Shown here: piece after piece, positions 1 through 64,000 of the stretch
How the letters are laid out: every line of letters begins with the position of its first letter
How positions within the stretch are numbered: the stretch's first letter is position 1
From: a phage
Strand: one strand, 5' to 3'
Assembly: GCA_017676145.1 (NCBI GenBank)
Contig: GCA_017676145.1_3628.1
DNA: 64,000 nt
The notes under the pieces: model-generated
The model's database searches: none
Told to the model about the DNA's origin: nothing
What the model saw: the letters and a program-made list of their open reading frames with translations, nothing else
Made by a program: the position numbers and the translations under genes

Positions 1-195
1 CAAGCCGGGGCAGTAGGGGCCGGGAGACAATCACCGGGGGTGCCCGTTATTCTGCAAACGAGAATGATTATCATTCAAAATTCTAAATGAGAACTTTTCG
101 CATTTCATAAATTTAGTTAGCATGCTAATTACCTACCGTGACAATTCTATATAAAATAATAACTCCTAAAATATTCCCATATAGAAATTTTAAAA

Positions 196-376
196 ATCCA
201 TTTCTGAAAACGAAAAATCGATTTAGTCCCCAAAAATTTCAGGTCGAGCGCCGGAACGATTTCCAGAAAATCTGATTCAGAAAACGAAAAACAGATCGAG
301 TACTGAGAGATTTATCGAGAAAAATTTTCAGAAAATCCAATCTTTGAAACGAAAAACAGATCGAGTACTGGGAAAG
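196..376. repeat. Tandem direct repeats, ~65-bp unit (two full copies plus one degenerate copy); perfect 24-bp core aaacgaaaaacagatcgagtactg at 282-305 and 347-370
   Basis: Identical 24-mer occurs twice 65 bp apart; cagaaaatc also repeated at 264-272 and 329-337; degenerate copy ctgaaaacgaaaaatcga near 203-220; sits in a 696-bp AT-rich region with no ORF. Confidence 0.7.
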
Positions 377-621
377 ATGTATCAAAACCTATTGATAATA
401 ATTAACTTATTGTTATAAAAGGTCAGAAGTAAGTTGGGAAAGTTCTGGTAGAAGGGTGAGAGTGTGTGCGGAAAATCTGGAACGGTGATTTGAAGTACGG
501 TGCGAACGATAGGATGATCAGCACAGCTTATCGTGCCTGTCTTGAAAAATCCATTTTAGTTTTCGATCCATTTTCTGATTTTCTAAGGATTTCCAAATAT
601 CTGCAAATATCTGATAAATAA

Positions 622-646
622 GGGAAAATCCATTACATATTTTCCC
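622..646. repeat. Inverted repeat / hairpin gggaaaat-N9-attttccc
   Basis: 8-bp perfect arms at 622-629 and 639-646 in the non-coding leader; neighbouring short direct repeats (atccatttt x2, aaatatctg x2). Confidence 0.5.
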
Positions 647-696
647 TCATCGCCTAAAATTTTTATAATTTTAAAATAAATACTACCATAAATATC

Positions 697-1392
697 TTAA
701 ATAAATTTCACCAATGTTATAGTCTCCTTATTATTTTTCAAATCATTCTCAAGGATAGTTATTGCACGTTTAATGGCGAACAGCCAAATCTCATCTTTGT
801 TTTTAATAGCCTGAAGTTTCATCTCCTCAAGTTTCATTTCTTGCCACACCTTGTGTGCTGTCTGTGGATCATCGAAATGACCGCCATGAACAATTTTTCC
901 ATCTCGATGACAATGCACGAGATACTTGTTTACATCTTTTCTAAGTGTCACACCCAAAGGTAAATCCCCTCGTGCTGCCTGTCTTATGCCAAATAGGGTG
1001 TTTATTTGTGGTGGAACAAACATGCATGTTTCTGGGGAGTATATTCTGTTTCCAGGGATTTTCAGATCTTTGTCAAGAGTGAACTTCTTAGCGTCTCTTT
1101 TCCACTCTTGTGTATCCATCCATTTCCAGAATTCTGAGAACAACCACCAATCTTCTACAACTTCACAACCTGTATGGTACTTTGAGTTATCGCCGTAGCA
1201 CCTCTGGAATAATGCTTTCCATGTAGCATAGTGGGGTTCTGGTACTCTCTTACCATTAACAGATTGGTACATTGGGACTTTGTCTTTTAAATCGTTTACT
1301 CCACGACCACATACTTTTCTGTCTTTAACAGGTATTCCCATCAATCCCACCTTTTCCTTTGTACATGCGTAGAGGTATAGTCTTTGTAACAT
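697..1392 (-). CDS. Putative homing-endonuclease-like DNA-binding protein with AP2-like motif
   Basis: 231-aa ORF; C-terminal GVTLRKDVNKYLVHCHRDGKIVHGGHFDDPQTAHKVWQE resembles the AP2-type domain found in phage HNH-AP2 homing endonucleases; Trp/Cys-rich N-terminal half; true start may be an internal Met (e.g. 1272). Confidence 0.35.
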   Translation of the reverse strand: MLQRLYLYACTKEKVGLMGIPVKDRKVCGRGVNDLKDKVPMYQSVNGKRVPEPHYATWKALFQRCYGDNSKYHTGCEVVEDWWLFSEFWKWMDTQEWKRDAKKFTLDKDLKIPGNRIYSPETCMFVPPQINTLFGIRQAARGDLPLGVTLRKDVNKYLVHCHRDGKIVHGGHFDDPQTAHKVWQEMKLEEMKLQAIKNKDEIWLFAIKRAITILENDLKNNKETITLVKFI

Positions 1393-1666
1393 TCCATCTC
1401 CCCAACCCTTCCCAGTTCCAATTGTGGGCGTGGTACCCAGTTATGCATGCACTGCTGGAGTGATCATAGGCATAGGAGAACGCTATGCGTAACAGATGAG
1501 GCCAGTCTTTCCACGGCTGTGGTCCGTAAGCCTTTCTCCAACACCGACACAAACTAAATGTCTCAAGAATAGGCAGGATAACAAATCCATACACCACCAC
1601 CAAGATGATCAGCGCAATGATTGTCAGGAATACATACCCTGCAGTTGAAATGATGATCTCTGTCAT
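1325..1666 (-). CDS. Hypothetical membrane protein
   Basis: 113-aa ORF; hydrophobic N-terminus TAGYVFLTIIALIILVVVYGFVILPIL predicted by eye as a transmembrane helix. Confidence 0.4.
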   Translation of the reverse strand: MTEIIISTAGYVFLTIIALIILVVVYGFVILPILETFSLCRCWRKAYGPQPWKDWPHLLRIAFSYAYDHSSSACITGYHAHNWNWEGLGRWNVTKTIPLRMYKGKGGIDGNTC

Positions 1667-1863
1667 TTGTCATCCCCTTTACGAATATAGATGTGTGAGC
1701 CTGCCTGTATATAAATTTCTCGACCATCTTCTGCAAAAATATGGAATACACGGTCACCTTCGTATTCAATACGGGATATCTTCATAACGGTCTTCCCACC
1801 CGGAATGCGGATCTCATCGCCTACAGCAATGTTCCATGCAGATTTAAGCTTAAACATCAGCAC
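1663..1863 (-). CDS. Hypothetical protein
   Basis: 66-aa ORF co-oriented and tightly packed with neighbours. Confidence 0.35.
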   Translation of the reverse strand: MLMFKLKSAWNIAVGDEIRIPGGKTVMKISRIEYEGDRVFHIFAEDGREIYIQAGSHIYIRKGDDK

Positions 1864-2095
1864 CCTCCTTTGGTAGCTTGAACTCTGGCATAGCCATATA
1901 CGCTACAACAGGGTTGTGATCAAAGTAGAACTGACCGTTAATTATCCCGGTTTTACTCACATAGTTACCAGATCCTGCAAGAACAACCTCGCAAGCTCCG
2001 AAATCTACATTGCCATCCTCATCAGTCATGGCTACGATATACTTTCCTAGAGGCATGTTTTTAACTCCGTCTACAAATGTCCACCCTTTGTTCAT
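1850..2095 (-). CDS. Hypothetical protein
   Basis: 81-aa ORF in co-directional early-gene array. Confidence 0.4.
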   Translation of the reverse strand: MNKGWTFVDGVKNMPLGKYIVAMTDEDGNVDFGACEVVLAGSGNYVSKTGIINGQFYFDHNPVVAYMAMPEFKLPKEGADV

Positions 2096-2115
2096 ACTTT
2101 ATCTCCTGCACTTTC

Positions 2116-2448
2116 TTAAGGTAACCAGTAAACAATCTCGCCTTTCAGCCTCATGTCGTTTCCAACATAAATTTCCCAGCCATCCATCTTAGCAACTGTA
2201 GGCCCAAAGTCATCCGCACCCCTTACCTCTTTCCAGGCTCCGTAGTCAGGTTGCCAGATATAGAATCCACCTTCTTTGTCCCATGCTCCGTACACTACGT
2301 TTAACAGGTTTCCCATTGCAACAATGGTGGGCCGTGGGAATAATACATCTACAGATGCGCCACAATTTCGGGTATCTTTTAAGTTGCAATCCCAAAAGAT
2401 GTCTGCCAGTGTGGCGGCGATAGCTTTACGTCTTTCCAATGTTACCAT
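2116..2448 (-). CDS. Hypothetical protein
   Basis: 110-aa ORF in co-directional array. Confidence 0.45.
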   Translation of the reverse strand: MVTLERRKAIAATLADIFWDCNLKDTRNCGASVDVLFPRPTIVAMGNLLNVVYGAWDKEGGFYIWQPDYGAWKEVRGADDFGPTVAKMDGWEIYVGNDMRLKGEIVYWLP

Positions 2449-2458
2449 GGCACGATAC

Positions 2459-2650
2459 TCACTTGTTGTTAATAAGTTCTAAAACTTTCTGTCTTACTTT
2501 GTCAAGGTCTGTTGATTCAAAAACTGTGCGATATCCCCAACTTTGCCCATAGGAGTGACTGCAATCTCCGTAGCACCATTGCTCAATTTGATAGTATTCA
2601 AGGAAGGGGTGCTGTCTAACTATGATGCCATCCCGGTTAAAAATTACCAT
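2459..2650 (-). CDS. Hypothetical protein
   Basis: 63-aa ORF in co-directional array. Confidence 0.35.
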   Translation of the reverse strand: MVIFNRDGIIVRQHPFLEYYQIEQWCYGDCSHSYGQSWGYRTVFESTDLDKVRQKVLELINNK

Positions 2651-2713
2651 AATACGTCGCTCTCTGTTAGTCTGTGCGTATATTATACACTGTAGTTTTC
2701 AGATGTCAATCTT

Positions 2714-2965
2714 TTACAGGTTACTCCAGTATACTCGGCATTTACATTTCGGGCAATGAGGCTCTTTTATGTAATAACCATCAGTCTTTGGAACACTTTT
2801 TGGTGCAGTTTTAAGATTGTACCGAGTAAAACACCGGAAGCAGGTTACCTCTCCAACCTGTTGATCGTTTATCCACGCGCCAGAGTAAAGCTCTCTCTTG
2901 TTTCTCATAATTCTCTCCCAAATCCTCTGCAATCTTATACCAAAATCTCCAGCCAGAAAGCACAC
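2714..2965 (-). CDS. Hypothetical zinc-ribbon protein
   Basis: 83-aa ORF with CxxC...CxxC spacing (CFRCF ... CPKCKC). Confidence 0.35.
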   Translation of the reverse strand: MCFLAGDFGIRLQRIWERIMRNKRELYSGAWINDQQVGEVTCFRCFTRYNLKTAPKSVPKTDGYYIKEPHCPKCKCRVYWSNL

Positions 2966-3159
2966 GGGAACACTTTGATGATTGAATCTTTACCTGGTTC
3001 AGAAGTTCTTTTTCCGTAGGGTAGGTAGAAATGCCCTCCTGCAGATTCGAATATAGCTCCTTCGGTTGTATCTATCACAGCCAGAATTAAGATTTTAGTC
3101 TCCATAGTGTTCCCCTGTTTTAGTCGTTGTGGTGACTATACCACCTCAGAAGATGGTCG

Positions 3160-3618
3160 TCAACACTTTTTGTACTCCACCACAATCACATCAATGTCTG
3201 TGGTGGCAAGATTAATAACGTCTTCCACGTGTTCCCACTTTAGACCACCAATACCGCATCCGATTTTAGGAATGTAGAACGGTAATGACATACCTTTGAA
3301 TACCTCGTTGACTCGCTCAAAGCCTTTCATGATTGAGAAGTATTCAGCATTGGGCCCTGGGTAGAACTGGGTATACAGGTTGATTCCATATACGACCCTG
3401 TTCTTGGCAAAATGCTCCCAACAAGAAAACATGCCCAGCTTGTCTAGATTACCATAAGCAGTTTCTTTGTCGGCTGCCAGTGCTTGAGGGAACTCACGGG
3501 CAATATCTTTCGCTATACCTGCACCCATTGTGTGAAAGCAGTTACAACCGTGGATCATGTGGCCTGACCCTTTCTTGAAAATGGAGATTAGATCTCCACC
3601 TATAGTATCAATAATCAC
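3160..3618 (-). CDS. Macro-domain protein (ADP-ribose binding / ADP-ribosyl hydrolase family)
   Basis: Motifs GGDL...HMIHGCNCFHTMGAGIAKDI match the macro-domain phosphate-binding loops; GTG start at 3618 preceded by GAGGAG chosen over the track start at 3717, which overlaps the upstream gene by 110 bp; ATG at 3699 is an alternative. Confidence 0.65.
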   Translation of the reverse strand: MIIDTIGGDLISIFKKGSGHMIHGCNCFHTMGAGIAKDIAREFPQALAADKETAYGNLDKLGMFSCWEHFAKNRVVYGINLYTQFYPGPNAEYFSIMKGFERVNEVFKGMSLPFYIPKIGCGIGGLKWEHVEDVINLATTDIDVIVVEYKKC

Positions 3619-4033
3619 GGTATGCCAGCTCCTCTTCCGCAATTTCAAAAAACTCAGTCCAGCACTGTGGCATATTGGAGTTACCGAAGTGGCTTTCATA
3701 GTAAAGGTTCTCACCACTCGGAAGATAGAAATCTGTTACCTCGTAGAATCCACAATCGTCGCACTCACCTTCTTCAAACTTGGCCTCAACCTTGATACCG
3801 AGGAAGGTGAAAAGTTTATGGATATCTTCAGTTTCGAACTCCCAGTGAATGTTGTTTTCCGCATCGGTGTAGAACTGGATCAGCAGACCATTGTCCAGTT
3901 TACCAAAATACTCTGTGAAGTAACTTCCTTCCCAGAAATCTTTATGACAAATAATATCCATGCGTTTGCCCATAATAATGGTGTGAGCGTTTTGGGCATC
4001 ATCACGAATCAGTTTTGGCATTTCATAGGTCAT
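3608..4033 (-). CDS. Hypothetical protein
   Basis: 141-aa ORF in co-directional array. Confidence 0.5.
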   Translation of the reverse strand: MTYEMPKLIRDDAQNAHTIIMGKRMDIICHKDFWEGSYFTEYFGKLDNGLLIQFYTDAENNIHWEFETEDIHKLFTFLGIKVEAKFEEGECDDCGFYEVTDFYLPSGENLYYESHFGNSNMPQCWTEFFEIAEEELAYRDY

Positions 4034-4101
4034 CTTAGTTCTCCGGGTTCAACAGGTGGTGGCGCTATAGGAAGATCATAAAACATGGCTATCACATCCT
4101 C

Positions 4102-4299
4102 TTACACAGGAATTGCTTCAAATAGACCGTTATCTATACCGTCCTTCAGATAGAGATTATATTCTATGTCTGTATCTGTATAAAGGGCAGCATCCAGCAT
4201 TCTATCTGTGAGTCCATCCATCGGGTGGAGAAACCACCACCCACGCCAGTCAAAGTAACAGCCTGGTGCATCTTCTCTTACACGGATTCGATAAATCAT
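4102..4299 (-). CDS. Hypothetical protein
   Basis: 65-aa ORF in co-directional array. Confidence 0.35.
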   Translation of the reverse strand: MIYRIRVREDAPGCYFDWRGWWFLHPMDGLTDRMLDAALYTDTDIEYNLYLKDGIDNGLFEAIPV

Positions 4300-4395
4300 G
4301 GGCAGTGGCCTCCTGTTAGTTATACATCCCAGTTTTCTTCGTTCATCACGTCCTCCCGTTCTATGAAGTTATAATTGCACACCTTTCAATCTGTG

Positions 4396-4812
4396 TCAAC
4401 AGAAAACTTCAACAAATTCTTCCACAGTTTTAATGTCGTGGGAAAAAGGTTTACGGCTATAACGGGCAATAGCACTATCAACCATCGCCCGGTACTCCAA
4501 ATCTTCAGAATATTTCATGAAGCATTGTAGCGTCTCTGGACAGATAGCTAAATAGCTCCACCACCCCTCTTCAGATTGGTAGTCGAATCCCATACTCTCC
4601 AACCACGAAGCATATACGCCTGCACCCTCAAGCCAGTGAGTATTTTCATCCAGAAACTTGTTAATAGACATGTGAGCTTCTAAGCATTTATCCAGCTCTT
4701 TTCCGTTAACCAGCCACGCACTGACAGTGGCGCATCCAAGGTCCACAGATTGAGTTGATAGATTGTATTGGTCATAGTTCTCAGGTTTAACAATGATATC
4801 TTCTAATGTCAT
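4396..4812 (-). CDS. Hypothetical protein
   Basis: 138-aa ORF in co-directional array. Confidence 0.5.
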   Translation of the reverse strand: MTLEDIIVKPENYDQYNLSTQSVDLGCATVSAWLVNGKELDKCLEAHMSINKFLDENTHWLEGAGVYASWLESMGFDYQSEEGWWSYLAICPETLQCFMKYSEDLEYRAMVDSAIARYSRKPFSHDIKTVEEFVEVFC

Positions 4813-4829
4813 TTTTCAGATCTCCTTAT

Positions 4830-4860
4830 ACAAAAATGCCCCACCCTTTCGGGCAGGGCT
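4830..4860 (-). terminator. Rho-independent terminator (minus strand)
   Basis: Hairpin gccccaccctttcgggcagggc (4838-4859) with an A-run on plus (U-run on the minus transcript); directly downstream of the CDS ending at 4875; identical hairpin recurs at 16641-16662. Confidence 0.6.
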
Positions 4861-4874
4861 ATGTCAGTTAGGTG

Positions 4875-5498
4875 CTAAAAGTATTCATAGAGGTATCCAT
4901 CGGGAGCTGGAATTTTTTCATGAATGTAGTAATCAACACATATTCCTGTTTCTCTTCTACAAGAATTGTGGGATACCCATTCTTTAAGAACGTTGCCATT
5001 CATGTCCAACCTCCTTACATTTTTACACCGTCTACCGCTGGTGCTTCTATGCAACAGAATATCCTCCGTCTGCTTGTCTTTATTTTCTCCCCAGGTCGTT
5101 AAACGGATATTATCAAAAGAGTACCCTTTGAAATCATCTATCCTGTCACAAGAGGGCTTTTTCCTTTTGTCGTATCCGCTGGCTACCCACTGGTCATACA
5201 ACTCTTTGTAACCGTTCAGGTATAGCCACTCCTTAAACTCTTTTTTGGTGTAAGTCGGAGGAGGGTGACCTCTTTGCTTGCTGTTGCACTTTTGAGCCTT
5301 GTACAACACGCGTATTACACCTTTTTCTGAAGAGTCGTGGGAAAACTGGTCAGCCTCCCTACTGGCCTTCTTACAACACTCTTTGCACTTATTAAGATGA
5401 CCGTCAGACATCTTTGGGTGTTTGTAGAACTCGGAGAGGTTTTTCACCTCTCCGCACTTGATGCACCTCTTACAATGCGTGGATTCTACTTTTGCCAT
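4875..5498 (-). CDS. Zinc-finger protein with degenerate HNH-like motif
   Basis: CKRCIKCG...CKECC zinc finger; [19 protein letters not shown] resembles an HNH core with His replaced; ATG at 5498 preferred over the track start at 5585. Confidence 0.45.
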
Positions 5499-6741
5499 AT
5501 TGCAAACCCACCGGAGCGAAAGGTATGTCATCACAGAAGTCATACTGTGCTGGATTCTGATCCATTGGGTCATCTTCCGCATCATCTACAGGAGGGGCGT
5601 CTACAGTGTTTTGCTGTGGAGTGGCTTCCTGTTTGGCAGCTTGAGGTTCTTGATGCTCAGTAGTCCCCGCACCATTCTTGATCCAATCGTACAACGGTTC
5701 AGCAAGATTAGTCAAGACATCTTTTGCCTCTGCAGTAATTGCTGCTGCAAAATCATCAACTTTCGTTTTCTTGTCAATACGGCGACAAGCGTTCAATACC
5801 GCGTTACCAACACTGGCACCTACTTCATCTTCAGTCCGGTTGGTGGCTTGAGCGTACTCTTTCTTAAGCTCGATGGTGACCACGTGCAATGTTTTAGCCA
5901 CATCTAAAGGGCTGTCAATCTTAAACCCGCGATCCAGAATGATCTGCAACGCATTGATACTGTGCCCTGTCTCTACACCAATGGGGTCGTAAGAGGATTT
6001 ACGCTTACCACCAGAACCTTGTGTACCGTTCTCTGCTTTAGGCGGGTAGGCCTTGAAGCCGCTGATAATATTCCCGGTGTCTTTGTCAACAATAGCTGCA
6101 ACACGACCGCCAACCACCAGATCTTTAAGCTGCTCATCAGTGACAACCATGGCACCTTCGCCAATCTTGTGGTCATTAACAGTAACCACGTTGCCAACAA
6201 TCTGAGTCACATCGCCATAGATGCGTAAAACGTCCTGATTGGCATTCTGCTGAGGTTTCTGCTTCTGACCTTGTGATTGTGCACCTTGTTGCTGTTTTTG
6301 TTGCTGTGGAGCTGCTGGAGCCTCTCCTGCACCCAGTTTGACCATCTTAGCCAGTGAGCCTTTGTAATAGGTCTTACCGTTATGCTCATTTGCCTTTAAA
6401 GGGATATTTACGATCCATCCTGGCGTTACTGTTTCCCACTTGTCATCAATTTTAACAGAGACGGAATCTTGATGACCAGGTTTGAGCAATTTATCACCCA
6501 TGCTGATCCAAACTTCTTCACCACCTTGAAGTAGGTTATCAGAAGAATCCAGTTCAGAAATCAGTAAAGAGATGGTATGGCTGGACTCGATTTTCTTACC
6601 TTGCCACACAGTGGTTTTAATACCTGTTGTAGGATCGGCACCTTTGATAGGCTTGATGCTGACACGTTTAATCATGCCGTGAGCCAGTAAAACAGTTTCA
6701 CGCGGATTCATCGGGTTAGCGAATTGTTGAATAACGCTCAT
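5470..6741 (-). CDS. Putative single-stranded DNA-binding protein
   Basis: 423-aa ORF; Q-rich linker [25 protein letters not shown]; acidic C-terminal region [23 protein letters not shown] containing the SSB-type DDIPF tip motif, followed by 15 further residues. Confidence 0.45.
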
Positions 6742-7151
6742 TATTTATCTCCTTGTTCTTCGTTAGTGTTTGCCGTGTGTGCAAACCCTGCTTGAATTAA
6801 TTTGTCCTGAACTTGAGCCAACAGGCCCATTGCAAAACTTGTGGTCCCAGAGAGGGCCATCAGCATATCTCGTTGTTGAGCTACCCAACCTAAGGCATAG
6901 TCCAAACGACGATATTTTTCTTCTTCACGCAGAGCCTGGAATAATTGTTCAGCCTCTGGCTGTTGTGTAAGCTCCTGAAGTCTTCCCATGAAAGAAGAAA
7001 GCACTAGCAGAAGAGACACTTGATCTTTACTTAACCCTAAGAAAAATTCTTGAGGTTGTTCTTGCTCGTTCATCGCAACCGACGCTTGATCGTTCATTTG
7101 TTCCATTGTGGAATCTCCGATTTTATTTGAACAACATAAAGGAGACACCAT
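6741..7151 (-). CDS. Hypothetical protein
   Basis: 136-aa ORF, Q/E-rich; in co-directional array. Confidence 0.4.
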   Translation of the reverse strand: MVSPLCCSNKIGDSTMEQMNDQASVAMNEQEQPQEFFLGLSKDQVSLLLVLSSFMGRLQELTQQPEAEQLFQALREEEKYRRLDYALGWVAQQRDMLMALSGTTSFAMGLLAQVQDKLIQAGFAHTANTNEEQGDK

Positions 7152-7188
7152 TTTAGCATCTCCTTCTGTAAATTACAACAGGTATTTG

Positions 7189-7434
7189 TTAGCCAATTAC
7201 TTCGAAAGTACCCCAACTCCCGTTCAGCAGGCAGGTGATCGGATCACCATCATCGTCAATTATTTCAAAGTTTTCAACATCCAGAATATGGTCATCGAAC
7301 ACAATACTTTCGTCACCACCGCCAGAAACAACAGTGTATTCCTTACCTTGAGTCAAGTTTTGACACCCTTTGCCACCAAAACCCACTTCAACACAACGCA
7401 CTTTCTGTCCTGCACGAGCAACTACTTCAGCCAT
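7189..7434 (-). CDS. Hypothetical protein
   Basis: 81-aa ORF in co-directional array. Confidence 0.4.
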   Translation of the reverse strand: MAEVVARAGQKVRCVEVGFGGKGCQNLTQGKEYTVVSGGGDESIVFDDHILDVENFEIIDDDGDPITCLLNGSWGTFEVIG

Positions 7435-7451
7435 CTTAAGGTCTCCTGATA

Positions 7452-7772
7452 TTAATCGTCAAGTTCAAAATAGATTTTAACAGCTTCATCAAAGATTGGA
7501 ATCCCGATGTTGTTGATAAGCTGCCAAACTACCATATCTTTTCCTGGATCTGGGAGAATGTCAACCTTTCTCCATGCGCTGTATACCCAGTTCGGACCAC
7601 CTTCTGCGCTAATTGGAAGATTTTCACCAGCTTCCTGCAGATACTTATACAGCAAAAGATATTCTGGGTACTCTAAAACACTATCCTCTGTGGTATACAA
7701 TAGTTCACGGTATACTTTCAGAAATCCTTCTGGGGTAATGTTTTCAGTCTTCATTTGCTGCTTCTCCTGCAT
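7452..7772 (-). CDS. Hypothetical protein
   Basis: 106-aa ORF in co-directional array. Confidence 0.4.
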   Translation of the reverse strand: MQEKQQMKTENITPEGFLKVYRELLYTTEDSVLEYPEYLLLYKYLQEAGENLPISAEGGPNWVYSAWRKVDILPDPGKDMVVWQLINNIGIPIFDEAVKIYFELDD

Positions 7773-8148
7773 TCATCAGATCTGCCATAGCGTCACCCAC
7801 GAAGAGGACAACCACGTCGTTGACAGCGTCAGCATCATCTTTATTAATGTTGCTGAATTTGGGGCACACTGCAATGACCATATATACCCCGTTGCCCAAC
7901 TGAACAGTGCGTGTAGTGCACATCAGTGTGGTGTTTGTGCCTTCTTTAAAGGCAAATCCTTGCAGACGTTCTTCCAGAGAGTCGCCTGTTGATTTCAACA
8001 AGGCAAGATCGCCCAATGAGTAGGTAGTGTCCTCATAGGTCAGTCCAGAGGTCAGTGTTGCCTTTCCATCAGAAACTATAATAACCCCATCGGCACCGTC
8101 AAGCTCAGAGGCTTCAAAGATATTGATATCCCAAATGTTTTTCATCAC
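7744..8148 (-). CDS. Hypothetical protein
   Basis: 134-aa ORF in co-directional array. Confidence 0.4.
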   Translation of the reverse strand: MMKNIWDINIFEASELDGADGVIIVSDGKATLTSGLTYEDTTYSLGDLALLKSTGDSLEERLQGFAFKEGTNTTLMCTTRTVQLGNGVYMVIAVCPKFSNINKDDADAVNDVVVLFVGDAMADLMNAGEAANED

Positions 8149-8477
8149 TCTGCCTCATCATCTAAGTAATCATCAAGAGAGGTGAAGATTTCACCGAAGT
8201 ATTCTAAGATCTCTAGCTCGCGTGTGGTGCAGCAAACATAATCTCCCTGGTCGTCCTTGATAGTAGCCTCTTTACCCAGAACATCTACTTCAAATTCATC
8301 GTTCAACAGGACGGCCCCTGTGTAAACTTTGTCAGCTGTGCAGTCCCGAAAAGCAGAGTCCTTTTCCAGATAGTCTGGCTTAACCTTGGCTTTAATTCGT
8401 TGATATTGTTTGGTCATTGCTGTGGTCCCCTTTCGTTTTGATAGGGCCATTATATTAGGCCCCATCACTGTTGTCAA
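8145..8477 (-). CDS. Hypothetical protein (paralog family A, copy 1)
   Basis: 110-aa ORF; shares AFRDCT...KDDQGDYVCCT pattern with the adjacent 8481-8735 product. Confidence 0.45.
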   Translation of the reverse strand: MTTVMGPNIMALSKRKGTTAMTKQYQRIKAKVKPDYLEKDSAFRDCTADKVYTGAVLLNDEFEVDVLGKEATIKDDQGDYVCCTTRELEILEYFGEIFTSLDDYLDDEAE

Positions 8478-8480
8478 GTA

Positions 8481-8735
8481 TTAATGTTCAGGTTTTACAA
8501 AAACTACTTCATTAACAGTGCACCAGACAGAGTCTCCTTCATCATCTTTAAAGGTAAGGCACTGGGCTGAGTTTTCCAGCTCATCAATCTCTTCTTGTGA
8601 TAAAGGGGCCCCTTCTTCCAGAAGGGCTTTTACCAGAGGGTTCTCACAAAACTCTGCTTCATAAATTGCACCGACTGTGCAATCCTTAAAAGCCCGGTCA
8701 TTTGCAACACATTCTGGCTTCAAAGTAATTTTCAT
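8481..8735 (-). CDS. Hypothetical protein (paralog family A, copy 2)
   Basis: 84-aa ORF; AFKDCT...KDDEGDSVWCT shared with the 8145-8477 product. Confidence 0.45.
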   Translation of the reverse strand: MKITLKPECVANDRAFKDCTVGAIYEAEFCENPLVKALLEEGAPLSQEEIDELENSAQCLTFKDDEGDSVWCTVNEVVFVKPEH

Positions 8736-8786
8736 CTTGGCAGTCTCCTTAGTTATTTAAAAATCAACGCTCTGTTTGTGTGAAGC

Positions 8787-8815
8787 ATCTTATACCTAAT
8801 CTTACTTCTTGTCAA
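8787..8815 (-). promoter_or_regulatory. Sigma70-like promoter (minus strand) TTGACA-N17-TAAGAT
   Basis: Reverse complement reads TTGACA, 17-bp spacer, TAAGAT, just upstream of the gene starting at 8735; same -10 variant as the plus-strand promoter at 27526. Confidence 0.35.
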
Positions 8816-9210
8816 TGACTATTTTCAATCATCCACACAGGGTCTAGGTAAATCTGTTGGCGTTTTGCCCAATGACAAACTTCATTGTACATCTGAATCT
8901 CTTTGTCCGTCAGTTCACGAATAGGCTCATCTATACCCTCATTTTTGTGGTAATCCCATTCGGCATCGATTTCCCACAACCATGACTTACGATCTTCACG
9001 TTTACGCACACAGAAGTCCCCAGGACGGCCTGCCAGTGCATTTAAGAACTCGTTCTCCGCTCGCTCCTGGAGAATACTGAGGAGCAAAACGTTGGAGCAC
9101 GACCGTAAGATATGCTTCAGCTCACAATCATCAATCTCAACTTCAATACGTTGCTTGACTGTGTGGGTACCTTTTACTAACATTCTGCCTCCTCTAGACA
9201 AACTCTGCAA
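8812..9210 (-). CDS. Hypothetical protein
   Basis: 132-aa ORF in co-directional array. Confidence 0.4.
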   Translation of the reverse strand: MQSLSRGGRMLVKGTHTVKQRIEVEIDDCELKHILRSCSNVLLLSILQERAENEFLNALAGRPGDFCVRKREDRKSWLWEIDAEWDYHKNEGIDEPIRELTDKEIQMYNEVCHWAKRQQIYLDPVWMIENSH

Positions 9211-9388
9211 GGGTTGTGTTGTTCACTGCACCGCAGTAGATGGAATACCCCAACCCATTATGGTGCAGAAACCACGGCACACCTTGGTCATCCTTCACGT
9301 ATACATCTCCATTTTCCGTAAAGGGCCAATACTCCTCTCCGATGGTAAAATACCTACTCATACCTTCAGCCAGATACTTTACTTTCAT
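9194..9388 (-). CDS. Hypothetical protein (paralog family B, copy 1)
   Basis: 64 aa; YVKDDQGVPWFLHHNGLGYSIY pattern shared with the next two ORFs. Confidence 0.4.
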   Translation of the reverse strand: MKVKYLAEGMSRYFTIGEEYWPFTENGDVYVKDDQGVPWFLHHNGLGYSIYCGAVNNTTLAEFV

Positions 9389-9612
9389 AGATCCTCTTCA
9401 ACAGCTACAAACTTGGCAAGTAGGGTGGTTCCATAGATATGATACTCACCATTTGCCAGATGGGAGATAAACCAGGCAACACCTTCCTCGTCTTCGATCA
9501 TATTGTTCCTGCGATCCTTATCGTAGTAAACCTTGTAGACCTTACCTTCTTCAAAGAATGACAGGTCTGTCATCTTTTCTTCTACAAACGTCGCTTTAAC
9601 CAAAGTTGTCAT
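9385..9612 (-). CDS. Hypothetical protein (paralog family B, copy 2)
   Basis: 75 aa; KVYKVYYDKDRR...EDEEGVAWFISHLANGEYHIY. Confidence 0.4.
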   Translation of the reverse strand: MTTLVKATFVEEKMTDLSFFEEGKVYKVYYDKDRRNNMIEDEEGVAWFISHLANGEYHIYGTTLLAKFVAVEEDL

Positions 9613-9920
9613 TGATCTGCCTCCTTCTTGTTGAGCCGGAACACTGCAATAATAGCATTTCCAAGATGCAGTGTCAAATCATTTCCCAGATACCATAACA
9701 TTCCACGGTCATCTTTAATGAAAGGGTAACAATCCGGTGCCTTCCAGACATTATACACTTTGCCGACCTGAAAGAAATCAGGCCCTGTTGGAATTTTAGT
9801 ACCTGGCCACACTTGAGACACCTGAACGCACTCTACCTGCATAATAACAGGAATAGTCATGGAGGTAAATGTTTTTGTCGGTTCTACTACCATAAAAGTC
9901 TCCTCTCTATCTAACAACAC
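9609..9920 (-). CDS. Hypothetical protein (paralog family B, copy 3)
   Basis: 103 aa; KVYNVWKAPDCYPFIKDDRGMLWYLGNDLTLHLG. Confidence 0.4.
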   Translation of the reverse strand: MLLDREETFMVVEPTKTFTSMTIPVIMQVECVQVSQVWPGTKIPTGPDFFQVGKVYNVWKAPDCYPFIKDDRGMLWYLGNDLTLHLGNAIIAVFRLNKKEADQ

Positions 9921-9952
9921 TTCCGTGTGTTGATAGTTTACATTAGTGACAA

Positions 9953-10609
9953 TCAGCTTACCGAGAAATTCTGCTCGGACATACTCTTCGGGGACCTCTT
10001 CCCTTTGTTTTTACACCTTGCGGTTTTAGGTATCCCAGTGTACCATGCCCAACTCCTCCCAGTCAAGATATTGGAAATGGTTATTTGATTAACACCGAAA
10101 AGATCTGCTATAGCTTGCTGTGACATACCTGTTTTGGAAAGCTTTAATATTTCGTCAACATCTCTCTCTTTAAGTTTTGCACAGTATGATCTTTCCCCTC
10201 TTGTTTTACAGTAATCGTAGTCCACATCTTGGGCATTTTTTGAAGGCGAGGCCCATTCAAGGTTATCAGCAGCATTGTTTAGACGATTATGGTCTTTATG
10301 ATTAATCGGCACATAATCCAGCCCTGCTGCCTTACACTCTTCTACAAGCTCTTTTGAGGGAGGCTCTAGAAAGGTCTCGGCAATTAACCTGTGAAGCAAT
10401 TCCGATCTTCCATCCACATTTACTTGAATGTAACCGCTACTGTCTACGCTACCTTTTAAAATCCTGTCAGGGACAGCTTTGAAAGTAACTTTACCTGTTT
10501 GGTTACTGTACTTTCTCAGGTAAGACAGCCTTTTAATCCTTCCTTTGCTGCTAACTTCATAGTCGGCCTCCTTGCCAACCAGTTTTCTCCATTCCTCCAT
10601 AGCAAACAT
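9953..10609 (-). CDS. HNH homing endonuclease with C-terminal helix-turn-helix
   Basis: EWRKL...YEVSSKGRIKRL...GYIQVNVDGRSELLHRLIAETF...HKDHNRLNNAADNLEWASPSKN is the classic HNH_3 homing-endonuclease signature; C-terminal MSQQAIADLFGVNQITISNI is HTH-like; free-standing, near the DNA polymerase gene. Confidence 0.8.
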   Translation of the reverse strand: MFAMEEWRKLVGKEADYEVSSKGRIKRLSYLRKYSNQTGKVTFKAVPDRILKGSVDSSGYIQVNVDGRSELLHRLIAETFLEPPSKELVEECKAAGLDYVPINHKDHNRLNNAADNLEWASPSKNAQDVDYDYCKTRGERSYCAKLKERDVDEILKLSKTGMSQQAIADLFGVNQITISNILTGRSWAWYTGIPKTARCKNKGKRSPKSMSEQNFSVS

Positions 10610-10620
10610 CTCTTATCAGA

Positions 10621-10977
10621 TCAATGGCAACTACCCCAATTAGCCCCACACAAGTATTCACCTGTGATCTGGAACGGAACGCCCATCATTTTAGAAGCTT
10701 GCCAGAAGCAATGTACCACCATTTCGCCCACAGGGCTCCAGATAAGTTCAAGCTTTCCGTCCTCGTTCAAGATAGGATCGTATACCGTATTTCCATCCTT
10801 GTCAACCACTTCGTTTCCGTCCTCATCCTTGCGTGCCTTTTTGTACTTATGACCGTCGAACACATGAAGTTTAGCCTCTTGCTGGGCTTTAAATGTTTCC
10901 AGCTCTTCAATTGTGTCGAAGGTGTATACAGTTTTATACTTAGGTGTGTCAGGTACTTGAAGTTGGTACTCATCCAA
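10621..10977 (-). CDS. Hypothetical protein
   Basis: 118-aa ORF in co-directional array. Confidence 0.45.
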   Translation of the reverse strand: MDEYQLQVPDTPKYKTVYTFDTIEELETFKAQQEAKLHVFDGHKYKKARKDEDGNEVVDKDGNTVYDPILNEDGKLELIWSPVGEMVVHCFWQASKMMGVPFQITGEYLCGANWGSCH

Positions 10978-11296
10978 TAGTTCAGGTAGGTCGTTAAGCT
11001 ACCCCGCACCATTACGTGCATAGCCATACAGTTTCCCGTATGGATCGGACTATCTCACTGCCTTGTCACCAAGGCACCTCTCATTTCGACCGCACTTGCT
11101 GGCCTACTCTACTCGCTTCTTCACCCCAAACTGTGTTGGAGCTATGCTTTCGATAGTCTCTGAACGTTCATCCTCTCGGATGCTTCGCTGCGGATTAGCA
11201 TATTGAGCTTTTACCATGGTTAGGTGTAAAAGTCAACTTAGCCTTCCCGTCAATTAAAGAGGTTTTCGACGTGCATCACTGCACGAAGCCACAATG

Positions 11297-13726
11297 TTAT
11301 TTATGGTAATAAATAATCCGACGAACACCCTCATCATACCATCCACGCTTCACCAGCTGGTGGTGCATGAGGATTCCCACCAAGTCGCACAACGAGGCAC
11401 CGCCATTTTGCTGATATGCATTAAGCAAAGAGTGTTTAGAGCGGGTCCAAATGGCATGACCGTCAAAAGAGTAGATGAATTTCTTACCTGTTGCTTCCCA
11501 GAATTTCTCCAGATCCTCTTTACGCCCCTTAAGACCTGGGTTGGCATCCCAGAGAGCATCGATTACTCTCTGCCCCAGCTCTGGAGAGATATCCAGCATA
11601 TCTGCAACTTTATCTTTTTGTGCCCCGTACATAACCCCATACGTGACAGGCTTACCATCGTTACGAGACACCTCCCTGCCTGCTACTTTTGTATATGCCT
11701 CAGCATTGTTTTGGTGCGCATCTCCGTTACTTACAACATCATAGTACAGACCGTTGTCGAACTCAAAGGCACCCCAAGCCCCGATAAGCTGCTCTAAGTT
11801 GGACCCGTCAATACCGATCTCAAAGTATCCGGGAGGAACACCCCACAGACTACGCATCTCTTTACCCATAACCACTTTAGGAGATGGTTTAGGCATGTTT
11901 GCACAAATGCTGTGTTTCTGTCTGGAAGTGTTTGTTAATCCAGAACTTTTAGCAGGAAGCTTATGGTCAATCTTCAAACGTGGATGATTAAGAAGACCAG
12001 TATCAACCTTATCCTCCTTGATTGGATCAAGGACCGATCTACGGTTTCGCAAGGATAACCACAAGACGATATCTTTAGCCATCTCTCCGTTCAACTTTTC
12101 AAGATTCGGACATAGGTGTCCAAACGTATCTTTCAGTTGCGGAGAAGTAATAAGCGCTCTGGCTTTTCTACGTATCTTCCCAAACACTTCCTTTTTAATC
12201 CTTTCTGAGTTAGGGAAGCTTCGGAACTTGTGCACGGTTGTCTGAAACTTAGCATCAGTTTTGTTCCAGAAGTTTATAATTAGGTCACAATACTCTGACT
12301 CTAAAAGCTCGTCCATATATGCATATACTCGTGCATCAACATCAGCATCAGGCAGAGCTTTCTTCTTGCTGTCTTTAGTTACATCCTTAGTTCTCCACAT
12401 TGTTGGGAGCCAACCAGCACTAATCAGGTATCGCTTAATGTCGTCCTGATTGCTGATTTTCATAGGTATCTTGCAGTCAGGCATTCGCTTCTGCTGTAGG
12501 TCACTTATTGCCTGATCCATTAGCTCTTTAGGTAAAGGGTGTGGTGTAGAAGTTCCTTTGATATACCCCCTCAAGAAATCAGCCATCTTATCTGGGTCTT
12601 TACAGCCCATCTCTTCACACCATTTTATCCCCATTTTGCTGACATCCCCTGCAGAGGTAAATGCTCGCTTAGGAGGGGCTTTGAACTCTAAAGCGCTCAT
12701 GTCCACAGGATAGCCAAGCTTGTCTTTTAACCATTTCCAACCATTATTGGAGATTGTCCCATCCTGGTTAAACGGCTTTTCAGGGAACTTAGGCCGCTGA
12801 GACATTGATAACTCTTTTAAAGGAAGTTGTGGTTCAACACGATCAGCGATCTCTTTCATCCACGCATCGCAGCGGTCACGTAAAGCAATAGCCCCATCTA
12901 TGTCGAAATACACACCCTGTCGAGCCTGCAGCTCCATCAGGAAATGCTGCAGCATGCCTCGGCGTAATGCATTCTTCCAGGTAATCTTCTTGAATCCTTT
13001 AGGCTTCTCTTTGGCAGGGTCATACATAAAGTTCTGCATGTCAGATTTGCCGTAGAATACACCTTTTGATTCCGCTACCAACTCTTTCCAGAGCAACTCC
13101 TGGATGATAACGTCCTCGAACACACGATCCACATATTTCCACAGTGGAAGCTCACGCCAGTCATCGATTTGAACTTTCTGGTTACCAAGGGCATAGCCCC
13201 ATGCCATAAGGCCATGAGGCCCAACAGGTTGCATTTTCTTGGTAACTGGATTGAATACTGCGTCCGGACAACCTTTTGGCAAAGGGCGGTCAGGCCACAA
13301 GATTCGGCTCATAGCTAACGTATCAAACAGATTAACCTGGTGGTCGTTGATAGTTCCCATGCATTTAGGGTCACGGAACATATCAAAATGAATACCAGAT
13401 AATCTCTCCATCAGCATAAAGTCATAACTGTAGCAGTTATGGCAGTTCAAAGCTGTTGGTGACCAGTCGGAATTGCCTGTAAGCCAACCTTCCAACTCCG
13501 AAAAATCTGCTATGCGGACTTCAAAATCTTTATAAAGAGTTTTCTTTGCTAGAATAAAGTTCTTAGCCTTCTCTACATCCTCTTCAGAGTAGTGTGTGCG
13601 GTCATTTAGAGGAAGGAACAGCATAAAACGGTTCTTATTCAGCTCTTTAAACAAACCGCAGTGATAATAAAGATCTGGATCTTCCAGCAAGCCCGAGGCC
13701 TCCAGATCGAAAGACCACATACTCAT
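11297..13726 (-). CDS. DNA polymerase, family A (T7/Pol I-like) with 3'-5' exonuclease domain
   Basis: 809 aa; N-terminal exo motif FDLEASGL; motif A IGIDGSNLEQ; motif B RNDGKPVTYGVMYGAQ; ATG at 13726 preceded by AAGGAG. Confidence 0.9.
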   Translation of the reverse strand: MSMWSFDLEASGLLEDPDLYYHCGLFKELNKNRFMLFLPLNDRTHYSEEDVEKAKNFILAKKTLYKDFEVRIADFSELEGWLTGNSDWSPTALNCHNCYSYDFMLMERLSGIHFDMFRDPKCMGTINDHQVNLFDTLAMSRILWPDRPLPKGCPDAVFNPVTKKMQPVGPHGLMAWGYALGNQKVQIDDWRELPLWKYVDRVFEDVIIQELLWKELVAESKGVFYGKSDMQNFMYDPAKEKPKGFKKITWKNALRRGMLQHFLMELQARQGVYFDIDGAIALRDRCDAWMKEIADRVEPQLPLKELSMSQRPKFPEKPFNQDGTISNNGWKWLKDKLGYPVDMSALEFKAPPKRAFTSAGDVSKMGIKWCEEMGCKDPDKMADFLRGYIKGTSTPHPLPKELMDQAISDLQQKRMPDCKIPMKISNQDDIKRYLISAGWLPTMWRTKDVTKDSKKKALPDADVDARVYAYMDELLESEYCDLIINFWNKTDAKFQTTVHKFRSFPNSERIKKEVFGKIRRKARALITSPQLKDTFGHLCPNLEKLNGEMAKDIVLWLSLRNRRSVLDPIKEDKVDTGLLNHPRLKIDHKLPAKSSGLTNTSRQKHSICANMPKPSPKVVMGKEMRSLWGVPPGYFEIGIDGSNLEQLIGAWGAFEFDNGLYYDVVSNGDAHQNNAEAYTKVAGREVSRNDGKPVTYGVMYGAQKDKVADMLDISPELGQRVIDALWDANPGLKGRKEDLEKFWEATGKKFIYSFDGHAIWTRSKHSLLNAYQQNGGASLCDLVGILMHHQLVKRGWYDEGVRRIIYYHK

Positions 13727-13784
13727 ATACAGTTCTCCTTAAAGGGGAGGCGGTTGTACTACCCCTCCCACTCTTGGTTAAACA

Positions 13785-15863
13785 TTAAAAAGGTGTTTCG
13801 TCGTCTTCAAAACCAGGAACGTGGTTAGAGGACGGATCATCATACTGAAGGTCTTCCTGTGTGTCAACAGGGTTAACAGTAGGAGTTATAACCTTATCAG
13901 CCACAACCTTGCCAACAGGTGTTTCTACAACTGCATGCTCCTGATCCTCAAACATAGCTTGAGGTCTCCAAACAACCTCTCCACCTTCCCCGTCTGTAAA
14001 CATCTGCATTTCTTTATCCCAATACCAATTGCTGGCATCGTGGAACTTGCCTGTGTGAGGATCCATAACTAAAGTGTCCGCAATACCTAACGTTTTTGCT
14101 GGGCGGTTTTTAAGACCTACTAGACGGACACGTCCACGGGAACGATCCACCATCTCTTCTGCCTCTACCCCAACAACTACCCAGCTAAGTTGCTCCAATC
14201 CGGCACTACCACGAAGGTTCTCTTTTCGTACAGGGTACCAGAAAGGCAACGGATTCCCATCCTTATCCTTAGGAGGTACAATCTCTGTGCGTTTCAGGTG
14301 GGCGATCACCAGGATAAACACATTAAACTGCTTACAGAACGCAGCTAGTTGAGTCATAGCCATGTCAAGCTCTTTGCGCTCATCCTTAACATTAAGCCCT
14401 GAAATCACCATAGACAAGTGATCCAGCACAATGTAACGGCAGTGATACAGGCACACCATTTGTTTAAGCTTAGTGATCAGCTCATCCACAGGGATGGAGC
14501 CGAAATGCTTGAACACTTTAATTTTTCCTGCCTTGGCCCAAGATTGATGAATCTCAGCGTGCTCCTGATCGGTCAGGAACTGACTGGGGTCTTCAACAAA
14601 CTCTTTAACATCAAATCCCAGCTGGTTAGCGTATAGAGAGTTGATTGCTTCCTCAGGATCCTCTTCAAGGTGAATCAGGCACAGGCGATCATCCTCTTCA
14701 TAGTCATCAGCTTTAGGGCATGTTGGATCCATCAAGTATCTTGCAATACAGTGTTCCAGCTTCTTGGCTACAGTTGTTTTACCACCGCCAGATGGGCCTG
14801 TCAGCATCATCAAGGTGCCTTTGTGGAGCCCTTTCAGCATCTTCTGCAATTTAGGGAACTCCGCACTGATATCTACGCCATTGGAAGTCTTCTTACGAAG
14901 AGACTCAATGGAGAAGTCTTCTAAATCAGATACAGCATCAGGCACATATTTGACTGGGTGACGGAACATGTTGACAATATCTTCCAGCTTTTTAGCCTTC
15001 AGCATGTCACGAATATCTTTTACACCATCAGGGTCGTTTACCTCACCTGGATATTCCACGTGGTAAACGTTATCAGCCATCAAAAATGCTGCGATATTAT
15101 GTGTGGCCTCAACACCTTTGATAACGTGTTTTTGCTTCTCTACCTCGTTAGCTGCATCGTTGTCCATTGCAAGGACCACTGTTCCGTAGCTACGGATAAA
15201 TTTCTCATTGTTCGCAAAAGTGTCTACGGCGTTTGCACACCCGCAGTTAATTCCAACAAAAGGCAGGCAGGGTTTTCCTGCCAGATCACCACCATTGATA
15301 ACTGCATCGATCCCATCCTGAACTTCTTTAGCCCACTGCTTCACCTTTGCTGGGGCTTTAGCATTGGTGAGAATCCCTTTTACTTGTATCTGATATGCAG
15401 CTTGCCATGCTGCAATAACATCACCCTCCCCCTCGCAAACGTTAATCTGTTTACGGTTGTTGGAGGATGCACACAGCTTTTGACCAAACATCTGAGAGTT
15501 GGCCTTTACTATGCCAACAACTGAGAAATGGCCCCTTTGCTCTTTAGGGATTGTCCAGTCGCGCTTTTTAAAGCCAGATAGATTACCGTAGCGGTCGTAA
15601 TATGGGAAATATGTTGCAGTGACCGTTACCCCATCTTCTTGAGACAATGCTGATCGCACACCGAAGTATTGTGCAGCCATCAGTCCGATATTTTGTTGTG
15701 GAACAGGGACAATTTTAGTATTTTCTAAAACAGTCTCTACAGTTTCGACCTCTTTTTCATCACGATAGTCTCGTTTCACACTCCCCCCACTTTTATATTT
15801 GGTTGCTTTCGGGTTTGGCTCACCGAAACGGTTGTATGCAGATGCCATGAATTTACTGCCCAT
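13785..15863 (-). CDS. Bifunctional primase-helicase (T7 gp4-like; TOPRIM primase + DnaB-type helicase)
   Basis: 692 aa; TOPRIM-like VVLAMDNDAAN; Walker A MLTGPSGGGKTT; Walker B IVLDHLS; ILVIAHLKR; acidic C-terminus ending EDDETPF; AAGGAG RBS. Confidence 0.85.
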   Translation of the reverse strand: MGSKFMASAYNRFGEPNPKATKYKSGGSVKRDYRDEKEVETVETVLENTKIVPVPQQNIGLMAAQYFGVRSALSQEDGVTVTATYFPYYDRYGNLSGFKKRDWTIPKEQRGHFSVVGIVKANSQMFGQKLCASSNNRKQINVCEGEGDVIAAWQAAYQIQVKGILTNAKAPAKVKQWAKEVQDGIDAVINGGDLAGKPCLPFVGINCGCANAVDTFANNEKFIRSYGTVVLAMDNDAANEVEKQKHVIKGVEATHNIAAFLMADNVYHVEYPGEVNDPDGVKDIRDMLKAKKLEDIVNMFRHPVKYVPDAVSDLEDFSIESLRKKTSNGVDISAEFPKLQKMLKGLHKGTLMMLTGPSGGGKTTVAKKLEHCIARYLMDPTCPKADDYEEDDRLCLIHLEEDPEEAINSLYANQLGFDVKEFVEDPSQFLTDQEHAEIHQSWAKAGKIKVFKHFGSIPVDELITKLKQMVCLYHCRYIVLDHLSMVISGLNVKDERKELDMAMTQLAAFCKQFNVFILVIAHLKRTEIVPPKDKDGNPLPFWYPVRKENLRGSAGLEQLSWVVVGVEAEEMVDRSRGRVRLVGLKNRPAKTLGIADTLVMDPHTGKFHDASNWYWDKEMQMFTDGEGGEVVWRPQAMFEDQEHAVVETPVGKVVADKVITPTVNPVDTQEDLQYDDPSSNHVPGFEDDETPF

Positions 15864-16617
15864 TAATTCTGCTCCTTACTGCAGGCTCGTTTGCTAAGAA
15901 TACAGCTTTAGCCCAGCCACGTGGTGTAAGGCTTCGAATCATCTTCGTCCTTGCACTCTTTCCACCTAGCTTAGCGTGTTGCATAGAATAACCACTAACC
16001 GCATCCACTATCTGCGGGACAGGTTTTGTGGCTGGGATTATAAATCCATTACCTATCCAACCGCAAGTTATTTTTGGGTAGGCATCACGTGGAGCTATAA
16101 ATTCAGGAAACCACGGGTTTACATCATCATCAGGTAAATACCCGCCATAATCTGAAGGATGAAAACGATAATCAGGTTTACGCCACAGTGTTGACATAAC
16201 CCCTACAGGGTTCTCTACATGCCACGGGCAATCATAAATCTCTCCCAACTCTTCTGCAACCCGAGCATCTTTTACAGCATTAATTTGGATCAGAGGGTCC
16301 TTAGCCAGCTTTTTCTTAAAATGTGCAGCACCTGATACTGCTAAATGCGTGCACGGAGGAAATGCAAGAATAAAGTCTGGAGCTGGGTACATGCAAAAAG
16401 TTTCTTGAGGGAACCACGGGTCAATCCAATAATCCACGTAGTGAATGTTGGGATGATCGGTTATCACCTCTGCATAGCTACCATGGTCAGCACCTTCTGC
16501 ATTAAAGCACAGGCACAGATACCCAGCTTTTGCCCAGTCAATGACTGCACCACCAGACCCATCAAATAGACTCCACACAACACCTTTGTGGTGGTGTTCT
16601 TTGTAGATAAATTTCAA
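15853..16617 (-). CDS. Putative compact DNA cytosine-C5 methyltransferase-like protein
   Basis: Motif I SLFDGSGGAVIDWAKAG (FxGxGG); motif IV-like AFPPCTHLAVSGA (Pro-Cys nucleophile); motif VI-like WHVENPVG (ENV); only about 255 aa with no obvious target-recognition domain; TTG start at 16617 with AGGAG RBS preferred over the track start at 16647, which lies inside the terminator hairpin. Confidence 0.5.
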   Translation of the reverse strand: MKFIYKEHHHKGVVWSLFDGSGGAVIDWAKAGYLCLCFNAEGADHGSYAEVITDHPNIHYVDYWIDPWFPQETFCMYPAPDFILAFPPCTHLAVSGAAHFKKKLAKDPLIQINAVKDARVAEELGEIYDCPWHVENPVGVMSTLWRKPDYRFHPSDYGGYLPDDDVNPWFPEFIAPRDAYPKITCGWIGNGFIIPATKPVPQIVDAVSGYSMQHAKLGGKSARTKMIRSLTPRGWAKAVFLANEPAVRSRINGQ

Positions 16618-16633
16618 TTTGCTGTCTCCTAAT

Positions 16634-16662
16634 GCAAAAAGCCCCACCCTTTCGGGCAGGGC
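16634..16662 (-). terminator. Rho-independent terminator (minus strand)
   Basis: Hairpin gccccaccctttcgggcagggc (16641-16662) preceded on plus by aaaaa; identical to the hairpin at 4838-4859; downstream of the CDS ending at 16669. Confidence 0.6.
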
Positions 16663-16668
16663 CTAGTG

Positions 16669-17151
16669 TTAAACCCGGATACCTATTGTATACTCGGTGG
16701 ATACCAATGTCAAATCTAAATTTAAAATTTCTTGCATCTCATAGTATGCGTCCAGGGTGAGATACATTTCCCCATCCTTTTCTACATACTTGTCAAGGTG
16801 TTTGAGGCACTTTGGATAACTATCAAGAGCCGCCTTTAAGCACTCAAACTCTGTGCTGTTGATAAATCCTTCCATCTTGGCTACCCGTTCTGGGGTAACG
16901 ATAGCACTGTAGTGAGATTTAGCTTCCTGAATGCAATGGGTCCAAGCATCGACTTTCTCTTCGAAAAGTCCGAAGAACTTCTTCTTGGTGAGCTTCAGAT
17001 TCTTTAAGTGCTTAAGCACTCGGTTGCCGATCACAGACACATCACGAAACTTAAGGATCACTTTGTCAATATCCTCGCGGCCTATTTTCACAAAGCAAGC
17101 CTCACACATTTCAGGAGAGGCATAGCCTACCTTCCACATAAAATCTGACAT
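16669..17151 (-). CDS. Hypothetical protein
   Basis: 160-aa ORF. Confidence 0.5.
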   Translation of the reverse strand: MSDFMWKVGYASPEMCEACFVKIGREDIDKVILKFRDVSVIGNRVLKHLKNLKLTKKKFFGLFEEKVDAWTHCIQEAKSHYSAIVTPERVAKMEGFINSTEFECLKAALDSYPKCLKHLDKYVEKDGEMYLTLDAYYEMQEILNLDLTLVSTEYTIGIRV

Positions 17152-17163
17152 AGCACTCTCCTC

Positions 17164-17559
17164 TTATTCCTGAAAAGCAACGATATCATATGAACTTGCA
17201 GACGAGCCTGGTGAAGAGTGACTCCAGTCTAGGTCATCAGAGTAGTCAGCATACTGTGCACCACTCCTCAGTTTGTATTTTACCCACTTACCTGGTGCAG
17301 GGTTTTCACCACCTTCCCATGCTTCCCAGCCTTCTGGCAGGCCATCCTGAGAGTAATCGTCCACCTCGCTAATAATCTTAGGGTTTGGCACCAAGACCCA
17401 TGCAGGCTCTTCCTTCTTAGCAAGTGTCCACACAATGTATGTGTCTGAGCAGGAGCATGTCAGTAAAGTATACCCACTGTTCAGAACTTCTGCAAGCTCT
17501 TTTTCAGCATCTTCTAATTTGGTTAGGTGGTATTGGATAATCTTCACATCTGTAATCAT
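17164..17559 (-). CDS. Hypothetical protein
   Basis: 131-aa ORF. Confidence 0.45.
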   Translation of the reverse strand: MITDVKIIQYHLTKLEDAEKELAEVLNSGYTLLTCSCSDTYIVWTLAKKEEPAWVLVPNPKIISEVDDYSQDGLPEGWEAWEGGENPAPGKWVKYKLRSGAQYADYSDDLDWSHSSPGSSASSYDIVAFQE

Positions 17560-17864
17560 TAGAAGCCTCCTACTTCTTCAGCAAATGCTGCTGCTGTTGT
17601 TGCTGCATCCAGATAGGACTCTAGTTCACGTGCTGCACGTTTATAAATCGAGTGGCGCAGATCGTTTGGCAGCTGGTGAAAATCCACCTCTTCTCCGTTG
17701 TGGTAAACATGCACATCCGTAATCTGTCTAAATCCATAATAATCAACATCAGAATCACGGCACTCTGGATCTGGCAACTGGACAACTGCCTGAGCCTCTA
17801 CAGTGAGCATATCGTCAAGTTCGAAATCTATTTCAAAAGTGTATGGTTTATAACGCTTCATCAT
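17559..17864 (-). CDS. Hypothetical protein
   Basis: 101-aa ORF. Confidence 0.45.
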   Translation of the reverse strand: MMKRYKPYTFEIDFELDDMLTVEAQAVVQLPDPECRDSDVDYYGFRQITDVHVYHNGEEVDFHQLPNDLRHSIYKRAARELESYLDAATTAAAFAEEVGGF

Positions 17865-17921
17865 TCGGTGTTCTCTTCGGTTTTGTGGGGAGGAGTTCCT
17901 CCCCTATATACTCACATCTTA

Positions 17922-18260
17922 CTACTGAAGGTCTTCAGAGTCAAGCTCAAAAAGAATCAAACTATGCATGTTTGCAGAGAGCTCAACACACTCTGCAACG
18001 ATAAGGGTCTGATAGTAAGGTTCAGCACCCTCGATGTCTTCGTTAAAATCCACAACAAGGTAGTCACCTTTGTTAAAGGTGTATTTGTCAGATGTAAACG
18101 CAAACCCTGCCCAGTCCCCTACAGGGTCTTTATCGATCACCTTTGTTAGCAGGAGGTCTTTTTCACGAGATCTTTTAGTAAAATCGTGAATCACAACAGC
18201 CTTCTCTTCAGGATTTGGATTTCCACACACGTAGTTAACTATATTTCTCCACAAACTCAT
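17922..18260 (-). CDS. Hypothetical protein
   Basis: 112-aa ORF. Confidence 0.45.
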   Translation of the reverse strand: MSLWRNIVNYVCGNPNPEEKAVVIHDFTKRSREKDLLLTKVIDKDPVGDWAGFAFTSDKYTFNKGDYLVVDFNEDIEGAEPYYQTLIVAECVELSANMHSLILFELDSEDLQ

Positions 18261-19627
18261 ACGTCCCCCTTTTCTGCTCTAGTTTCAAAATCTTTCCTGA
18301 CTTTCTCGTCTAAGCCAGGGAAAGTTGTATTATAAAACTCTACGACTCTCGGGTCAACAATAATATCCACCTCTCTTAATGGACGCAACAAGTTTATTCC
18401 TTGTATCGTCTTAACCCGACTCAAGGCAACATACGTCATTCCGGGAGAGAAAGCTCCGCTCTTTCCGAGGTCTAGGTTGTAACAATCTAACGTAAGTCCT
18501 TGACTTTTATGAGATGTTACTGCGTACCCCGATTTCAAAGGGAGTTGCTCATAAGACCCGATCACAACCCTCTCTATGAACTTCTCCATCTTCCTTTCGG
18601 CAATATTGTACCTCTGGGAAGGTTTGTACTCGTTATTCTCCCACAATCTCGGCTCAATTTCAACCTGTGTCCCATCTTCTAGCTCAACTACCACGGATTT
18701 GGTCTTGAATTTTACCACTGTGGCACGTGTCCCGTTGACATAATACGGAACTTTGTGAGTAGGGTCAACATCGTTTGAGGTTATCATAACCTTCATCCCT
18801 ATCTTCAGCCTCATTTCCTGCTCCACAGGCAGTGTGGAAGGGAACTTACCCTTCATTTTACCAATGTAGGTCTTCTCTGGGGCCTTGATGGCATCATAGA
18901 AACGTCTGTTCACCTCCTCTGCTTGCTTATTGGTGGCACAGATGGTCAAGGCATCTGTTGGGACACCGCCATGATAGCAACGAGTGTTAAGCTCTGCTAC
19001 AACCTCTTTTATGCGACGACCTTCACGAACACAGTTCAACATTGTGGCGAAGCGAACAGATTCCTGACGGAACTGGTCTACTAAGGCTATATTGTGAAGA
19101 TTAAGATCCTCCCAAGATTCTGTATAGCAACACAGATCTGTGTGGTAGAAGTTGAAGTAGGCTTCTTTCTCCATGGAAGAGACAACTGGAGGTGCTTGGT
19201 AGAAATCTCCAAACAATAACACCTGAATGCCTCCGAAAGGTTTGTCATTTTTCCGAAGAAAGCGGAGTTTTCTGTCCATCTCTATGAACTTGTCAGCACG
19301 GATCATAGAGATTTCATCGATAATTAGGATGGTAAATGCCTTGCTTTTCAGAGGCTTTGCTGTTTTTGCCCTTATTGCTGTCCAGTCTGACTCCATGCTC
19401 ACACCTGCGGCAAGATCGAAAGTTCGGTGCGCTGTTGCTCCATTAACGTTTAAAGCGGCTACCCCTGTCGGGGCAACCGTTATGCAAGAGTCTCCATACA
19501 TGGACTGGATCATGTTGATAAGATATGTCTTCCCGGTTCCACCCGGTCCACTTACGAAGACATTCTCACCACTCATAATTGCAACAAGGGCAGCATCTGT
19601 GCCTACATCGTACTGCCCTTTTTCCAT
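18257..19627 (-). CDS. dda: SF1B DNA helicase, Dda/RecD-like
   Basis: 456 aa; Walker A VSGPGGTGKTY; Walker B IIDEISM; YAVTSHKSQGLT and TYVALSRV motifs typical of Dda/RecD/Pif1 helicases; GAGGAGG RBS. Confidence 0.85.
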   Translation of the reverse strand: MEKGQYDVGTDAALVAIMSGENVFVSGPGGTGKTYLINMIQSMYGDSCITVAPTGVAALNVNGATAHRTFDLAAGVSMESDWTAIRAKTAKPLKSKAFTILIIDEISMIRADKFIEMDRKLRFLRKNDKPFGGIQVLLFGDFYQAPPVVSSMEKEAYFNFYHTDLCCYTESWEDLNLHNIALVDQFRQESVRFATMLNCVREGRRIKEVVAELNTRCYHGGVPTDALTICATNKQAEEVNRRFYDAIKAPEKTYIGKMKGKFPSTLPVEQEMRLKIGMKVMITSNDVDPTHKVPYYVNGTRATVVKFKTKSVVVELEDGTQVEIEPRLWENNEYKPSQRYNIAERKMEKFIERVVIGSYEQLPLKSGYAVTSHKSQGLTLDCYNLDLGKSGAFSPGMTYVALSRVKTIQGINLLRPLREVDIIVDPRVVEFYNTTFPGLDEKVRKDFETRAEKGDV

Positions 19628-20832
19628 TACGCCTCCTCGTAGATAATGTCGATAGTGTTACCGTCGCGGTCAACCACGTACTCGATTGGGTCTCCATCTT
19701 TGCGCGATTCTGGAGCTACTACGATTTCGTAGCGGCATGCACGGCACTTAGCGCTGTTGTGTTGGTAAGGTACACTGACTACATCAGCAGGGTCAACCAT
19801 AACCGTCATCACAGTGCCGTAGCTCTTTGCATACTCTTTGCTGGCACAGTGCAGGCCATAAGAGCATGCAGCTTCCGGATCATCCTCTACAAAGTTACGA
19901 GGCATGGATACAAAAGCGCCCTGGTATTGTGGGACTTTACCACTGTGCCAATCCACCCACTTGTCGCCGTTAAACTGAACCCCTTTGTAGCAAATGATTC
20001 GACCATCTTCTGCAATCTGAATGTCGTTTGCCTGCATAAAATCGTAGAGCATGTTTACAGATTTTGCAGACGGATTGCGTAACAGGCGAACTAGGAATTT
20101 CACATAGCGGTCATCCAGTGTTCCATCTGCATAATCTTTCTCAATTTTCTTTGCAATGGTAGATCGCATCTCTACACCGTAGTAGTAGAGCTTACCATCT
20201 TTCATAATCAGGTTGTCTGCCAGTGTAGTGAACTCATTCTTACGTTCCAGCCAGATAAGGATTTCACCAATTGCCTCGTCATATTCCTGAACAGAGATAT
20301 GGTCGAAGACTTTCTGGTAAACTTCCTCACTTTCGCTACGGCGAATTTCAAAAATACCTTCGTTGCAGGTGATCTGGAGAAGTTCTCCGCAAATAACTAC
20401 CAAAGGCTCGATGCTTCGAGTCTGTTGCTGAGACACACTGCTCACCACCTCCAGCACCGGGTCTTTGACTTCTACCGAAGGTTCTTCTGACTTAACTGCT
20501 ACCCCAGTGAACCCCACACCGTGAACAACACACAGTGGGTATACCACGCTCCAACGTTTAACGGAACCTTCGCCTAAGTCTAGGATCATGGCGTACTTAC
20601 CGTTATCTTCCAACCCATATCGAAATAAACGGGCCTCTTCACGGGTTTCAAAATCCTCACGGGTGTAGCAGACGCTGTCACGGTCAGGATCGAACACCTC
20701 TGGGGCACCAACTGCCAGTGTCCAGGTTGTGTCACCTTTCTCAATAGCGCATGTGAAACCTTTCTTCTCAAGTTCTGCACGGCGGTCTCGTGCTTCTTTA
20801 CGGGTTTTGAAATGTTCGTAGATGAAAATCAT
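19627..20832 (-). CDS. rIIB: rIIB-like protein (by synteny with the rIIA-like gene)
   Basis: 401-aa ORF immediately downstream of the rIIA-like gene on the same strand; no diagnostic motif recognised. Confidence 0.3.
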   Translation of the reverse strand: MIFIYEHFKTRKEARDRRAELEKKGFTCAIEKGDTTWTLAVGAPEVFDPDRDSVCYTREDFETREEARLFRYGLEDNGKYAMILDLGEGSVKRWSVVYPLCVVHGVGFTGVAVKSEEPSVEVKDPVLEVVSSVSQQQTRSIEPLVVICGELLQITCNEGIFEIRRSESEEVYQKVFDHISVQEYDEAIGEILIWLERKNEFTTLADNLIMKDGKLYYYGVEMRSTIAKKIEKDYADGTLDDRYVKFLVRLLRNPSAKSVNMLYDFMQANDIQIAEDGRIICYKGVQFNGDKWVDWHSGKVPQYQGAFVSMPRNFVEDDPEAACSYGLHCASKEYAKSYGTVMTVMVDPADVVSVPYQHNSAKCRACRYEIVVAPESRKDGDPIEYVVDRDGNTIDIIYEEA

Positions 20833-20842
20833 CTTGGTCTCC

Positions 20843-22825
20843 TTATTTGATGTTATTCTTTGTATCGATCAGTTCACGGTATTCAATCATAGCAGGGGTG
20901 TCCCAATATTTCAAGCCTACATGCTTTAAAAGTGGATATTTCTTTTCCAATCTTGCAATATAGGCCTTCCCGCACTTAACTCGGTTGGCGATTAAGACTT
21001 TGGCACGATGATTCAGCTCACCATACTTCCACGTGGTGCTACCTTCCCACTTGTGGAAATGTGGCTGATAATTTCCAAAATCCTGCATGGGTATAATTTT
21101 ACCTAACTGTCTGTACAGGCTGTCATATGAAGTTTCATTTGCTGCGCGAGTCAGTAAGAATTTCCAAGCATCCTCTTTCAGCAAATGTTCCACATTCTTC
21201 TCTGTAACATATTGGCAATTAGGATCAGTCCAAAGCAGACGAGATTCTGATACCAGGTACAGATCTTCACCTTCAGGGATCTGGAGTGCCGCACGCACAC
21301 GGTCATAATTTTGCTGGTAGATGTTACTCATCTGCCCTAGCCAACAACTTCCGCGTTGGATATCCCCCTCATACGGTATGCAGTGCTTAATCTTCCTGAA
21401 CTCTGCCTTAGTAATACGCTCACGCCGGAAGTAACCATCCTTCTCAAGTTTTTTAACCCAATAACCTGGTTCGTAACGGGTTTTGGTTTCACCTTTCTTC
21501 GTAGGTCGGCGTGGAAGCTCCGATAACAATTTGACCGTATCTGCAAAAAACGGATGGTGTGCCGCCTCTTTAAACTCTTTCACCAGATCCGTGTTACGGC
21601 AATAGAAAACGTTGCGTCCGGTGATCTCGCTTAAGTAGTTACACTTATTTCGGTTATATTTACCGTCTCCGTCGTTAAATACTAAATAAACTCCCCGTAA
21701 GAATTCTACCTTTCCGTAGCAGGCGTAACCTATGCGGCCTTTATTTAAGCCGCCAGCGAAGATCTCGCAGTCCCCCAAATTCCCTAGCCCTGTTTCTTCC
21801 CAGCGGTCATACATAAAATTCTTACCGAAGATGTGCCCGAACACTCCACTGTTCTTCATCATCTCGCGTGCTTCTGAGGATGTTTTTGCTGTCTTCAGTT
21901 CTGCAACAACTTCTGCTCCACGAAGGCGAATGCCTTCTTTGACAAAAGCTTCCAAACGCTCTTGGAATCCACCATCATCGTGACCTTCTATGGTCCATTC
22001 ACGCCCTGGGTTAATATTGCAATCTCCGATAGGGATCTCTACACAAATTGCAGGATAATCTGTTAGTGTTTCCAGGAACTTAGAACGGTAAGGTTGGTGA
22101 CCCATTACCACACGACTCTCGTCAGAACTGGTATAGCCCTTCAGGATGGTCATCTTCCAACCATCTTTTTCATAATAATACTGCGCCTCTACTTTGTCTC
22201 CCTCCAGCATCTTGCTCGTCATCGGATCGGTGACAGTGAACGGAAATTTTGCATAGCGCAAACATGATGCAATAGCAGTGCGATATTTCAGAACATGCTC
22301 TTTCTTAACATGAAACTGAACTTTTACCCCGTTGTGCTCTTCAGTCTTCCGCTCACGGATCTTGGTGACATTTGGGATGCCCTGATCCAAGAACAATAGA
22401 TATGTGCTTTCCACACCATTGTGCACACTGATTACATCGAAAGTGTCTACCATGCTGAACGGGGCCTTTGAACCAACACCCTTATTACCAACCAGAGCGT
22501 TGCTATTGCGCTTGGTTGACTCACCGAGGTTCATGAAGGTGTTGCGGACCATCTCTTCTGACATGCCTAGGCCAACGTCCTGCACAAAGAAGTAGGGTTC
22601 AAGATCTGTAGGAGAGTGAATAATGATCGGTACATCACCCCGTCCAGACTCAACATGGGAGTCTACAGCATTGAAGATTGGTTCACGGCAGCTTGCCAGC
22701 ACCTTATCTTCATAAATCCCTTTAATGATTAACCCAAAAGTCTCTTTATTCAGAGAAATTGATCCCCTTGTGACCTCCATATTCCCAGTTAGCACTGCTT
22801 TAGTTTCATTACTGTTTACAATCAT
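20843..22825 (-). CDS. rIIA: rIIA-like protein with N-terminal GHKL-type ATPase domain
   Basis: 660 aa; GHKL boxes EPIFNAVDS (N box), FFVQDVGLGMSEEM (G1), GNKGVGSKAPF (G2) near the N-terminus; size and the adjacent second large ORF fit rIIA/rIIB organisation. Confidence 0.5.
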   Translation of the reverse strand: MIVNSNETKAVLTGNMEVTRGSISLNKETFGLIIKGIYEDKVLASCREPIFNAVDSHVESGRGDVPIIIHSPTDLEPYFFVQDVGLGMSEEMVRNTFMNLGESTKRNSNALVGNKGVGSKAPFSMVDTFDVISVHNGVESTYLLFLDQGIPNVTKIRERKTEEHNGVKVQFHVKKEHVLKYRTAIASCLRYAKFPFTVTDPMTSKMLEGDKVEAQYYYEKDGWKMTILKGYTSSDESRVVMGHQPYRSKFLETLTDYPAICVEIPIGDCNINPGREWTIEGHDDGGFQERLEAFVKEGIRLRGAEVVAELKTAKTSSEAREMMKNSGVFGHIFGKNFMYDRWEETGLGNLGDCEIFAGGLNKGRIGYACYGKVEFLRGVYLVFNDGDGKYNRNKCNYLSEITGRNVFYCRNTDLVKEFKEAAHHPFFADTVKLLSELPRRPTKKGETKTRYEPGYWVKKLEKDGYFRRERITKAEFRKIKHCIPYEGDIQRGSCWLGQMSNIYQQNYDRVRAALQIPEGEDLYLVSESRLLWTDPNCQYVTEKNVEHLLKEDAWKFLLTRAANETSYDSLYRQLGKIIPMQDFGNYQPHFHKWEGSTTWKYGELNHRAKVLIANRVKCGKAYIARLEKKYPLLKHVGLKYWDTPAMIEYRELIDTKNNIK

Positions 22826-23322
22826 TTATTGCGCTCCTTGTAGTAGATATGACTCCCGAATTGAGCTGTCCTCTGCATCTTTTTTGCCCATTCCGGTCGT
22901 ACTTTTGTTGTATGATAGTGTGTTGCTCCACCTGTTATATCCATAGCCATGTATGCAACATGGTTGTTATTATAGACCTTTAGAAGCATCTTTGCAAGAC
23001 TTTTAGCGTGATCCCATGAATCTTTTTCTGTCACCTTAAAAGTTTTGCCGTGGTTTGTCCACGAAAACTGGTTAGGTTGGTAGACAATCTTTCTTATAGT
23101 GTCTGGGTATTTAGGGTGAGATTTCCTGTTTAGTGTGGCAAACCCAGATGCCAACATACCCATCGTGCCATCTCCTCTGGCTTCCCTGTAGATATTGCAT
23201 GCCAGAATGTTCTCCTTAGTATCCGATGGCTTGCAGGTGTGATATACTTTTTGTTTTGGTGCTGCAACAACAGGCAGCGATAAAAGTGCGCTCAAAATAA
23301 TAGCAAAGATCTTAATTTTCAC
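22822..23322 (-). CDS. Secreted cell-wall hydrolase, SleB/Hydrolase_2 family
   Basis: N-terminal signal peptide MKIKIFAIILSALLSLPVVAAP; IYREARGDGTMGMLASGFATLNRKSHPKYPDTIRKIVYQPNQFSW matches the SleB-type hydrolase core; GTG start. Confidence 0.55.
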   Translation of the reverse strand: MKIKIFAIILSALLSLPVVAAPKQKVYHTCKPSDTKENILACNIYREARGDGTMGMLASGFATLNRKSHPKYPDTIRKIVYQPNQFSWTNHGKTFKVTEKDSWDHAKSLAKMLLKVYNNNHVAYMAMDITGGATHYHTTKVRPEWAKKMQRTAQFGSHIYYKERNK

Positions 23323-23330
23323 AATAACTC

Positions 23331-23359
23331 CAAATAGAAAATCCCCGCCGAAGCGGGGG
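23331..23359 (-). terminator. Rho-independent terminator (minus strand), TTCG-loop hairpin
   Basis: ccccgc-cgaa-gcgggg hairpin with a plus-strand A-rich tract; downstream of the CDS ending at 23372. Confidence 0.55.
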
Positions 23360-23371
23360 TGGTCTTAGAAA

Positions 23372-23752
23372 TTAGTCGTAGTGTGCCAAAATCTCTCCAT
23401 CGTTGCAAGTTCCCTCTACGAAGTTGTGAAGATTCATGCACTCGTCTTGGTAGAAGAATTTACCGCTTTTCAGCCGTAGACCAAACAACTCCGCATCTCC
23501 ACGATGGCAAGCCTCTACAAGTTCATAGATTTCATACGGTAACTCTCCATCGTCATGGAAGAACCCCGCTTTATCGTTGACATAGATGAAGAAATAGTCA
23601 CTGCTGTCGCAAGCGTCTAATATTTTAAACCAGATTTCATCTACATCTTTTTCTCTGATATCGATCACGCAAGTGGAGCTGCATTCGTACTCCTTCTCCG
23701 GCTCCTCGGTCAATACCACCAGGTAGTTTCCCCGCTTACCTACTTTAGCCAT
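23372..23752 (-). CDS. Hypothetical protein
   Basis: 126-aa ORF downstream of the AAA+ ATPase gene. Confidence 0.5.
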   Translation of the reverse strand: MAKVGKRGNYLVVLTEEPEKEYECSSTCVIDIREKDVDEIWFKILDACDSSDYFFIYVNDKAGFFHDDGELPYEIYELVEACHRGDAELFGLRLKSGKFFYQDECMNLHNFVEGTCNDGEILAHYD

Positions 23753-23761
23753 ACAACCTCC

Positions 23762-24946
23762 TCAAGCTTTAGCTAAAATGGCGCTAAACTCTTCACCAAA
23801 CTCTTTTACAATCTTCATCAGGTTTGGGTATGCTTTGATCAGCTGAGCAACGATCTTGTCCCGGCCTTTACCAATAAGTAAGGCATTTCCTAGGGCGTTG
23901 GGTTTCATCATCGCCATAAAGACTGAGAATACAAAGTCTCGGTTCTCATCCTTGAAATTTTCCCAAAGGAAATCAAGGAAGTTTGCCACGCAGCTAACAA
24001 GATCTTCGTCTGAGACACTTGCATTTTCCATCATATTCCGAATAGCAATACAACCTTCAGACCCAAGAATCCACAAAATATCTGGCTGCTTAGGACCTAC
24101 ATACTCTTTGCAACCCCCTGCCATAATCCGACCGATTTCTGGCAAGTTTCGTTTCTTGGTGTGGTAGGTCCAGATTTCTACCGCTGCAGTGTGACCAATA
24201 GCACCTTGCAGAAGAACACGAGCCATAGCGTCAGAAATAATACCGCTGTCAAAATCGTGCAGGATGTCAGATGCAGCAACCCAAGATCGCGGTGTAGCAA
24301 AAGATGGACAATTAATCTCAGCCATAGCCTCATAATTATCGATAGCTGATGGAACTCTTTTCAGATATCCAATTACAGAGGAATGCACACCATTAAGGAA
24401 TGCGTAGTCCTCAATAAATACCTCTGCACTGCTTGTAACTTCTACAATGATAAAGCGGTTAGCCAGAGGGGCTTCGAGCGCTGAAAGAACAGCACCATCC
24501 GTAGCACGGTTACCTGCAGCTACAAAAACAGAGCCCTTAGGAAATGCATAGGTGCCGCACTTGTGGTCGAGCATAATTTGCATTGCAACCTTCTGCAGGT
24601 AGTTATCTGCATGAGTAAGCTCATCCAGAAAGATAATTCCGCTCCAGTCCGAGTCTGCAGGCCAAAATTCTGGAATTGCAAACACTGTGCGTGTAGTTCC
24701 ATCTGCCTCTACAGGGATAGGTAGTCCAGACAAGTCAGCAGGATCTTTATCTGACAGCCGCACGTCAACCAGGTTGTCATCTCGCTCACCGAACATATTA
24801 TCAGCAATCTGCTTCATCACCTGGCTCTTCCCCACACCCATCGGTCCTAAAATCAGGACAGATCGGTTATGACGCTGGGCAAATTGAATAATAGCTGGCA
24901 ACTCGCGGACAGTGATTTGACCACTTTCGAATACGTTTCTTGACAT
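23762..24946 (-). CDS. MoxR-family AAA+ ATPase (CbbQ/NorQ/CobS-like)
   Basis: 394 aa; Walker A LILGPMGVGKSQ; Walker B IIFLDELTHAD; sensor AAGNR; single AAA module of MoxR size. Confidence 0.8.
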   Translation of the reverse strand: MSRNVFESGQITVRELPAIIQFAQRHNRSVLILGPMGVGKSQVMKQIADNMFGERDDNLVDVRLSDKDPADLSGLPIPVEADGTTRTVFAIPEFWPADSDWSGIIFLDELTHADNYLQKVAMQIMLDHKCGTYAFPKGSVFVAAGNRATDGAVLSALEAPLANRFIIVEVTSSAEVFIEDYAFLNGVHSSVIGYLKRVPSAIDNYEAMAEINCPSFATPRSWVAASDILHDFDSGIISDAMARVLLQGAIGHTAAVEIWTYHTKKRNLPEIGRIMAGGCKEYVGPKQPDILWILGSEGCIAIRNMMENASVSDEDLVSCVANFLDFLWENFKDENRDFVFSVFMAMMKPNALGNALLIGKGRDKIVAQLIKAYPNLMKIVKEFGEEFSAILAKA

Positions 24947-25215
24947 TAGTAAAAGTCCTCTACTTGTGTGTAAGTGTTTTCAAAGTTTTCCAAAACAGAC
25001 ATCACATCGGATCTGTCAATATCATACGCAACTCTCCAGCCATATGCAACCCTTTCTGCTGTTGCCTCTTCTGGAGCTAGTCGTCTGCTGGCATGAAAGA
25101 GTGTTGGAGTACACTTTCTTGCTTGCCCTCTAACTTTCCCATAATAATATCTGTGAATATCTTTGTCAAAATTTAATTCTTTTTCTGCACGAAGTTCGTA
25201 CTGCTGGTATAACAT
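24946..25215 (-). CDS. Hypothetical protein
   Basis: 89-aa ORF. Confidence 0.4.
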   Translation of the reverse strand: MLYQQYELRAEKELNFDKDIHRYYYGKVRGQARKCTPTLFHASRRLAPEEATAERVAYGWRVAYDIDRSDVMSVLENFENTYTQVEDFY

Positions 25216-25259
25216 CTCTACTGCTCCTTAAGCAGCATCCTTGCCGCCATCCCTACCCA

Positions 25260-25640
25260 CTAAAATGCAGTCCGAATCCAGACAAGGTTCTTATCTGCCC
25301 AATCATAAAGGCAAGTCATTGCACTATTGAATTGCTCACACGGAGGGTAATCTTCTTCCATCCGGCGCATAGCGGATCCTTGTGGGTATAACTCCAGTGC
25401 TGCAAACCACGCATCGTAGTCATCCACGGTGTCGAAGTAGTATACAACATCCTCCAACTCAGGATCGAACTTTGAACTATCAGGATCCAGTTGTTCAGGG
25501 AACTTGGAGCGTAACTTGCCAGCCACAATACTTGCCAACTCGCTAACATGCTTGTTGTCCCACTCTACCAGTTTCCCGTCTTCAGCTATGCGTCCTAACC
25601 ACTGATCATGAAGGTCAACTGTTGTCTTCCACTGGGCCAT
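25260..25640 (-). CDS. Hypothetical protein
   Basis: 126-aa ORF. Confidence 0.45.
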   Translation of the reverse strand: MAQWKTTVDLHDQWLGRIAEDGKLVEWDNKHVSELASIVAGKLRSKFPEQLDPDSSKFDPELEDVVYYFDTVDDYDAWFAALELYPQGSAMRRMEEDYPPCEQFNSAMTCLYDWADKNLVWIRTAF

Positions 25641-25642
25641 TA

Positions 25643-25900
25643 TCAGTTCACCTCTTCTTCTCGTTGCAGTTCAAGATACCCGTAGGTCTGGATATCTTCA
25701 AGGGTGTGGAACTCCCCATCTGCCGCTAAGGCACGGACAACCTGGCATAGGGTTTTATAAGGTACTTTCTCCAAACCTAGATTCAGCGCAGGAAAAACCT
25801 TATCTAAGTCAACAAAATATACAAACTGTAGCTCACCAGTTTCAAAAGGCGTATCTTCGATAAACATCTTCTCGGCATTGGTTAAGATTTGCACTTTCAT
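25643..25900 (-). CDS. Hypothetical protein
   Basis: 85-aa ORF. Confidence 0.4.
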   Translation of the reverse strand: MKVQILTNAEKMFIEDTPFETGELQFVYFVDLDKVFPALNLGLEKVPYKTLCQVVRALAADGEFHTLEDIQTYGYLELQREEEVN

Positions 25901-26256
25901 TATTCTACCTCCTCTTCTTTTTCTTCAGTATTAGTTTCAGTGCTACCCCACTCTGGAGTTTCCACCTCGATAGTAAACTCACGCACTACACGGTAATTGC
26001 CCATGAAGCGCTCCACTTCTTCAAGGCTTATGGAGAGGCCATTGGCAACCAAGTCTGCAGCACCCTTCTCTACCAGGTAGTCCAGATTGGCTTCCAAGGC
26101 TTCAGGCTCAAACCCTGTCAATGCAATCATATAACCTTCCCCTTCATCAAGGAGGGCAATACAGCCCAACTGATTTTCTTTAAAAAAGCAGTGACCATCA
26201 CTATTGATTGGGTGTTCATTACAGTAAATAGCTGCACGATAAGTAACTTTAGACAT
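25900..26256 (-). CDS. Hypothetical protein
   Basis: 118-aa ORF with acidic C-terminus. Confidence 0.45.
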   Translation of the reverse strand: MSKVTYRAAIYCNEHPINSDGHCFFKENQLGCIALLDEGEGYMIALTGFEPEALEANLDYLVEKGAADLVANGLSISLEEVERFMGNYRVVREFTIEVETPEWGSTETNTEEKEEEVE

Positions 26257-26268
26257 TGGTAGGCCTCC

Positions 26269-26547
26269 TTAGGCAACTGTCATTTTACATTCTTGAAATT
26301 TTAACACAAGACGGTGATTGTGTCTAGTGTCTAAAAAGATTTTTTCAACCATCAGGCACACGGTATAACCGTCCGTCTTGTTGACAACAAAATCCCCAGG
26401 GTGAGGGAGAATGTCTCCGGGATTGGGGAAACATAACCCGCTCAAGAAGGCATCATCGGTGGTGGACTTAATGGATTTCCACACACTATCTGCCTGAACA
26501 TTCTCACCCACATAGTATACACTACCACATGCCTTCATCATAGTCAA
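26269..26547 (-). CDS. Hypothetical protein
   Basis: 92-aa ORF. Confidence 0.4.
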   Translation of the reverse strand: MTMMKACGSVYYVGENVQADSVWKSIKSTTDDAFLSGLCFPNPGDILPHPGDFVVNKTDGYTVCLMVEKIFLDTRHNHRLVLKFQECKMTVA

Positions 26548-27443
26548 ATCTCCGCGTAAATTAAACTGGAATCAGTATACTTCTTTAACGGGTAAATATC
26601 CTGTCCATAGATGCCGTCATTAAACACCTCATCTACCCAAAGGCTACACTTATATCCCATCATTTCTAAAACGCCCATCTCTTCTTCGGTAAACTTATCA
26701 CCACTCTTGCAAGATGTCAATACCTCATTCTGCACTCTTGCTACCTCGAAGCGGTTATTGGCAATATCACTATTGGCAATCAAATACTCACCTAAAGGGT
26801 GTGCAGCATTAAAGATGCACAGTGGACGGTTGACGTAATAGTCTCCCGGTGTATAAAAATTGTTGAGATCCTTCACCAGAACATTCTTATCAGTCACTTC
26901 ATTTATAACATCATGCATATCACACATCTTTATATGTTTGAGGATTCCATCCCCCATCACAAAATAAAAACTTGCTGAGACACTCTCGGCATAGATCTTA
27001 CTAGATCCGTTGTAGTTGTATTTTACGCGAATGCTCACAGGGGTTTTGCCTGTCGCGTTAGCCATCATCCAAAGGAACGGAAGTTCAAACTTCTCCTCTG
27101 AGGAAACAAAAGGTGAAGTTGCCAGAGATCGGAAACCACCAGAGAAGTTGAAAGTTACAGAGCCGCTCCGGCGATATGATACCGCATATTCTACTTTTAT
27201 ATCGACATAGCCGTTGGAGTAAGTGTGGCCTCCATTATCCAGATATGTCCACTTATCAGATCCGGATACCAGCCTACGCTCAATAACCTTCATTACTATA
27301 GGAATTAGCGGGTTGGTACAAACCGATTTTGAAGTAGCTTTATCATCCAAAGCCTCGTAAATTGCAGAAAGGATATCGCCTGCTGAGAGATTAGTTGTGA
27401 TATCTTGTTTCCATCGAGTGCTAAAGCTGTTAAGATTTGCCAT
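26544..27443 (-). CDS. Hypothetical protein
   Basis: ATG at 27443 (MANLNSF...) preceded by GGAG; first gene of the minus-strand block next to the divergent promoters. Confidence 0.55.
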   Translation of the reverse strand: MANLNSFSTRWKQDITTNLSAGDILSAIYEALDDKATSKSVCTNPLIPIVMKVIERRLVSGSDKWTYLDNGGHTYSNGYVDIKVEYAVSYRRSGSVTFNFSGGFRSLATSPFVSSEEKFELPFLWMMANATGKTPVSIRVKYNYNGSSKIYAESVSASFYFVMGDGILKHIKMCDMHDVINEVTDKNVLVKDLNNFYTPGDYYVNRPLCIFNAAHPLGEYLIANSDIANNRFEVARVQNEVLTSCKSGDKFTEEEMGVLEMMGYKCSLWVDEVFNDGIYGQDIYPLKKYTDSSLIYAEI

Positions 27444-27483
27444 GATTAAGTACTCCTGTGTTCGTTTTCTTTCGAATGGGTGC

Positions 27484-27512
27484 ACTATATCGTGGATTTA
27501 GAGTAAAGTCAA
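27484..27512 (-). promoter_or_regulatory. Sigma70-like promoter (minus strand) TTGACT-N17-TATAGT
   Basis: Reverse complement of 27484-27512 reads TTGACT, 17-bp spacer, TATAGT; about 40 bp upstream of the ATG at 27443. Confidence 0.5.
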
Positions 27513-27525
27513 CACGTTTTTGAGG

Positions 27526-27554
27526 TTGACATATTCCCAGGCACTTGATAAGAT
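27526..27554 (+). promoter_or_regulatory. Sigma70-like promoter (plus strand) TTGACA-N17-TAAGAT
   Basis: TTGACA at 27526-27531, 17-bp spacer, TAAGAT at 27549-27554; about 30 bp upstream of the ATG at 27586; back-to-back with the minus-strand promoter. Confidence 0.5.
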
Positions 27555-27585
27555 TTCTCCACCTACAGAGCACAAGAGACAACTC

Positions 27586-28575
27586 ATGAATCTTGAAAAA
27601 TATTATACACCAGAAGAGTTAGAGCGCCTGCTCAAAAAATACAGACGCAAACAAAATAATGCACGGAAACGAGATATAGAGTTCAACCTGTCGTGGGAAG
27701 AATACCTCCTATTTGGTAAAAAACTTTTAGGAGAGGGGGTATGCGACTATACCCTTATACCTTTCGACATGCACACAGATGAAAACGGGCTGGGGAATCC
27801 TTTCTACCCATCTCTGGAGCGGATAGATGATGAAGGTCCTTACGCAATTGATAACTGTTGTGTGGTAGGATTGAGGTGTAACTCTCTGAAAGACTGCCTG
27901 GTAGATAAAAAGACCGCAATCTTGATTAAAGACAAAACTGATCGAAAAATTGTCCAGCAGATGATGCTCCACCTGAGCGAAGAGCGCATGGAGAAATTGA
28001 AAGGTGATTACACTTTTGAAGATTTCATCTTGCAATATGGGACGGAAGAGGATAAACTGGCACTCTTTGACGAAGAATGGGAGGAAGATATGTCACCAAT
28101 GCAGGATTTTAAAAACTTCATGGCTAACCGTGGAGCCAACAAGCACATTTCTGACATTGTAAACGAGCCTGCAGCAGAGGAGATTGAAGAAGTGGAGCAA
28201 CAGGCTTACGAAGAGGAAAAAGAGCCTCAAGGGGACGAAGAAGAGCTTACAGAAGAGGTTCCTGCACTGCCTGACGATGTTGAGATTGCCAAAGCTTACA
28301 CTTTCTATTGTCAGACGTTCTACGATGCAGGTATGAAAGTTGATCTGTCATTCAGTCAATTTAAGAGCACGTACATTCGAAAATGTTGTGCTTTAACTGG
28401 TGAGCGTCTCGGGGTCGGACTTAAACCACTATTAGTGACCGACTGGAATAAAGGTTTCACCAAGGGCAACTTTATGGTAGTATCTCCAATTATGGAGAAG
28501 GCTATGACAGACCTTATGAAGACCACTCGCATGACAATGACCGAGTTGGCTGGTATTTTCAAGCACGTTAAATAA
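27586..28575 (+). CDS. Protein with duplicated degenerate HNH-like module and acidic linker
   Basis: Two related segments (CDYTLIPFD...PSLERIDDEGPYAIDNCCVV and CALTGERLG...LLVTDWNKGFTKGNFMVV) flank an E/D-rich linker; the PSLERIDD...Y..DN motif echoes the 4875-5498 product; ATG at 27586 preferred over the TTG at 27520. Confidence 0.45.
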   Translation: MNLEKYYTPEELERLLKKYRRKQNNARKRDIEFNLSWEEYLLFGKKLLGEGVCDYTLIPFDMHTDENGLGNPFYPSLERIDDEGPYAIDNCCVVGLRCNSLKDCLVDKKTAILIKDKTDRKIVQQMMLHLSEERMEKLKGDYTFEDFILQYGTEEDKLALFDEEWEEDMSPMQDFKNFMANRGANKHISDIVNEPAAEEIEEVEQQAYEEEKEPQGDEEELTEEVPALPDDVEIAKAYTFYCQTFYDAGMKVDLSFSQFKSTYIRKCCALTGERLGVGLKPLLVTDWNKGFTKGNFMVVSPIMEKAMTDLMKTTRMTMTELAGIFKHVK

Positions 28576-28608
28576 TGACAGGGGCCAATGGCCCCTTCTG
28601 GAGTTTTA

Positions 28609-30069
28609 ATGGATAGCAGAAGTTCAGAAATCATTGCCGCACAAAAAGATGACGCCTTGCGAATGCTGCAGGCAGCACGCATGTATCTTCTTGAAAAGCT
28701 GCCGTTTTATGGCACACTGTTGTCAGGGTTGCAGTTCGTAGAAAACCACACATGGTGCTCCACTATGGCAACAGACCATAAACGCATTTATTACAGCCCT
28801 GAGTTCATTATGGGGTTGGCGGATGAGCGCAAAACCATTCTTAAAGCATCTTTGACTGACAAGCAGTTTGAGATGGCTGAGGTTTTCTATTCCCCAAAAT
28901 CTGTGAAAGAGGTGGCATTTCTTCTATCGCATGAGGTGGGGCATATTATCTGTGATCATCTGGTCCGTGGCAAAAGTTTTGAGCCGGAGCTGTTCAATAT
29001 TGCCTGTGATCATGTTATCAACACAGGTCTTGTGGTTGACTTTAGCAAGCCTCCTTGTGTTTTCTTCCCGAAGGGGAAAAGCACTACGTTTGTAAAAGGT
29101 AAGCCTTTTGGCTTCTTAGCTAGTTGCTACTGTGACATGAGGTTCCATGGATGGATTGCTGAGAACGTCTATGCGGTTCTTGATAAGCAAAGAGATCAGA
29201 ATAGCGGTAAAAGTAAGAACGGTAAAGGCGAGAGCTCTCAAGGAGATAAACGACAAACCGATGATCACATGAGTGGTAACGGTGGCACTAGCGATGATCT
29301 TGGAAAGGCGATGGGGTATGATCAGCCACAACCAGTGATCAGTCAATCTGATAAAGATCAAGCCATGCAGGACTCTGGTGACATGTTGGAAGCAGCAATG
29401 CAGGCTTCCGGAGGTCGTTGCCCTGAGGCTGTGCGTGAGTTTGTCAAGAACAGAGGTAAGCCTGTAATCAATTATATAGACATCATTAAGCAACGTATGC
29501 TGTCTAAACGAAAGGCTGAACTAACCTATAGAAAACCCGGTCGCCGATCTGGGTCTTTGACCAGCACAATGCGAAAAGTTGGGGCTATAAACAAGAATCA
29601 GCACGTTGTTGTTCCAGGTCGTAATCCGGAAAACACTATAGATATTGTGGTGGCTCTAGACGTTTCTGGATCGATCTCCCAAAGAACTTTAAAGAAAATG
29701 TTCAATGAGATCACTGGGTTGTGCAATCTGTATAAAGAGTTCAAGGTTACGATGTTCTGCTGGTCAACCGAGGTTGGAGAGGTTAAAGTATACACTCGTG
29801 GGAACATCGACGAGATGATCAACTATGAGGTCCACTCAACATGGGGAACAACAGCCGCTTGCGTGTTCGAGTATCTGGACGCTAACATACCAAATGCAAA
29901 AGATGTCATCGTCCTGACCGACCTATACTTTGAGCATAACTTTGAACAAAAGGCTGTTGACAACAAGTGGAAAAAGTACGATACTCTATGGGTCCTCACT
30001 GAAGGGTATAATAAAAATTATATCCCGAGCTTTGGGAAAACTGTGGAATTAATCGAGTACGCTAAGTAA
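28609..30069 (+). CDS. vWA-domain protein with N-terminal HExxH metallopeptidase-like domain
   Basis: HExxH zinc-binding motif LSHEVGHIICDH; C-terminal vWA MIDAS motif VVALDVSGSIS; ATG at 28609 with GGAG RBS preferred over the track start at 28588. Confidence 0.7.
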   Translation: MDSRSSEIIAAQKDDALRMLQAARMYLLEKLPFYGTLLSGLQFVENHTWCSTMATDHKRIYYSPEFIMGLADERKTILKASLTDKQFEMAEVFYSPKSVKEVAFLLSHEVGHIICDHLVRGKSFEPELFNIACDHVINTGLVVDFSKPPCVFFPKGKSTTFVKGKPFGFLASCYCDMRFHGWIAENVYAVLDKQRDQNSGKSKNGKGESSQGDKRQTDDHMSGNGGTSDDLGKAMGYDQPQPVISQSDKDQAMQDSGDMLEAAMQASGGRCPEAVREFVKNRGKPVINYIDIIKQRMLSKRKAELTYRKPGRRSGSLTSTMRKVGAINKNQHVVVPGRNPENTIDIVVALDVSGSISQRTLKKMFNEITGLCNLYKEFKVTMFCWSTEVGEVKVYTRGNIDEMINYEVHSTWGTTAACVFEYLDANIPNAKDVIVLTDLYFEHNFEQKAVDNKWKKYDTLWVLTEGYNKNYIPSFGKTVELIEYAK

Positions 30070-30084
30070 GAGAGGGGGTTATTT

Positions 30085-30348
30085 ATGGCAACAGAGTTAA
30101 AATTTGCATCAAACCGTAAAACTAAGAAATATCTGTCCTCAGTGGCTCCAGGCACTGTGGTGATGTTTGTTGATGAACTTGGGGATGTGAATACAGCACT
30201 TGTTGTAAAATCACATCCTGCAAACATATATGTTGGGGTATTTGACCTGTTCAGAAAAGTGTTTGTAGAACTACCCCACAGTTTAGTTGTTACAGAAATG
30301 GATGCCTGCATAGAAATTCTTGGCGAAGTTATGGTGGAGGAACAATAA
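30085..30348 (+). CDS. Hypothetical protein, tandem paralog 1 of 4
   Basis: 87 aa; GAGGGGG RBS; same length and K-rich N-terminus as the next two copies. Confidence 0.6.
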   Translation: MATELKFASNRKTKKYLSSVAPGTVVMFVDELGDVNTALVVKSHPANIYVGVFDLFRKVFVELPHSLVVTEMDACIEILGEVMVEEQ

Positions 30349-30611
30349 TGGCTACTAGCATTGTATTCAATTCTAAGGTGAAGAACAAAAAGCGTGCAGA
30401 CAGCTTTCCGTGTGGGACCGTGGTAAGTTGCGACGGAGACGGCATTCAAAACATAGTTATGATTGTCAAAACAGGAGAACATTGTGTGTGGGGGTTCGAT
30501 TTAGAAAATAATGAGTTGTACGATCTGCCACCAAACATGAAAGTTACAGAGCTTGACACCAAAATTACCATCCTTGGAGAGACAAGCTATTCAAAAGAAG
30601 GAGGAGAATAA
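30348..30611 (+). CDS. Hypothetical protein, tandem paralog 2 of 4
   Basis: 87 aa; ATG overlaps the upstream stop (translational coupling). Confidence 0.6.
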   Translation: MATSIVFNSKVKNKKRADSFPCGTVVSCDGDGIQNIVMIVKTGEHCVWGFDLENNELYDLPPNMKVTELDTKITILGETSYSKEGGE

Positions 30612-30874
30612 TGACCACAAAAATCACTATCGCAGAACCGAAAGCTAACACTCAACCTATCGAAAAGTTTAAATGCGGGGAGGTGGTAACATTTACACCA
30701 GATAATGAAGATGCTAAGATTTTCGCCATGGTCACAGCTGAGTGGATGTGTGACAATACCACACAGGTTCTGCGTTTTGACACCTATCTTACAGATGAAA
30801 TCAGGAACGATAAGATCGTGACTGGTGTGGATACTGAGATTATTTTCTACAAGAGCTTTTTAGAGGGTTTCTGA
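30611..30874 (+). CDS. Hypothetical protein, tandem paralog 3 of 4
   Basis: 87 aa; ATG overlaps the upstream stop. Confidence 0.6.
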   Translation: MTTKITIAEPKANTQPIEKFKCGEVVTFTPDNEDAKIFAMVTAEWMCDNTTQVLRFDTYLTDEIRNDKIVTGVDTEIIFYKSFLEGF

Positions 30875-30875
30875 T

Positions 30876-31109
30876 ATGGCAAAAATTCGTAAATTATCCA
30901 GCAATCAAGTTGTGAAAGACTTTGAATCTGGAGAGATTCTGTATGTTCGTGATGCAGATGACGAAGGTGAAGATCTTGTTATGCTAGTAGGACACGCTGA
31001 AGACGGATGCATACAGGCTGTTTTTCTTGAAACAGCTATGGTGCACTGGATAGAGCTGGACCTGAAAGCACGAAAACCTAAAGCAGAGATCCTGATTTAC
31101 GAAGATTAA
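30876..31109 (+). CDS. Hypothetical protein, tandem paralog 4 of 4
   Basis: 77 aa; similar layout, acidic core DADDEGEDLVMLVGHAEDG. Confidence 0.55.
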   Translation: MAKIRKLSSNQVVKDFESGEILYVRDADDEGEDLVMLVGHAEDGCIQAVFLETAMVHWIELDLKARKPKAEILIYED

Positions 31110-31124
31110 CAAAAGGAGAGAGCC

Positions 31125-31574
31125 GTGTTGAGCAAACGTGAATGCGACAGCATCAGCCTGAATTCTTATAAAAAACAATGGTTTGGGGTAGAAGTTTGCC
31201 GACTGCGGCTAGGCTCCTACCTGAACTTCGTTTATTACGAGAGCGACAGTCGTATAGTTTCTTATGAAGTGTTCTACACTAAGAATACATTCGAACTACG
31301 CCGTAAAGTGGACGGAGGGAGAACTACCACCCAGAATAATTGGGAAACTATTCTGCCCCCGGATGTTATAGGTAGTCCCCTGAATGTATCTGAAGATGAA
31401 AATCTTATGGTTCATGCTATGATGGGACTTGACAGCTTAGAGCTGGCGATCTATGATATGTCCATCGAAGCAGTTAAGCTGGACTACATCGAAAACACTT
31501 TAGAGGAAGGTATCAAGAAGTTTCTCGGTGAGAAATTGAAAGCCCACTTTCATAAGGAGCTATATCTGTTATGA
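31125..31574 (+). CDS. Hypothetical protein
   Basis: 149 aa; GTG start preceded by AAGGAG. Confidence 0.5.
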   Translation: MLSKRECDSISLNSYKKQWFGVEVCRLRLGSYLNFVYYESDSRIVSYEVFYTKNTFELRRKVDGGRTTTQNNWETILPPDVIGSPLNVSEDENLMVHAMMGLDSLELAIYDMSIEAVKLDYIENTLEEGIKKFLGEKLKAHFHKELYLL

Positions 31575-31816
31575 AGACCCGTAAAGAACGTAACAAGATT
31601 TTACCTGGCGCTCTCGAACACATGATGAAGTGCAGATCTATCTGGCACTCTGCCAAGGAGGGGCAGCATGTGGTCGTGGTTAGTGATAATGCCAACCCAT
31701 TCGGTGATTATGTCACCATGATGACTCCATACATCCGCGACGGTGTTGTGGAAGTGGTTCCTTATAGCGGTCTGCATGAGAGGCATTTTGAGAGCACTTT
31801 GCTAGTGGAGCTATAA
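31571..31816 (+). CDS. Hypothetical protein
   Basis: 81-aa ORF; start overlaps the upstream stop. Confidence 0.45.
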   Translation: MKTRKERNKILPGALEHMMKCRSIWHSAKEGQHVVVVSDNANPFGDYVTMMTPYIRDGVVEVVPYSGLHERHFESTLLVEL

Positions 31817-31818
31817 TT

Positions 31819-32385
31819 ATGGCGGTCAATGTGTCTTACAACACAGGAAAGCTTGACAGGGACATTGGGTGTCTTGTCCTTTCAGATACAGAGGAGTATT
31901 GGGGTTATGGGTTGCTGTCAGACCCACACCCGAGCAATCTTGTATCAACAGTGCTATATCGCTACGACCCTGTGCCAACGGTACACGACAAAGATATTCA
32001 CGACCTTCGGATCAAGTGCCTGGAAGATCTTCTGAACAATGGCTGCAACGATCTGCAGGTAGCCAAGGAGAAGCTTACAAACATCCACAAGGAGGAGGTG
32101 ATGAGCACCCTCAGTAAGAGGTCAGTGCACAAAAAGATGATGCTGAACTTTGCAATGGGTATCTACATGGATGGGTATAAGGGTGGGGATCCGATCCTCA
32201 AGCTTCGCTGCCCAACACTGTGGGAAAGAGTGGTTGACAGTAAGGACGGTACTGCTCTTCTTGAGCTCCACACTTCGGGTTGGATATGGAAGTATGTGGA
32301 CGGATACCCTCTGTGGGCATGTGGAGCTGGCGAGTTTGTTGACAGACCTAGCGCGGTGGTGGACTTGCTATTGCAGTTTGAATAA
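31819..32385 (+). CDS. Hypothetical protein
   Basis: 188 aa; GGAG RBS. Confidence 0.5.
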   Translation: MAVNVSYNTGKLDRDIGCLVLSDTEEYWGYGLLSDPHPSNLVSTVLYRYDPVPTVHDKDIHDLRIKCLEDLLNNGCNDLQVAKEKLTNIHKEEVMSTLSKRSVHKKMMLNFAMGIYMDGYKGGDPILKLRCPTLWERVVDSKDGTALLELHTSGWIWKYVDGYPLWACGAGEFVDRPSAVVDLLLQFE

Positions 32386-32441
32386 AAGGTGAGTTATAAG
32401 GCATTTATACACTTATCAACAATACAACAGGAGAGACTGAG

Positions 32442-32717
32442 ATGACGAAAGAAGAGGCAGATGTATTAGACTTTGCATTAGAAGCTACGCAGGAGGCTTT
32501 GGTGTTGGCTTGGAAAATGAACCAGCGTGCTGCAGAATGCAACCGCCGCATCAATGAGATTCTAGGCATGTCTATGTATGATTTCACTATGCATGCTGGA
32601 GAGATTCCTGAATTAACTGCTGAGATGAATGATCTTGACAATAAAATTAATATCATTCTGAAGACAGCAGAAACAACTCACCAAACCGCCCGTAAATTTA
32701 TCAACGAGAAGGTGTGA
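32442..32717 (+). CDS. Hypothetical protein
   Basis: 91 aa; GGAGAG RBS; looks helical (judged by eye). Confidence 0.45.
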   Translation: MTKEEADVLDFALEATQEALVLAWKMNQRAAECNRRINEILGMSMYDFTMHAGEIPELTAEMNDLDNKINIILKTAETTHQTARKFINEKV

Positions 32718-33193
32718 ATATGGACTACAGCTACTGCGGAGAAGAAGTACCTTTTAACTACAGCAATCTCACCACGAGCAATCCATATGAGACTCGTCAC
32801 GGCACACACATCATTGCTATTGACTTTGATGGAACGTTTAATGCGAGCCCTTTCATCTTCTCCCGCCTTATTAAGGACCTGAAGAAGGAAGGGTGGACAG
32901 TCTATCTTGTGACTTTCCGATTCATAACTCAAGACAATGTGGACATCGAATACTGGCGCAAGGAGCTAGATGTTGGAGTGTTTTATACTGGAGGTGTTCA
33001 GAAGGCTGCTTATCTGGCTCAGTTTGATATCTACCCGGACATCTGGGTTGATGATTCTCCAGCTTGCATTCCAGCCAAGAATCAGCTAGAGTTTGCAATG
33101 AAGGAGATCAAGTATAAGTCTGACGCTAAACGTAACGGATGGCCCTTTATTATTGAAGATTACCCAGATCCTGAACCGGAGAAAGAGCCATGA
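32714..33193 (+). CDS. HAD-superfamily phosphatase (possibly a 5'(3')-deoxyribonucleotidase-like enzyme)
   Basis: HAD motif I IIAIDFDGTF (DxDGT); motif IV-like IWVDDSP; 159 aa. Confidence 0.55.
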   Translation: MNMDYSYCGEEVPFNYSNLTTSNPYETRHGTHIIAIDFDGTFNASPFIFSRLIKDLKKEGWTVYLVTFRFITQDNVDIEYWRKELDVGVFYTGGVQKAAYLAQFDIYPDIWVDDSPACIPAKNQLEFAMKEIKYKSDAKRNGWPFIIEDYPDPEPEKEP

Positions 33194-33360
33194 AACGAAG
33201 ATACCATTACTTGATGTGGAAGTTATATCAGGGTGCTGCTAAAACTTATCGCACCGTGTTTGGTAATGACAATCACTATATTGTGTTACACCTTGCCGCC
33301 ATTAAGCATCACAATGAGTGGATTCGTGCAATCGTAATAGGTGACAAAGACTTTAAGTAA
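33190..33360 (+). CDS. Small hypothetical protein (56 aa)
   Basis: ATGA overlap with the HAD gene stop (translational coupling); MKRRYHYLMWKLYQG...; not in the 60-aa ORF track. Confidence 0.3.
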   Translation: MKRRYHYLMWKLYQGAAKTYRTVFGNDNHYIVLHLAAIKHHNEWIRAIVIGDKDFK

Positions 33361-33411
33361 GGTATGCCTCAAAAACGTAATAGTGTGGATTTCTAAATGG
33401 AGACTGATTAA

Positions 33412-33792
33412 ATGTGCAAGTGTAAATCCTATAATTGGAAAGTGAAAGGTGCCAAGCATCAAAATGTTATCGTTGATGTGCCTAAAAAGCTCCGTGACGG
33501 CAAAAAACGTGTGTGCCTTGGTAAGTGCATGGCTAAACCTATCATGAGCTTGTGGGCAGCAGGATTGAAGACTCTAAACTGCTGCTGTGGTCATAACAAA
33601 GATGCTCCAAGCATCATTATCCCAGAGGATGCAGACCCTAAAGCTTATGCCAAAATACTGACTCGCTACCCCAGCACCTTTCTGATCGGAAAATGGTGTC
33701 ACGATGAACTTCAATGGTGGATAGCATACGGCAGCATAGGTACTGCTGTTGGCTTTCCAGCTTTGTCAGAGCGCTACGTCAAAGTGTCATAA
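33412..33792 (+). CDS. Cysteine-rich hypothetical protein
   Basis: 126 aa; MCKCK...CLGKC...NCCCGHN, likely metal-binding. Confidence 0.45.
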   Translation: MCKCKSYNWKVKGAKHQNVIVDVPKKLRDGKKRVCLGKCMAKPIMSLWAAGLKTLNCCCGHNKDAPSIIIPEDADPKAYAKILTRYPSTFLIGKWCHDELQWWIAYGSIGTAVGFPALSERYVKVS

Positions 33793-33894
33793 TCGATTTT
33801 AAGGCCTCAAACGAGGCCTGTGCCTTCATAAACTTCCTACCTATGTGCGATTACCCTTCTGAATAAAATACCCTCTCAAATTGCTTAAAATTAA

Positions 33895-33923
33895 GCTTGA
33901 CACTAACACCAGATTTATATATG
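33895..33923 (+). promoter_or_regulatory. Sigma70-like promoter (plus strand) TTGACA-N17-TATGAT
   Basis: TTGACA at 33895-33900, 17-bp spacer, TATGAT; follows the hairpin aggcctc-aaac-gaggcct (33802-33819); precedes GAGGAG RBS and the ATG at 33956. Confidence 0.4.
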
Positions 33924-33955
33924 ATTATCTCACCAACCCAACAGAGGAGATTGTC

Positions 33956-34363
33956 ATGGATAATCTTGCAAGTGTAAACGTAGAAATTGTTAAACTAAAG
34001 TTCTTGGGCTTTCGAGACCCTAATTCTCTAACAGCTATACTGATGGATACCCACTTCACACCGGGGAAAGAGTACACTGCCTTCCGTTATACTCACGGAG
34101 ATCACGAATCGGCCTATAGTGTGAATACAAACCTCGGTGAGGGATATTTCATCAGAGATATCACAGATCACTTGTGGGGTATGTGGGAATTGGTGGGAGA
34201 AGAGAATAAATCCCTTCCCAAAGAGATTTGGGTGCACACCTTCCACACAGGGAAGTTTGGTGGAACGGAGCATAAATCTATCCACTATGATGAAGGAAGT
34301 GCCATCAAGCAACAAGCTGTGCTTGGCGGATCTGTAGAAAAATTTGTTAAATGCGAGGACTGA
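33956..34363 (+). CDS. Hypothetical protein
   Basis: ATG at 33956 (MDNLASV...) with GAGGAG RBS, preferred over the track start at 33881. Confidence 0.5.
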   Translation: MDNLASVNVEIVKLKFLGFRDPNSLTAILMDTHFTPGKEYTAFRYTHGDHESAYSVNTNLGEGYFIRDITDHLWGMWELVGEENKSLPKEIWVHTFHTGKFGGTEHKSIHYDEGSAIKQQAVLGGSVEKFVKCED

Positions 34364-34366
34364 GAA

Positions 34367-34567
34367 ATGGCTGATTTTTGTAAAGATTGCTCTGAAGAGT
34401 TGTTTGGCTTTGACTGCAAAGATTTGGAAGGTCTGATCACTGAGGATCAGTGGAAGGAAGGCTATGCAGCACCTGTTATTTGTGAAGGTTGTGGCTATAC
34501 CTATGTTGACCATAAAGGTAAGCGCGTCAAGCCGTCTGAAGATGGGGCATGTTGGGAGTATTACTAA
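34367..34567 (+). CDS. Small zinc-ribbon protein
   Basis: 66 aa; CKDC...CEGCG. Confidence 0.45.
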   Translation: MADFCKDCSEELFGFDCKDLEGLITEDQWKEGYAAPVICEGCGYTYVDHKGKRVKPSEDGACWEYY

Positions 34568-34571
34568 CTAT

Positions 34572-34606
34572 AAAAAGAAAGGGGCCGTTTGGCCCCTTTT
34601 TTATTT
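34572..34606. terminator. Bidirectional rho-independent terminator between convergent plus and minus blocks
   Basis: Hairpin ggggcc-gttt-ggcccc (34581-34596) flanked by aaaaagaaa upstream and tttttt downstream; lies between the plus-strand stop (34567) and the minus-strand stop (34616). Confidence 0.8.
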
Positions 34607-34615
34607 ACCCCCTTG

Positions 34616-37600
34616 TTAACGAGAAAAGGTTGCGTAGGCTTCTAGACGATACTGCTGGTCACCAGGGAACATAACACCTATAGAGGCTGTCCCTAGAATC
34701 CTGCCTTCCTTTCCAGACTCCATTCTGAACCCTACCCATCCTGAACTCCTTGCAGCATCGATGTTGTCTCTATACCCGAAAGTGGCAAGATCGTCAACAC
34801 CAGCCCCAAACAGCAACTGAAGCTGACTTCTCGGAAGCCCTATAATTTCAGGAATATACGCACCAAAGTACACCATCTGCCCTACCTTAGGACCGCTGCC
34901 GTACTCCATCGGCTTGCTTGTAGAGAAAGTCTTCATACCAGAAGTCCCTGCCGGATTAGGATATGCCCCGTTTGTTGCTGTACCTATCCACATTCTCCAC
35001 TGTGGTGCCATCTGTTTGACAGTAAAAGATGTTGAAGACGTTTTGCGCCCTGCATCATCTGTAACTACAAACTTTATAGTGACATTCCCAGTAGCTTTAA
35101 ATGTTACCAGCCCTGTGGTAGCATCCACTGTTGCAATGTTGGTATTACTACTTTCCCAAGTCTTTCTGATTCCTGGCACATTGGAAGGGGTAATAGAAGG
35201 TTCCTGCATCTGCAGTTTACCACCTACAATCCCTATCCCGTTTCCTGGATTATACAACGCACCAACCTCGTCTACAATGTTACCTGCCTTGAGGCTGTAC
35301 TTTTTAGAGAAGTTGTAAGTGCCGTTATATGTGTGTGTCCCTGAGAAGGTTACATCTGCTTTTCCGTAAGAGATGCAAACCAAAGCATACTTCCTGTCAG
35401 GCAACGGTGCCCCAGTTTCTGGGTGAGTTTTACCCACCTGAAACACACTCGGGTCAGTGGAGTCTTGGCTATCACTAACGGAGTTTGGACCCCCCATCAG
35501 TTGTGACAGGCAATTCCTTACCCATGTCCAGTTATTATCGCTGGAGAAGTCCACAGTTAAATCAAACACAACCCACTCATTTGGCTTCCACACAGGTGTT
35601 GCAATGGACTTGCCTACACCGCCTCCTTGGAGTGTTGCCGACTGTTCAGTGATCAGGGCCGCGTAGGCCAGAGTTCCTAAACTCAGAGTTTGGCTTGCTG
35701 TCCTCACTACCTTAGAATCAGCATCTGTGAAGTTGTTGATGATCTGGAATGTGCCATAAGTGTTTTTACAGGTAATTCTGGCGTTCAGCGTGTCAATCTT
35801 CCTCACATCTGCCATAGCAGTGTTAGACACAGAGAAGTCAGAAGCTTTAGCTGAGTTTGCCGCAACAGCAGGATCAACGTTAAGAGTTGCGTTGAACTGA
35901 CAAGCTGGGGTAACCAGCAGCTTGTTATCACCTATTTGCTTCCATGAAACACTTTGAACAGGGAGATTCCATTTAATACCTGAGAAAACTTTAGCAACCC
36001 TTGGCCCCAGAGCTCCAGTCCTGGTGTCTTTACAGCACATGGACATGGTGATCGTTGACGGAGTGGCCTGACCAAACAATTGCTGTGCTTTTGCAGAGGA
36101 CATGGTGTAGAAATTGTCCTTAACAAACTCATCAGCCGCCAATGATCCGTCAGATCTCCACCATTGCACCTGGTACCCTGTCTTATCCCAGCCACCGACC
36201 TGCTTCAGGTCCTCCCAGGAGATTTCCAGATCCCCAGTGGTAGGGTTGATTGCAGCAGTTCCTGGTGTTCCAGAGGACCATAATGGGATATCGAACCATG
36301 CTGGTTTAACAGATTGTACTGCGTTCGGTCCTATTGCAGCAGCAAGTTGCTGACCCATCAACACACGAGAATCTTTTACCAAGCCCCATTCAATCATGGA
36401 CCCAGAGTAGCCTTCTTTCTTATAGGCCGAAGATCCGTTCAAATGGATAAGCCTGCTGCAGTCGAAACCATACGCCCCGCCACCGTTAGGATCTGCAAAG
36501 TTAGTTATGATTCTATCCCTTATATTTTTCCATGCCCTGCCTCCAATCTCGTAGTCATGGTCATAACATCTCTGCAGCGTTGTCCAGCAAATGATTGCCA
36601 TTCTTCTGCCACCAGTAAACCCGAAAGCGCCGTCATTCAACTCTTTCCACAGATAGCAGTTAGTTGCCCACATAGCTCTGTGGATATTGAACCAGTTTAT
36701 AGACTTAGCAGAATTGTCCCACTGAGTTCCCGGTAATTCAGGCCACACTGCATTAACCAACATGTCTTCTGTTCCTGCATCAACTAAGAACCCTCTCACC
36801 TTTTTACCCATACCTGCCCTGTCTTTAGCAATCCAATTGCCAAACAGTCTCAGTTTTGGACCATAAACGACATCCTCTGGGTGCTCAAAAGAAACATACT
36901 TTAAGTAGATTGTTGGGTCACCGTAGGTGCCATCACAAACACTTTTGTGCATGTTTTCGCCAAGATCTAGACGAAGCCCTGTCACCACTTTAGACGTGTC
37001 GGTGAATTTGTCTGTTAAATCAAATTCATACCACCACCATCCACCACCAAGCATAAATTTCTTGCATCGAGCATTGTCTGTATCAGATATTCTCTTATCC
37101 CCTGCAAAAGGTGAATCAGCAAACTGATAATGCAGAGCAGTCTCGAATAAATGTGTTGAGGTTCCGTTTTCTGCAAGAACTTGCTTACCTATTAAGTCGC
37201 ACTTAATGATCATCACAACACGTTTGTACCCGTTTGTTACTGGAACTTGCATAGACATGGATGTCCCATCCATGTTTGATCTCAGCACGGTCATGACGAT
37301 ATAAGGGTCAACGGCATTGCCCAGAGTTTCAGGACCAGGGATTATCTTGTACTTCTTAACCTGCCCCATAAACCTGTCACTGGCGTAAGTTGCAGCCTCG
37401 AAGCAAGATCCTCCATTAGGTAGTTCGCCAGGACCCCAGAAAAATGCGCCATAACAGTTATAAAACCACTTGTTAGGATCGTATTTGTTCTTGAAGGTCT
37501 GAACCTCGTTAGCCTGTTTTGTCAAGAAAACCTGAGTATCTGTGAAGATTGCAGGATTCACTCTTGCCTGTCGATCAGCATATCCAGGTTGGTTAAACCA

Positions 37601-40252
37601 CTGATTGCAAGAATAGTCCCGCATATAGTCATAATCAGAGTATTTGTTGTTTGCATCCTCGTTCCAACACATATTAAGGTTGGTGCCGCCCATGCACACA
37701 ATATATTCTTCAACATATTTATCACTTCTGGTGGGAATACCTGTGAACCATCTGTTAACAGGTTCGTTCCAAGCGGTACGCTCATCTTTAACGCAGATCG
37801 CAATCCAGTCATGTGTTCCTGTTTTCTTGCACACATCTCGCTTCATACCATAGTAGAATTCTTTAGTATTCGGCTCAGGTGCGCTTATCAGGTAGCTCCA
37901 CGCTTGGTCTGCATAGGTTCCGTCGGTGCGTGGGTCATGATCAAAAGCGTACATAATGATCCTTTCCCCGCCAAGATGTTCACCAAGAGTAACTTTGATG
38001 TTCACATCCCCGTAACCATTGCGAACAACATCCATATTGTCAATAGAGATGCCTCTGGGTGTGTAGGCAATTTTCAGCGAGTTATCCTCACTGGTGCCGC
38101 CAAGAGTAATCCCAATATTGTTTGTCGTCCCGTCGGCATATCTTACCGTGGCTTCCCAGCGTATTCCGAAATATCCTACGTCATGGCTGACAATTTTTAG
38201 TGTACGAGCACCTGGGTTCGGTTTCCCAGGATCAGGCCAAGGGTTTGGGTGTTCGTGAACAGTCAACGATGTCCCGTTTTGTTCGTTGACCTGCAACATT
38301 TTACCACCTCTGCCGTTTGGGTTGAACTCCCATAAGGCCTGTGTCTGCACCAAGTTATCATAGGTATTTCGTCGCTGATTATAAATCTCTTGGGTAACAT
38401 CAGAAGTTACTGATCCAGCATCCATTCTATGGAGTCTGATCATATACGATGTATCCCCTTCTACTGCAGGCTGAGCCGCATTCAGTCCAAAGTATACGGT
38501 GTCATTAACATGGAACTGTTTGTTTCTACCGGCAGTATGCCATTTACCATCAGACGGGTACGCTGGGACGATAGTGTTCCAGTTCAAATTCCTTGTTGTG
38601 TGGGTCCTGCCTGTGCCATGTTTGTCATGATAGGTTATTTTTACAGAGTACAGGCCACGTCTATTAACATTCCTGTTATACTGGGTAACAATAACTTCGT
38701 TGGCCCCACCGTGGTTCCAGTTGGTAGAGAATTGGTAATTTGCATCTGTAACAACCGTGCCTGCAGCATTTACCAGTTCAATCTTATCAATAATGAACGT
38801 GGCCCCTTCTGGTTGAGGCTTCAATTTCATCTTGACCGTATCACCAATGTAAATATTGCTAACACTGCTAACACCGTTAACGTCGAAAATATCTTCAACA
38901 CCCCAACTATCTACTGGGACATTTTTATACCAATTCTCAGGTACCTCCGTGAACCCTTGGCTATTAAGTCTGCCGCCAAACAGGTTATTAGAGCCTGCAA
39001 AACTTCCCCTTGGGATACCTGACCACCAAAGTTTACCATTAACAACAGTAAAGGTTCCTAAAAAACCCTCCCTGTGAATGCCTTGGAAATAAACACTCTC
39101 TGTCCAGCTAACTGGGAGGCGTTGCTCAACGTATTTGGCTGTGGCAAGAGCTTGGTAGTGGATAAAATTGGCCCTAGGGCTATTGTTTGCAGATTGTGCA
39201 CCAATATCATTACATAAGTTGCGAGAGAATCCACGATACTGCTTAGTGCCATTATTGAAGAAAATACCGCTTGTTCCGTACCCACGAGCCATTATTACTT
39301 CATGGGTGTAGGTAATATTTAAGGAACGCCATGTATCATCTCCCCAGACATTTTGCCCGTAGAATACGTTAACAAGCTGCTGGTCATCAGGTCTGTGCAT
39401 TCTTTGTGTTACAACCACTGCCCCGTTCGGACCGCACATGAACCCTTTCCACTCCTCATCTGCAGGAATACCTCTCAAATCGTCACGGGTAATCTGAGCA
39501 GGAGGCCAAACAAGGTCGTTTCTACTGTTGTTTCTCAGAAAATCGTACCCAGCAATCCAGAAACCTCTAGGACCACCGAAAATAACAGAGTTATCATGCA
39601 CCTCACAGTTGATGCTTGGGTTTTTCCAAGGACCTGTTTCAGGATTTTCCGATGTTTCACCAATCTTTACAGGGGTTGCATGCTGGTTTTTATCCACATG
39701 TAAAGATCCGTAGGTGTTGTTACCAGATCCGTACAGGTGTAAAATGCCAGTGCCTTCTGCCTCTGCAATAACCCAAACAGTGTTGTTAATACCGCCCATC
39801 ACCTCAACAAGACGCTCTGGGTGGGTGTCAAGGTGCAACCCTTTAACAATCTGTTCAGGAAGAGGTGTCCACTCGCTTACGTAAACATCATTACCACCTG
39901 CCGCAGTGGATCCGATAAGACCTGCAGTGCAGCCGATGTAGAAAAACTGGTTATCAAAAGTCCGAATCACAAACGCACGGTCTGCTCTCCACACATGATC
40001 AACATTCCAGGCTGTTTCGCTAGGGTAGTTTATAGGGTTACGATCCCCAGTGCGACACTCCCCGAACTTGTTATAGCCAGTGATATTAAGTTGACCGTCG
40101 TCAAAAAGTATAGCTAAGCTATTTACATAGGCTACTGCAGTGCTTGTACCGTCACTGTTGTCTATTGGGTATGACAGAACAGCAAGTTCCTTAACTCCAC
40201 CCCTCTTATCGAGGAAATGACGACCAAGTTTTAGCAAAGGGATTGGAAGCAT
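34616..40252 (-). CDS. Giant tail fibre / adhesin-like structural protein (1878 aa)
   Basis: Longest ORF in the window; C-terminal Big_2-like Ig segment (ATVDATTGLVTFKATGNVTIKFVVTDDAGRK); Gly/Trp-rich repeats consistent with beta-rich domains; last gene of the late block; GGAG RBS. Confidence 0.6.
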   Translation of the reverse strand: MLPIPLLKLGRHFLDKRGGVKELAVLSYPIDNSDGTSTAVAYVNSLAILFDDGQLNITGYNKFGECRTGDRNPINYPSETAWNVDHVWRADRAFVIRTFDNQFFYIGCTAGLIGSTAAGGNDVYVSEWTPLPEQIVKGLHLDTHPERLVEVMGGINNTVWVIAEAEGTGILHLYGSGNNTYGSLHVDKNQHATPVKIGETSENPETGPWKNPSINCEVHDNSVIFGGPRGFWIAGYDFLRNNSRNDLVWPPAQITRDDLRGIPADEEWKGFMCGPNGAVVVTQRMHRPDDQQLVNVFYGQNVWGDDTWRSLNITYTHEVIMARGYGTSGIFFNNGTKQYRGFSRNLCNDIGAQSANNSPRANFIHYQALATAKYVEQRLPVSWTESVYFQGIHREGFLGTFTVVNGKLWWSGIPRGSFAGSNNLFGGRLNSQGFTEVPENWYKNVPVDSWGVEDIFDVNGVSSVSNIYIGDTVKMKLKPQPEGATFIIDKIELVNAAGTVVTDANYQFSTNWNHGGANEVIVTQYNRNVNRRGLYSVKITYHDKHGTGRTHTTRNLNWNTIVPAYPSDGKWHTAGRNKQFHVNDTVYFGLNAAQPAVEGDTSYMIRLHRMDAGSVTSDVTQEIYNQRRNTYDNLVQTQALWEFNPNGRGGKMLQVNEQNGTSLTVHEHPNPWPDPGKPNPGARTLKIVSHDVGYFGIRWEATVRYADGTTNNIGITLGGTSEDNSLKIAYTPRGISIDNMDVVRNGYGDVNIKVTLGEHLGGERIIMYAFDHDPRTDGTYADQAWSYLISAPEPNTKEFYYGMKRDVCKKTGTHDWIAICVKDERTAWNEPVNRWFTGIPTRSDKYVEEYIVCMGGTNLNMCWNEDANNKYSDYDYMRDYSCNQWFNQPGYADRQARVNPAIFTDTQVFLTKQANEVQTFKNKYDPNKWFYNCYGAFFWGPGELPNGGSCFEAATYASDRFMGQVKKYKIIPGPETLGNAVDPYIVMTVLRSNMDGTSMSMQVPVTNGYKRVVMIIKCDLIGKQVLAENGTSTHLFETALHYQFADSPFAGDKRISDTDNARCKKFMLGGGWWWYEFDLTDKFTDTSKVVTGLRLDLGENMHKSVCDGTYGDPTIYLKYVSFEHPEDVVYGPKLRLFGNWIAKDRAGMGKKVRGFLVDAGTEDMLVNAVWPELPGTQWDNSAKSINWFNIHRAMWATNCYLWKELNDGAFGFTGGRRMAIICWTTLQRCYDHDYEIGGRAWKNIRDRIITNFADPNGGGAYGFDCSRLIHLNGSSAYKKEGYSGSMIEWGLVKDSRVLMGQQLAAAIGPNAVQSVKPAWFDIPLWSSGTPGTAAINPTTGDLEISWEDLKQVGGWDKTGYQVQWWRSDGSLAADEFVKDNFYTMSSAKAQQLFGQATPSTITMSMCCKDTRTGALGPRVAKVFSGIKWNLPVQSVSWKQIGDNKLLVTPACQFNATLNVDPAVAANSAKASDFSVSNTAMADVRKIDTLNARITCKNTYGTFQIINNFTDADSKVVRTASQTLSLGTLAYAALITEQSATLQGGGVGKSIATPVWKPNEWVVFDLTVDFSSDNNWTWVRNCLSQLMGGPNSVSDSQDSTDPSVFQVGKTHPETGAPLPDRKYALVCISYGKADVTFSGTHTYNGTYNFSKKYSLKAGNIVDEVGALYNPGNGIGIVGGKLQMQEPSITPSNVPGIRKTWESSNTNIATVDATTGLVTFKATGNVTIKFVVTDDAGRKTSSTSFTVKQMAPQWRMWIGTATNGAYPNPAGTSGMKTFSTSKPMEYGSGPKVGQMVYFGAYIPEIIGLPRSQLQLLFGAGVDDLATFGYRDNIDAARSSGWVGFRMESGKEGRILGTASIGVMFPGDQQYRLEAYATFSR

Positions 40253-40265
40253 TGTGTTCTCCAGA

Positions 40266-40292
40266 TAAGAAAACCGCCCCGTCAGGAGCGGT
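40266..40292 (-). terminator. Possible terminator / stem-loop
   Basis: Minus strand reads accgc-loop-gcggt followed by TTTTCTT, then the RBS of the 1878-aa gene. Confidence 0.4.
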
Positions 40293-40300
40293 CAGATATA

Positions 40301-42046
40301 TTAACGTTGTGCAATAACCACATCCACAATATCACCAACACCACAATATGTCAATTGTAGCAAGGTAACGCTGTTGGCTTTGTTGTTAATGACAGGGGTA
40401 GCCGACAGTATGGCATATTTATCGTGCAAAGTCACGTTGTGGCCTACAGCATCTTGAATGACATAGATGATTGCAGTAAACGGGTAAGGTTTATCTTCAG
40501 CCGATGTTCCAGGCCATTGGCCTATTGTAAAATCCCCTTTCGCGTGGACAACATACATGCTGGCCTGCCCGTTAGGTGTCCATGTCCCACTAGATGCGTC
40601 AACCTCCTCTAAATCAAAATCTACCTTCCCTGCGTGGAAAGTAGGGGCAGTAATAGTTTTACCAGCCTCAATTTCTTGAGAGGTGGTTATCTTACCACTG
40701 GAGTTAATGCCGTTGCAGACAAAGTTAACATTAGAGAAGTCTGGCAGCCACCCAGTCACCGTGCCGGATATTTCAAGGTTGTGAAGATAAGTGGTTCCCG
40801 TACCTGCTGCGTTTAAACTAACATCTCCATTTACCTGCAAGTTGCGGGTAACGTTGCAGTTTTCAGAGTTTGCAGTTGTTGCAGTTAGAGTAGTGGTTGT
40901 CAGCTCGGTAATTGCACCTTTGTTGGCTGTAAGCCCTTCTCCTTCAAAAGTGGCACGCTCATTCACCCTCAGAGTATTTAAAGATATGTTCTGGACGGAT
41001 GCTGTGCCACGAATGACTATAGATCCGCCAACCTCTAAATCTCCATTGATCAGTGCATCTCCCGTGCTTTCAATATAGCTAGGGTAGATCATGGTGCCAT
41101 CTACAGAGTAGGTTATCCCTGTAACGGTACCTGTCACCTCAAGGTTCTTAACCCTGGTGGTCCCATCAACCTGCAATGTCGGTTCGGTTGCTGCCTTCAT
41201 GGCATTACCACGAATGTACACGTAGTCAAAAAAGTTATTACCTAGACCATCAAAATGCACATCGTTGTTATTAGCCACTGGTTTCCCAGAAGTTATAGTG
41301 TCAGCTATAACTCTGTGGGTGGCTACTTCATGAGGTTGCAGCTCTGTGCTTCTCCAGTCTGCATGCTTAGGATCGCTCCACGCAAAAGTCAGTGTAGAAG
41401 TATTTGCAGTAAGGATTAGGTTCCTGAAGCGTGCAGTAGAATCCGCTCCATTAACAGGCCCGTGTAAGGTAAGGGTGCCACCAACTATGGTGTTAGCAAG
41501 TTCTGTAAGACCTTTTACCACCAAAGACCCTACAGTAACTTTCATCCCCTCCATGGCTTTAAATATGCTATCCACATAGTCCACAACAAACTCTGTGTTT
41601 GCTATAGACTCGGACTTATCGTCCATTGGAGGTGTAGGTACTCGCGGGTCACCTTCGAATCTTGGGCTGTTAAGTTTTGCGTAGTATTTTGCCATTACTG
41701 CAGAATCGGTATATAATCTCCAGTTCGGAGATTGTGAAGGATCTGCTGGCATCCTAACCGGGTTAGATTTTGATGCTGCTGGGGCGTACCACCACTGAGG
41801 GCCTGTATCCCCTTTAAACTCATACAACTGGTTAAAAACTGTTGTGGATGCACCATACGCCCAAGGGATTGGTGGCGTTTTAAAATAAAGGGTGTCAAGC
41901 ATGGCTTTTCGTACCGTAGGGATGGTGGTCCCATCCTCTACGACAACTTCATCCACAGCGTTACCGTTGACAATCAGGTGCAAACGTTCAGAATCAACAA
42001 TTACTTGATCTACCGCCTGCTCAAAGCTTGTCATGTCTTGCGCCAT
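40301..42046 (-). CDS. Tail fibre protein
   Basis: 581 aa; Thr/Gly/Asn-rich beta-type repeats (LEVTGTVTGITYSVDGT, NLQVNGDVSLNAAGTGTTY) typical of fibre shafts. Confidence 0.6.
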   Translation of the reverse strand: MAQDMTSFEQAVDQVIVDSERLHLIVNGNAVDEVVVEDGTTIPTVRKAMLDTLYFKTPPIPWAYGASTTVFNQLYEFKGDTGPQWWYAPAASKSNPVRMPADPSQSPNWRLYTDSAVMAKYYAKLNSPRFEGDPRVPTPPMDDKSESIANTEFVVDYVDSIFKAMEGMKVTVGSLVVKGLTELANTIVGGTLTLHGPVNGADSTARFRNLILTANTSTLTFAWSDPKHADWRSTELQPHEVATHRVIADTITSGKPVANNNDVHFDGLGNNFFDYVYIRGNAMKAATEPTLQVDGTTRVKNLEVTGTVTGITYSVDGTMIYPSYIESTGDALINGDLEVGGSIVIRGTASVQNISLNTLRVNERATFEGEGLTANKGAITELTTTTLTATTANSENCNVTRNLQVNGDVSLNAAGTGTTYLHNLEISGTVTGWLPDFSNVNFVCNGINSSGKITTSQEIEAGKTITAPTFHAGKVDFDLEEVDASSGTWTPNGQASMYVVHAKGDFTIGQWPGTSAEDKPYPFTAIIYVIQDAVGHNVTLHDKYAILSATPVINNKANSVTLLQLTYCGVGDIVDVVIAQR

Positions 42047-42055
42047 GATTTCTCC

Positions 42056-42322
42056 TTAAGCTTTTTGCTCTTCGTTTTTAACGTGGTCAGGGTGCTGGCA
42101 ACCCCACCGGAGCGAGATGAATTTGCTAATAAGCTGGGGGCAAGCTACTGAAGGTGCGTATATCCACGCATACCATTCAGGAAGCGTATCATTGTACCCC
42201 ATATGAATAAACACCCCAGTCATCACTGCCATGCCTATGTTTGACCATAGCTTAGATTGGGACACTTTTGTAGGGTCATCAGATGCTGCAACCAGTCCCC
42301 ATAAAAACTGAGTTAATTTCAT
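42056..42322 (-). CDS. Small hypothetical membrane protein
   Basis: 88 aa; hydrophobic segment IGMAVMTGVFIHMGY. Confidence 0.4.
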   Translation of the reverse strand: MKLTQFLWGLVAASDDPTKVSQSKLWSNIGMAVMTGVFIHMGYNDTLPEWYAWIYAPSVACPQLISKFISLRWGCQHPDHVKNEEQKA

Positions 42323-42331
42323 TTACCCTCT

Positions 42332-43378
42332 TTAAGCATAAGATATGGTGATCCATTGACCGTTTACAAATTTTTGAATGGCTCCAGTCCAATAGTCGCC
42401 CTGATACGGGTGTTTATATGCGTAATTGCCGGAGCACATTACATGCCCAGGGTATACTCTTGATTCTCTGTAGGTGGTTCTGAAACGGTTTGCTATCCTT
42501 ACATCTTCAACACCTCTACTAGGCATAGGAATAGTAAGGTTACCACTACTGTCTGCGCTACTACCATTTACCCTGCGGACCACGTTTCTTCCACCAACTG
42601 TTGCATATTGACCCCTGGCGGTTTTATCGTTACAATCTACTCTTCCACCTATTTGAGCGCTGCCGCAGGATTGTTGCCCATTAACAGTGGATCTAGGTAT
42701 CGTTACCGCATTAGCATTTGCAGAGGAGCTTTTTGCATCATTGCATTCAAGATTTCCTTGGATAGCCAGTCTTGCACGGTTGGCAGTTATAGCATTGAGC
42801 TTCATAGCCGAAAACACAGGCTGCCCACCAGAAGGTTGAAATCTCCAACGGAAACCGTCTATTTGGTGAGAGGGATCATCAAGGTCTGTGCCGTCAGCAC
42901 CACCGATGTTGTCCATAATCCAGAAATCCATCATCGTCTTGTCTGGAGTTATGGTGGTGTATATCGCCGCACTATCTGTTGACGCGGATGCAAACTCGAT
43001 TCTTTGAAGACCTAAAGTTTGAGTCTGGATCATTGTGTCTCCAGCCTTGTCAACATAAAGGTCATCCATTTCTTCAGGCGAGTATACATTGAGAACTTGA
43101 CGTGCAGCAGCTTTGTCTGGAACGTCTGCCAGATTATTAGTGACCCTTAAGAATCTATTATCCCATCCTGGGACAACATCTTCTGTTAAATGCTTTAGCC
43201 ACGCAGAGAGCATGTGGAGTTCAAAGTTAACAACTTCACATGCTATCCTTTGTGTCATATCCCAACCTTTCAATCTCTCTTCTTTGTTCGGTTGAGATTT
43301 GTTCAACTCTCCTGTATTTTCAAGCACAACATCCTGATTGGCCCAAATATCAAGAGGGATAACTGGTTTAGTCATCAC
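42332..43378 (-). CDS. Tail fibre protein (paralog of 44391-45431)
   Basis: 348 aa; N-terminus PLDIWANQDVVL...KGWD and C-terminus QKFVNGQWITISYA shared with the 44391-45431 product; divergent central region. Confidence 0.65.
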   Translation of the reverse strand: MMTKPVIPLDIWANQDVVLENTGELNKSQPNKEERLKGWDMTQRIACEVVNFELHMLSAWLKHLTEDVVPGWDNRFLRVTNNLADVPDKAAARQVLNVYSPEEMDDLYVDKAGDTMIQTQTLGLQRIEFASASTDSAAIYTTITPDKTMMDFWIMDNIGGADGTDLDDPSHQIDGFRWRFQPSGGQPVFSAMKLNAITANRARLAIQGNLECNDAKSSSANANAVTIPRSTVNGQQSCGSAQIGGRVDCNDKTARGQYATVGGRNVVRRVNGSSADSSGNLTIPMPSRGVEDVRIANRFRTTYRESRVYPGHVMCSGNYAYKHPYQGDYWTGAIQKFVNGQWITISYA

Positions 43379-43435
43379 GTTCTCCTGAGAAAATTCCTTA
43401 AGGACTATTTTAACACTTTAGAGAACAAAATGCAA

Positions 43436-43455
43436 GAACGGCATCCTTGCCGTTC
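43436..43455 (-). terminator. Stem-loop / probable terminator
   Basis: gaacggca-tcct-tgccgttc perfect 8-bp stem; T-rich tract follows on the minus strand. Confidence 0.45.
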
Positions 43456-43465
43456 TGACCTTTGT

Positions 43466-43780
43466 TTACCTTTTACTATGCTCTACAAGCATGTGTAAAA
43501 TCTTTTGCACATCGGCTCTGATACCGGAGACATCTGTCCTGACATCTTGCTTAAGGTCGTTAATATCGGCCTCTAGCTTACTTAACCGGGTCTCAATAAT
43601 GGAATCAAGTCTATCTTTTGTAACCATGCTATTTTTCACTAAAATGAGGTCTTTCTCCAGCTCATCCAACCTCTTGGAAATGCCTTTCCATTTGGTGTGC
43701 CACTGGTTGAAAGCCCATACACAGATCGGGACAACGGTACCCATGCAGATACCGTACAATGCCGCCAAATCCAACTCCAC
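43466..43780 (-). CDS. Small membrane-anchored coiled-coil protein
   Basis: 104 aa; hydrophobic N-terminus LYGICMGTVVPICVWAF then a heptad-like LDELEKDLILVK...LSKLEADINDLKQDV segment. Confidence 0.45.
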   Translation of the reverse strand: MELDLAALYGICMGTVVPICVWAFNQWHTKWKGISKRLDELEKDLILVKNSMVTKDRLDSIIETRLSKLEADINDLKQDVRTDVSGIRADVQKILHMLVEHSKR

Positions 43781-43791
43781 AACACCTCCTC

Positions 43792-44376
43792 TTAGAGGGT
43801 AGGTCGTTCCGGGAAGAAAATGTCAGGGGCTTTAGATGTATCTATTTCAAGAAGTTTTACCCTGTACATTTTCAAATCTCTGATGTTGCGTTTTTGGTCA
43901 TCAGTGAGATCGTATTCAAGGTCAATCATGTCTTGATAGGCACCAATTCTAGCAGTAGCCCAAGCAAGTTCTGTCTCTATGACACCCTCTGCCTGTTGAA
44001 CAAAGAATTCATTGTCTGTGACAAATTCATCACCAACTAAACGCAAAGCGTCGTGGTGGAGCATAATGTTTTCTGGTACCTCTTCTTTTTTGGCGATAAC
44101 CACACGAAGACCTGGAGCAGGCCACAAGGCATCAGGTTCTTCTGTAGATGTCTTAAGAATACCCTTCTCGTCAACAAGTAGGAAGATACAGCCTGGATTT
44201 TCTTGTCGTAGTGTTCGTGATTGCACATACCAATCGCCATCATCATTACGTAAAAAATATCCAGTGTATGCCGTATAATCCTCAACCTCCTGAGGAGTCA
44301 GCTCCTTGGTACCTTTGTTGGTGTGGTATTCGCCAGATCCCGGTTGGTAAAGCTTAAACTCTTGAAGTATTTTCAT
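43792..44376 (-). CDS. Tail fibre assembly chaperone (Tfa family)
   Basis: C-terminus DLKMYRVKLLEIDTSKAPDIFFPERP matches the conserved Tfa motif (lambda Tfa [28 protein letters not shown]); located directly downstream of a fibre gene. Confidence 0.8.
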   Translation of the reverse strand: MKILQEFKLYQPGSGEYHTNKGTKELTPQEVEDYTAYTGYFLRNDDGDWYVQSRTLRQENPGCIFLLVDEKGILKTSTEEPDALWPAPGLRVVIAKKEEVPENIMLHHDALRLVGDEFVTDNEFFVQQAEGVIETELAWATARIGAYQDMIDLEYDLTDDQKRNIRDLKMYRVKLLEIDTSKAPDIFFPERPTL

Positions 44377-44390
44377 GCTAGTCCTCCGAT

Positions 44391-45431
44391 CTACGCATAA
44401 TTAACAGTGATCCATTGACCATTTACAAGTTTCTGTAAAGGCCCTGCCCAGTAGGTTGAACCACGCATCTCTTTTTTATCACCAAAATGCCAACCTGTGA
44501 CAACGTAGCCGTTGCGAACTGGAGATTCAGAAACACCATCAACAAGTCTTGCGCCGATTCTGATATCCTGTACACCTGTCTGCGGGATGGTGATCGTTAC
44601 ATCCCCGTTGCCGTTAGCCGTCACTCCATTCACAGAGCGCACCACATTTCTGTTACCGACAACACAATGCTGGCTTCTTACAACCATACTGTCACAACTT
44701 GCACCGCCATTGACATATACTGACCCAGCCGTCAACTGACTAGCTACATTGCAGTTGGTGAATGTTGCTGTGCTGCTAATGGTGAGGTTATTACATCGCA
44801 TGTTATCAACAACTTCAACATTGCCCACCACTTTCAACAACGCACGATTAGCCGTGATTGCGTTCAGATACATCAAAGTGAACTCTGGGTTAATGTCAGG
44901 CTGAGTTGGCTGAAATCTCCAACGGAACGCATCTACTGTAGAGGTGCCACCATCATCAAACGCCCCAATATTATCACTTAACCCAAAGTCGAGAGTTGTC
45001 TTATCTGGGCCAATAGTTGTCTCTATCCAAGCCTTATCTGTCTCGGCAGCTTTAAAGTTGATACGTTGCAAACCCAATGGGCCTGTCATTGTATCACCTG
45101 TAACTTTCACATACCTGGCGTCTGCCTCTTCCTTAGTAATAATACCAAGGTTTCTACGGGCAACAGGGATGTTCAAAAGATCACTCAAGTTATTATCACG
45201 TACCAGATAACGGCCTTCTTGAGCGGGGATCTGCTCGTCAGCAATGTATTTTGCCCAAGTCCCGAGCATATTGAAAATATAGTTAAGTTCTTCACAGGAT
45301 GGCTTTTGACCAAGATCCCAACCTTTTCTCCACAAATCATCAATCGGGCGTAGCCTGTTCTGTCTGTGGGTGTTAGGCAGAACCTGATCCTCCTCTGCCC
45401 AAATCTCTAATGGAAAACTAGGTTTTGACAT
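44391..45431 (-). CDS. Tail fibre protein (paralog of 42332-43378)
   Basis: 346 aa; shares N- and C-terminal modules (FPLEIWAEEDQVL...; ...QKLVNGQWITVNYA) with the 42332-43378 product. Confidence 0.65.
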   Translation of the reverse strand: MSKPSFPLEIWAEEDQVLPNTHRQNRLRPIDDLWRKGWDLGQKPSCEELNYIFNMLGTWAKYIADEQIPAQEGRYLVRDNNLSDLLNIPVARRNLGIITKEEADARYVKVTGDTMTGPLGLQRINFKAAETDKAWIETTIGPDKTTLDFGLSDNIGAFDDGGTSTVDAFRWRFQPTQPDINPEFTLMYLNAITANRALLKVVGNVEVVDNMRCNNLTISSTATFTNCNVASQLTAGSVYVNGGASCDSMVVRSQHCVVGNRNVVRSVNGVTANGNGDVTITIPQTGVQDIRIGARLVDGVSESPVRNGYVVTGWHFGDKKEMRGSTYWAGPLQKLVNGQWITVNYA

Positions 45432-45443
45432 TTTATCTCCTGA

Positions 45444-47516
45444 TTATGAGAAGTCTGGCGGGACAACATCTTCTACATACCCTTTCAGAGCAACCTGCCC
45501 CATATGGAGCACGGTAGAATCCCTAGCGGTAACAGTGATGCTGTCAGACATTACTTGCGGGTATGCCCACACATACTGTTTTACCTCAGGGTATCTATAC
45601 TCTATGGTTGCCATGTTCCCGCAGATACATCTCCATAAAAATTCTTGGTAATTCCTGGTTGGGTCGTAGCCATATACCGGAGCAAGCTCTTTGCTAGGAA
45701 CGAACCCTGCAAGGTATTGTATTTCAGACGGTTGCCAACCTAACTTAACGATAGGTATGTTTACAGACTCTTTTGCCTTTTCAATACCACCCTGCATCAC
45801 CCAATCGTAGCACTCAGTGCAGAAGAAATCAAGAGCACCTGCTTCCTTTTTATATTGGTCAGCAAGGTTCAGCTTTTGCGTAAGCTCGGTTTCCATAATG
45901 GTCGGGAAAAACAGCAAAGCTGTCATCTGAGCCGATGCAGCGTGTGCTTTTATTGCCTTTGAAATAGCTGCAATACGAGCGCCAAGCTTACCACGACAAA
46001 ATGCTACATACTTGTCATAAACACCGCCAGTTTTAGGATCGTCAATAGTCCCAATGTCTAGTGCATATTCACCAGTCTCATCATAAAACGCCTGTTTTGT
46101 AGGGTAGTCATAAATACAAGGCTTACGAGTATCGGTATTGAACCACCACCACGGTTCACCAATCTGCATAATTACTGGCAGGTTGTTTCTCATAGCGGCT
46201 GATGCAAAATTCTTAAATACTGCAGTAAGGAAATTCATACCCTCTTCAATGGTTGGAGACAAGAGGTAACTACAAGGCGTATAGCCTGTTTTAGCATAGT
46301 TATCGTTCCAATCTCTCTGGGTCCATTCCAACGGACAGGCATCGCTATAAAGCTCAAAGCTTACAGACTGCATAACGTCGAAGTCATGTCGCTTGGCATT
46401 ATACATAAAGTCATCGTGCCATTTATAAGCTGCAGCGTTTAGAGCCCCTGTCCTGTTTATAGACCATTGGGTTCCGGACCATGTGTAATCATAATAATGG
46501 CTCATACCAACATAATGGTTTATGGTTCCGGTATAGCCCAGACGCTTGATATTGCTCACCACCCTTAAAGGAGATACGTTCCACATATCGTCATATGCTG
46601 TGCAGATCCCAACGTCGTGCTCTTTCACCTGGATATTGTTAAGTTGCATCATTTTCCAGCCTGTGTCTGGCTGAAGCAGATCTAGACGCAACTCACACTC
46701 TACATTTTCCGTTCTTGGGTCTGTACTATTACTTACCCAATCTTTAGGCATAAGTGGTATTAGAATCCTTCTCACCTGTCGAGGATCAACACCCATCATG
46801 TTGTTGTTCTGGTCCATCCCGACGCAGTCCTCGAAATCAATATGAATTTCTGCAACATTCTTATCCTCTGAGATGCTGACAGCATATTGAGCTAAAGGAA
46901 CATAGATGATTGTGCCATCAACAAGGTCTACAGTCATAATCATCTTTTCAGGGGTGGAGAAGTTGCTGGCATTGGTTATTGACATTCTGAACCAAAGCTT
47001 GGTGTTTCTCATCTCGTAGTGATCATCAAATCCAATGCCGAAATGGTCATACTTGTCAACTGTTTCCCAAATGCACCCAGCCATGCCTCCATATGTTCTT
47101 GACACTAAACGGTTAATACAGCAGTTATTATCTGCAACAATACAGGTGCTTTCAGTCTGCTGGGTAGTTGTAACCCAATATCTTGGGTGAAACATTCTCT
47201 CCTCAACAGTATCCCAAGATATTCTGTCAAGATTCTCATCTGAAACTATTGTGCATTTCGCTCTTTGTGTTCCAATCATAACCCCTTGAGAGTTTGATGA
47301 AAACTCCATAAAGAAGCTTCTTGGCAACCTGTTTGGCAATTTGTCAACAATTTCTACAGGGATCTCAATACTGGTTGCCCCAACCGGGATAGTTACATCG
47401 CCCTCAACATGATCATAATCTCTACCTGGAACTGCAGTATCCTGAACTGTGCGGTAATGAAACCGTGCAGCCATCGTAGAGTAATCACGGTAAGGTTTAA
47501 AAACAGCTGTTGCCAT
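45444..47516 (-). CDS. Baseplate- or fibre-associated structural protein
   Basis: 690-aa ORF in the late structural block, adjacent to baseplate genes; no diagnostic motif. Confidence 0.5.
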   Translation of the reverse strand: MATAVFKPYRDYSTMAARFHYRTVQDTAVPGRDYDHVEGDVTIPVGATSIEIPVEIVDKLPNRLPRSFFMEFSSNSQGVMIGTQRAKCTIVSDENLDRISWDTVEERMFHPRYWVTTTQQTESTCIVADNNCCINRLVSRTYGGMAGCIWETVDKYDHFGIGFDDHYEMRNTKLWFRMSITNASNFSTPEKMIMTVDLVDGTIIYVPLAQYAVSISEDKNVAEIHIDFEDCVGMDQNNNMMGVDPRQVRRILIPLMPKDWVSNSTDPRTENVECELRLDLLQPDTGWKMMQLNNIQVKEHDVGICTAYDDMWNVSPLRVVSNIKRLGYTGTINHYVGMSHYYDYTWSGTQWSINRTGALNAAAYKWHDDFMYNAKRHDFDVMQSVSFELYSDACPLEWTQRDWNDNYAKTGYTPCSYLLSPTIEEGMNFLTAVFKNFASAAMRNNLPVIMQIGEPWWWFNTDTRKPCIYDYPTKQAFYDETGEYALDIGTIDDPKTGGVYDKYVAFCRGKLGARIAAISKAIKAHAASAQMTALLFFPTIMETELTQKLNLADQYKKEAGALDFFCTECYDWVMQGGIEKAKESVNIPIVKLGWQPSEIQYLAGFVPSKELAPVYGYDPTRNYQEFLWRCICGNMATIEYRYPEVKQYVWAYPQVMSDSITVTARDSTVLHMGQVALKGYVEDVVPPDFS

Positions 47517-48202
47517 TAACCCTCCTGTCTAGTTGCGTTTACTGTAATACTTTCACAATAAATAGTTGTGGTGTCCCAATCAGGTCTTACGTCAGGAACA
47601 TATAGCAAAGTAGCCAACCCACCAACTCCGAACTGGTTTTCTTCCCACACCGATCCGAAGCCGAGAGCTGTAGAATCGCCTTCAAAACCAAAAGCTTGTC
47701 CTTGCGATTCTGTAAGACGCAAATGACAAGGCAGTGGTAGCATATCTAAGATCTGATCTATGGACTGTAATATGTCAAAGCAAGTTTTTCTAATGTTTAT
47801 GTCAAATCTAAAGTTGTCACCTTTCCACGTATCGAAATTGTCTCTTCCGAACAATTGTCGCAAGGTTGAGATGACATCTTCACGAGTCCCGCCCCTCGAT
47901 GCTGCTGCCTGCTGAATAATCAGGGTAGCACGAAAATCAGCATCTGAAAGCCCATTCCGAAGAATACCGAGTTGATTACCAACTTCGTCAAGGTATCTTC
48001 CACTGGCATTGTTAAGCAATCTTCCTTCAGCCAAACCTACCAGCATCTTATCAACATTCTCCAACCTTTTAAGGTACACGGTTAAGAATGTGACTAAATT
48101 AACCTTCTCAGCCAGAAAATCTCCAGGCAGGTAGTCAAGACCCCCCTGAACAAAATCTGGCAGAGTGTGGATGTGGTTAACATCCGACTTAATCTCTGCC
48201 AT
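47516..48202 (-). CDS. Putative baseplate protein
   Basis: 228 aa immediately downstream of the Baseplate_J-like gene, the position a P2 gpI-type protein would occupy. Confidence 0.45.
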   Translation of the reverse strand: MAEIKSDVNHIHTLPDFVQGGLDYLPGDFLAEKVNLVTFLTVYLKRLENVDKMLVGLAEGRLLNNASGRYLDEVGNQLGILRNGLSDADFRATLIIQQAAASRGGTREDVISTLRQLFGRDNFDTWKGDNFRFDINIRKTCFDILQSIDQILDMLPLPCHLRLTESQGQAFGFEGDSTALGFGSVWEENQFGVGGLATLLYVPDVRPDWDTTTIYCESITVNATRQEG

Positions 48203-48214
48203 ATCCCCGCCGCC

Positions 48215-49705
48215 TTAAATAGTTTGTTGGAAAGTTATATTGCTTTCATCGAGGTCAAACACCTCGGTCATGTTCGCAACAACATCGTTTGTAGTGTAAG
48301 CTTCGTCAGAGGCTCCTACAGGTTTAACTTGAATTACCAATCTGTTAAATCTGCCTATCGACACAGCAGCCGATGCAGCACCTACCAATTGGATATTATA
48401 CAACGTATCGGCAACATCTAAGCCGTTAACAACTTGCAAAAGAGCCTCTGTAATGGCATCTTTTTCGGTAGTAGAAAGCGCAGCACCTGAGTAGGTAATT
48501 CTCATATCCAGGCGGTAAGTGTTTGCCTTAGAATAATAAATCCTTTCAGTCTGACCGTCTGATGTGGTAATATCGTAGAAGATATTCCCATAAGTTCTAT
48601 TTGTGCAAGCTATGGTTTGATACAGCGCCTGACAGATATCCTCTGTTGCACCACCGAACACCACCACTTGAAACTTATAAGGTGGTATACCTTTCGCATC
48701 CGTTTTATCGGTGTTGTTAGAGAACACTCTTACTTTCTCAACACCCTTCACCTCGCTTACAGCGCTAAGGATTGCAGGACGGGTAGCTTTAGATGTTAAC
48801 TGTTTAGTGCTGGAAGCTCTTAAGCGATACTCTGAGTCCTTCTCAACATCCCTGCCCTCATTGAATCTTTCTCGGTTGGTAAGCTTGATAAATCCGCTGG
48901 GAGTAGGCGACATTGTTGTCACGGTTTCTGCCTCTCTTGACAGCTCACCAGCCTCGTTAGCTATAACATCTAAGGTGATAGTTCTTTCACCTACAATCGG
49001 GGATACTCTGAAATCTACTCTGCTATTAAGACCAACTTGATCAAGATTCGAATTGTATCCTATCCACAACGTTCCTGTCAACATATCGATCTGAATCAAA
49101 TCGTCGTTCAACAGGGTTGTATTATCTACAATGAATTGCTTAATCTCGCCGTAAAAGCTTGGTAAATCAGAAGAGTCCAGAGACTTATCGGTTAAAACCA
49201 GACTTTTTGTTTTGATACTTCCATCTGTCTGGTTGGTAATTTGAAAGTTGTATTTACCAATCCTTAGGTCTGGAGCATTTATTCTGTGAGCAATAAGATT
49301 CCCTGCTACTTGCACATCGTTGCTAAGAACAAAGTTGCCACTGTCCAGCGTATAAGTTTTGGAATCATAAATCATATTGTACGGCACAGTTGTGTTGATT
49401 GTCAACTGGCAAGTACCCGATGATTTAGAACGGCCTCTTCGGTAAATACCCTGTCTTCCAAGAAGCTCATCCAGGTAAATACCTTCTGCCCCATACAGCG
49501 TCTGTGATGCGTATACAGATGCTGCCATAAGAATAAGTTGATACTCTCGCTCGTTGAAGATAGTGGTCAGCTTATCTGCAACGGAGTTACTCTGTACGTT
49601 GAAGTTTTCGCCAAAAGCACGGATCAGGCTTTGCTTAGTTTCAACGATTAGGTCATTTAGGGTTGGTATAACGAAACCAGCCTCTGTCAATCCATACTTA
49701 GCCAC
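48215..49705 (-). CDS. Baseplate J-like protein (P2 gpJ / T4 gp6 family)
   Basis: 496 aa; N-terminal GLTEAGFVIPTLNDLIVETKQSLIRAFGENFN resembles the Baseplate_J N-terminus; flanked by baseplate and fibre genes. Confidence 0.6.
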   Translation of the reverse strand: MAKYGLTEAGFVIPTLNDLIVETKQSLIRAFGENFNVQSNSVADKLTTIFNEREYQLILMAASVYASQTLYGAEGIYLDELLGRQGIYRRGRSKSSGTCQLTINTTVPYNMIYDSKTYTLDSGNFVLSNDVQVAGNLIAHRINAPDLRIGKYNFQITNQTDGSIKTKSLVLTDKSLDSSDLPSFYGEIKQFIVDNTTLLNDDLIQIDMLTGTLWIGYNSNLDQVGLNSRVDFRVSPIVGERTITLDVIANEAGELSREAETVTTMSPTPSGFIKLTNRERFNEGRDVEKDSEYRLRASSTKQLTSKATRPAILSAVSEVKGVEKVRVFSNNTDKTDAKGIPPYKFQVVVFGGATEDICQALYQTIACTNRTYGNIFYDITTSDGQTERIYYSKANTYRLDMRITYSGAALSTTEKDAITEALLQVVNGLDVADTLYNIQLVGAASAAVSIGRFNRLVIQVKPVGASDEAYTTNDVVANMTEVFDLDESNITFQQTI

Positions 49706-49774
49706 GTCACTCCTCCGGTATGAAAATCTCTACAAGGTATTTTACCAAATTTTGTAACAATAGTCAATCTGAGC

Positions 49775-49802
49775 ATAAAAATAAACCCCGCCGAAGCGGG
49801 GC
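49775..49802 (-). terminator. Rho-independent terminator (minus strand), TTCG-loop hairpin
   Basis: Minus strand reads CCCCGC-ttcg-GCGGGG followed by TTTATTTTTAT; directly after the stop of the 1279-aa gene. Confidence 0.65.
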
Positions 49803-49810
49803 TTTAAAGG

Positions 49811-52800
49811 TTAGTCGTGAGACTCGTTCCAAGGTCCCTGGAAGCTTGAGTTAGAACGACTAACGATCACAGTGGGACAGGAGATTGTGACACCTGTCAC
49901 GCTAGACGTTGACCACGGTGTGTAAATCTCGATAACAATGTCTATAGTTTGTTCACCCAGACCTGTTATCCCTACCGCACACATGCCGTTGTTGTCGTTA
50001 AAATACTTCTTGCCAGCAAGGATCTGATGACCAGCTATCCATGCATTCAGTTGGGAGCTGGCAAGAGTACCATTCAGTTTAAAGAAGAATGTTACGTTCT
50101 TACCCTGACCTGAAACGTTATCTACGTATCTCCACCTCCAACGGCAAACCCTTTGCTGGGAGTTATATACTGGAGCACAATCCCCGTAAGTCCTGTGTGC
50201 AACAATTGCACCTTCGAACTGGTTAGCGCGGATAACAGAAGCTTCTACACGACCACGGAAGGTACCTCCGGTTGCATCTATGGTGCCTCTAAAGCTACCA
50301 TTATTGGCATAAACATCCCCACGGAAGGTACCACTGGTGGCGTTAACTGCCCCTGTGAAGTTACCTGCACTAGCGTTGATGTTACCTTTCACCCACACAT
50401 CCATAAACTGGGCGTGCCCGTTCTTGTTAATATACCAACCGTATTTGTGGTACCCGTTGCCATCGTAGTTGTTAGACGAAATTTCTTGTGCAATCTTGGC
50501 AGAAGAGATCGTCCCGTTCTCTATAAAGGCATCTTTCAAGAACGCTTGGTTGTTCTTAATTGCGAAAGCAAGGGTTGCTGTTCCATTCCCAGGGTTGTAT
50601 ACCGCAAAGTTGTTTGCACTAACCATGAAGTATGATTGAACTTGGCCTCCAGAACCTTCCATGCCCAATTGGATACCTGCCACATACTTATTCCCTGCGG
50701 AGTCTACCTGTATTTTTGTGCCCCATTGAGCATTTACTTTGCCCTCTAAGTCGGTCACAGCCTTAGATGTTGTAGCCACTGCAGCTCTTAGCTCTGATAC
50801 ATCCCCAACATCATCAATGATCTCCTGCTTAGCAACAGCAAGTTCTTGACGAATAGCTGACGCTGTGCCGTTAATAAGATCCACAGTTGCTTTGTTGGTA
50901 TCGGAGATTGTAGCGTCCAGTGCTGTTTTTGTGGAGGTCAGCTTACCATCCAAATCCGCAATCGCCTGTTTGTTGGTAGAAATCTCCCCACGTGCAGAAG
51001 TTATCTGCTCAGACAGTGCGGAGGTTTTCTGATTCAACAAATCTGTGGTGGCCTTGTTGGTATTGGCAATCAAGGTATTGAGATCAGTTTTTGCGGTAGT
51101 TATCTTACCATCAAGGGTGGCATAGTTCTTAGATACCGTCGCGTTTGTCTGACTGATCTTTTGATCCAGAGTTTCAGAGGTCCTGTTAAGAAGATCCACT
51201 GTCGCCTTATTGGTGCTCAAGATGCTTGCGTCAAGTTCTGTTCTCTGGGTATTGATCTTGCCATCCAGAGTTTTATCTCCGGCAAGGTATCCGCTCTCCA
51301 CTCCACCTATTTGTTCTACCAACTCCCCTTTGGCTGCAACCAATTTCTCGTCTAAAGCCTCTGTCTTTTTGTTCAGAAGATCAGTGGTTGCTTTATTGGT
51401 TGTCTCAATCAGGGATGCCAGTCTTCCACTTTCAGTGTTCAGATCGTTGGTGAACTTGTTCTGTGCAGCAACAAGTTTCTTATCCAGCGCTGTGATATTG
51501 CCATTGACATCCTCAAACTTCTGAGTTGTCTCTGTAACTACAGCACCTATCCTATCCCCAAGTTGTTGGAATGCCTCATCTACCCTTCCGTCCATGTACT
51601 TGTTAAGTTCTGTGACACGATTTTCAACCTCTTCAATAGAGGAATCTAAAGTGCTCATCAACTCTTTATAAGTTTCTGTCTTTTTAAATTCAGCATCTAT
51701 CTGAGGCATCAAATCTTCAATGGAGGTATAGCAGCGTGCAGCACACTCTACAAACTGAGAACTACCAAAAGCATTTGTGGTTCGAATATACCAATAATAA
51801 ATCTTATCGTTCTGCAGACCTTCAGATGTCCAAGTTGAACCAACACCCATGCGGGTGGCTTTTGAAGTAACGGTTGCATCACTTGTGTCCGGCAACCTTG
51901 TCATACCAGATGTCCAAAAGTCATACTGGGTGCTTACACTTGCCAAGTCCCTACTGTGTGGAATCAGGGTGATAGCAAAGTACCCCTGCTTAACTTCTAC
52001 AGAAACCGGAGCTTCAGGTGCCTGAATGTTAAACTCGCAGTACGCTTCTGGAGATACACCGCCTTTATAAGATGTTGCAACCACGGTTGCTGTGTATGAC
52101 CCTTTGGTCAATCCTTCTACGCGGACAAACTGCTCGACTGTTTGTGCTGTCCAAATAATCTCTCCGTTCTTTCTTACCTGCACAATATTTTGAGCGTAAG
52201 TCCCAACGTTGTCCCAAGCTAAAACACCGTGAGTTACTTCTCCAGCTTGGAGAACGGAATATCTGAAGTTTTGCGGTTGAGCTACACCAGATGGGGATAT
52301 CGGAATATCTACATCGCCAGAATCCGGAAGTTGCCCTGTGGCATCATTCCACTCTTTAGCATCTTGACGAAGTTTTACCTTGACACCGCCCTTTTTGGTG
52401 AACTCCCATTCAAGAACCCTCATTTCTTGGCCCACTATACCAATACTTGGGAGGTCCATTGTAACATAACGGCCAGGCTTAAATTTAAAACCTCGCATAT
52501 TGCAGGTGACTTCAATAATCCTGCCAGCTCTAGCACGTCTTAAGAAGATTGCAGAAACACGTTGAGCTTGATAAGGACTGGTAACAAAGCGATAGTCTAT
52601 ATCGATTATCTTTCTTTCTCCATCCTTCTCTATCCACTCTGGTACAAACACTGATGGGAAATCTGTTTCAGAATACCCTTTGGTCGGACTAGTGAATCTG
52701 CCAGTTATCGTGTTAGATCTTTTGTCAAATGAGGCTTCCGGATAGATCTTAACCTCACCACAGACACAGTCCTCACTCAATGTCATTGTTGCCGGACCAT

Positions 52801-53650
52801 AGTATGCACCAACCAGCAAACCATACTTACCAGCAACATAACTAAGGTCTGCACCGCAAGCTTTCAGCATTTCTGCCATAATACTTGCTGGGGCCTCATC
52901 CATGTCAAACTCACCGTTAATGGTGTAACGTCGCTCACTGGTGCCGTCAGCGTTTTTTACCGCCTCGTCGCATATGTTGGCAGCCTCCTTGAAGGACTCC
53001 CAGTTGATGGTTTCGTCAGGACATTTAAGGTACGTTCTTAAATAGTCTAGGATCACCAAGGCCGCGTTATTGGTATACACCTCTTTACTGGTGCGAGGAT
53101 CATAACATTTTTTACCAACCTTGATGAGTGTAACGTTTGGCAACCCAAAAGGAAACTTGTTAGGGTCAAACCTGAAGCTAACACGTAGCCAGCTGATCCC
53201 TCTACCTATCATGTCCGGTGACCACGATGGGCAGTGTGTGCCCATGAAAGGATCAGAGGTTTTTCTGTCGTTATGTAGCTCCCACGATACCAAATCTCCA
53301 TACGAAGAAATAGGATTACCGTCGATAAGTATATCTTCTATACCTTCTAGCGGGTGATTGGCAAGAACAATGGCACAATGGAGGGTTCTGTCTCTATCCT
53401 GCTCCAAAAACGCAAGCAATCCAGATGTGCGTGTCTTCCCATACACTACAGAGCAAGGTGCAGCAGAAGATCTGAGAAGCTTTTGTCTATCTTGCTGACT
53501 TCTGTAAGATTTGTTACCCTCGAAAATCTTATCCAGAGTTCTGGTGGTAACAGTGTTCAGACTGTCAGCCAGAGCTGCCTTGGATGCGTTCCAGTCATAG
53601 CTTGAAGATCTTGCAGAAGCAACGATGTTATCAATCATTGCAATTGGCAT
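49811..53650 (-). CDS. Large tail/baseplate-attached fibre protein with internal coiled-coil repeats
   Basis: 1279 aa; four ~35-aa repeats each containing TNKAT(T/V)DL(L/I)N; Gly-rich C-terminal segment (NFTGAVNATSGTFRGDVYANNGSFRGTIDATGGTFRG) typical of fibre tips. Confidence 0.6.
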   Translation of the reverse strand: MPIAMIDNIVASARSSSYDWNASKAALADSLNTVTTRTLDKIFEGNKSYRSQQDRQKLLRSSAAPCSVVYGKTRTSGLLAFLEQDRDRTLHCAIVLANHPLEGIEDILIDGNPISSYGDLVSWELHNDRKTSDPFMGTHCPSWSPDMIGRGISWLRVSFRFDPNKFPFGLPNVTLIKVGKKCYDPRTSKEVYTNNAALVILDYLRTYLKCPDETINWESFKEAANICDEAVKNADGTSERRYTINGEFDMDEAPASIMAEMLKACGADLSYVAGKYGLLVGAYYGPATMTLSEDCVCGEVKIYPEASFDKRSNTITGRFTSPTKGYSETDFPSVFVPEWIEKDGERKIIDIDYRFVTSPYQAQRVSAIFLRRARAGRIIEVTCNMRGFKFKPGRYVTMDLPSIGIVGQEMRVLEWEFTKKGGVKVKLRQDAKEWNDATGQLPDSGDVDIPISPSGVAQPQNFRYSVLQAGEVTHGVLAWDNVGTYAQNIVQVRKNGEIIWTAQTVEQFVRVEGLTKGSYTATVVATSYKGGVSPEAYCEFNIQAPEAPVSVEVKQGYFAITLIPHSRDLASVSTQYDFWTSGMTRLPDTSDATVTSKATRMGVGSTWTSEGLQNDKIYYWYIRTTNAFGSSQFVECAARCYTSIEDLMPQIDAEFKKTETYKELMSTLDSSIEEVENRVTELNKYMDGRVDEAFQQLGDRIGAVVTETTQKFEDVNGNITALDKKLVAAQNKFTNDLNTESGRLASLIETTNKATTDLLNKKTEALDEKLVAAKGELVEQIGGVESGYLAGDKTLDGKINTQRTELDASILSTNKATVDLLNRTSETLDQKISQTNATVSKNYATLDGKITTAKTDLNTLIANTNKATTDLLNQKTSALSEQITSARGEISTNKQAIADLDGKLTSTKTALDATISDTNKATVDLINGTASAIRQELAVAKQEIIDDVGDVSELRAAVATTSKAVTDLEGKVNAQWGTKIQVDSAGNKYVAGIQLGMEGSGGQVQSYFMVSANNFAVYNPGNGTATLAFAIKNNQAFLKDAFIENGTISSAKIAQEISSNNYDGNGYHKYGWYINKNGHAQFMDVWVKGNINASAGNFTGAVNATSGTFRGDVYANNGSFRGTIDATGGTFRGRVEASVIRANQFEGAIVAHRTYGDCAPVYNSQQRVCRWRWRYVDNVSGQGKNVTFFFKLNGTLASSQLNAWIAGHQILAGKKYFNDNNGMCAVGITGLGEQTIDIVIEIYTPWSTSSVTGVTISCPTVIVSRSNSSFQGPWNESHD

Positions 53651-54087
53651 TAATACCTCCAGACATCAACAACGATAGAATCTTTCATATCGAACGTAAA
53701 GATCCCTTTATCACCTTTCGCCCAAATCTGGTTGTTCCAGAACACACCAGCGGTGAGGCCGTTCAGACCTTCGAAAATAACAATATCGCCACGCTGAACC
53801 TGTTTAGGAGTATCCAGTCTAGTCAAAAAGAGATCAAAAATAGTAGGCAGGTGTGTGGTTTTGAAACGGAGCATGCACCATCTCTTGCTTTCCAACTCTG
53901 TTTTATACGTTCCTTCAAAGTTAGAAAGAAAATCTGTTCCGTATTGGGCATCAACACACTTAGCCGCAAAAGTGCAACAATCGTGGAATCCCCATTCAAA
54001 CGGGACGGTGGCTTCTTCGTCAAATACTTTCCACAATTTTTCTTGCCAGTCTACTAAACGAGGGTGTGTGCTCATTAAACCTCCCAA
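53650..54087 (-). CDS. Tail-associated protein, possible NlpC/P60-like cysteine peptidase fold
   Basis: 145 aa; FHDCCTFAAKC near the N-terminus is compatible with an NlpC/P60 catalytic Cys; weak call. Confidence 0.35.
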   Translation of the reverse strand: MGGLMSTHPRLVDWQEKLWKVFDEEATVPFEWGFHDCCTFAAKCVDAQYGTDFLSNFEGTYKTELESKRWCMLRFKTTHLPTIFDLFLTRLDTPKQVQRGDIVIFEGLNGLTAGVFWNNQIWAKGDKGIFTFDMKDSIVVDVWRY

Positions 54088-54641
54088 ATGATCGGGCGGC
54101 TCGCCACCTGATCCACATATTTAAAAAATCTGTCATTATCGTTTCTTGAGCTATGGCTTTCCTCTGTGTATCGGTAAGGAAAACCTCTTAACCAGCTGTT
54201 GAAGATGGAAGAGATGGATATGGACAAAGCACTATTCTCCCCTGTCTGAATAGCCATGTCCGTTATAAGGCCGTCAAACAAGCCATTAGTTGTAACAGGC
54301 AAACCATTCTCCATAGCGGTGATATACAACGTGGCACGGCAACCGGAATACTCAGTCTTCAGAAGATCACCTACATACTTGGGATCAAACCCGTTCAATG
54401 TTGCTACCACAGATCCGAAGTTGGTGGCATCTTTCTCAGACACAGCAGTCAATGTTGCTGATCCACCTATCCCTATAAAATGTTGCCCCTCAATAACCAC
54501 AACACCAGTTCCTGAGCACACCCTGACAGTCCCTGTTGGCAGCTCTAGCTTTGCAGCAATTAAGATCTCAACACCATCAAGCTCTAGCTTTTCAAGAAAT
54601 AAATTATCTAATGGCGCTCTTATCATCTTAGAAATCCTCAA
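54075..54641 (-). CDS. Tail/baseplate-associated hypothetical protein
   Basis: 188-aa ORF in the late block. Confidence 0.45.
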   Translation of the reverse strand: MRISKMIRAPLDNLFLEKLELDGVEILIAAKLELPTGTVRVCSGTGVVVIEGQHFIGIGGSATLTAVSEKDATNFGSVVATLNGFDPKYVGDLLKTEYSGCRATLYITAMENGLPVTTNGLFDGLITDMAIQTGENSALSISISSIFNSWLRGFPYRYTEESHSSRNDNDRFFKYVDQVASRPIIWEV

Positions 54642-55218
54642 AGAAGTTGATAACTATATTGTCACCTTTCTGCATAGCATCAACCTTTTGCTTAATTTTA
54701 TAAAGATCTCGGATATGAAATCTACCCTTCGGAGATTGAGTTATTATTTTCATGGTATCCCCTGCGGCAATGGGTTTCCTAAGTCTTGGGGATATGTTTA
54801 TAACAGCGGCCCCAACACCATCACTTCGTACTGAGGCTGTCACCACTTTCAACTCATCATTGACAGATATTTTATCTCCAGCTCTGGCTATATCCCTGTT
54901 AGGCTCCCAACCAACCGTCTTCAAAAAATCGTCGTTACCAGTCGGTCCTAGAGCGATTGGCTCATTGGAGGTCACTGAATGCCCATAAGCCTTGATAAGA
55001 AAAATGTTTCCATCTTTGTAAACCTGATCAACAAAACTTTTAAGCTCTAACAACTGAGACTCGCTGATATTGGAAACCGTCAAAGTGCCTTTCCAATTAG
55101 GTGTGGCATAGGTTACTTTTTGCGTTTTACCTGTAAACGGGCTTTTAAACGTAACAATATCTGCCAACAACTCCAATCTAATGTCTGGAAGGTATCTAGG
55201 CCTTTCCCATAAAAACAT
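54628..55218 (-). CDS. Tail/baseplate-associated hypothetical protein
   Basis: 196-aa ORF in the late block. Confidence 0.45.
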   Translation of the reverse strand: MFLWERPRYLPDIRLELLADIVTFKSPFTGKTQKVTYATPNWKGTLTVSNISESQLLELKSFVDQVYKDGNIFLIKAYGHSVTSNEPIALGPTGNDDFLKTVGWEPNRDIARAGDKISVNDELKVVTASVRSDGVGAAVINISPRLRKPIAAGDTMKIITQSPKGRFHIRDLYKIKQKVDAMQKGDNIVINFFEDF

Positions 55219-55283
55219 TGTGCCTCCAGGTTAAACAATCATGATAATTATTTTACCAGATTTTAAGTTAATACGCAATATAA

Positions 55284-55310
55284 ACAAAAAGCCCCCGCCG
55301 AAGCGAGGGC
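55284..55310 (-). terminator. Rho-independent terminator (minus strand), TTCG-loop hairpin
   Basis: Minus strand reads gccctcgc-ttcg-gcgggggc followed by TTTTTG; directly after the stop of the 1268-aa fibre gene. Confidence 0.6.
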
Positions 55311-55317
55311 AAAACAG

Positions 55318-58300
55318 TTACTTCAATTTTCCTTGTAACTCGGTGACAACCTCTGTCAATTTTTTAACCTGTTCCTCAAGGGAGGTTATTCTATCATCTT
55401 GTTCTCTGCAAACCTGAACAAGCAATCCTGTTACAGCAGCATAGTCAACATTATAGAATCTTTCCTCGGTCATCAGAGGAATACCATCTTGAGTAGGACC
55501 AGGAACCTCTTTCCTTTTCACGAAAGAACCAACCGCTTCAGGTAATGCTTCCATAACCTCTTGAGCAATTACCCCCGCGTGAGGCATACCATTCTCTTTT
55601 AGAGTGTAGGTATAGCCTTTCATCTTACGGATAGCTTCCAGCGCGTTAGGAATAACCTCTATGTTATCCTTCAGGTCACGGTCAGAGCTCTGGCTGACAG
55701 CAGTGCACTCTACTACGCCGTTAACAGCAAGGTACCTTGACTTGGCCTCATCTGTCTTAGCACCACAATGCCATACCCAACTGGCAGATGTAGCGTTGTC
55801 GTTTATCTGGAACTCAAGCACGTTCTTCCTGTCTGCGCCATTACCCCAGTAGTACATTCTGCCTGTATTAGAAGGCATGTTGGAAGTGTTGGTAACATCA
55901 GTCCCACCACCTGTATGTATCATGAACTCCGGGTCAAGATTGGAGCCTGCGGTTTTAAGAGTAATTCCCTTACCACCAAGCTGCTGCCAAGGTCCCCATG
56001 TGAAAACACTACCTATTGTTGTTCCATAACGCAGGAATTTTTCCCCAAGATATGATATATACTCCTGTACGCAACTCTCTGGAACATTGGCGTAGTTCCT
56101 GTACACTATAAGCGTACCTGCTCGGGAGCATGGGTAGTTTCTATCAGGTGTGGCTTGAGCATTGGCCTCCTGATGATAAAAACCTTCCCTATCCCCTTTA
56201 TAGTCGTTAAGGTCATTAACCCCCAGACCTTGCCCTCTGTGTTGTATGACCTTGTTCCACGCTCTATGGTTACCACCCTCGATAGACCTGGTGTATAACT
56301 GATCAAGGCGACCAGCCATTTGGAAAGCATAGTTCCCAGAAAAAGCCACAGACAGTCCACCAACAACCATCGAACCTTCTGGTCCGTTGACGTTGCCAGC
56401 CATTATTTTGGACGGGTTATTAGGCCCAAACTGGTTGTTCCAGTCTGCACCAGTGTGGCATACAAAACCACCAGGAGCTGAGAAAGTGCCATCTTTGTTG
56501 AAGTTGTAGAATCTGTGAGCAGAACCTACAACATCACGAACAATAACTTGACCAGCCTCTGGAGTAGATCTGAACTCTGCCTGTCCTTGCAGTCTTGCGC
56601 CATTACCGCATTTAGAGGTAAAGGTATTGTTGATCAGATCCTCTGTTCCTTCCGATGCAGCTTGGAACCCTGCGTTAGAGAACAGTGCTTTTCTAGTGGT
56701 TTGGCTACCCGGGCAAATGTAGTTAAGACCGTTGTACCACATCTCTACAGGGGGCATTTCTGTCTTACTCATCAGAACCATTCGGTCAGGTGTGCCTATA
56801 TAGTGCCGATCTGTACTACCGCCTGTATAGAACCCAGGTGTTCCCTTGAACTCCGCAAGAGTCCTAGTGTTTGTTACATCATCACCTTTAATTGCAAGGC
56901 TTAAATTATCCGACGCAAGAGGGGCGCAAAACTTGACACCATCTTGGTTATTAGTAACATTTCCTACCTGCCAGTCATTTTCTCTGGTAAATACCTCAAG
57001 AACGTTTCTGCTTGTGTAGACACTGACAGGGAAAGCACGCGACTCAACATAGAATGCAACATACTCCTGCTTTCCTCTGGTTGGGGATACACATCCAAGA
57101 ATTGCTTTCTCGTTTTGGTAGAAATTAATAACCCCTTGGAAAGAATCCCCTCTGTCTGTCCACCCACCGGTTCTATAGTGACACTGTAAGGTCGCACAGT
57201 TCATAGGGTCACTGCCAGATGACGATCTGGTAACTATAGTAATATCAGTACCAGTTGTGGGCGCATAGTATGGATCTGTTCTAACGATGATTGGGTAGTA
57301 TTTCCCATCTTCCATTCCTGCAGTTCTTGGCAGTGTTAAGAAATCTTTTACGCCTGCCGCTACAGGAACTTTGAACAGATTCTGAGCATCTGCTAAAGTT
57401 GTAGCTCCAGTGCCACCTGCGGCCTGAGGTAAAGGTTCCCACTTGGCCTTCCGGTTGTTATAAACACCCCATTCCAGAGTACCATTACCGGACTCATCCA
57501 TCCCTCCATCCCAGACGACCATCTTGGCGGCTTTCTTGGAACCCCAGAATCCTCTTTCTGCCCCTGAACTACGAATCCATTCTCCAAGTCCCCAGTTTGT
57601 CAGCTGACCAGTGAGATCCCCGACCTGCATGTACTTAGGACAATCTAATACACCATCTTCACGGAATCCTAAATACCGATGAGTTTCAGATCCTTTTGCG
57701 CCTTTGTGCAGGTGGACTGTTAACCAAGTCTTATTGTCGTTTCTTACCTCGGAGTAGATCCTATACCCATGCTCAAGGACACCGTCAGCACTGTATTTGT
57801 CCCCGTTAACAATACCTGATGCCGACTTAACATCAGCAGAGCTTTGAGACAGGTAAAGGTGCCCGAAGGTAGGGGAATTTCTAGACCCAAGACCGATGTG
57901 CGATCTAAAAGTATCATCGTTACGAGGTCTGACCATTGGCTGCCATGCAGTCCACTGGTTTGTGTTGGCCTGATAGGTTCTTAAATACCAAACATCTACG
58001 TTAGAGAATGGATAGTATTCCTGACGACAGCCAGTGCCACCGTTAGCATTGTTCTGCCAAACAATCAAGTGACCAGCACCAGAACCTGCAGGATAACCAT
58101 TTGCCTCAGTTGCATTAGCTGTCATCGGCTGGTAGTATATGCCGTCCTGATTACCAGTCAAGTTATTGATATTGAAATTTGCCTCAAGGGCTGCACGTTG
58201 CTTATAGAAAGCACCGATATTGATACGGACTCCAGCGGCATCTCTGGCTCCTGTACCGCCTTGCTCTATAGCAAGAGGTTGCCACGAGGCTGTTTGCTGG

Positions 58301-59124
58301 TTCCACATACCCCAACGGCCTGTTGCATCAAGCTGCAAGTACCCTGCCGTGTTTAAATCATCTCCAGCACGGATAACTGTTCTTGTTGGGTTGTTTGCCT
58401 CCAGGCGTTTAAATTCATCACGAAGTGCTATTCTTTTTGTTGTTGCTACACCGTTGGTTACTGCAATGGTATACATGGCTCCAGAGGTAGCGCCACGGAA
58501 AATACCATCAACAGTCGTAGTATCACGACGAGATACCACACCGTTCAAAAATTTTTCACCAGCTGCTTCAGAGGGGTAGTTAGTAGTTCTTCCCTCTTCA
58601 ATAACTGCAGGACCAACAAAGTTGACAAGGTGAATAACATCGCCTACAGTATGCACTGTACCAAAATCTACCCGCTGTGCAAGTGCTTTAGCATCGTTGG
58701 CTGTCTGAACCGTAACATCCATTACATCCTGGACAGACTGCCCTTCGGCTGTCATGATCATAGATGCGCCAATGGTAGACTCCAACTCCTCCCTTAAGGA
58801 CGGGTCTGTATATACCATCCATGCAGCATCAGTAATCCCACCATCAGAGTACGGTGAAGACAGTGCAGGCACAGTGTGTGGAAATTCGCCTTTCCAACGC
58901 AGGTAGAGGTCTTCCTCTTCGAAGTAGGCAAAATCCATTGGGCCGTTTAACTTACCACCTTCCTTAAAGGAGATTACATGAGAAACAGTCCCATCCACAT
59001 GGACAACATCGCCAATTTTTACACGACGGGTCAGGTCTGGTTGTTGAACAACCAGGTAATCATCCTCTGTCACTGCGGTAGTGGCAGGAAGAGATTCAAT
59101 TCTGACAACTTTAATATCAGCCAT
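55318..59124 (-). CDS. L-shaped-tail-fibre-like protein with C-terminal intramolecular chaperone (peptidase S74) domain
   Basis: 1268 aa; C-terminus SQSSDRDLKDNIEVIPNALEAIRKMKGYTYTLKENG...LEEQVKKLTEVVTELQGKLK matches the self-cleaving chaperone domain (Ser...Lys dyad, SDxxLK) of T5 pb1 and endosialidases; N-terminal domain paralogous to the 61759-62427 product. Confidence 0.7.
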   Translation of the reverse strand: MADIKVVRIESLPATTAVTEDDYLVVQQPDLTRRVKIGDVVHVDGTVSHVISFKEGGKLNGPMDFAYFEEEDLYLRWKGEFPHTVPALSSPYSDGGITDAAWMVYTDPSLREELESTIGASMIMTAEGQSVQDVMDVTVQTANDAKALAQRVDFGTVHTVGDVIHLVNFVGPAVIEEGRTTNYPSEAAGEKFLNGVVSRRDTTTVDGIFRGATSGAMYTIAVTNGVATTKRIALRDEFKRLEANNPTRTVIRAGDDLNTAGYLQLDATGRWGMWNQQTASWQPLAIEQGGTGARDAAGVRINIGAFYKQRAALEANFNINNLTGNQDGIYYQPMTANATEANGYPAGSGAGHLIVWQNNANGGTGCRQEYYPFSNVDVWYLRTYQANTNQWTAWQPMVRPRNDDTFRSHIGLGSRNSPTFGHLYLSQSSADVKSASGIVNGDKYSADGVLEHGYRIYSEVRNDNKTWLTVHLHKGAKGSETHRYLGFREDGVLDCPKYMQVGDLTGQLTNWGLGEWIRSSGAERGFWGSKKAAKMVVWDGGMDESGNGTLEWGVYNNRKAKWEPLPQAAGGTGATTLADAQNLFKVPVAAGVKDFLTLPRTAGMEDGKYYPIIVRTDPYYAPTTGTDITIVTRSSSGSDPMNCATLQCHYRTGGWTDRGDSFQGVINFYQNEKAILGCVSPTRGKQEYVAFYVESRAFPVSVYTSRNVLEVFTRENDWQVGNVTNNQDGVKFCAPLASDNLSLAIKGDDVTNTRTLAEFKGTPGFYTGGSTDRHYIGTPDRMVLMSKTEMPPVEMWYNGLNYICPGSQTTRKALFSNAGFQAASEGTEDLINNTFTSKCGNGARLQGQAEFRSTPEAGQVIVRDVVGSAHRFYNFNKDGTFSAPGGFVCHTGADWNNQFGPNNPSKIMAGNVNGPEGSMVVGGLSVAFSGNYAFQMAGRLDQLYTRSIEGGNHRAWNKVIQHRGQGLGVNDLNDYKGDREGFYHQEANAQATPDRNYPCSRAGTLIVYRNYANVPESCVQEYISYLGEKFLRYGTTIGSVFTWGPWQQLGGKGITLKTAGSNLDPEFMIHTGGGTDVTNTSNMPSNTGRMYYWGNGADRKNVLEFQINDNATSASWVWHCGAKTDEAKSRYLAVNGVVECTAVSQSSDRDLKDNIEVIPNALEAIRKMKGYTYTLKENGMPHAGVIAQEVMEALPEAVGSFVKRKEVPGPTQDGIPLMTEERFYNVDYAAVTGLLVQVCREQDDRITSLEEQVKKLTEVVTELQGKLK

Positions 59125-59136
59125 TCTTTCTCCTGA

Positions 59137-59155
59137 AAGGGGGCAAACAGCCCCC
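59137..59155 (-). terminator. Stem-loop between tailspike and fibre genes
   Basis: ggggg-caaacag-ccccc hairpin; on the minus strand followed by TTT and the AGGAGA RBS of the fibre gene. Confidence 0.35.
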
Positions 59156-59159
59156 TATG

Positions 59160-61757
59160 TTAAAGGTACAATCCACGGTATTGAGCATAAAGTCCCAGAC
59201 CGCGAAGGATTTCGCCAGAGTGATAGCCTACCGGATCAGAAACTGCCCAGCAGCCGTTTAAAACATTATCCCCGTTAATGAAGTGGTGCTTTTGCAGTAA
59301 CTTCACACAGGCTTCTACAACAATATCTATTTGAGGTATTGTCTCTGAATACCCGCAAAGACCTAGCCAGCAGCAACCTGCAAGCCATTCACCTACCACC
59401 CACATCCTGTCACCTCTGTCTTGATAAGAATATCCTCCTGAGGTGTTAAAGTCTGTAGGGAGATTTCCGGAATGAGATGACTGGAATCTGTTGAGGAACC
59501 ATGCCCATTTCTGGCAGAACAGGAACAGTCTTTCGTCAACAGGTTCTTTATGTTTCTTAAGCTCATATAGTGTGCGGCACGCAGCAACAAAGGCTCTTGA
59601 TTGGAGTTTAGAGTTATCTACCATCTCCCACCAACCAGTCAACCCTTCATTACCCCTCTGCCATACGTAGCGGGATGCAACTGGTCCTTCTGTTTTAAAT
59701 GTGTTATTATACCAAACTTGGGAGTCGTACATAAATCCAATTGTATTTGCCAATCTTTGACGATCTATGTTTTCCGCACCCATACAGTAGACTACCGGAT
59801 ATTGCATTCCGGGATAGGGCCAATTTGGCCTTTCCTCTAGAAGATAATTTTCCTTATCTATCACCTTTCCGGCAGGGAACACACCTGGAGTGTGTCTGTA
59901 TGCGCCTTGCTTGTAGTTTCTGACATAGCAATCACCAACCTTGGCGGTTGATTCTGTCTTGCTTGCCATCCATACACTAAACCAGATCAGATAAGCATCC
60001 CTATCTGCAACATAAAATTGCGGCAGCGTGTTGACGCAATACAGATCGAACAAGCCATTACCTATCTGCCTGTCGCTCAGACTGAAATCTACAGAGGTAA
60101 TTCCTTTAGGGTTGGCAAAGAAAGGTTTAATCTCATCTTCTGTGTGATGAGGTTGTGTTGGATCTAGTTTAAAATCACCTAGGGTAAGAGTTTCTGTTAT
60201 CCATTGTCCGTTAGTGGCATATAGATCAGCATACCATAACCAACGGTCTTTGTCAAGAAATTTGACCCTTACCATCTCATCATCTGATCGATAAGTTACT
60301 GAATTTAAAGAAATCTCTCTTCCAAAATTGAAAGTTACTTTGCCTCTTACTATGTTGCAACGGGTGAAGTTGTCGGAGTGGTTGTAAATGTCGGTATCAT
60401 ACTGCATACTAACACTAGCGCCACCGCTTACGGCAATGTTTTCCTCTTTTGGCAAGAGATACGGGTTACCGTCTTTACCAACCACCTCTACGAAATCAGT
60501 AACTTTGGCAACTGTCTCTGTTACTTCTGACCCTCCAAAAGGGACCCCTATCCTATACTGTTTTTTGTTATTGTTGCCATCATTAAGGATGAAATGTGGC
60601 TGGAACAGAACCCCCTCTCCTCCGAAATTCATAACAATTTCAGCATCTCTGCCTATCTTGTATGTAGTCCCTTTTTGGATTATTTCGCAAGGCTGGCGTG
60701 CGTTCATTCTAAAATTGATATACCCGTCGCTGTCCCTACTCATGACAGGAACTGTTCCTGCAACGAGACAAGTACCATCTGTGAACGGTGCCTTAATCAA
60801 CGTGGTCTTTCTAAACAACTTGTCGTAGGCATTTATATCACTGAAATTAAGCAACTTGTTGTAAGACTGTTTAAACGCGGTGTAATACTTTTCCTCGCCT
60901 GTCAAAGTGTAGAGTTGATAACAAGCGTCACACCACATTTCTTCCCCGTCCAACTCTGGGGCTTGATTGTCTGCAACCACATTTATAGGGTTTACAATTA
61001 CAGGGGATCCAGCAGGTATCACCGATCCACCCTGCTCTTGTGGCAATCTCACACAGTAGGTTACCTTGTGGCTGCCTGTAACACCCTTATCCTGCAGTTG
61101 GATTGTGCCGAACTCTGCAGACGTATGACCACTGTCGGCTATGCTACCGTTGGCCCAATAGCGGTTACCATCCCATGCTATATACCACTCAACCCACCAA
61201 CTTAATCCAGATGTTGTCCAATTTGGGTTAGCATCCGTGCCGCCGTAAACATCAGAGTCTACAGTGTTTCTTCCTAGCACACCGTTATACGCTTGAAATG
61301 CCTTGTCTAGGTATTCACCCCATGTCGGAGATCCAGCTGGGATTTTTCCTCTACCATTGGTAAAAGACACCACTACATCTTTAAACCCACCATGTGATGG
61401 GACCCCGTCTGTAGATAATGGGTAGTGGGACAATCTTTGCATTTTACTTTCTACTGCATATGCACCCAGAAGATGACTGTTGTAGGCTTCCCAGGCTTCT
61501 TTGGCCCTATCTAGATAAAAATCGCTTTTCGATGCCCTGTATGCTTCAATGTATCCCAGAATCAACACAGCCTGAGCTTCATGCATTGCCCAATCATTAT
61601 TTATCTTACTCCCTGACCAACCTGACGCTATAAGTCCATCCTGGTTTACCAGCTTGTTCTGCGTGGAGAGATTGGTAATGCCTGTGTTATTATCGAGGCA
61701 CTTCCTGTGCCCCTCAATCATCTGAAATACGTTATCAATGTTGTGTTGAATACGCAT
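59160..61757 (-). CDS. Tailspike-like protein with putative glycan depolymerase domain
   Basis: 865 aa; Trp/Tyr-rich (HEAQAVLILGYIEAYRASKSDFYLDRAKEAWEAY, WWVEWYIAWDGNRYW) consistent with a carbohydrate-active fold; starts 1 nt after the stop of the anchor-domain gene, with its own GGAG RBS. Confidence 0.5.
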   Translation of the reverse strand: MRIQHNIDNVFQMIEGHRKCLDNNTGITNLSTQNKLVNQDGLIASGWSGSKINNDWAMHEAQAVLILGYIEAYRASKSDFYLDRAKEAWEAYNSHLLGAYAVESKMQRLSHYPLSTDGVPSHGGFKDVVVSFTNGRGKIPAGSPTWGEYLDKAFQAYNGVLGRNTVDSDVYGGTDANPNWTTSGLSWWVEWYIAWDGNRYWANGSIADSGHTSAEFGTIQLQDKGVTGSHKVTYCVRLPQEQGGSVIPAGSPVIVNPINVVADNQAPELDGEEMWCDACYQLYTLTGEEKYYTAFKQSYNKLLNFSDINAYDKLFRKTTLIKAPFTDGTCLVAGTVPVMSRDSDGYINFRMNARQPCEIIQKGTTYKIGRDAEIVMNFGGEGVLFQPHFILNDGNNNKKQYRIGVPFGGSEVTETVAKVTDFVEVVGKDGNPYLLPKEENIAVSGGASVSMQYDTDIYNHSDNFTRCNIVRGKVTFNFGREISLNSVTYRSDDEMVRVKFLDKDRWLWYADLYATNGQWITETLTLGDFKLDPTQPHHTEDEIKPFFANPKGITSVDFSLSDRQIGNGLFDLYCVNTLPQFYVADRDAYLIWFSVWMASKTESTAKVGDCYVRNYKQGAYRHTPGVFPAGKVIDKENYLLEERPNWPYPGMQYPVVYCMGAENIDRQRLANTIGFMYDSQVWYNNTFKTEGPVASRYVWQRGNEGLTGWWEMVDNSKLQSRAFVAACRTLYELKKHKEPVDERLFLFCQKWAWFLNRFQSSHSGNLPTDFNTSGGYSYQDRGDRMWVVGEWLAGCCWLGLCGYSETIPQIDIVVEACVKLLQKHHFINGDNVLNGCWAVSDPVGYHSGEILRGLGLYAQYRGLYL

Positions 61758-61758
61758 C

Positions 61759-62427
61759 TTAGATAGCTCCTGCTATAATCAGTGCCCCGTACCAAGTTAA
61801 CCCGTTGTCGTAGGTTTCTAACTTGAAAATATCTGTTGCACCAGCTGTAAATGTTAGGATAGGATCTCTTCCGTATGCCCATTTAACATTATCAGGCCAA
61901 TAGACTTTGTTACCGCCAGAGGTCTGAGTAATGCATACGGTTATAGTTCTCGCTACCCCTTCAAGACCTTCTGTCTGATTTTCAAAAGAGATTGTGGTAT
62001 TTGAAGTTAGTCGAACTTTAAAAGTGTCCGCAACTTCAAGATCCATATCAAGCTGACCACCAATAGATCCGTAATCAACTATTCTGCCAGAAGAAGTTGC
62101 AGCAAGCTCCCCAAAAACAGACCAGGCTTTTGCAGACACACCCCCAGCACCCTCTACAGTAGAGTCTGGGAGGATTATTTTAGGATAATCCCCGTTCCAC
62201 GTGTAGTAGCGCTTAGTTTCTGGATCATAAGCAAAGTCCTTCTTGCTCTTAAGATAACCACCCTCTGTGAAATAGACTATCTTAGTAATGCTAAGATCGT
62301 TGACAACATCGTCAATCTTAGCCTTTCTTGTCCCATCAGTCTGGTTGACAACCAAGAAGTCATCACTCAGGACTGTTTCTGCATCTTCAAGATCTGGAAT
62401 TGGTATTGTAGGATAAGCTACAGCCAT
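61759..62427 (-). CDS. Tail fibre/tailspike N-terminal anchor (adaptor) domain protein
   Basis: 222 aa; N-terminus DFLVVNQTDGTRKAKIDDVV...YFTEGGYLKSKKDFAY parallels DYLVVQQPDLTRRVKIGDVV...SFKEGGKLNGPMDFAY of the 55318-59124 product. Confidence 0.55.
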   Translation of the reverse strand: MAVAYPTIPIPDLEDAETVLSDDFLVVNQTDGTRKAKIDDVVNDLSITKIVYFTEGGYLKSKKDFAYDPETKRYYTWNGDYPKIILPDSTVEGAGGVSAKAWSVFGELAATSSGRIVDYGSIGGQLDMDLEVADTFKVRLTSNTTISFENQTEGLEGVARTITVCITQTSGGNKVYWPDNVKWAYGRDPILTFTAGATDIFKLETYDNGLTWYGALIIAGAI

Positions 62428-62436
62428 GATTTCTCC

Positions 62437-63153
62437 TTAGTTAACATCAATAGCACGACCAGACTGGTTGGCAATAGCCTCATCATTAGAGGTAGCAATA
62501 ACACCAGAGTATTCGCGCTCATCTGGAGCAAGCGTCCAGGTATTGCGGTTAATGGTTTGTTCTGCCTCGGTCATCAGTAGATCTTTATCCTGAGTCAACA
62601 GAGAGCCTACAGGGATTGGGTTTTCCATCTCAGGACCAGCATACTGGTTCCACCATGTGGCATCCCCGGTTCTAGGCAACCTGAAGTTGATCAGGTAGTA
62701 CAGCTTATTAGCCCACTTAATCCAGCCTTCATCATCACAGAGAGAAGTTGTCCCAGCATCAGGTTGTGGATAGGTAAACTGATCAAGACCTACGAAAGCA
62801 AGTCTTACAATCTCGTTCTCCTTGGTAACAACCTCGAAGAACGCTTGATATGTTCTCGATCTTCGATCCATGGTAGATTGGAAGTTTATGATGTTTAGCA
62901 CATCCGGCTCTTGTCTTGCCACTTCCATAATCTTGTTATCAAGAACAGTCTTCATGACCTTCTTGCTAAGAAAGTCCATATAAGGGAAGCCAAACAATTC
63001 GTCAAAGTACCAGCTCCCTTTCCAGGTATTAAACCTCATCCACAGGCGCTGGCGCAGACTTACCTGGTTTGAGTCTATCAACTCAAGACCTTTGTCTATC
63101 GCCAAATCGCCTGTCTGTGGGTCCATCAATATATCACTATAAAGCGTAGCCAT
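62437..63153 (-). CDS. Putative baseplate wedge protein
   Basis: 238 aa; N-terminus MATLYSDILMDPQTGDLAIDKGLELIDSNQVSLRQRLWMRF resembles gp25/W-like baseplate proteins; position between spike and fibre genes. Confidence 0.4.
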   Translation of the reverse strand: MATLYSDILMDPQTGDLAIDKGLELIDSNQVSLRQRLWMRFNTWKGSWYFDELFGFPYMDFLSKKVMKTVLDNKIMEVARQEPDVLNIINFQSTMDRRSRTYQAFFEVVTKENEIVRLAFVGLDQFTYPQPDAGTTSLCDDEGWIKWANKLYYLINFRLPRTGDATWWNQYAGPEMENPIPVGSLLTQDKDLLMTEAEQTINRNTWTLAPDEREYSGVIATSNDEAIANQSGRAIDVN

Positions 63154-63165
63154 GCAAGCCCTCTA

Positions 63166-63843
63166 TTAGTGCGGTCCACTTGTCTCACCATCAGGGCAAG
63201 AGTGGGTATGACCTTTATATTCTGCATAGAATGAGTCCAAATCCACACCAGCAGCAGTTATGATTCTACCCGATGGGTCTATTGTGGCACCATTCATTCT
63301 AATATTTCCATCCACAGCAGCTCGTAAATTGGCAGCTCCGTTGGTGAAAGAAAACTCCCCGCTACTGTCGCACCGTAATGTCCCACCAGGTGTTTGAAGC
63401 TCAAAATCACCAGAAGGTGTCAGCTTAAAATAAACCCTATCATTCCATAACTCTACATTATCAGGATCGATCTGCAGAGCATTAGAGTCTGAATGAACAG
63501 AGGTTATTGCCCACCCCGGAAACAGGCCGTGAGTTTGTTGATCATCGTTATTGTTTTCATTTCTCTCTGAAAACTGCAACCCTACAACATCTCCAGCCTT
63601 AATAGGGAGTGTTAACCTTGCCTTCCCACTGTTTGCAGACATCACCTGGATTGGCACATCATAGATAAGAGGGTATCTCTCAACATCTCCGTCATCAAAC
63701 GTGGTTTCAGCTATTGGCTGCACGGCTGCGGAAGGGATACTGTAATCTACGCTGACAACTCTAGCCCTGATACTGGTGTGGTAGTCCCTCATTATTTTTT
63801 CTATAAAGGATCTTACGGCAGCATCTTTCCTATTTATTGCCAT
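63166..63843 (-). CDS. Putative baseplate central spike protein (gpV / gp138-like)
   Basis: 225 aa; C-terminal YKGHTHSCPDGETSGPH contains an HxH motif like the metal-binding apex of spike proteins; upstream of the baseplate wedge gene. Confidence 0.45.
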   Translation of the reverse strand: MAINRKDAAVRSFIEKIMRDYHTSIRARVVSVDYSIPSAAVQPIAETTFDDGDVERYPLIYDVPIQVMSANSGKARLTLPIKAGDVVGLQFSERNENNNDDQQTHGLFPGWAITSVHSDSNALQIDPDNVELWNDRVYFKLTPSGDFELQTPGGTLRCDSSGEFSFTNGAANLRAAVDGNIRMNGATIDPSGRIITAAGVDLDSFYAEYKGHTHSCPDGETSGPH

Positions 63844-64000
63844 TATACCTCCTCAGTTTTGTCAACAACTCCACCTATTGTTTCCCCAAGGCCAAGCTCT
63901 GTAGTGTAATCACCGCCCTCTATGGTGCCCTTATGGTGCACCGTGATCACCTTATAGAAGCCTGTGTATTGCCTGCTTTTAAGATAAATGGTGGACTCTG
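63843..64000 (-). CDS. Structural protein, 5'-truncated by the window edge (C-terminal ~52 aa only)
   Basis: Open frame on the minus strand ending in TAA that overlaps the next ATG (TAATG); C-terminus ...HHKGTIEGGDYTTELGLGETIGGVVDKTEEV. Confidence 0.4.
   Translation of the reverse strand, partial: ESTIYLKSRQYTGFYKVITVHHKGTIEGGDYTTELGLGETIGGVVDKTEEV

Follow-up and report, generated by a model that had tools for sequence, protein, structure and literature searches.

Two paralogous short tail fibres sharing a locus with one Tfa chaperone: a conserved short-tail-fibre module of a Vequintavirus

Introduction

Phages of the rV5 type rank with the most frequently isolated coliphages of broad host range and are components of therapy cocktails, and the terminal receptor step of their infection is attributed to a pair of short tail fibres. 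In rV5, the two fibre proteins gp30 and gp33 are 42.3% identical, and both were detected in the virion proteome together with the chaperone gp32; the suggestion has been made that the pair recognises two LPS chemotypes (Kropinski 2013, PMC3606486). In the BASEL collection, the same locus was described as "two paralogous short tail fibers" accompanied by a chaperone; homology to Mu GpS/GpU was noted, and considerable allelic variation between genomes was not seen (Maffei 2021, PMC8594841). According to the latter study, infection requires the LPS outer-core glucose, and the variable genes of these phages are three other large fibre genes. Cryo-EM density of this fibre class, RBPseg class TC1, was obtained at 7–9.5 Å for two Vequintavirus phages, Bas49 and Bas54, with the paralogs being indistinguishable (RBPseg 2025), and a receptor-mapping preprint from 2026 was unable to assign a receptor-binding protein to the GluI class.

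The attachment of such fibres is described for phiTE and phi92. In the former, residues 3–92 of the short tail fibre were modelled bound to the Wedge 1 protein, and in the latter the orthologous fibre III (gp147) is wedge-attached, for which its authors propose a role in irreversible binding. Both phages have six fibre trimers per baseplate, with one fibre site per wedge. The modular model of Tfa chaperones has been summarised elsewhere (PMC9608196).

Here, the corresponding locus was analysed in a contig of 64,000 nucleotides (GCA_017676145.1_3628.1 from GenBank assembly GCA_017676145.1), referred to below as the window. The locus is a known, ordinary short-tail-fibre module, and finding it adds nothing to the published description. 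The additions made by the present work are a regional mosaic analysis of the two fibres, dN/dS values, a terminator and a promoter motif in front of the second fibre gene, a synteny argument based on a four-transmembrane-helix (4-TM) gene and the similar fibre tips of a metagenomic lineage.

Results and discussion

Identity and gene content of the locus

The window originates from a Vequintavirus, an rV5/FV3-like Escherichia coli phage, and the nearest record is 98.9% identical to it in nucleotide sequence. The gene order of the locus is identical in 114 Vequintavirus records, with concordant existing annotations. Moreover, against Vequintavirus genomes including rV5 (phage V5, NC_011041), the locus genes were 95–100% identical, and their order and sizes matched. 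The initial annotation had placed here two fibre genes flanking a chaperone gene and a small membrane/coiled-coil gene, and the ORF list contains all four where they had been located, all of them on the minus strand (Table 1).

Table 1. Features of the short-tail-fibre locus and its surroundings in the window.
Feature	Position	Strand	Size	Details
Wedge 1 protein (gp35)	47516..48202	-		Probable docking partner of the fibre N-terminus; phiTE 9mjn, 6e-67; phi92 gp146, 2e-23
STF-A (ortholog of rV5 gp33)	44391..45431	-	346 aa	Mu-GpS-like short tail fibre; residues 12–35, EEDQVLPNTHRQNRLRPIDDLWRK
Tail fibre assembly chaperone Tfa (ortholog of rV5 gp32)	43792..44376	-	194 aa	
gp31-like protein	43466..43780	-	104 aa	Hydrophobic N-terminal helix (residues 3–25), then coiled coil
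Terminator-like hairpin	43435..43456	-		9-bp stem with 5 G-C pairs, then T-rich tail; in the 87-nt gp31/STF-B spacer
Late-promoter-like motif TGTTAAAATA	43406..43415	-		Copy of the rV5 TggTAaAAtA motif
STF-B (ortholog of rV5 gp30)	42332..43378	-	347–348 aa	GTG start at 43378; annotated ATG at 43375 gives 347 aa; residues 12–35, NQDVVLENTGELNKSQPNKEERLK
gp29-like small conserved protein	42056..42322	-	88 aa	Annotated as membrane protein; phrog_1322, 2.7e-32

Relationship between the two fibres

STF-A and STF-B could be aligned end to end with 43% identity (E = 5e-95), and phrog_4465 ("tail fiber protein") matched both along the whole length (2e-171 and 1e-162, respectively). The proposal that the two genes are paralogs which arose by duplication and divergence therefore holds. 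In a six-frame profile search of the window, such fibres were found exactly twice and a Tfa exactly once, and searches of Pfam and NCBIfam gave no match for STF-A, STF-B, gp31 or gp29. At the DNA level, the fibre genes are approximately 50% identical, the longest exact match being 17 nt.

The two proteins had initially been described as having conserved ends and a divergent centre. Indeed, both ends were significantly similar on formal alignment (E = 4e-29 for residues 1–110 and 1e-15 for the last 58 amino acids), and the C-terminal motif VNGQWIT..YA was found in both fibres. The description as a whole was only partly right, however, since the shaft (residues 111–205) showed the highest identity of all regions, 58%, compared with 38% in the N-terminal part (residues 1–110) and 44% in the tip (residues 289–346). 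Within the N-terminal part, identity reached approximately 50% in the first 30 or so residues only, and in the tip just the last 20 or so residues were well conserved. Residues 206–255 (23% identity) form the sole truly divergent block and are followed by a stretch with 52% identity (residues 256–288).

By both position and sequence, STF-A is the ortholog of the sole short tail fibre in the sister genera, with 46% identity to that of PVP-SE1. STF-B has diverged more, its identity to the fibres that other genera carry in single copy being 37–39%, and its tip was not seen outside this fibre.

The chaperone and the small genes

Residues 122–192 of the protein encoded between the fibres matched the Pfam family Caudo_TAP (PF02413; 1.1e-11, 45.5 bits with the cut-off at 22.1), and the protein also matched phrog_136 (2e-36), in agreement with its earlier designation as a Tfa-type assembly chaperone. 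A PDB sequence search with Tfa returned chance matches only. The tfa gene begins 15 nt past the STF-A stop codon and is single: tblastn located one place per record in the relatives, and the profile search gave one match in the window. By the same searches, a separate Tfa for STF-B is lacking. That no second Tfa was found is the one observation suggesting that a single chaperone serves both tips. A Tfa required for trimerisation and retained at the tip, as expected of the Mu type, would have indirect evidence in the rV5 virion proteome, where gp32 was detected (Kropinski 2013, PMC3606486).

In all lineages examined, the gp31-like gene lies directly 3' of tfa, and its product, with one predicted transmembrane helix and a coiled coil, is what the initial annotation had expected next to Tfa. 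It belongs to phrog_5345, a family labelled as of unknown function, with homologs in PVP-SE1, KB57, CR3, the metagenomic lineage L013 and the phi92-like alia, and its dN/dS was 0–0.04. An exhaustive search recovered 12 weak or short representatives among 1.84 billion proteins, all without annotation, and a word-indexed homolog search returned close relatives only. Reading the ORF list by eye revealed no lipobox ORF, either embedded or adjacent, that could be the i-spanin partner of gp31. The gp29-like protein is 48–53% identical across genera, and none of its 19-residue stretches exceeds a Kyte-Doolittle hydrophobicity of 1.5. Profiles of gp31 and gp29 had no relative among solved virion structures.

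N-terminal docking domain

Upstream of the fibres, gp36 was recognised as Wedge 2 (2e-158) and gp35 as Wedge 1, with one extra gene, gp34, between Wedge 1 and STF-A; STF-B is located after gp31. The order of wedge genes, fibre, Tfa and gp31-like gene is also found in PVP-SE1, KB57, alia and CR3. Residues 1–108 of STF-A matched the phiTE short tail fibre (9cuy, chain 9cuy_c) with 1.8e-19 and 73 bits, the N-terminus of STF-B matched the same chain with 2.3e-8 and 37 bits, and the family profile matched its N-terminal wedge-docking domain with 2.3e-27. The assignment of the N-terminus as an attachment module is thus upheld by homology to residues 1–111 of the phiTE fibre, the Wedge 1 binder, and, by analogy, both fibres are probably attached to the baseplate. 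With 56% (STF-A) and 49% (STF-B) identity, both N-terminal domains are nearer to the sole fibre of PVP-SE1 than to one another (38%), and the two paralogs may thus dock at different sites.

C-terminal tip

Residues 286–343 of STF-A matched residues 440–501 of the Mu tail fibre S (5yvq_A) with 4e-6. With the family profile, Mu S was matched by both the shaft (2e-3) and the tip (1.2e-7). In the PDB sequence search, STF-B taken alone did not reach Mu S, but its identity to STF-A is 43%. Mu S was also the sole Foldseek match (3.5e-7) of an AF2 monomer of STF-A, built from a 28-sequence alignment (mean pLDDT 61, pTM 0.31) and used solely for this comparison; because the model is poor, the structural statements made here rest on sequence homology. 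The T4 gp12 chain was absent from phmmer and profile searches of the PDB and from the Foldseek results at E ≤ 10; HHpred matches to T4 gp12 at 97–98% probability were reported for rV5 (Kropinski 2013, PMC3606486).

Position and origin of STF-B

STF-B occupies the place of the 4-TM membrane-protein gene of the sister genera and is preceded by a terminator-like hairpin and a late-promoter motif of its own. In PVP-SE1, KB57 and CR3, the order is short tail fibre, Tfa, gp31-like gene, extra membrane gene and gp29-like gene, and a homolog of this 4-TM gene is absent from the window. The spacer between gp31 and STF-B folds with −24.3 kcal/mol (z = −3.7), and a similar hairpin is present at the equivalent place in L013, which has the same two-fibre layout as the window. 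The late-promoter motif, taken from Kropinski 2013 (PMC3606486), has its 3' end 28 nt ahead of the STF-B GTG and 31 nt ahead of the ATG given in the annotation. The window contains four occurrences of the pattern TGKTAAAATA, where 0.36 would be expected, and each of the three minus-strand copies lies in an intergenic spacer, 30–40 nt upstream of a gene start. Overall, STF-A is the copy at the ancestral position and STF-B is an old duplicate, common to a lineage with STF-A only 74% identical.

With a hairpin and a late-promoter motif preceding it, STF-B is the apparent head of a unit also comprising gp29, gp28 and gp27, and it might accordingly be part of a different fibre assembly, such as the lateral fibre encoded by the co-transcribed gp28 and gp27, acting there as branch or adaptor. 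The match of STF-B to the phiTE wedge-binding domain, much weaker than that of STF-A (37 vs. 73 bits), and the single such fibre per wedge in phi92 and phiTE are in line with this possibility. It is nevertheless considered unlikely, as the N-terminus of STF-B is still clearly homologous to those of both phiTE (2.3e-8) and STF-A (4e-29), and the sister genera have gp29-like and gp28-like genes after a single fibre cluster without STF-B. Since the same downstream genes are present there, the adjacency of STF-B, gp29 and gp28 is ancestral to the locus rather than specific to STF-B.

Conservation and the question of exchange

Across approximately 115 Vequintavirus genomes, identity was 96.8–100% for STF-A, 94.8–100% for STF-B and 97.9–100% for Tfa. 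This within-genus comparison was based on three genomes and on tblastn identity bands. The dN/dS values were 0.02 for STF-A and 0.05–0.065 for STF-B, the calculation excluding gp28, STF-A and gp34 against lineage L010 and gp35 against L001 (partial BLAST matches with the orthologs out of frame). Both fibres are under strong purifying selection. The possibility that STF-B is a decaying duplicate was rejected, given a dN/dS far below 1 and the reported presence of both proteins in the virion proteome.

The locus had also been proposed to be a host-range cassette, possibly exchangeable by recombination. Among close relatives this was not confirmed: the approximately 115 genomes keep both fibres at 95–100% identity under the low dN/dS values given above, no long repeats were found between the two fibre copies, and their longest match is the 17 nt already mentioned. 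Movement of modules, not seen within the genus, appears at a deeper distance, where relatives share proximal segments with other distal parts. Mydovirus (Klebsiella) relatives retain residues 1–291 with a different tip, and other relatives retain residues 1–209 or 1–106 only. Moreover, an STF-A-type tip (residues 287–344) is carried with approximately 59% identity by fibres of unrelated 52-kb myoviruses. In L013, the tips of the two paralogs are 88% identical to each other, with an NJ bootstrap of 89% for the pair and shared derived residues at 5 of the 30 informative columns, while the window orthologs are 64% and 37% identical to the L013 tips.

These module boundaries, the travelling tip and the likeness of the L013 pair are the observations that favour a modular host-range cassette with frequent swapping of fibres or modules between phages or between copies. 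Several points make such a history improbable. Swapping is not seen within the genus, and the variable fibre genes are elsewhere, with gp27 being 92–96% identical here and three others being named by Maffei 2021 (PMC8594841). In addition, with some 50% DNA identity and a 17-nt longest match, the two copies have too little in common to recombine homologously in this genome. The L013 tips are 74% identical at the nucleotide level with many synonymous differences, and because so many synonymous sites differ, a tip conversion, if any, would be old, or parallel selection may have produced the likeness.

Proposed working of the module

Taken together, the locus is probably the Vequintavirus short-tail-fibre module, composed of two co-expressed, trimeric Mu GpS-type fibres and one Caudo_TAP chaperone, with docking on Wedge 1, tips directed to the LPS core and STF-B as an old duplicate. 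In this module, the two paralogous trimers would be co-expressed and the single chaperone would assist the folding of both. By homology with phiTE and phi92, the N-terminal 100 or so residues would dock on Wedge 1, encoded just upstream, and the terminal receptor in the LPS core would most likely be bound by the Mu-like tips at the C-terminus. Upon binding, movement of the fibres may help to trigger rearrangement of the baseplate and contraction of the sheath. With 44% identity between them, the two tips may recognise two different LPS-core variants. The co-assembly of STF-A and STF-B as heterotrimers, giving one mixed fibre at six baseplate sites, would fit the shared chaperone, the single known docking site per wedge in the relatives and the well-conserved shaft, but is highly improbable, as indels of 2, 4, 2, 6, 4 and 1 residues in the shaft and distal half would break the trimer register, the N-terminal and tip domains are just 38–44% identical, and the fibre genes seem to be in separate transcription units.

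A further-reaching version of the preferred two-fibre module can be put forward only tentatively and is rather doubtful. The fibres would be non-redundant, occupy different docking positions and read two LPS-core structures via one chaperone, their tips would occasionally be made alike or swapped between the copies, as L013 suggests, and the gp31-like protein would be a third factor acting in assembly or exclusion. If true, the module would be a built-in two-key system for the terminal receptor, with its breadth tuned by tip exchange between the paralogs. The locus itself is a conserved core of the adsorption machine and not a site of host-range variation; host-range engineering and prediction would be better aimed at the large variable lateral fibres.

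Comparison with known systems

T4 gp12 depends on gp57A and is not known to need a Caudo_TAP protein. Its likeness to the window fibres is in the proposed role, that of a baseplate fibre for irreversible binding to the LPS core, and its baseplate attachment chemistry is unlike theirs. Mu GpS/GpU (TfaMu; PDB 5YVQ) has in common with the window locus the homologous shaft and C-terminal receptor-binding tip, the adjoining downstream Caudo_TAP gene and the LPS target. In contrast, the window fibres' N-terminal domain is of the Vequintavirinae wedge-binding type and not of the Mu type. Mu alternates between S/U and S'/U' by inversion of the G segment, with a separate chaperone for each tip, whereas the window has two complete fibre genes on the same strand and one chaperone. 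No inverted repeats of at least 16 nt were present in 41800–45700, and an invertible switch of the G-segment type was rejected on account of the complete same-strand fibre genes, the lack of inverted repeats and the single Tfa.

The phiTE gp236 (9CUY/9MJN) and phi92 gp147 fibres resemble those of the window in the wedge-docking N-terminus (profile match of 2e-27) and in their place after Wedge 2 and Wedge 1, followed by Tfa and a gp31-like gene. Both phages have a single fibre copy, compared with two in the window. The fibre of phiTE, a flagellotropic phage, has 554 amino acids, its anchor and tip being separated by a long coiled coil plus Ig-like domains, and the phi92-like fibres have only both ends in common with the window fibre (38% of the query in two pieces). 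Finally, gp33, gp32, gp31 and gp30 of rV5 are the same genes as those of the window locus, with nothing different in the genes themselves.

Layout of the short tail fibre locus

The 5.6 kb around the locus matched 118 phage records, 114 of them over 80% or more of the query length; identity was 98.9% with Escherichia phage vB_EcoM_SYGMH1 and 98.4% with FV3. The matching genomes are those of Vequintavirus, rV5-like myophages of ~137 kb. Every gene of the locus is carried by the minus strand, in the transcription order gp36, gp35, gp34, STF-A, Tfa, a 104-aa gene (gp31-like), an 87-nt spacer, STF-B, an 88-aa gene (gp29-like), gp28 and gp27. STF-A and STF-B are two short tail fibre paralogs (orthologs of rV5 gp33 and gp30) and Tfa is an assembly chaperone (rV5 gp32). 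The fibre/Tfa feature of the initial annotation is real, with correct coordinates and the right basic annotation, including its small membrane/coiled-coil gene (gp31-like).

The motif TGKTAAAATA, resembling the rV5 late-promoter consensus, has four copies in the window, where chance alone would give 0.36. Its three minus-strand copies are located in intergenic spacers, 30-40 nt upstream of the starts of STF-B, the Wedge 2 gene gp36 and gp40. Judged by this placing, the tail-fibre region seems to be divided among several late transcription units. The GC skew is positive in 28001-34000 only and negative over the remaining window; the sign change fits a plus-strand gene block adjoining the minus-strand late region. 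There were also 16-21 GenBank records (MG0656xx) titled 'Campylobacter phage' (host: Campylobacter jejuni) that are ~95% identical to positions 42000-47600, their STF-A being 98.6-98.8% and their STF-B ~95% identical to the window's; these host labels look doubtful.

Features of the locus and of related loci (positions in nucleotides unless given as residues)
Feature	Sequence	Position	Strand	Remark
gp34	window	45444-47516	-	690 aa
STF-A	window	44391-45431	-	
Tfa	window	43792-44376	-	
gp31-like	window	43466-43780	-	104 aa
Terminator-like hairpin	window	43435-43456	-	upstream of STF-B
Late-promoter-like motif	window	43406-43415	-	upstream of STF-B
STF-B	window	42332-43375/8	-	
gp29-like	window	42056-42322	-	88 aa
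gp28	window			581 aa
gp27	window			1878 aa
TGKTAAAATA, other copies	window	49738-49747	-	
	window	55249-55258	-	
	window	9343-9352	+	
N-terminal domain	STF-A	residues 1-110		A-B identity 38%
Shaft	STF-A	residues 111-205		A-B identity 58%
Divergent block	STF-A	residues 206-255		A-B identity 23%
	STF-A	residues 256-288		A-B identity 52%
Tip	STF-A	residues 289-346		A-B identity 44%
Paralog tips	L013 (sister lineage)	977-1156, 3075-3254		
gp31-like	L013 (sister lineage)	1795-2109		
gp31-like	L003 (Seunavirus)	6686-7000		
gp31-like	L005 (Mydovirus)	6535-6849		
gp31-like	L015 (Certrevirus)	6719-7057		
gp31-like	L004 (Justusliebigvirus)	6555-6896		
gp29-like	L003 (Seunavirus)	7486-7755		
gp29-like	L005 (Mydovirus)	7333-7608		
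gp29-like	L015 (Certrevirus)	7536-7799		

Identity of the fibres and the chaperone

Both fibres matched phrog_4465 ('tail fiber protein') from end to end. The N-termini resembled the phiTE short tail fibre (Pectobacterium phage; PDB 9CUY; 1.8e-19 for STF-A, 2.3e-8 for STF-B and 2.3e-27 for the family profile), in which residues 3-92 form, in the published model, a globular joint attached to the baseplate protein Wedge 1 (phiTE structure paper). The window's own Wedge 1 and Wedge 2 orthologs are gp35 (6e-67) and gp36 (2e-158). At the other end, the STF-A tip matched the phage Mu tail fibre S (5YVQ, 4e-6) and the family profile matched both its shaft and tip. Mu S was also the sole significant Foldseek match (3.5e-7) of the AF2 monomer model of STF-A, which is poor (pLDDT 61). 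The gene after STF-A has a Caudo_TAP domain above the Pfam threshold and matches phrog_136, bearing out its annotation as a Tfa-type chaperone; chaperones of the Caudo_TAP class are modelled as gripping the fibre tip with a variable N-terminal domain and driving trimerisation through conserved C-terminal helices (PMC9608196). Tfa is single, with one place per related genome and one match in a profile search of the window.

Comparison of the two fibres

Aligned end to end, the STF-A and STF-B proteins are 43% identical (E=5e-95). Since residues 1-110 and the last 58 residues were each significant when aligned alone (E=4e-29 and 1e-15, respectively), the end similarity of the two fibres is real. 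The description as conserved ends with divergent centres is nevertheless inaccurate: the highest conservation is in the shaft, above both the N-terminal domain and the tip, and within the fibre ends good conservation is limited to the first ~30 and last ~20 residues. The two genes are ~50% identical in DNA, with a longest exact match of 17 nt. Direct repeats shared by the two are limited to two short, diverged ones of 63 nt (73% identity) and 28 nt (86%), and no inverted repeats of at least 16 nt were found in the locus (41800-45700).

Conservation and exchange of modules

The proposal of an exchangeable host-range cassette finds no support in this phage group. Among about 115 genomes of close relatives, STF-A is 96.8-100%, STF-B 94.8-100% and Tfa 97.9-100% identical, and dN/dS, calculated against two diverged genus members with synonymous divergence up to 0.67, is low: 0.02 for STF-A, 0.05-0.065 for STF-B, 0.03-0.10 for Tfa and 0-0.04 for the 104-aa gene. 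The few STF-A substitutions cluster at residues 202-249, also the most diverged block between the paralogs. There is no module exchange among close relatives, although modules do move at greater distance. The fibres of Mydovirus (Klebsiella) have residues 1-291 in common but end in another tip, and their Tfa is shorter and diverged (23% identity to the window's); other relatives have only residues 1-209 or 1-106 in common, and the tip by itself recurs (~59% identity) on the fibres of 52-kb myoviruses, BP63 among them.

The one observation in favour of recombination comes from the tips of the metagenomic sister lineage L013, which is not the window's own lineage. Its paralog tips are 88% identical in protein, against 44% for the window's; identity to the respective window orthologs is 64% for A and 37% for B. 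They group in 89% of neighbour-joining bootstrap replicates, and have five derived residues in common among the 30 tip columns in which PVP-SE1 and alia have the residue of the window's STF-A. At the DNA level the two L013 tips are just 74% identical and differ at many synonymous sites. This likeness reflects either old gene conversion or parallel selection, e.g., by a shared chaperone or receptor.

History of the duplication

The gene order in PVP-SE1 (Seunavirus), KB57 (Mydovirus) and CR3 (Certrevirus) is Wedge 2, Wedge 1, one STF, Tfa, gp31-like, an extra membrane-protein gene (four transmembrane segments in PVP-SE1), gp29-like and the next fibre. STF-B occupies exactly the position of this extra gene, of which no homolog was found in the 64-kb window. 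In L013, STF-A is only 74% identical, yet the two-fibre layout and spacer features are the same as in the window, which dates the duplication to before the genus as sampled. In neighbour-joining trees of residues 1-110, the A and B groups had 100% and 91% support, and A+B was monophyletic in only 1% of replicates. Over these residues STF-A and STF-B are 56% and 49% identical to the PVP-SE1 fibre versus 38% to each other. Either the genera separated only after the duplication, or duplication was followed by rapid divergence of the docking domains.

Neighbouring genes

The gp31-like gene (104-113 aa; one transmembrane helix and a coiled coil) stands directly after Tfa in every lineage examined: Vequintavirus, the metagenomic sister lineage, Seunavirus, Mydovirus, Certrevirus and phi92-like Justusliebigvirus, where the copy is annotated 'lipoprotein' and aligns with gp31 (BLASTP 2e-5). 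Purifying selection on the gene is strong; it has only 12 weak representatives in 1.84 billion proteins and no homolog among the solved phiTE or phi92 virion models. STF, Tfa and gp31-like look like a conserved three-gene unit.

Identity of the gp29-like protein between genera of the Vequintavirinae is 48-53%, a higher conservation than that of the surrounding fibres; the protein is annotated as a membrane protein, yet lacks a strongly hydrophobic 19-residue stretch, and no Pfam, NCBIfam or PDB relative was found. Between Wedge 1 and STF-A, at a position empty in PVP-SE1, KB57, CR3 and alia, gp34 is inserted, which has a Calx-beta domain and the N-terminal and TIM-barrel domains of a non-contractile tail sheath protein. 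At residue 337 it has the GMSHY motif, linked in a 2026 preprint with recognition of a polysaccharide, the N4 glycan receptor (NGR), by binding.

Relation to known systems and proposed mechanism

Earlier papers have described this locus. In rV5, gp30 and gp33 are 42.3% identical, recognition of two LPS chemotypes was suggested, and the virion proteome contains gp30, gp32 and gp33 (Kropinski et al., 2013, PMC3606486). Two paralogous short tail fibres without considerable allelic variation between genomes, a single fibre copy in phi92-like phages and a requirement for LPS outer-core glucose in infection were reported by Maffei et al. (2021, PMC8594841); the GluI class could not be mapped to a protein (2026 receptor-mapping preprint). 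In RBPseg (2025), two Vequintavirus phages showed density for fibres of this class at 7-9.5 A, and the tip was described as Mu-like. The 2026 phi92 structure places six trimers of the single ortholog gp147 ('fibre III') under the wedge, and its authors propose irreversible binding via this fibre (PMC13450770). With these reports, the finding of a fibre pair is not new.

The phi92 text gives one gp145 and two gp146 per wedge (PMC13450770). PDB 21vq gives the name gp146 to the 209-aa homolog of Wedge 1 (one chain) and gp145 to the 495-aa homolog of Wedge 2 (two chains). The numbering seems to be swapped between the two, which bears on which wedge protein holds fibre III.

We propose that two homotrimeric Mu-type fibres would be made late in infection, the single Tfa presumably aiding the folding of both, and that both, as the published record indicates, are built into virions. 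By homology, their N-terminal domains probably anchor them at or near Wedge 1. The tips probably bind LPS-core sugars as the terminal receptor, in line with the literature, and binding-driven fibre movement could be passed to the wedge and help trigger contraction, as the structure papers proposed for phiTE and phi92. In these single-copy relatives there is one fibre site per wedge, whereas the window has two paralogs.

Follow-up and report, generated by a model that had tools for sequence, protein, structure and literature searches.

A conserved tail-fibre block of an rV5/FV3-type Escherichia coli phage and its candidate adaptor-cargo gene pair

The stretch of 64,000 nucleotides analyzed here (the window) belongs to a Vequintavirus of the rV5/FV3 type, and three of its genes, all on the minus strand, constitute the known conserved gp43-gp42-gp41 tail-fibre block of these E. 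coli phages. We favour, with some reservation, an explanation in which the block encodes two baseplate appendages with the same kind of N-terminal anchor: a long fibre of 1268 aa, and a two-component device with a 222-aa adaptor and an 865-aa enzyme-like cargo. The phage itself is ordinary, and the same small-plus-large gene pair recurs across many phage groups.

Organization of the locus

The entire region shows 96% nucleotide identity to FV3, and 114 records cover at least 80% of it. The 222-aa small tail protein (61759..62427, minus strand) is the equivalent of rV5 gp43 and phi92 gp140 and matches phrog_7760, 'tail fiber protein', with an E value of 6e-119. It is followed by the 865-aa large tail protein (59160..61757, minus strand), equivalent to rV5 gp42 and phi92 gp141 and predicted to be (α/α)6-barrel glycosidase-like, and by the 1268-aa long tail fibre (55318..59124, minus strand), equivalent to rV5 gp41 and assigned to phrog_6578. 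Gene order is identical and lengths match in rV5 and FV3 (FV3 ORF043-041), with no substantive difference. In rV5 virions gp41, gp42 and gp43 were each detected as separate proteins, and the same work had already noted an endosialidase-chaperone-like C-terminus in gp41 and a tailspike-like N-terminus in gp43 (PMC3606486). Direct reading of the sequence locates a G+C-rich hairpin, GGGGGC-TGTTT-GCCCCC (59139..59155, minus strand), between the stop codon of the 865-aa gene and the ribosome-binding site of the fibre gene. An intrinsic terminator (55291..55310, minus strand; a stem of 8 bp including 7 GC pairs, then TTTTTGTTT) lies directly 3' of the fibre gene and ends the transcription unit.

Other fibre-type genes of the window encode proteins of 1878, 581, 348 and 346 aa (annotated short tail fibres in a close relative), accompanied by a 690-aa N4-gp65-like TIM-barrel protein and a 1279-aa gpJ-like protein. 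The sequence-only reading, which preceded this analysis, had counted further fibre genes and described an unusually large set of receptor-binding proteins. The genes are present and the set is real; as an observation it is not new, being a published hallmark of rV5/phi92-like phages (PMC8594841; PMC3606486), for which multivalent adsorption is already well known.

The long fibre and its S74 domain

The last 122 of the 1268 fibre residues (1147-1268; 55321..55686, minus strand) form a Peptidase_S74 intramolecular chaperone domain, recognized by both its Pfam match and the motif SDRDLK, while the part before it matches tail fibres. The Pfam profile (PF13884) aligns with residues 1147-1198 over profile positions 1-57 of 58 (E 1.6e-16; 60.8 bits, cut-off 22). 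At the N-terminal edge of the domain, the motif (S-D-x-x-x-K) supplies the Ser-Lys dyad, Ser1147/Lys1152; it aligns with 'SSDRRIK' of PDB chain 6f45 and corresponds to 'SDGTLK', at which the phi92 EndoN92 C-terminal domain is annotated to begin. Both of these S74/CIMCD-bearing proteins likewise end in an S74 domain with the SDxxxK motif. Self-cleavage is predicted between Ser1146 and Ser1147: the chaperone would help the fibre to fold and would then cut itself off at Ser1147.

At the opposite end, an anchor module (residues 1-105; 58810..59124, minus strand) is paralogous to the 222-aa protein, with 38% identity over 99 residues (E 2e-18). Pfam Tail_spike_N is matched by both proteins (E 1.8e-10 and 3e-10), and a tailspike head domain of the CBA120 TSP / G7C type is recovered by profile and fold matches in both paralogues. 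Within the window, the module is confined to these two ORFs. It would serve to fix the fibre to the baseplate or to the fibre network. Thus the paralogy of the first ~100 residues, the C-terminal S74 domain and the alignment of its Ser-Lys dyad with S74 chaperone domains, all raised by the sequence-only reading, were confirmed.

Fibre residues ~170-1263 share 33-37% identity with proteins annotated as 'long tail fiber' in T5-like phages. In T5 itself the long tail fibre is attached at the collar, whereas the anchor of the fibre studied here has a tailspike head of the kind that fits the baseplate of a myovirus. The fibre is also the part most diverged from FV3 (95% amino-acid identity); most other relatives stand at 80-95%, and in some the distal part is replaced. 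Because the distal part differs between relatives, it probably determines strain specificity. The 222-aa and 865-aa genes are less variable than the fibre, at 95-99% identity in most relatives.

The small-plus-large gene pair

In the 222-aa protein (AF2 model, mean pLDDT 78), an anchor peptide at the N-terminus is followed by a tailspike head domain and, at the C-terminus, by a conserved β-sandwich. The ~45-residue peptide and the Tail_spike_N head (residues 51-104) together make up the anchor module (residues 1-104; 62116..62427, minus strand), and the sandwich (residues ~115-222; 61762..62085, minus strand) carries an Asp-box-like motif, YDNGLTW. Comparison of the modelled fold suggests an XD1-type sandwich similar to those of CBA120 TSP4, T4 gp9 and T4 gp10, which are located amid fibre-assembly domains; the XD1 of TSP4 is regarded as a spacer rather than a docking surface. 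Pfam PF26209 (Phage_phiTE_241_C) was considered alongside XD1 for this C-domain.

The 865-aa protein had been called tailspike-like, a description that did not hold: it has no Pfam match at threshold and no sequence match in PDB, and its predicted fold is an (α/α)6 barrel. A β-helix tailspike of the P22 or CBA120 type was rejected, as the model contains no right-handed parallel β-helix. The model is of low confidence (pLDDT 51, pTM 0.44, built from six sequences), and profile matches to (α/α)6 proteins are weak and short (about 35 residues). Its top fold matches are all carbohydrate-active enzymes, at a sequence identity of 8-13%, and more than 400 residues of β-rich insertions interrupt the predicted barrel. 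These data point to an (α/α)6-barrel glycosidase-like fold, and of the two folds that the sequence-only reading had named for this protein, β-helix and (α/α)6, they favour the second. GH48, GH88/105, GH76, GH8/9 and AGE-type epimerases served as comparisons of fold; Pfam and alignment allowed neither a glycoside hydrolase family nor catalytic acid/base residues to be assigned. The first predicted barrel helix begins at residue 2, and no anchor-type match was found in this protein.

The (α/α)6-type module would act on, or bind, a conserved surface glycan, and we infer an enzymatic activity with a glycan substrate. Alternatively, the protein could be non-catalytic and serve at the baseplate periphery as a structural or shielding component with a retained (α/α)6 scaffold, a role that would fit either of the attachment models discussed below. 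Its 95-99% conservation in 114 Vequintavirus records beside a varying fibre speaks for such a role, as do the missing catalytic motif and family assignment and the fact that infection of K-12 by these phages is ascribed to other proteins (PMC8594841; bioRxiv 10.64898/2026.04.02.716166). In contrast, carbohydrate-active enzymes account for all top fold matches, many acidic residues are invariant among relatives of the large protein at 25-30% identity, and the orthologue in phi92, gp141, appears as a glycosidase in the table of a review, which cites Schwarzer 2012 for it (PMC5380687). On this evidence we judge a non-catalytic role unlikely.

The junction between the two genes reads ...GCAGGAGCTATCTAA-G-ATG (TAA-G-ATG), leaving 1 nt between the 222-aa stop and the 865-aa start. 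An AGGAG ribosome-binding site of the 865-aa gene (61767..61771, minus strand) is placed within the final codons of the upstream 222-aa gene, 9 nt 5' of the ATG; the arrangement and coordinates given in the sequence-only reading are exact. With this layout, translation of the two genes would be coupled and the products would remain two polypeptides. The same reading had also raised the option of a single gene recently split by a frameshift or a sequencing error at 61757-61759. Nothing beyond the 1-nt spacing and the +1 frame offset favours this option, to which we give practically no credence. The junction is identical in the independently sequenced WalterGehring and FV3; each protein occurs at 95% identity or more in about 120 records; AGGAG and ATG belong to the downstream gene itself; and rV5 proteomics gives gp42 and gp43 as distinct virion proteins (PMC3606486). 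Small and large genes are likewise separate, and tightly coupled, in about 120 near-identical genomes and in at least five distant lineages. Separate genes occur in phi92, phAPEC8, Rosemountvirus, SPN3US and phiEa104, and in phi92, phAPEC8, emiel, phiEa104 and SPN3US the two are adjacent, with TAATG overlaps or short gaps. Comparative data, with no fused orthologue among 71 loci or 150 C-domain representatives and a junction that is not unique, therefore rule out a frameshift split or an artefact.

Large protein and small-protein C-domain are each found in 525 phage records, and the counts per genus are almost the same for the two. Among 71 assessable viral contigs or loci from IMG/VR, 62 show the large gene preceded by an ORF whose terminal C-domain lies right at the start of the large gene, and in the other nine the large protein is fused to the P2 baseplate protein gpI; a small-large fusion occurs in none of the 71 loci, nor in any of the top 150 C-domain representatives, and none of the 71 lacks both the pair and the gpI fusion. 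In all 62 unfused loci the C-domain gene is immediately 5' of the large gene, usually overlapping it or a few nt apart. Small proteins range from 156 to 561 aa across lineages. The C-terminal β-sandwich is conserved wherever the large gene occurs, while the N-terminal anchor is lineage-specific, as seen in the five aligned lineages. Such a pattern is expected of an adaptor that links a constant cargo to differing baseplates. The N-termini of small proteins resemble those of co-resident fibres; for instance, paralogous pairs are found in phi92 (gp140 and gp143, E 4e-5) and phiEa104 (gp071 and gp072, E 4e-15). In P2-like elements with the canonical V-W-J-I-H-G order, the large protein is joined via its N-terminus to gpI (Tail_P2_I, E 5e-52), which shows that it is an accessory mounted on the baseplate and attached through this end.

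Attachment models

An adaptor-plus-cargo arrangement is the best-supported reading of the pair, and of the two options originally considered, a two-component spike or a split gene, only the former fits comparative genomics. The anchor resides in the 222-aa protein and not in the 865-aa protein, and since the N-terminal modules are paralogous, the small protein would use a docking site equivalent to that of the fibre. Its C-terminal β-sandwich is the proposed holder of the large protein, which itself has no recognizable anchor; the two would be in physical contact, with the 222-aa protein probably holding the 865-aa protein on the baseplate.

Two other roles of the small protein were weighed. 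It could be a complete short fibre with a glycan-binding β-sandwich, the large protein reaching the baseplate via another partner. The C-domain family is far wider than the gene pair (3918 clusters) and lies almost always at the very C-terminal end of fibre-like proteins, with at least two copies in 31 of the top 150 representatives; in CpaA and StcE the same fold serves as a module that binds glycans (PMC8825819), and gp140 by itself was treated as a candidate fibre by the phi92 authors (PMC13450770). Moreover, at least one C-domain relative, in a siphovirus-like contig, follows a gpJ-like gene with the large protein absent nearby, which indicates that the domain can function in the absence of this partner. 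Against independent appendages stand the immediate linkage in 62 of 62 unfused loci and a large protein devoid of a recognizable anchor. Furthermore, loci that lack the small gene have the large protein fused to gpI, which looks like a swap of one attachment device for another. We consider two independent appendages rather unlikely. If they were independent, only a common surface-polymer target or joint regulation would keep the genes linked. A role as assembly chaperone of the 865-aa protein, instead of structural adaptor, is suggested by small size and tight translational coupling. It appears very improbable, given that a structural fibre carries a paralogue of its anchor and head module and that the rV5 orthologue was found in virions (PMC3606486).

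The adaptor-plus-cargo reading has its closest parallel in phi92, where gp140 and gp141 form the same small-plus-large pair and their genes overlap in TAATG. There, the appendage that undergoes S74 processing is gp143 (EndoN92); its N-terminal peptide and that of gp140 are paralogous, following the same shared-anchor logic. The systems differ in that gp140 has only the ~45-residue peptide and the C-domain, unlike the 222-aa protein with its Tail_spike_N head; the S74 protein is an endosialidase in phi92 and a long fibre in the window; and lambda-like Dit/J genes, absent from phi92, follow the block in the window. The Tail_spike_N head is shared with CBA120 TSP1-4 and G7C gp66/gp63.1, and, judging from modelled folds, the assembly region of TSP4 includes an XD1-type fold comparable to the 222-aa C-domain. 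In the branched complexes of CBA120 and G7C, one protein supplies the anchor and carries the others, a principle that by analogy would match the proposed adaptor. However, docking in those complexes relies on XD2 and XD3 jellyrolls, which were not detected in the small-large pair of the window, and their cargoes are trimeric β-helix spikes, whereas the cargo proposed here is of the (α/α)6 type.

More tentatively, as a possibility that we judge less likely than not, the pair may be a 'plug-in' appendage of two genes that spreads horizontally. Cargo and adaptor C-domain would then stay constant, and the adaptor N-terminus would be exchanged to suit each recipient baseplate; in P2-like elements, direct fusion to gpI would replace the adaptor. 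A trimeric adaptor would have to carry a cargo of different symmetry, which may be why the two proteins remain unfused. The 2026 cryo-EM study of phi92 left fibre II unassigned and nowhere mentions gp141 (PMC13450770); under the 'plug-in' proposal, a complex of the gp140-gp141 type would be a candidate for this fibre density in phi92-type baseplates.

Three-gene tail locus and its relatives

Three minus-strand genes of the window encode a 222-aa small tail protein (61759-62427), an 865-aa large tail protein (59160-61757) and a 1268-aa long tail fibre (55318-59124). The small and large genes are separated by a single nucleotide (TAA-G-ATG), and an AGGAG motif is located 9 nt 5' of the ATG of the large gene, within the final codons of the small one. 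Between the stop of the large gene and the ribosome-binding site of the fibre gene lies a hairpin with a 6-bp all-GC stem (GGGGGC-TGTTT-GCCCCC, followed by TTTC; 59139-59155, minus strand), which could serve as a partial terminator or RNA-stability element setting the ratio of fibre to small protein, the proposed adaptor. A strong intrinsic terminator (55291-55310, minus strand) is found directly 3' of the fibre gene; thus the trio closes a transcription unit that continues from the upstream baseplate hub, spike and sheath-initiator genes. Between 36 kb and the window's end, a stretch whose long ORFs all lie on the minus strand, GC skew stays negative, and the plus-strand ORFs of the region are short and antisense to long genes.

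Escherichia phage FV3 matches the 7.1-kb region at 96% identity. Altogether 123 phage records match it, nearly all from Vequintavirus, and 114 of them cover at least 80% of its length. FV3 and the BASEL phage WalterGehring have the same three CDSs annotated with equal lengths and spacing. The equivalents in rV5 are gp43 (222 aa), gp42 and gp41, all of which were listed among virion proteins in 2013, when the gp41 C-terminus was found to resemble the chaperone domain of K1F endosialidase and the gp43 N-terminus that of tailspikes (PMC3606486). The sequence-only reading of the three genes is therefore correct, with its main elements already published for the rV5 group. The large set of receptor-binding proteins that it noted is present as well but is not new, being a known hallmark of rV5 and phi92 relatives (PMC8594841). 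The phage of the window is almost a copy of FV3, and a 'Swiss army knife' of multiple fibres is textbook knowledge for the group, so for the window itself the findings have little importance; the useful by-product is a hypothesis testable on clonable proteins.

About 18-25 GenBank records titled 'Campylobacter phage' (MG065653-MG065662 and others; C3, C7, C14, C15, A142 and others) were among the matches; those listed match E. coli rV5- and phAPEC8-type proteins at the identity levels seen among E. coli phages (about 97% for the rV5 type). Their host labels look doubtful.

Predicted self-processing fibre and shared anchor

The fibre carries Pfam domains Tail_spike_N at residues 46-103 and Peptidase_S74 at residues 1147-1198 (E 1.6e-16). 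At the S74 boundary the sequence is Q-S-S1147-D-R-D-L-K1152; in the phi92 endosialidase, for which GenBank annotates the processing site, the released C-terminal domain begins with S-D-G-T-L-K, and SSDRDLK of the fibre aligns with SSDRRIK of PDB chain 6f45, a distal subunit of a phage long tail fibre. The Ser-Lys dyad on which the proposed autocleavage depends is thus aligned with S74 domains. When compared by pairwise BLAST, the S74 region matched the C-terminal domain of phi92 EndoN92 weakly (E 0.011), and hence the dyad correspondence is based on the Pfam hit, on the motif found at the annotated boundary and on the alignment with 6f45. From these comparisons, self-cleavage of the fibre at its S74 domain is inferred; the reading of the protein as an S74 fibre we regard as very likely.

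Outside Vequintavirus, annotated long tail fibres of T5-like phages share 33-37% identity with the fibre body (residues ~170-1263). Of the three proteins, it is the fibre that varies among Vequintaviruses, with 80-95% identity in most genomes and matches to residues 1-1048 only in some, whereas the 865-aa protein and the conserved C-terminal beta-sandwich of the small protein (residues ~115-222, hereafter C-domain) are 95-99% identical in most relatives. This difference fits a role of the fibre tip as the strain-specific binder.

The claimed N-terminal paralogy between the fibre and the small protein was confirmed, with 38% identity between residues 7-105 and 8-105, respectively (E 2e-18). In the window this anchor module occurs in these two ORFs only. 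Its first ~40 residues constitute a distinct conserved peptide, and the shared domain corresponds to the 'head' domain of CBA120 TSP1/3/4 and G7C gp63.1. In phi92 the N-terminal peptide is common to gp140, the small-protein equivalent, and the endosialidase gp143, and in phiEa104 the N-terminus of the small protein gp072 is common to the adjoining gp071. In every lineage checked (the window, phi92, phAPEC8 and phiEa104), the small protein is similar at its N-terminus to a fibre or spike protein encoded next to it.

Linkage of the small and large proteins

A split gene or sequencing artefact, offered earlier as an explanation for the adjacent small and large ORFs, is excluded. The junction is identical in independently sequenced genomes, and two genes are also kept in more distant relatives, where they overlap at TAATG or lie a few nucleotides apart. 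The small and large proteins measure 157 and 958 aa in phAPEC8 and phi92, 207 and 985 aa in Rosemountvirus emiel, 156 and 1005 aa in the jumbo phage SPN3US, and 244 and 1157 aa in the Ounavirinae phage phiEa104. Similarity among small proteins of distant lineages is confined to the last ~100 residues. In tblastn searches the large protein and the C-domain each matched 525 phage records, distributed almost identically over genera. We retrieved 80 IMG/VR loci with the large protein, 71 of them with assessable upstream sequence: in 62 an ORF ending with the C-domain abuts the start of the large gene, the remaining nine have an N-terminal extension on the large protein in place of a separate C-domain ORF, and none has neither. 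Fusions of the small and large proteins occurred neither in these 71 loci nor in the best 150 of 3918 representative C-domain clusters.

The N-terminal extension corresponds to the entire P2 baseplate protein gpI (Tail_P2_I, E 5e-52), to whose C-terminus the large (alpha/alpha)6-type protein is joined in frame, giving ~1100 aa in total. IMG/VR contigs with this fusion (L038, L041-L043, L045-L047, L050-L052; mostly 13-20 kb) represent P2-like elements. At the one locus examined (L038), the fusion sits in the canonical V-W-J-I-H-G-sheath order, and an ordinary fibre and chaperone are retained.

The 865-aa protein has no sequence match in Pfam or PDB. A beta-helix tailspike was rejected for it, the predicted fold being an (alpha/alpha)6 barrel. 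A family profile built from ten sequences matches, across a helical-hairpin motif, cellobiose 2-epimerases (E 5e-4) and GH76. Two word-index homology searches yielded only five proteins, so the structure prediction relied on a six-sequence alignment and the model is weak. For the small protein, PDB profile searches with its alignments gave nothing useful; a Foldseek match of its model to PhiTE baseplate chains (probability 0.35) corresponded to no protein described in the PhiTE paper and was set aside as uninformative. The BASEL label 'sialidase domain protein' (e.g. MZ501111 bas51_0025) was rejected, as it probably rests on a single C-terminal Asp-box-like motif, YDNGLTW (within 61762-61830), and nothing else in the protein is sialidase-like.

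We propose that the products of the locus form two appendages that are anchored in equivalent ways. One would be the self-processing long fibre with its variable tip; the other would consist of a short adaptor, the 222-aa protein, whose conserved C-domain would hold an (alpha/alpha)6 module mounted on the baseplate, the 865-aa protein, that may be glycan-active or glycan-binding. As a whole, this explanation appears reasonably probable. Its adaptor part, towards which the comparative evidence leans modestly, is favoured by the invariable small-large linkage, the lineage-specific N-terminus of the adaptor, the lack of a recognisable anchor on the cargo and the gpI fusion, which replaces the adaptor by joining at the cargo N-terminus. 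The leading alternative, in which two independent appendages are simply inherited together, seems unlikely to us. Weighing against the adaptor reading, the C-domain family extends well beyond the pair, comprising 3918 clusters at E<=1e-3, and at least one member has no large protein nearby. The domain is almost always C-terminal; at least two copies are present in 31 of the best 150 members, with a maximum of five matched stretches in a 2036-aa protein. The member without a large partner (P0010; L088 5001-6353) has three stretches, carries Pfam PF26209 Phage_phiTE_241_C and follows a gpJ-like gene on a siphovirus-type contig. The known roles of the predicted fold, which binds glycans in CpaA and StcE (PMC8825819) and is considered a spacer in TSP4, also count against an adaptor.

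Adaptor-mediated branched fibre complexes are already a known kind from CBA120 and G7C. For the gp43-gp42 pair (gp140-gp141 in phi92), we found no description as a unit in searchable papers, and neither its spread over phage groups that are unrelated nor the gpI-fused form of the large protein turned up there. The unit occurs in Stephanstirmvirinae, Kolesnikvirus (the Ounavirinae genus of phiEa104), Rosemountvirus, SPN3US-type jumbo phages, Vibrio phages and P2-like prophages. A 2026 cryo-EM paper on phi92 tested gp140 alone as a fibre candidate, never mentioned gp141 and left fibre II unassigned (PMC13450770). Comparative evidence suggests that the two proteins form one baseplate-mounted unit. 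This lead is useful and open to test, and it could help with density fitting, annotation of receptor-binding proteins and host-range engineering.

Other tail genes of the window

Directly 3' of the fibre gene, the window has a siphovirus-style tail-tip gene set within a myovirus (49811-55218, minus strand). It encodes a 196-aa 'distal tail protein' (phrog_1302), a 188-aa tail protein (phrog_2048), a 145-aa DUF6950 protein and a 1279-aa gpJ-like protein (Ig_J, Ig_J_second and Phage_Tail_Tip). In contrast, phi92 has no such tail-tip genes at the equivalent position, where gp144 and the wedge genes come after gp143.

A 690-aa protein (45444-47516, minus strand) with Calx-beta, NCTSP_N and NCTSP TIM-barrel domains is N4 gp65-like and equivalent to phi92 gp142, named by recent work as the NGR/ECA-type polysaccharide binder in these phages. 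An 1878-aa protein (34616-40252, minus strand), for which a Big_2 Ig-like domain near the C-terminus is the sole Pfam match at E<=0.001 above the curated cut-off, is presumably a further component of the fibre network.
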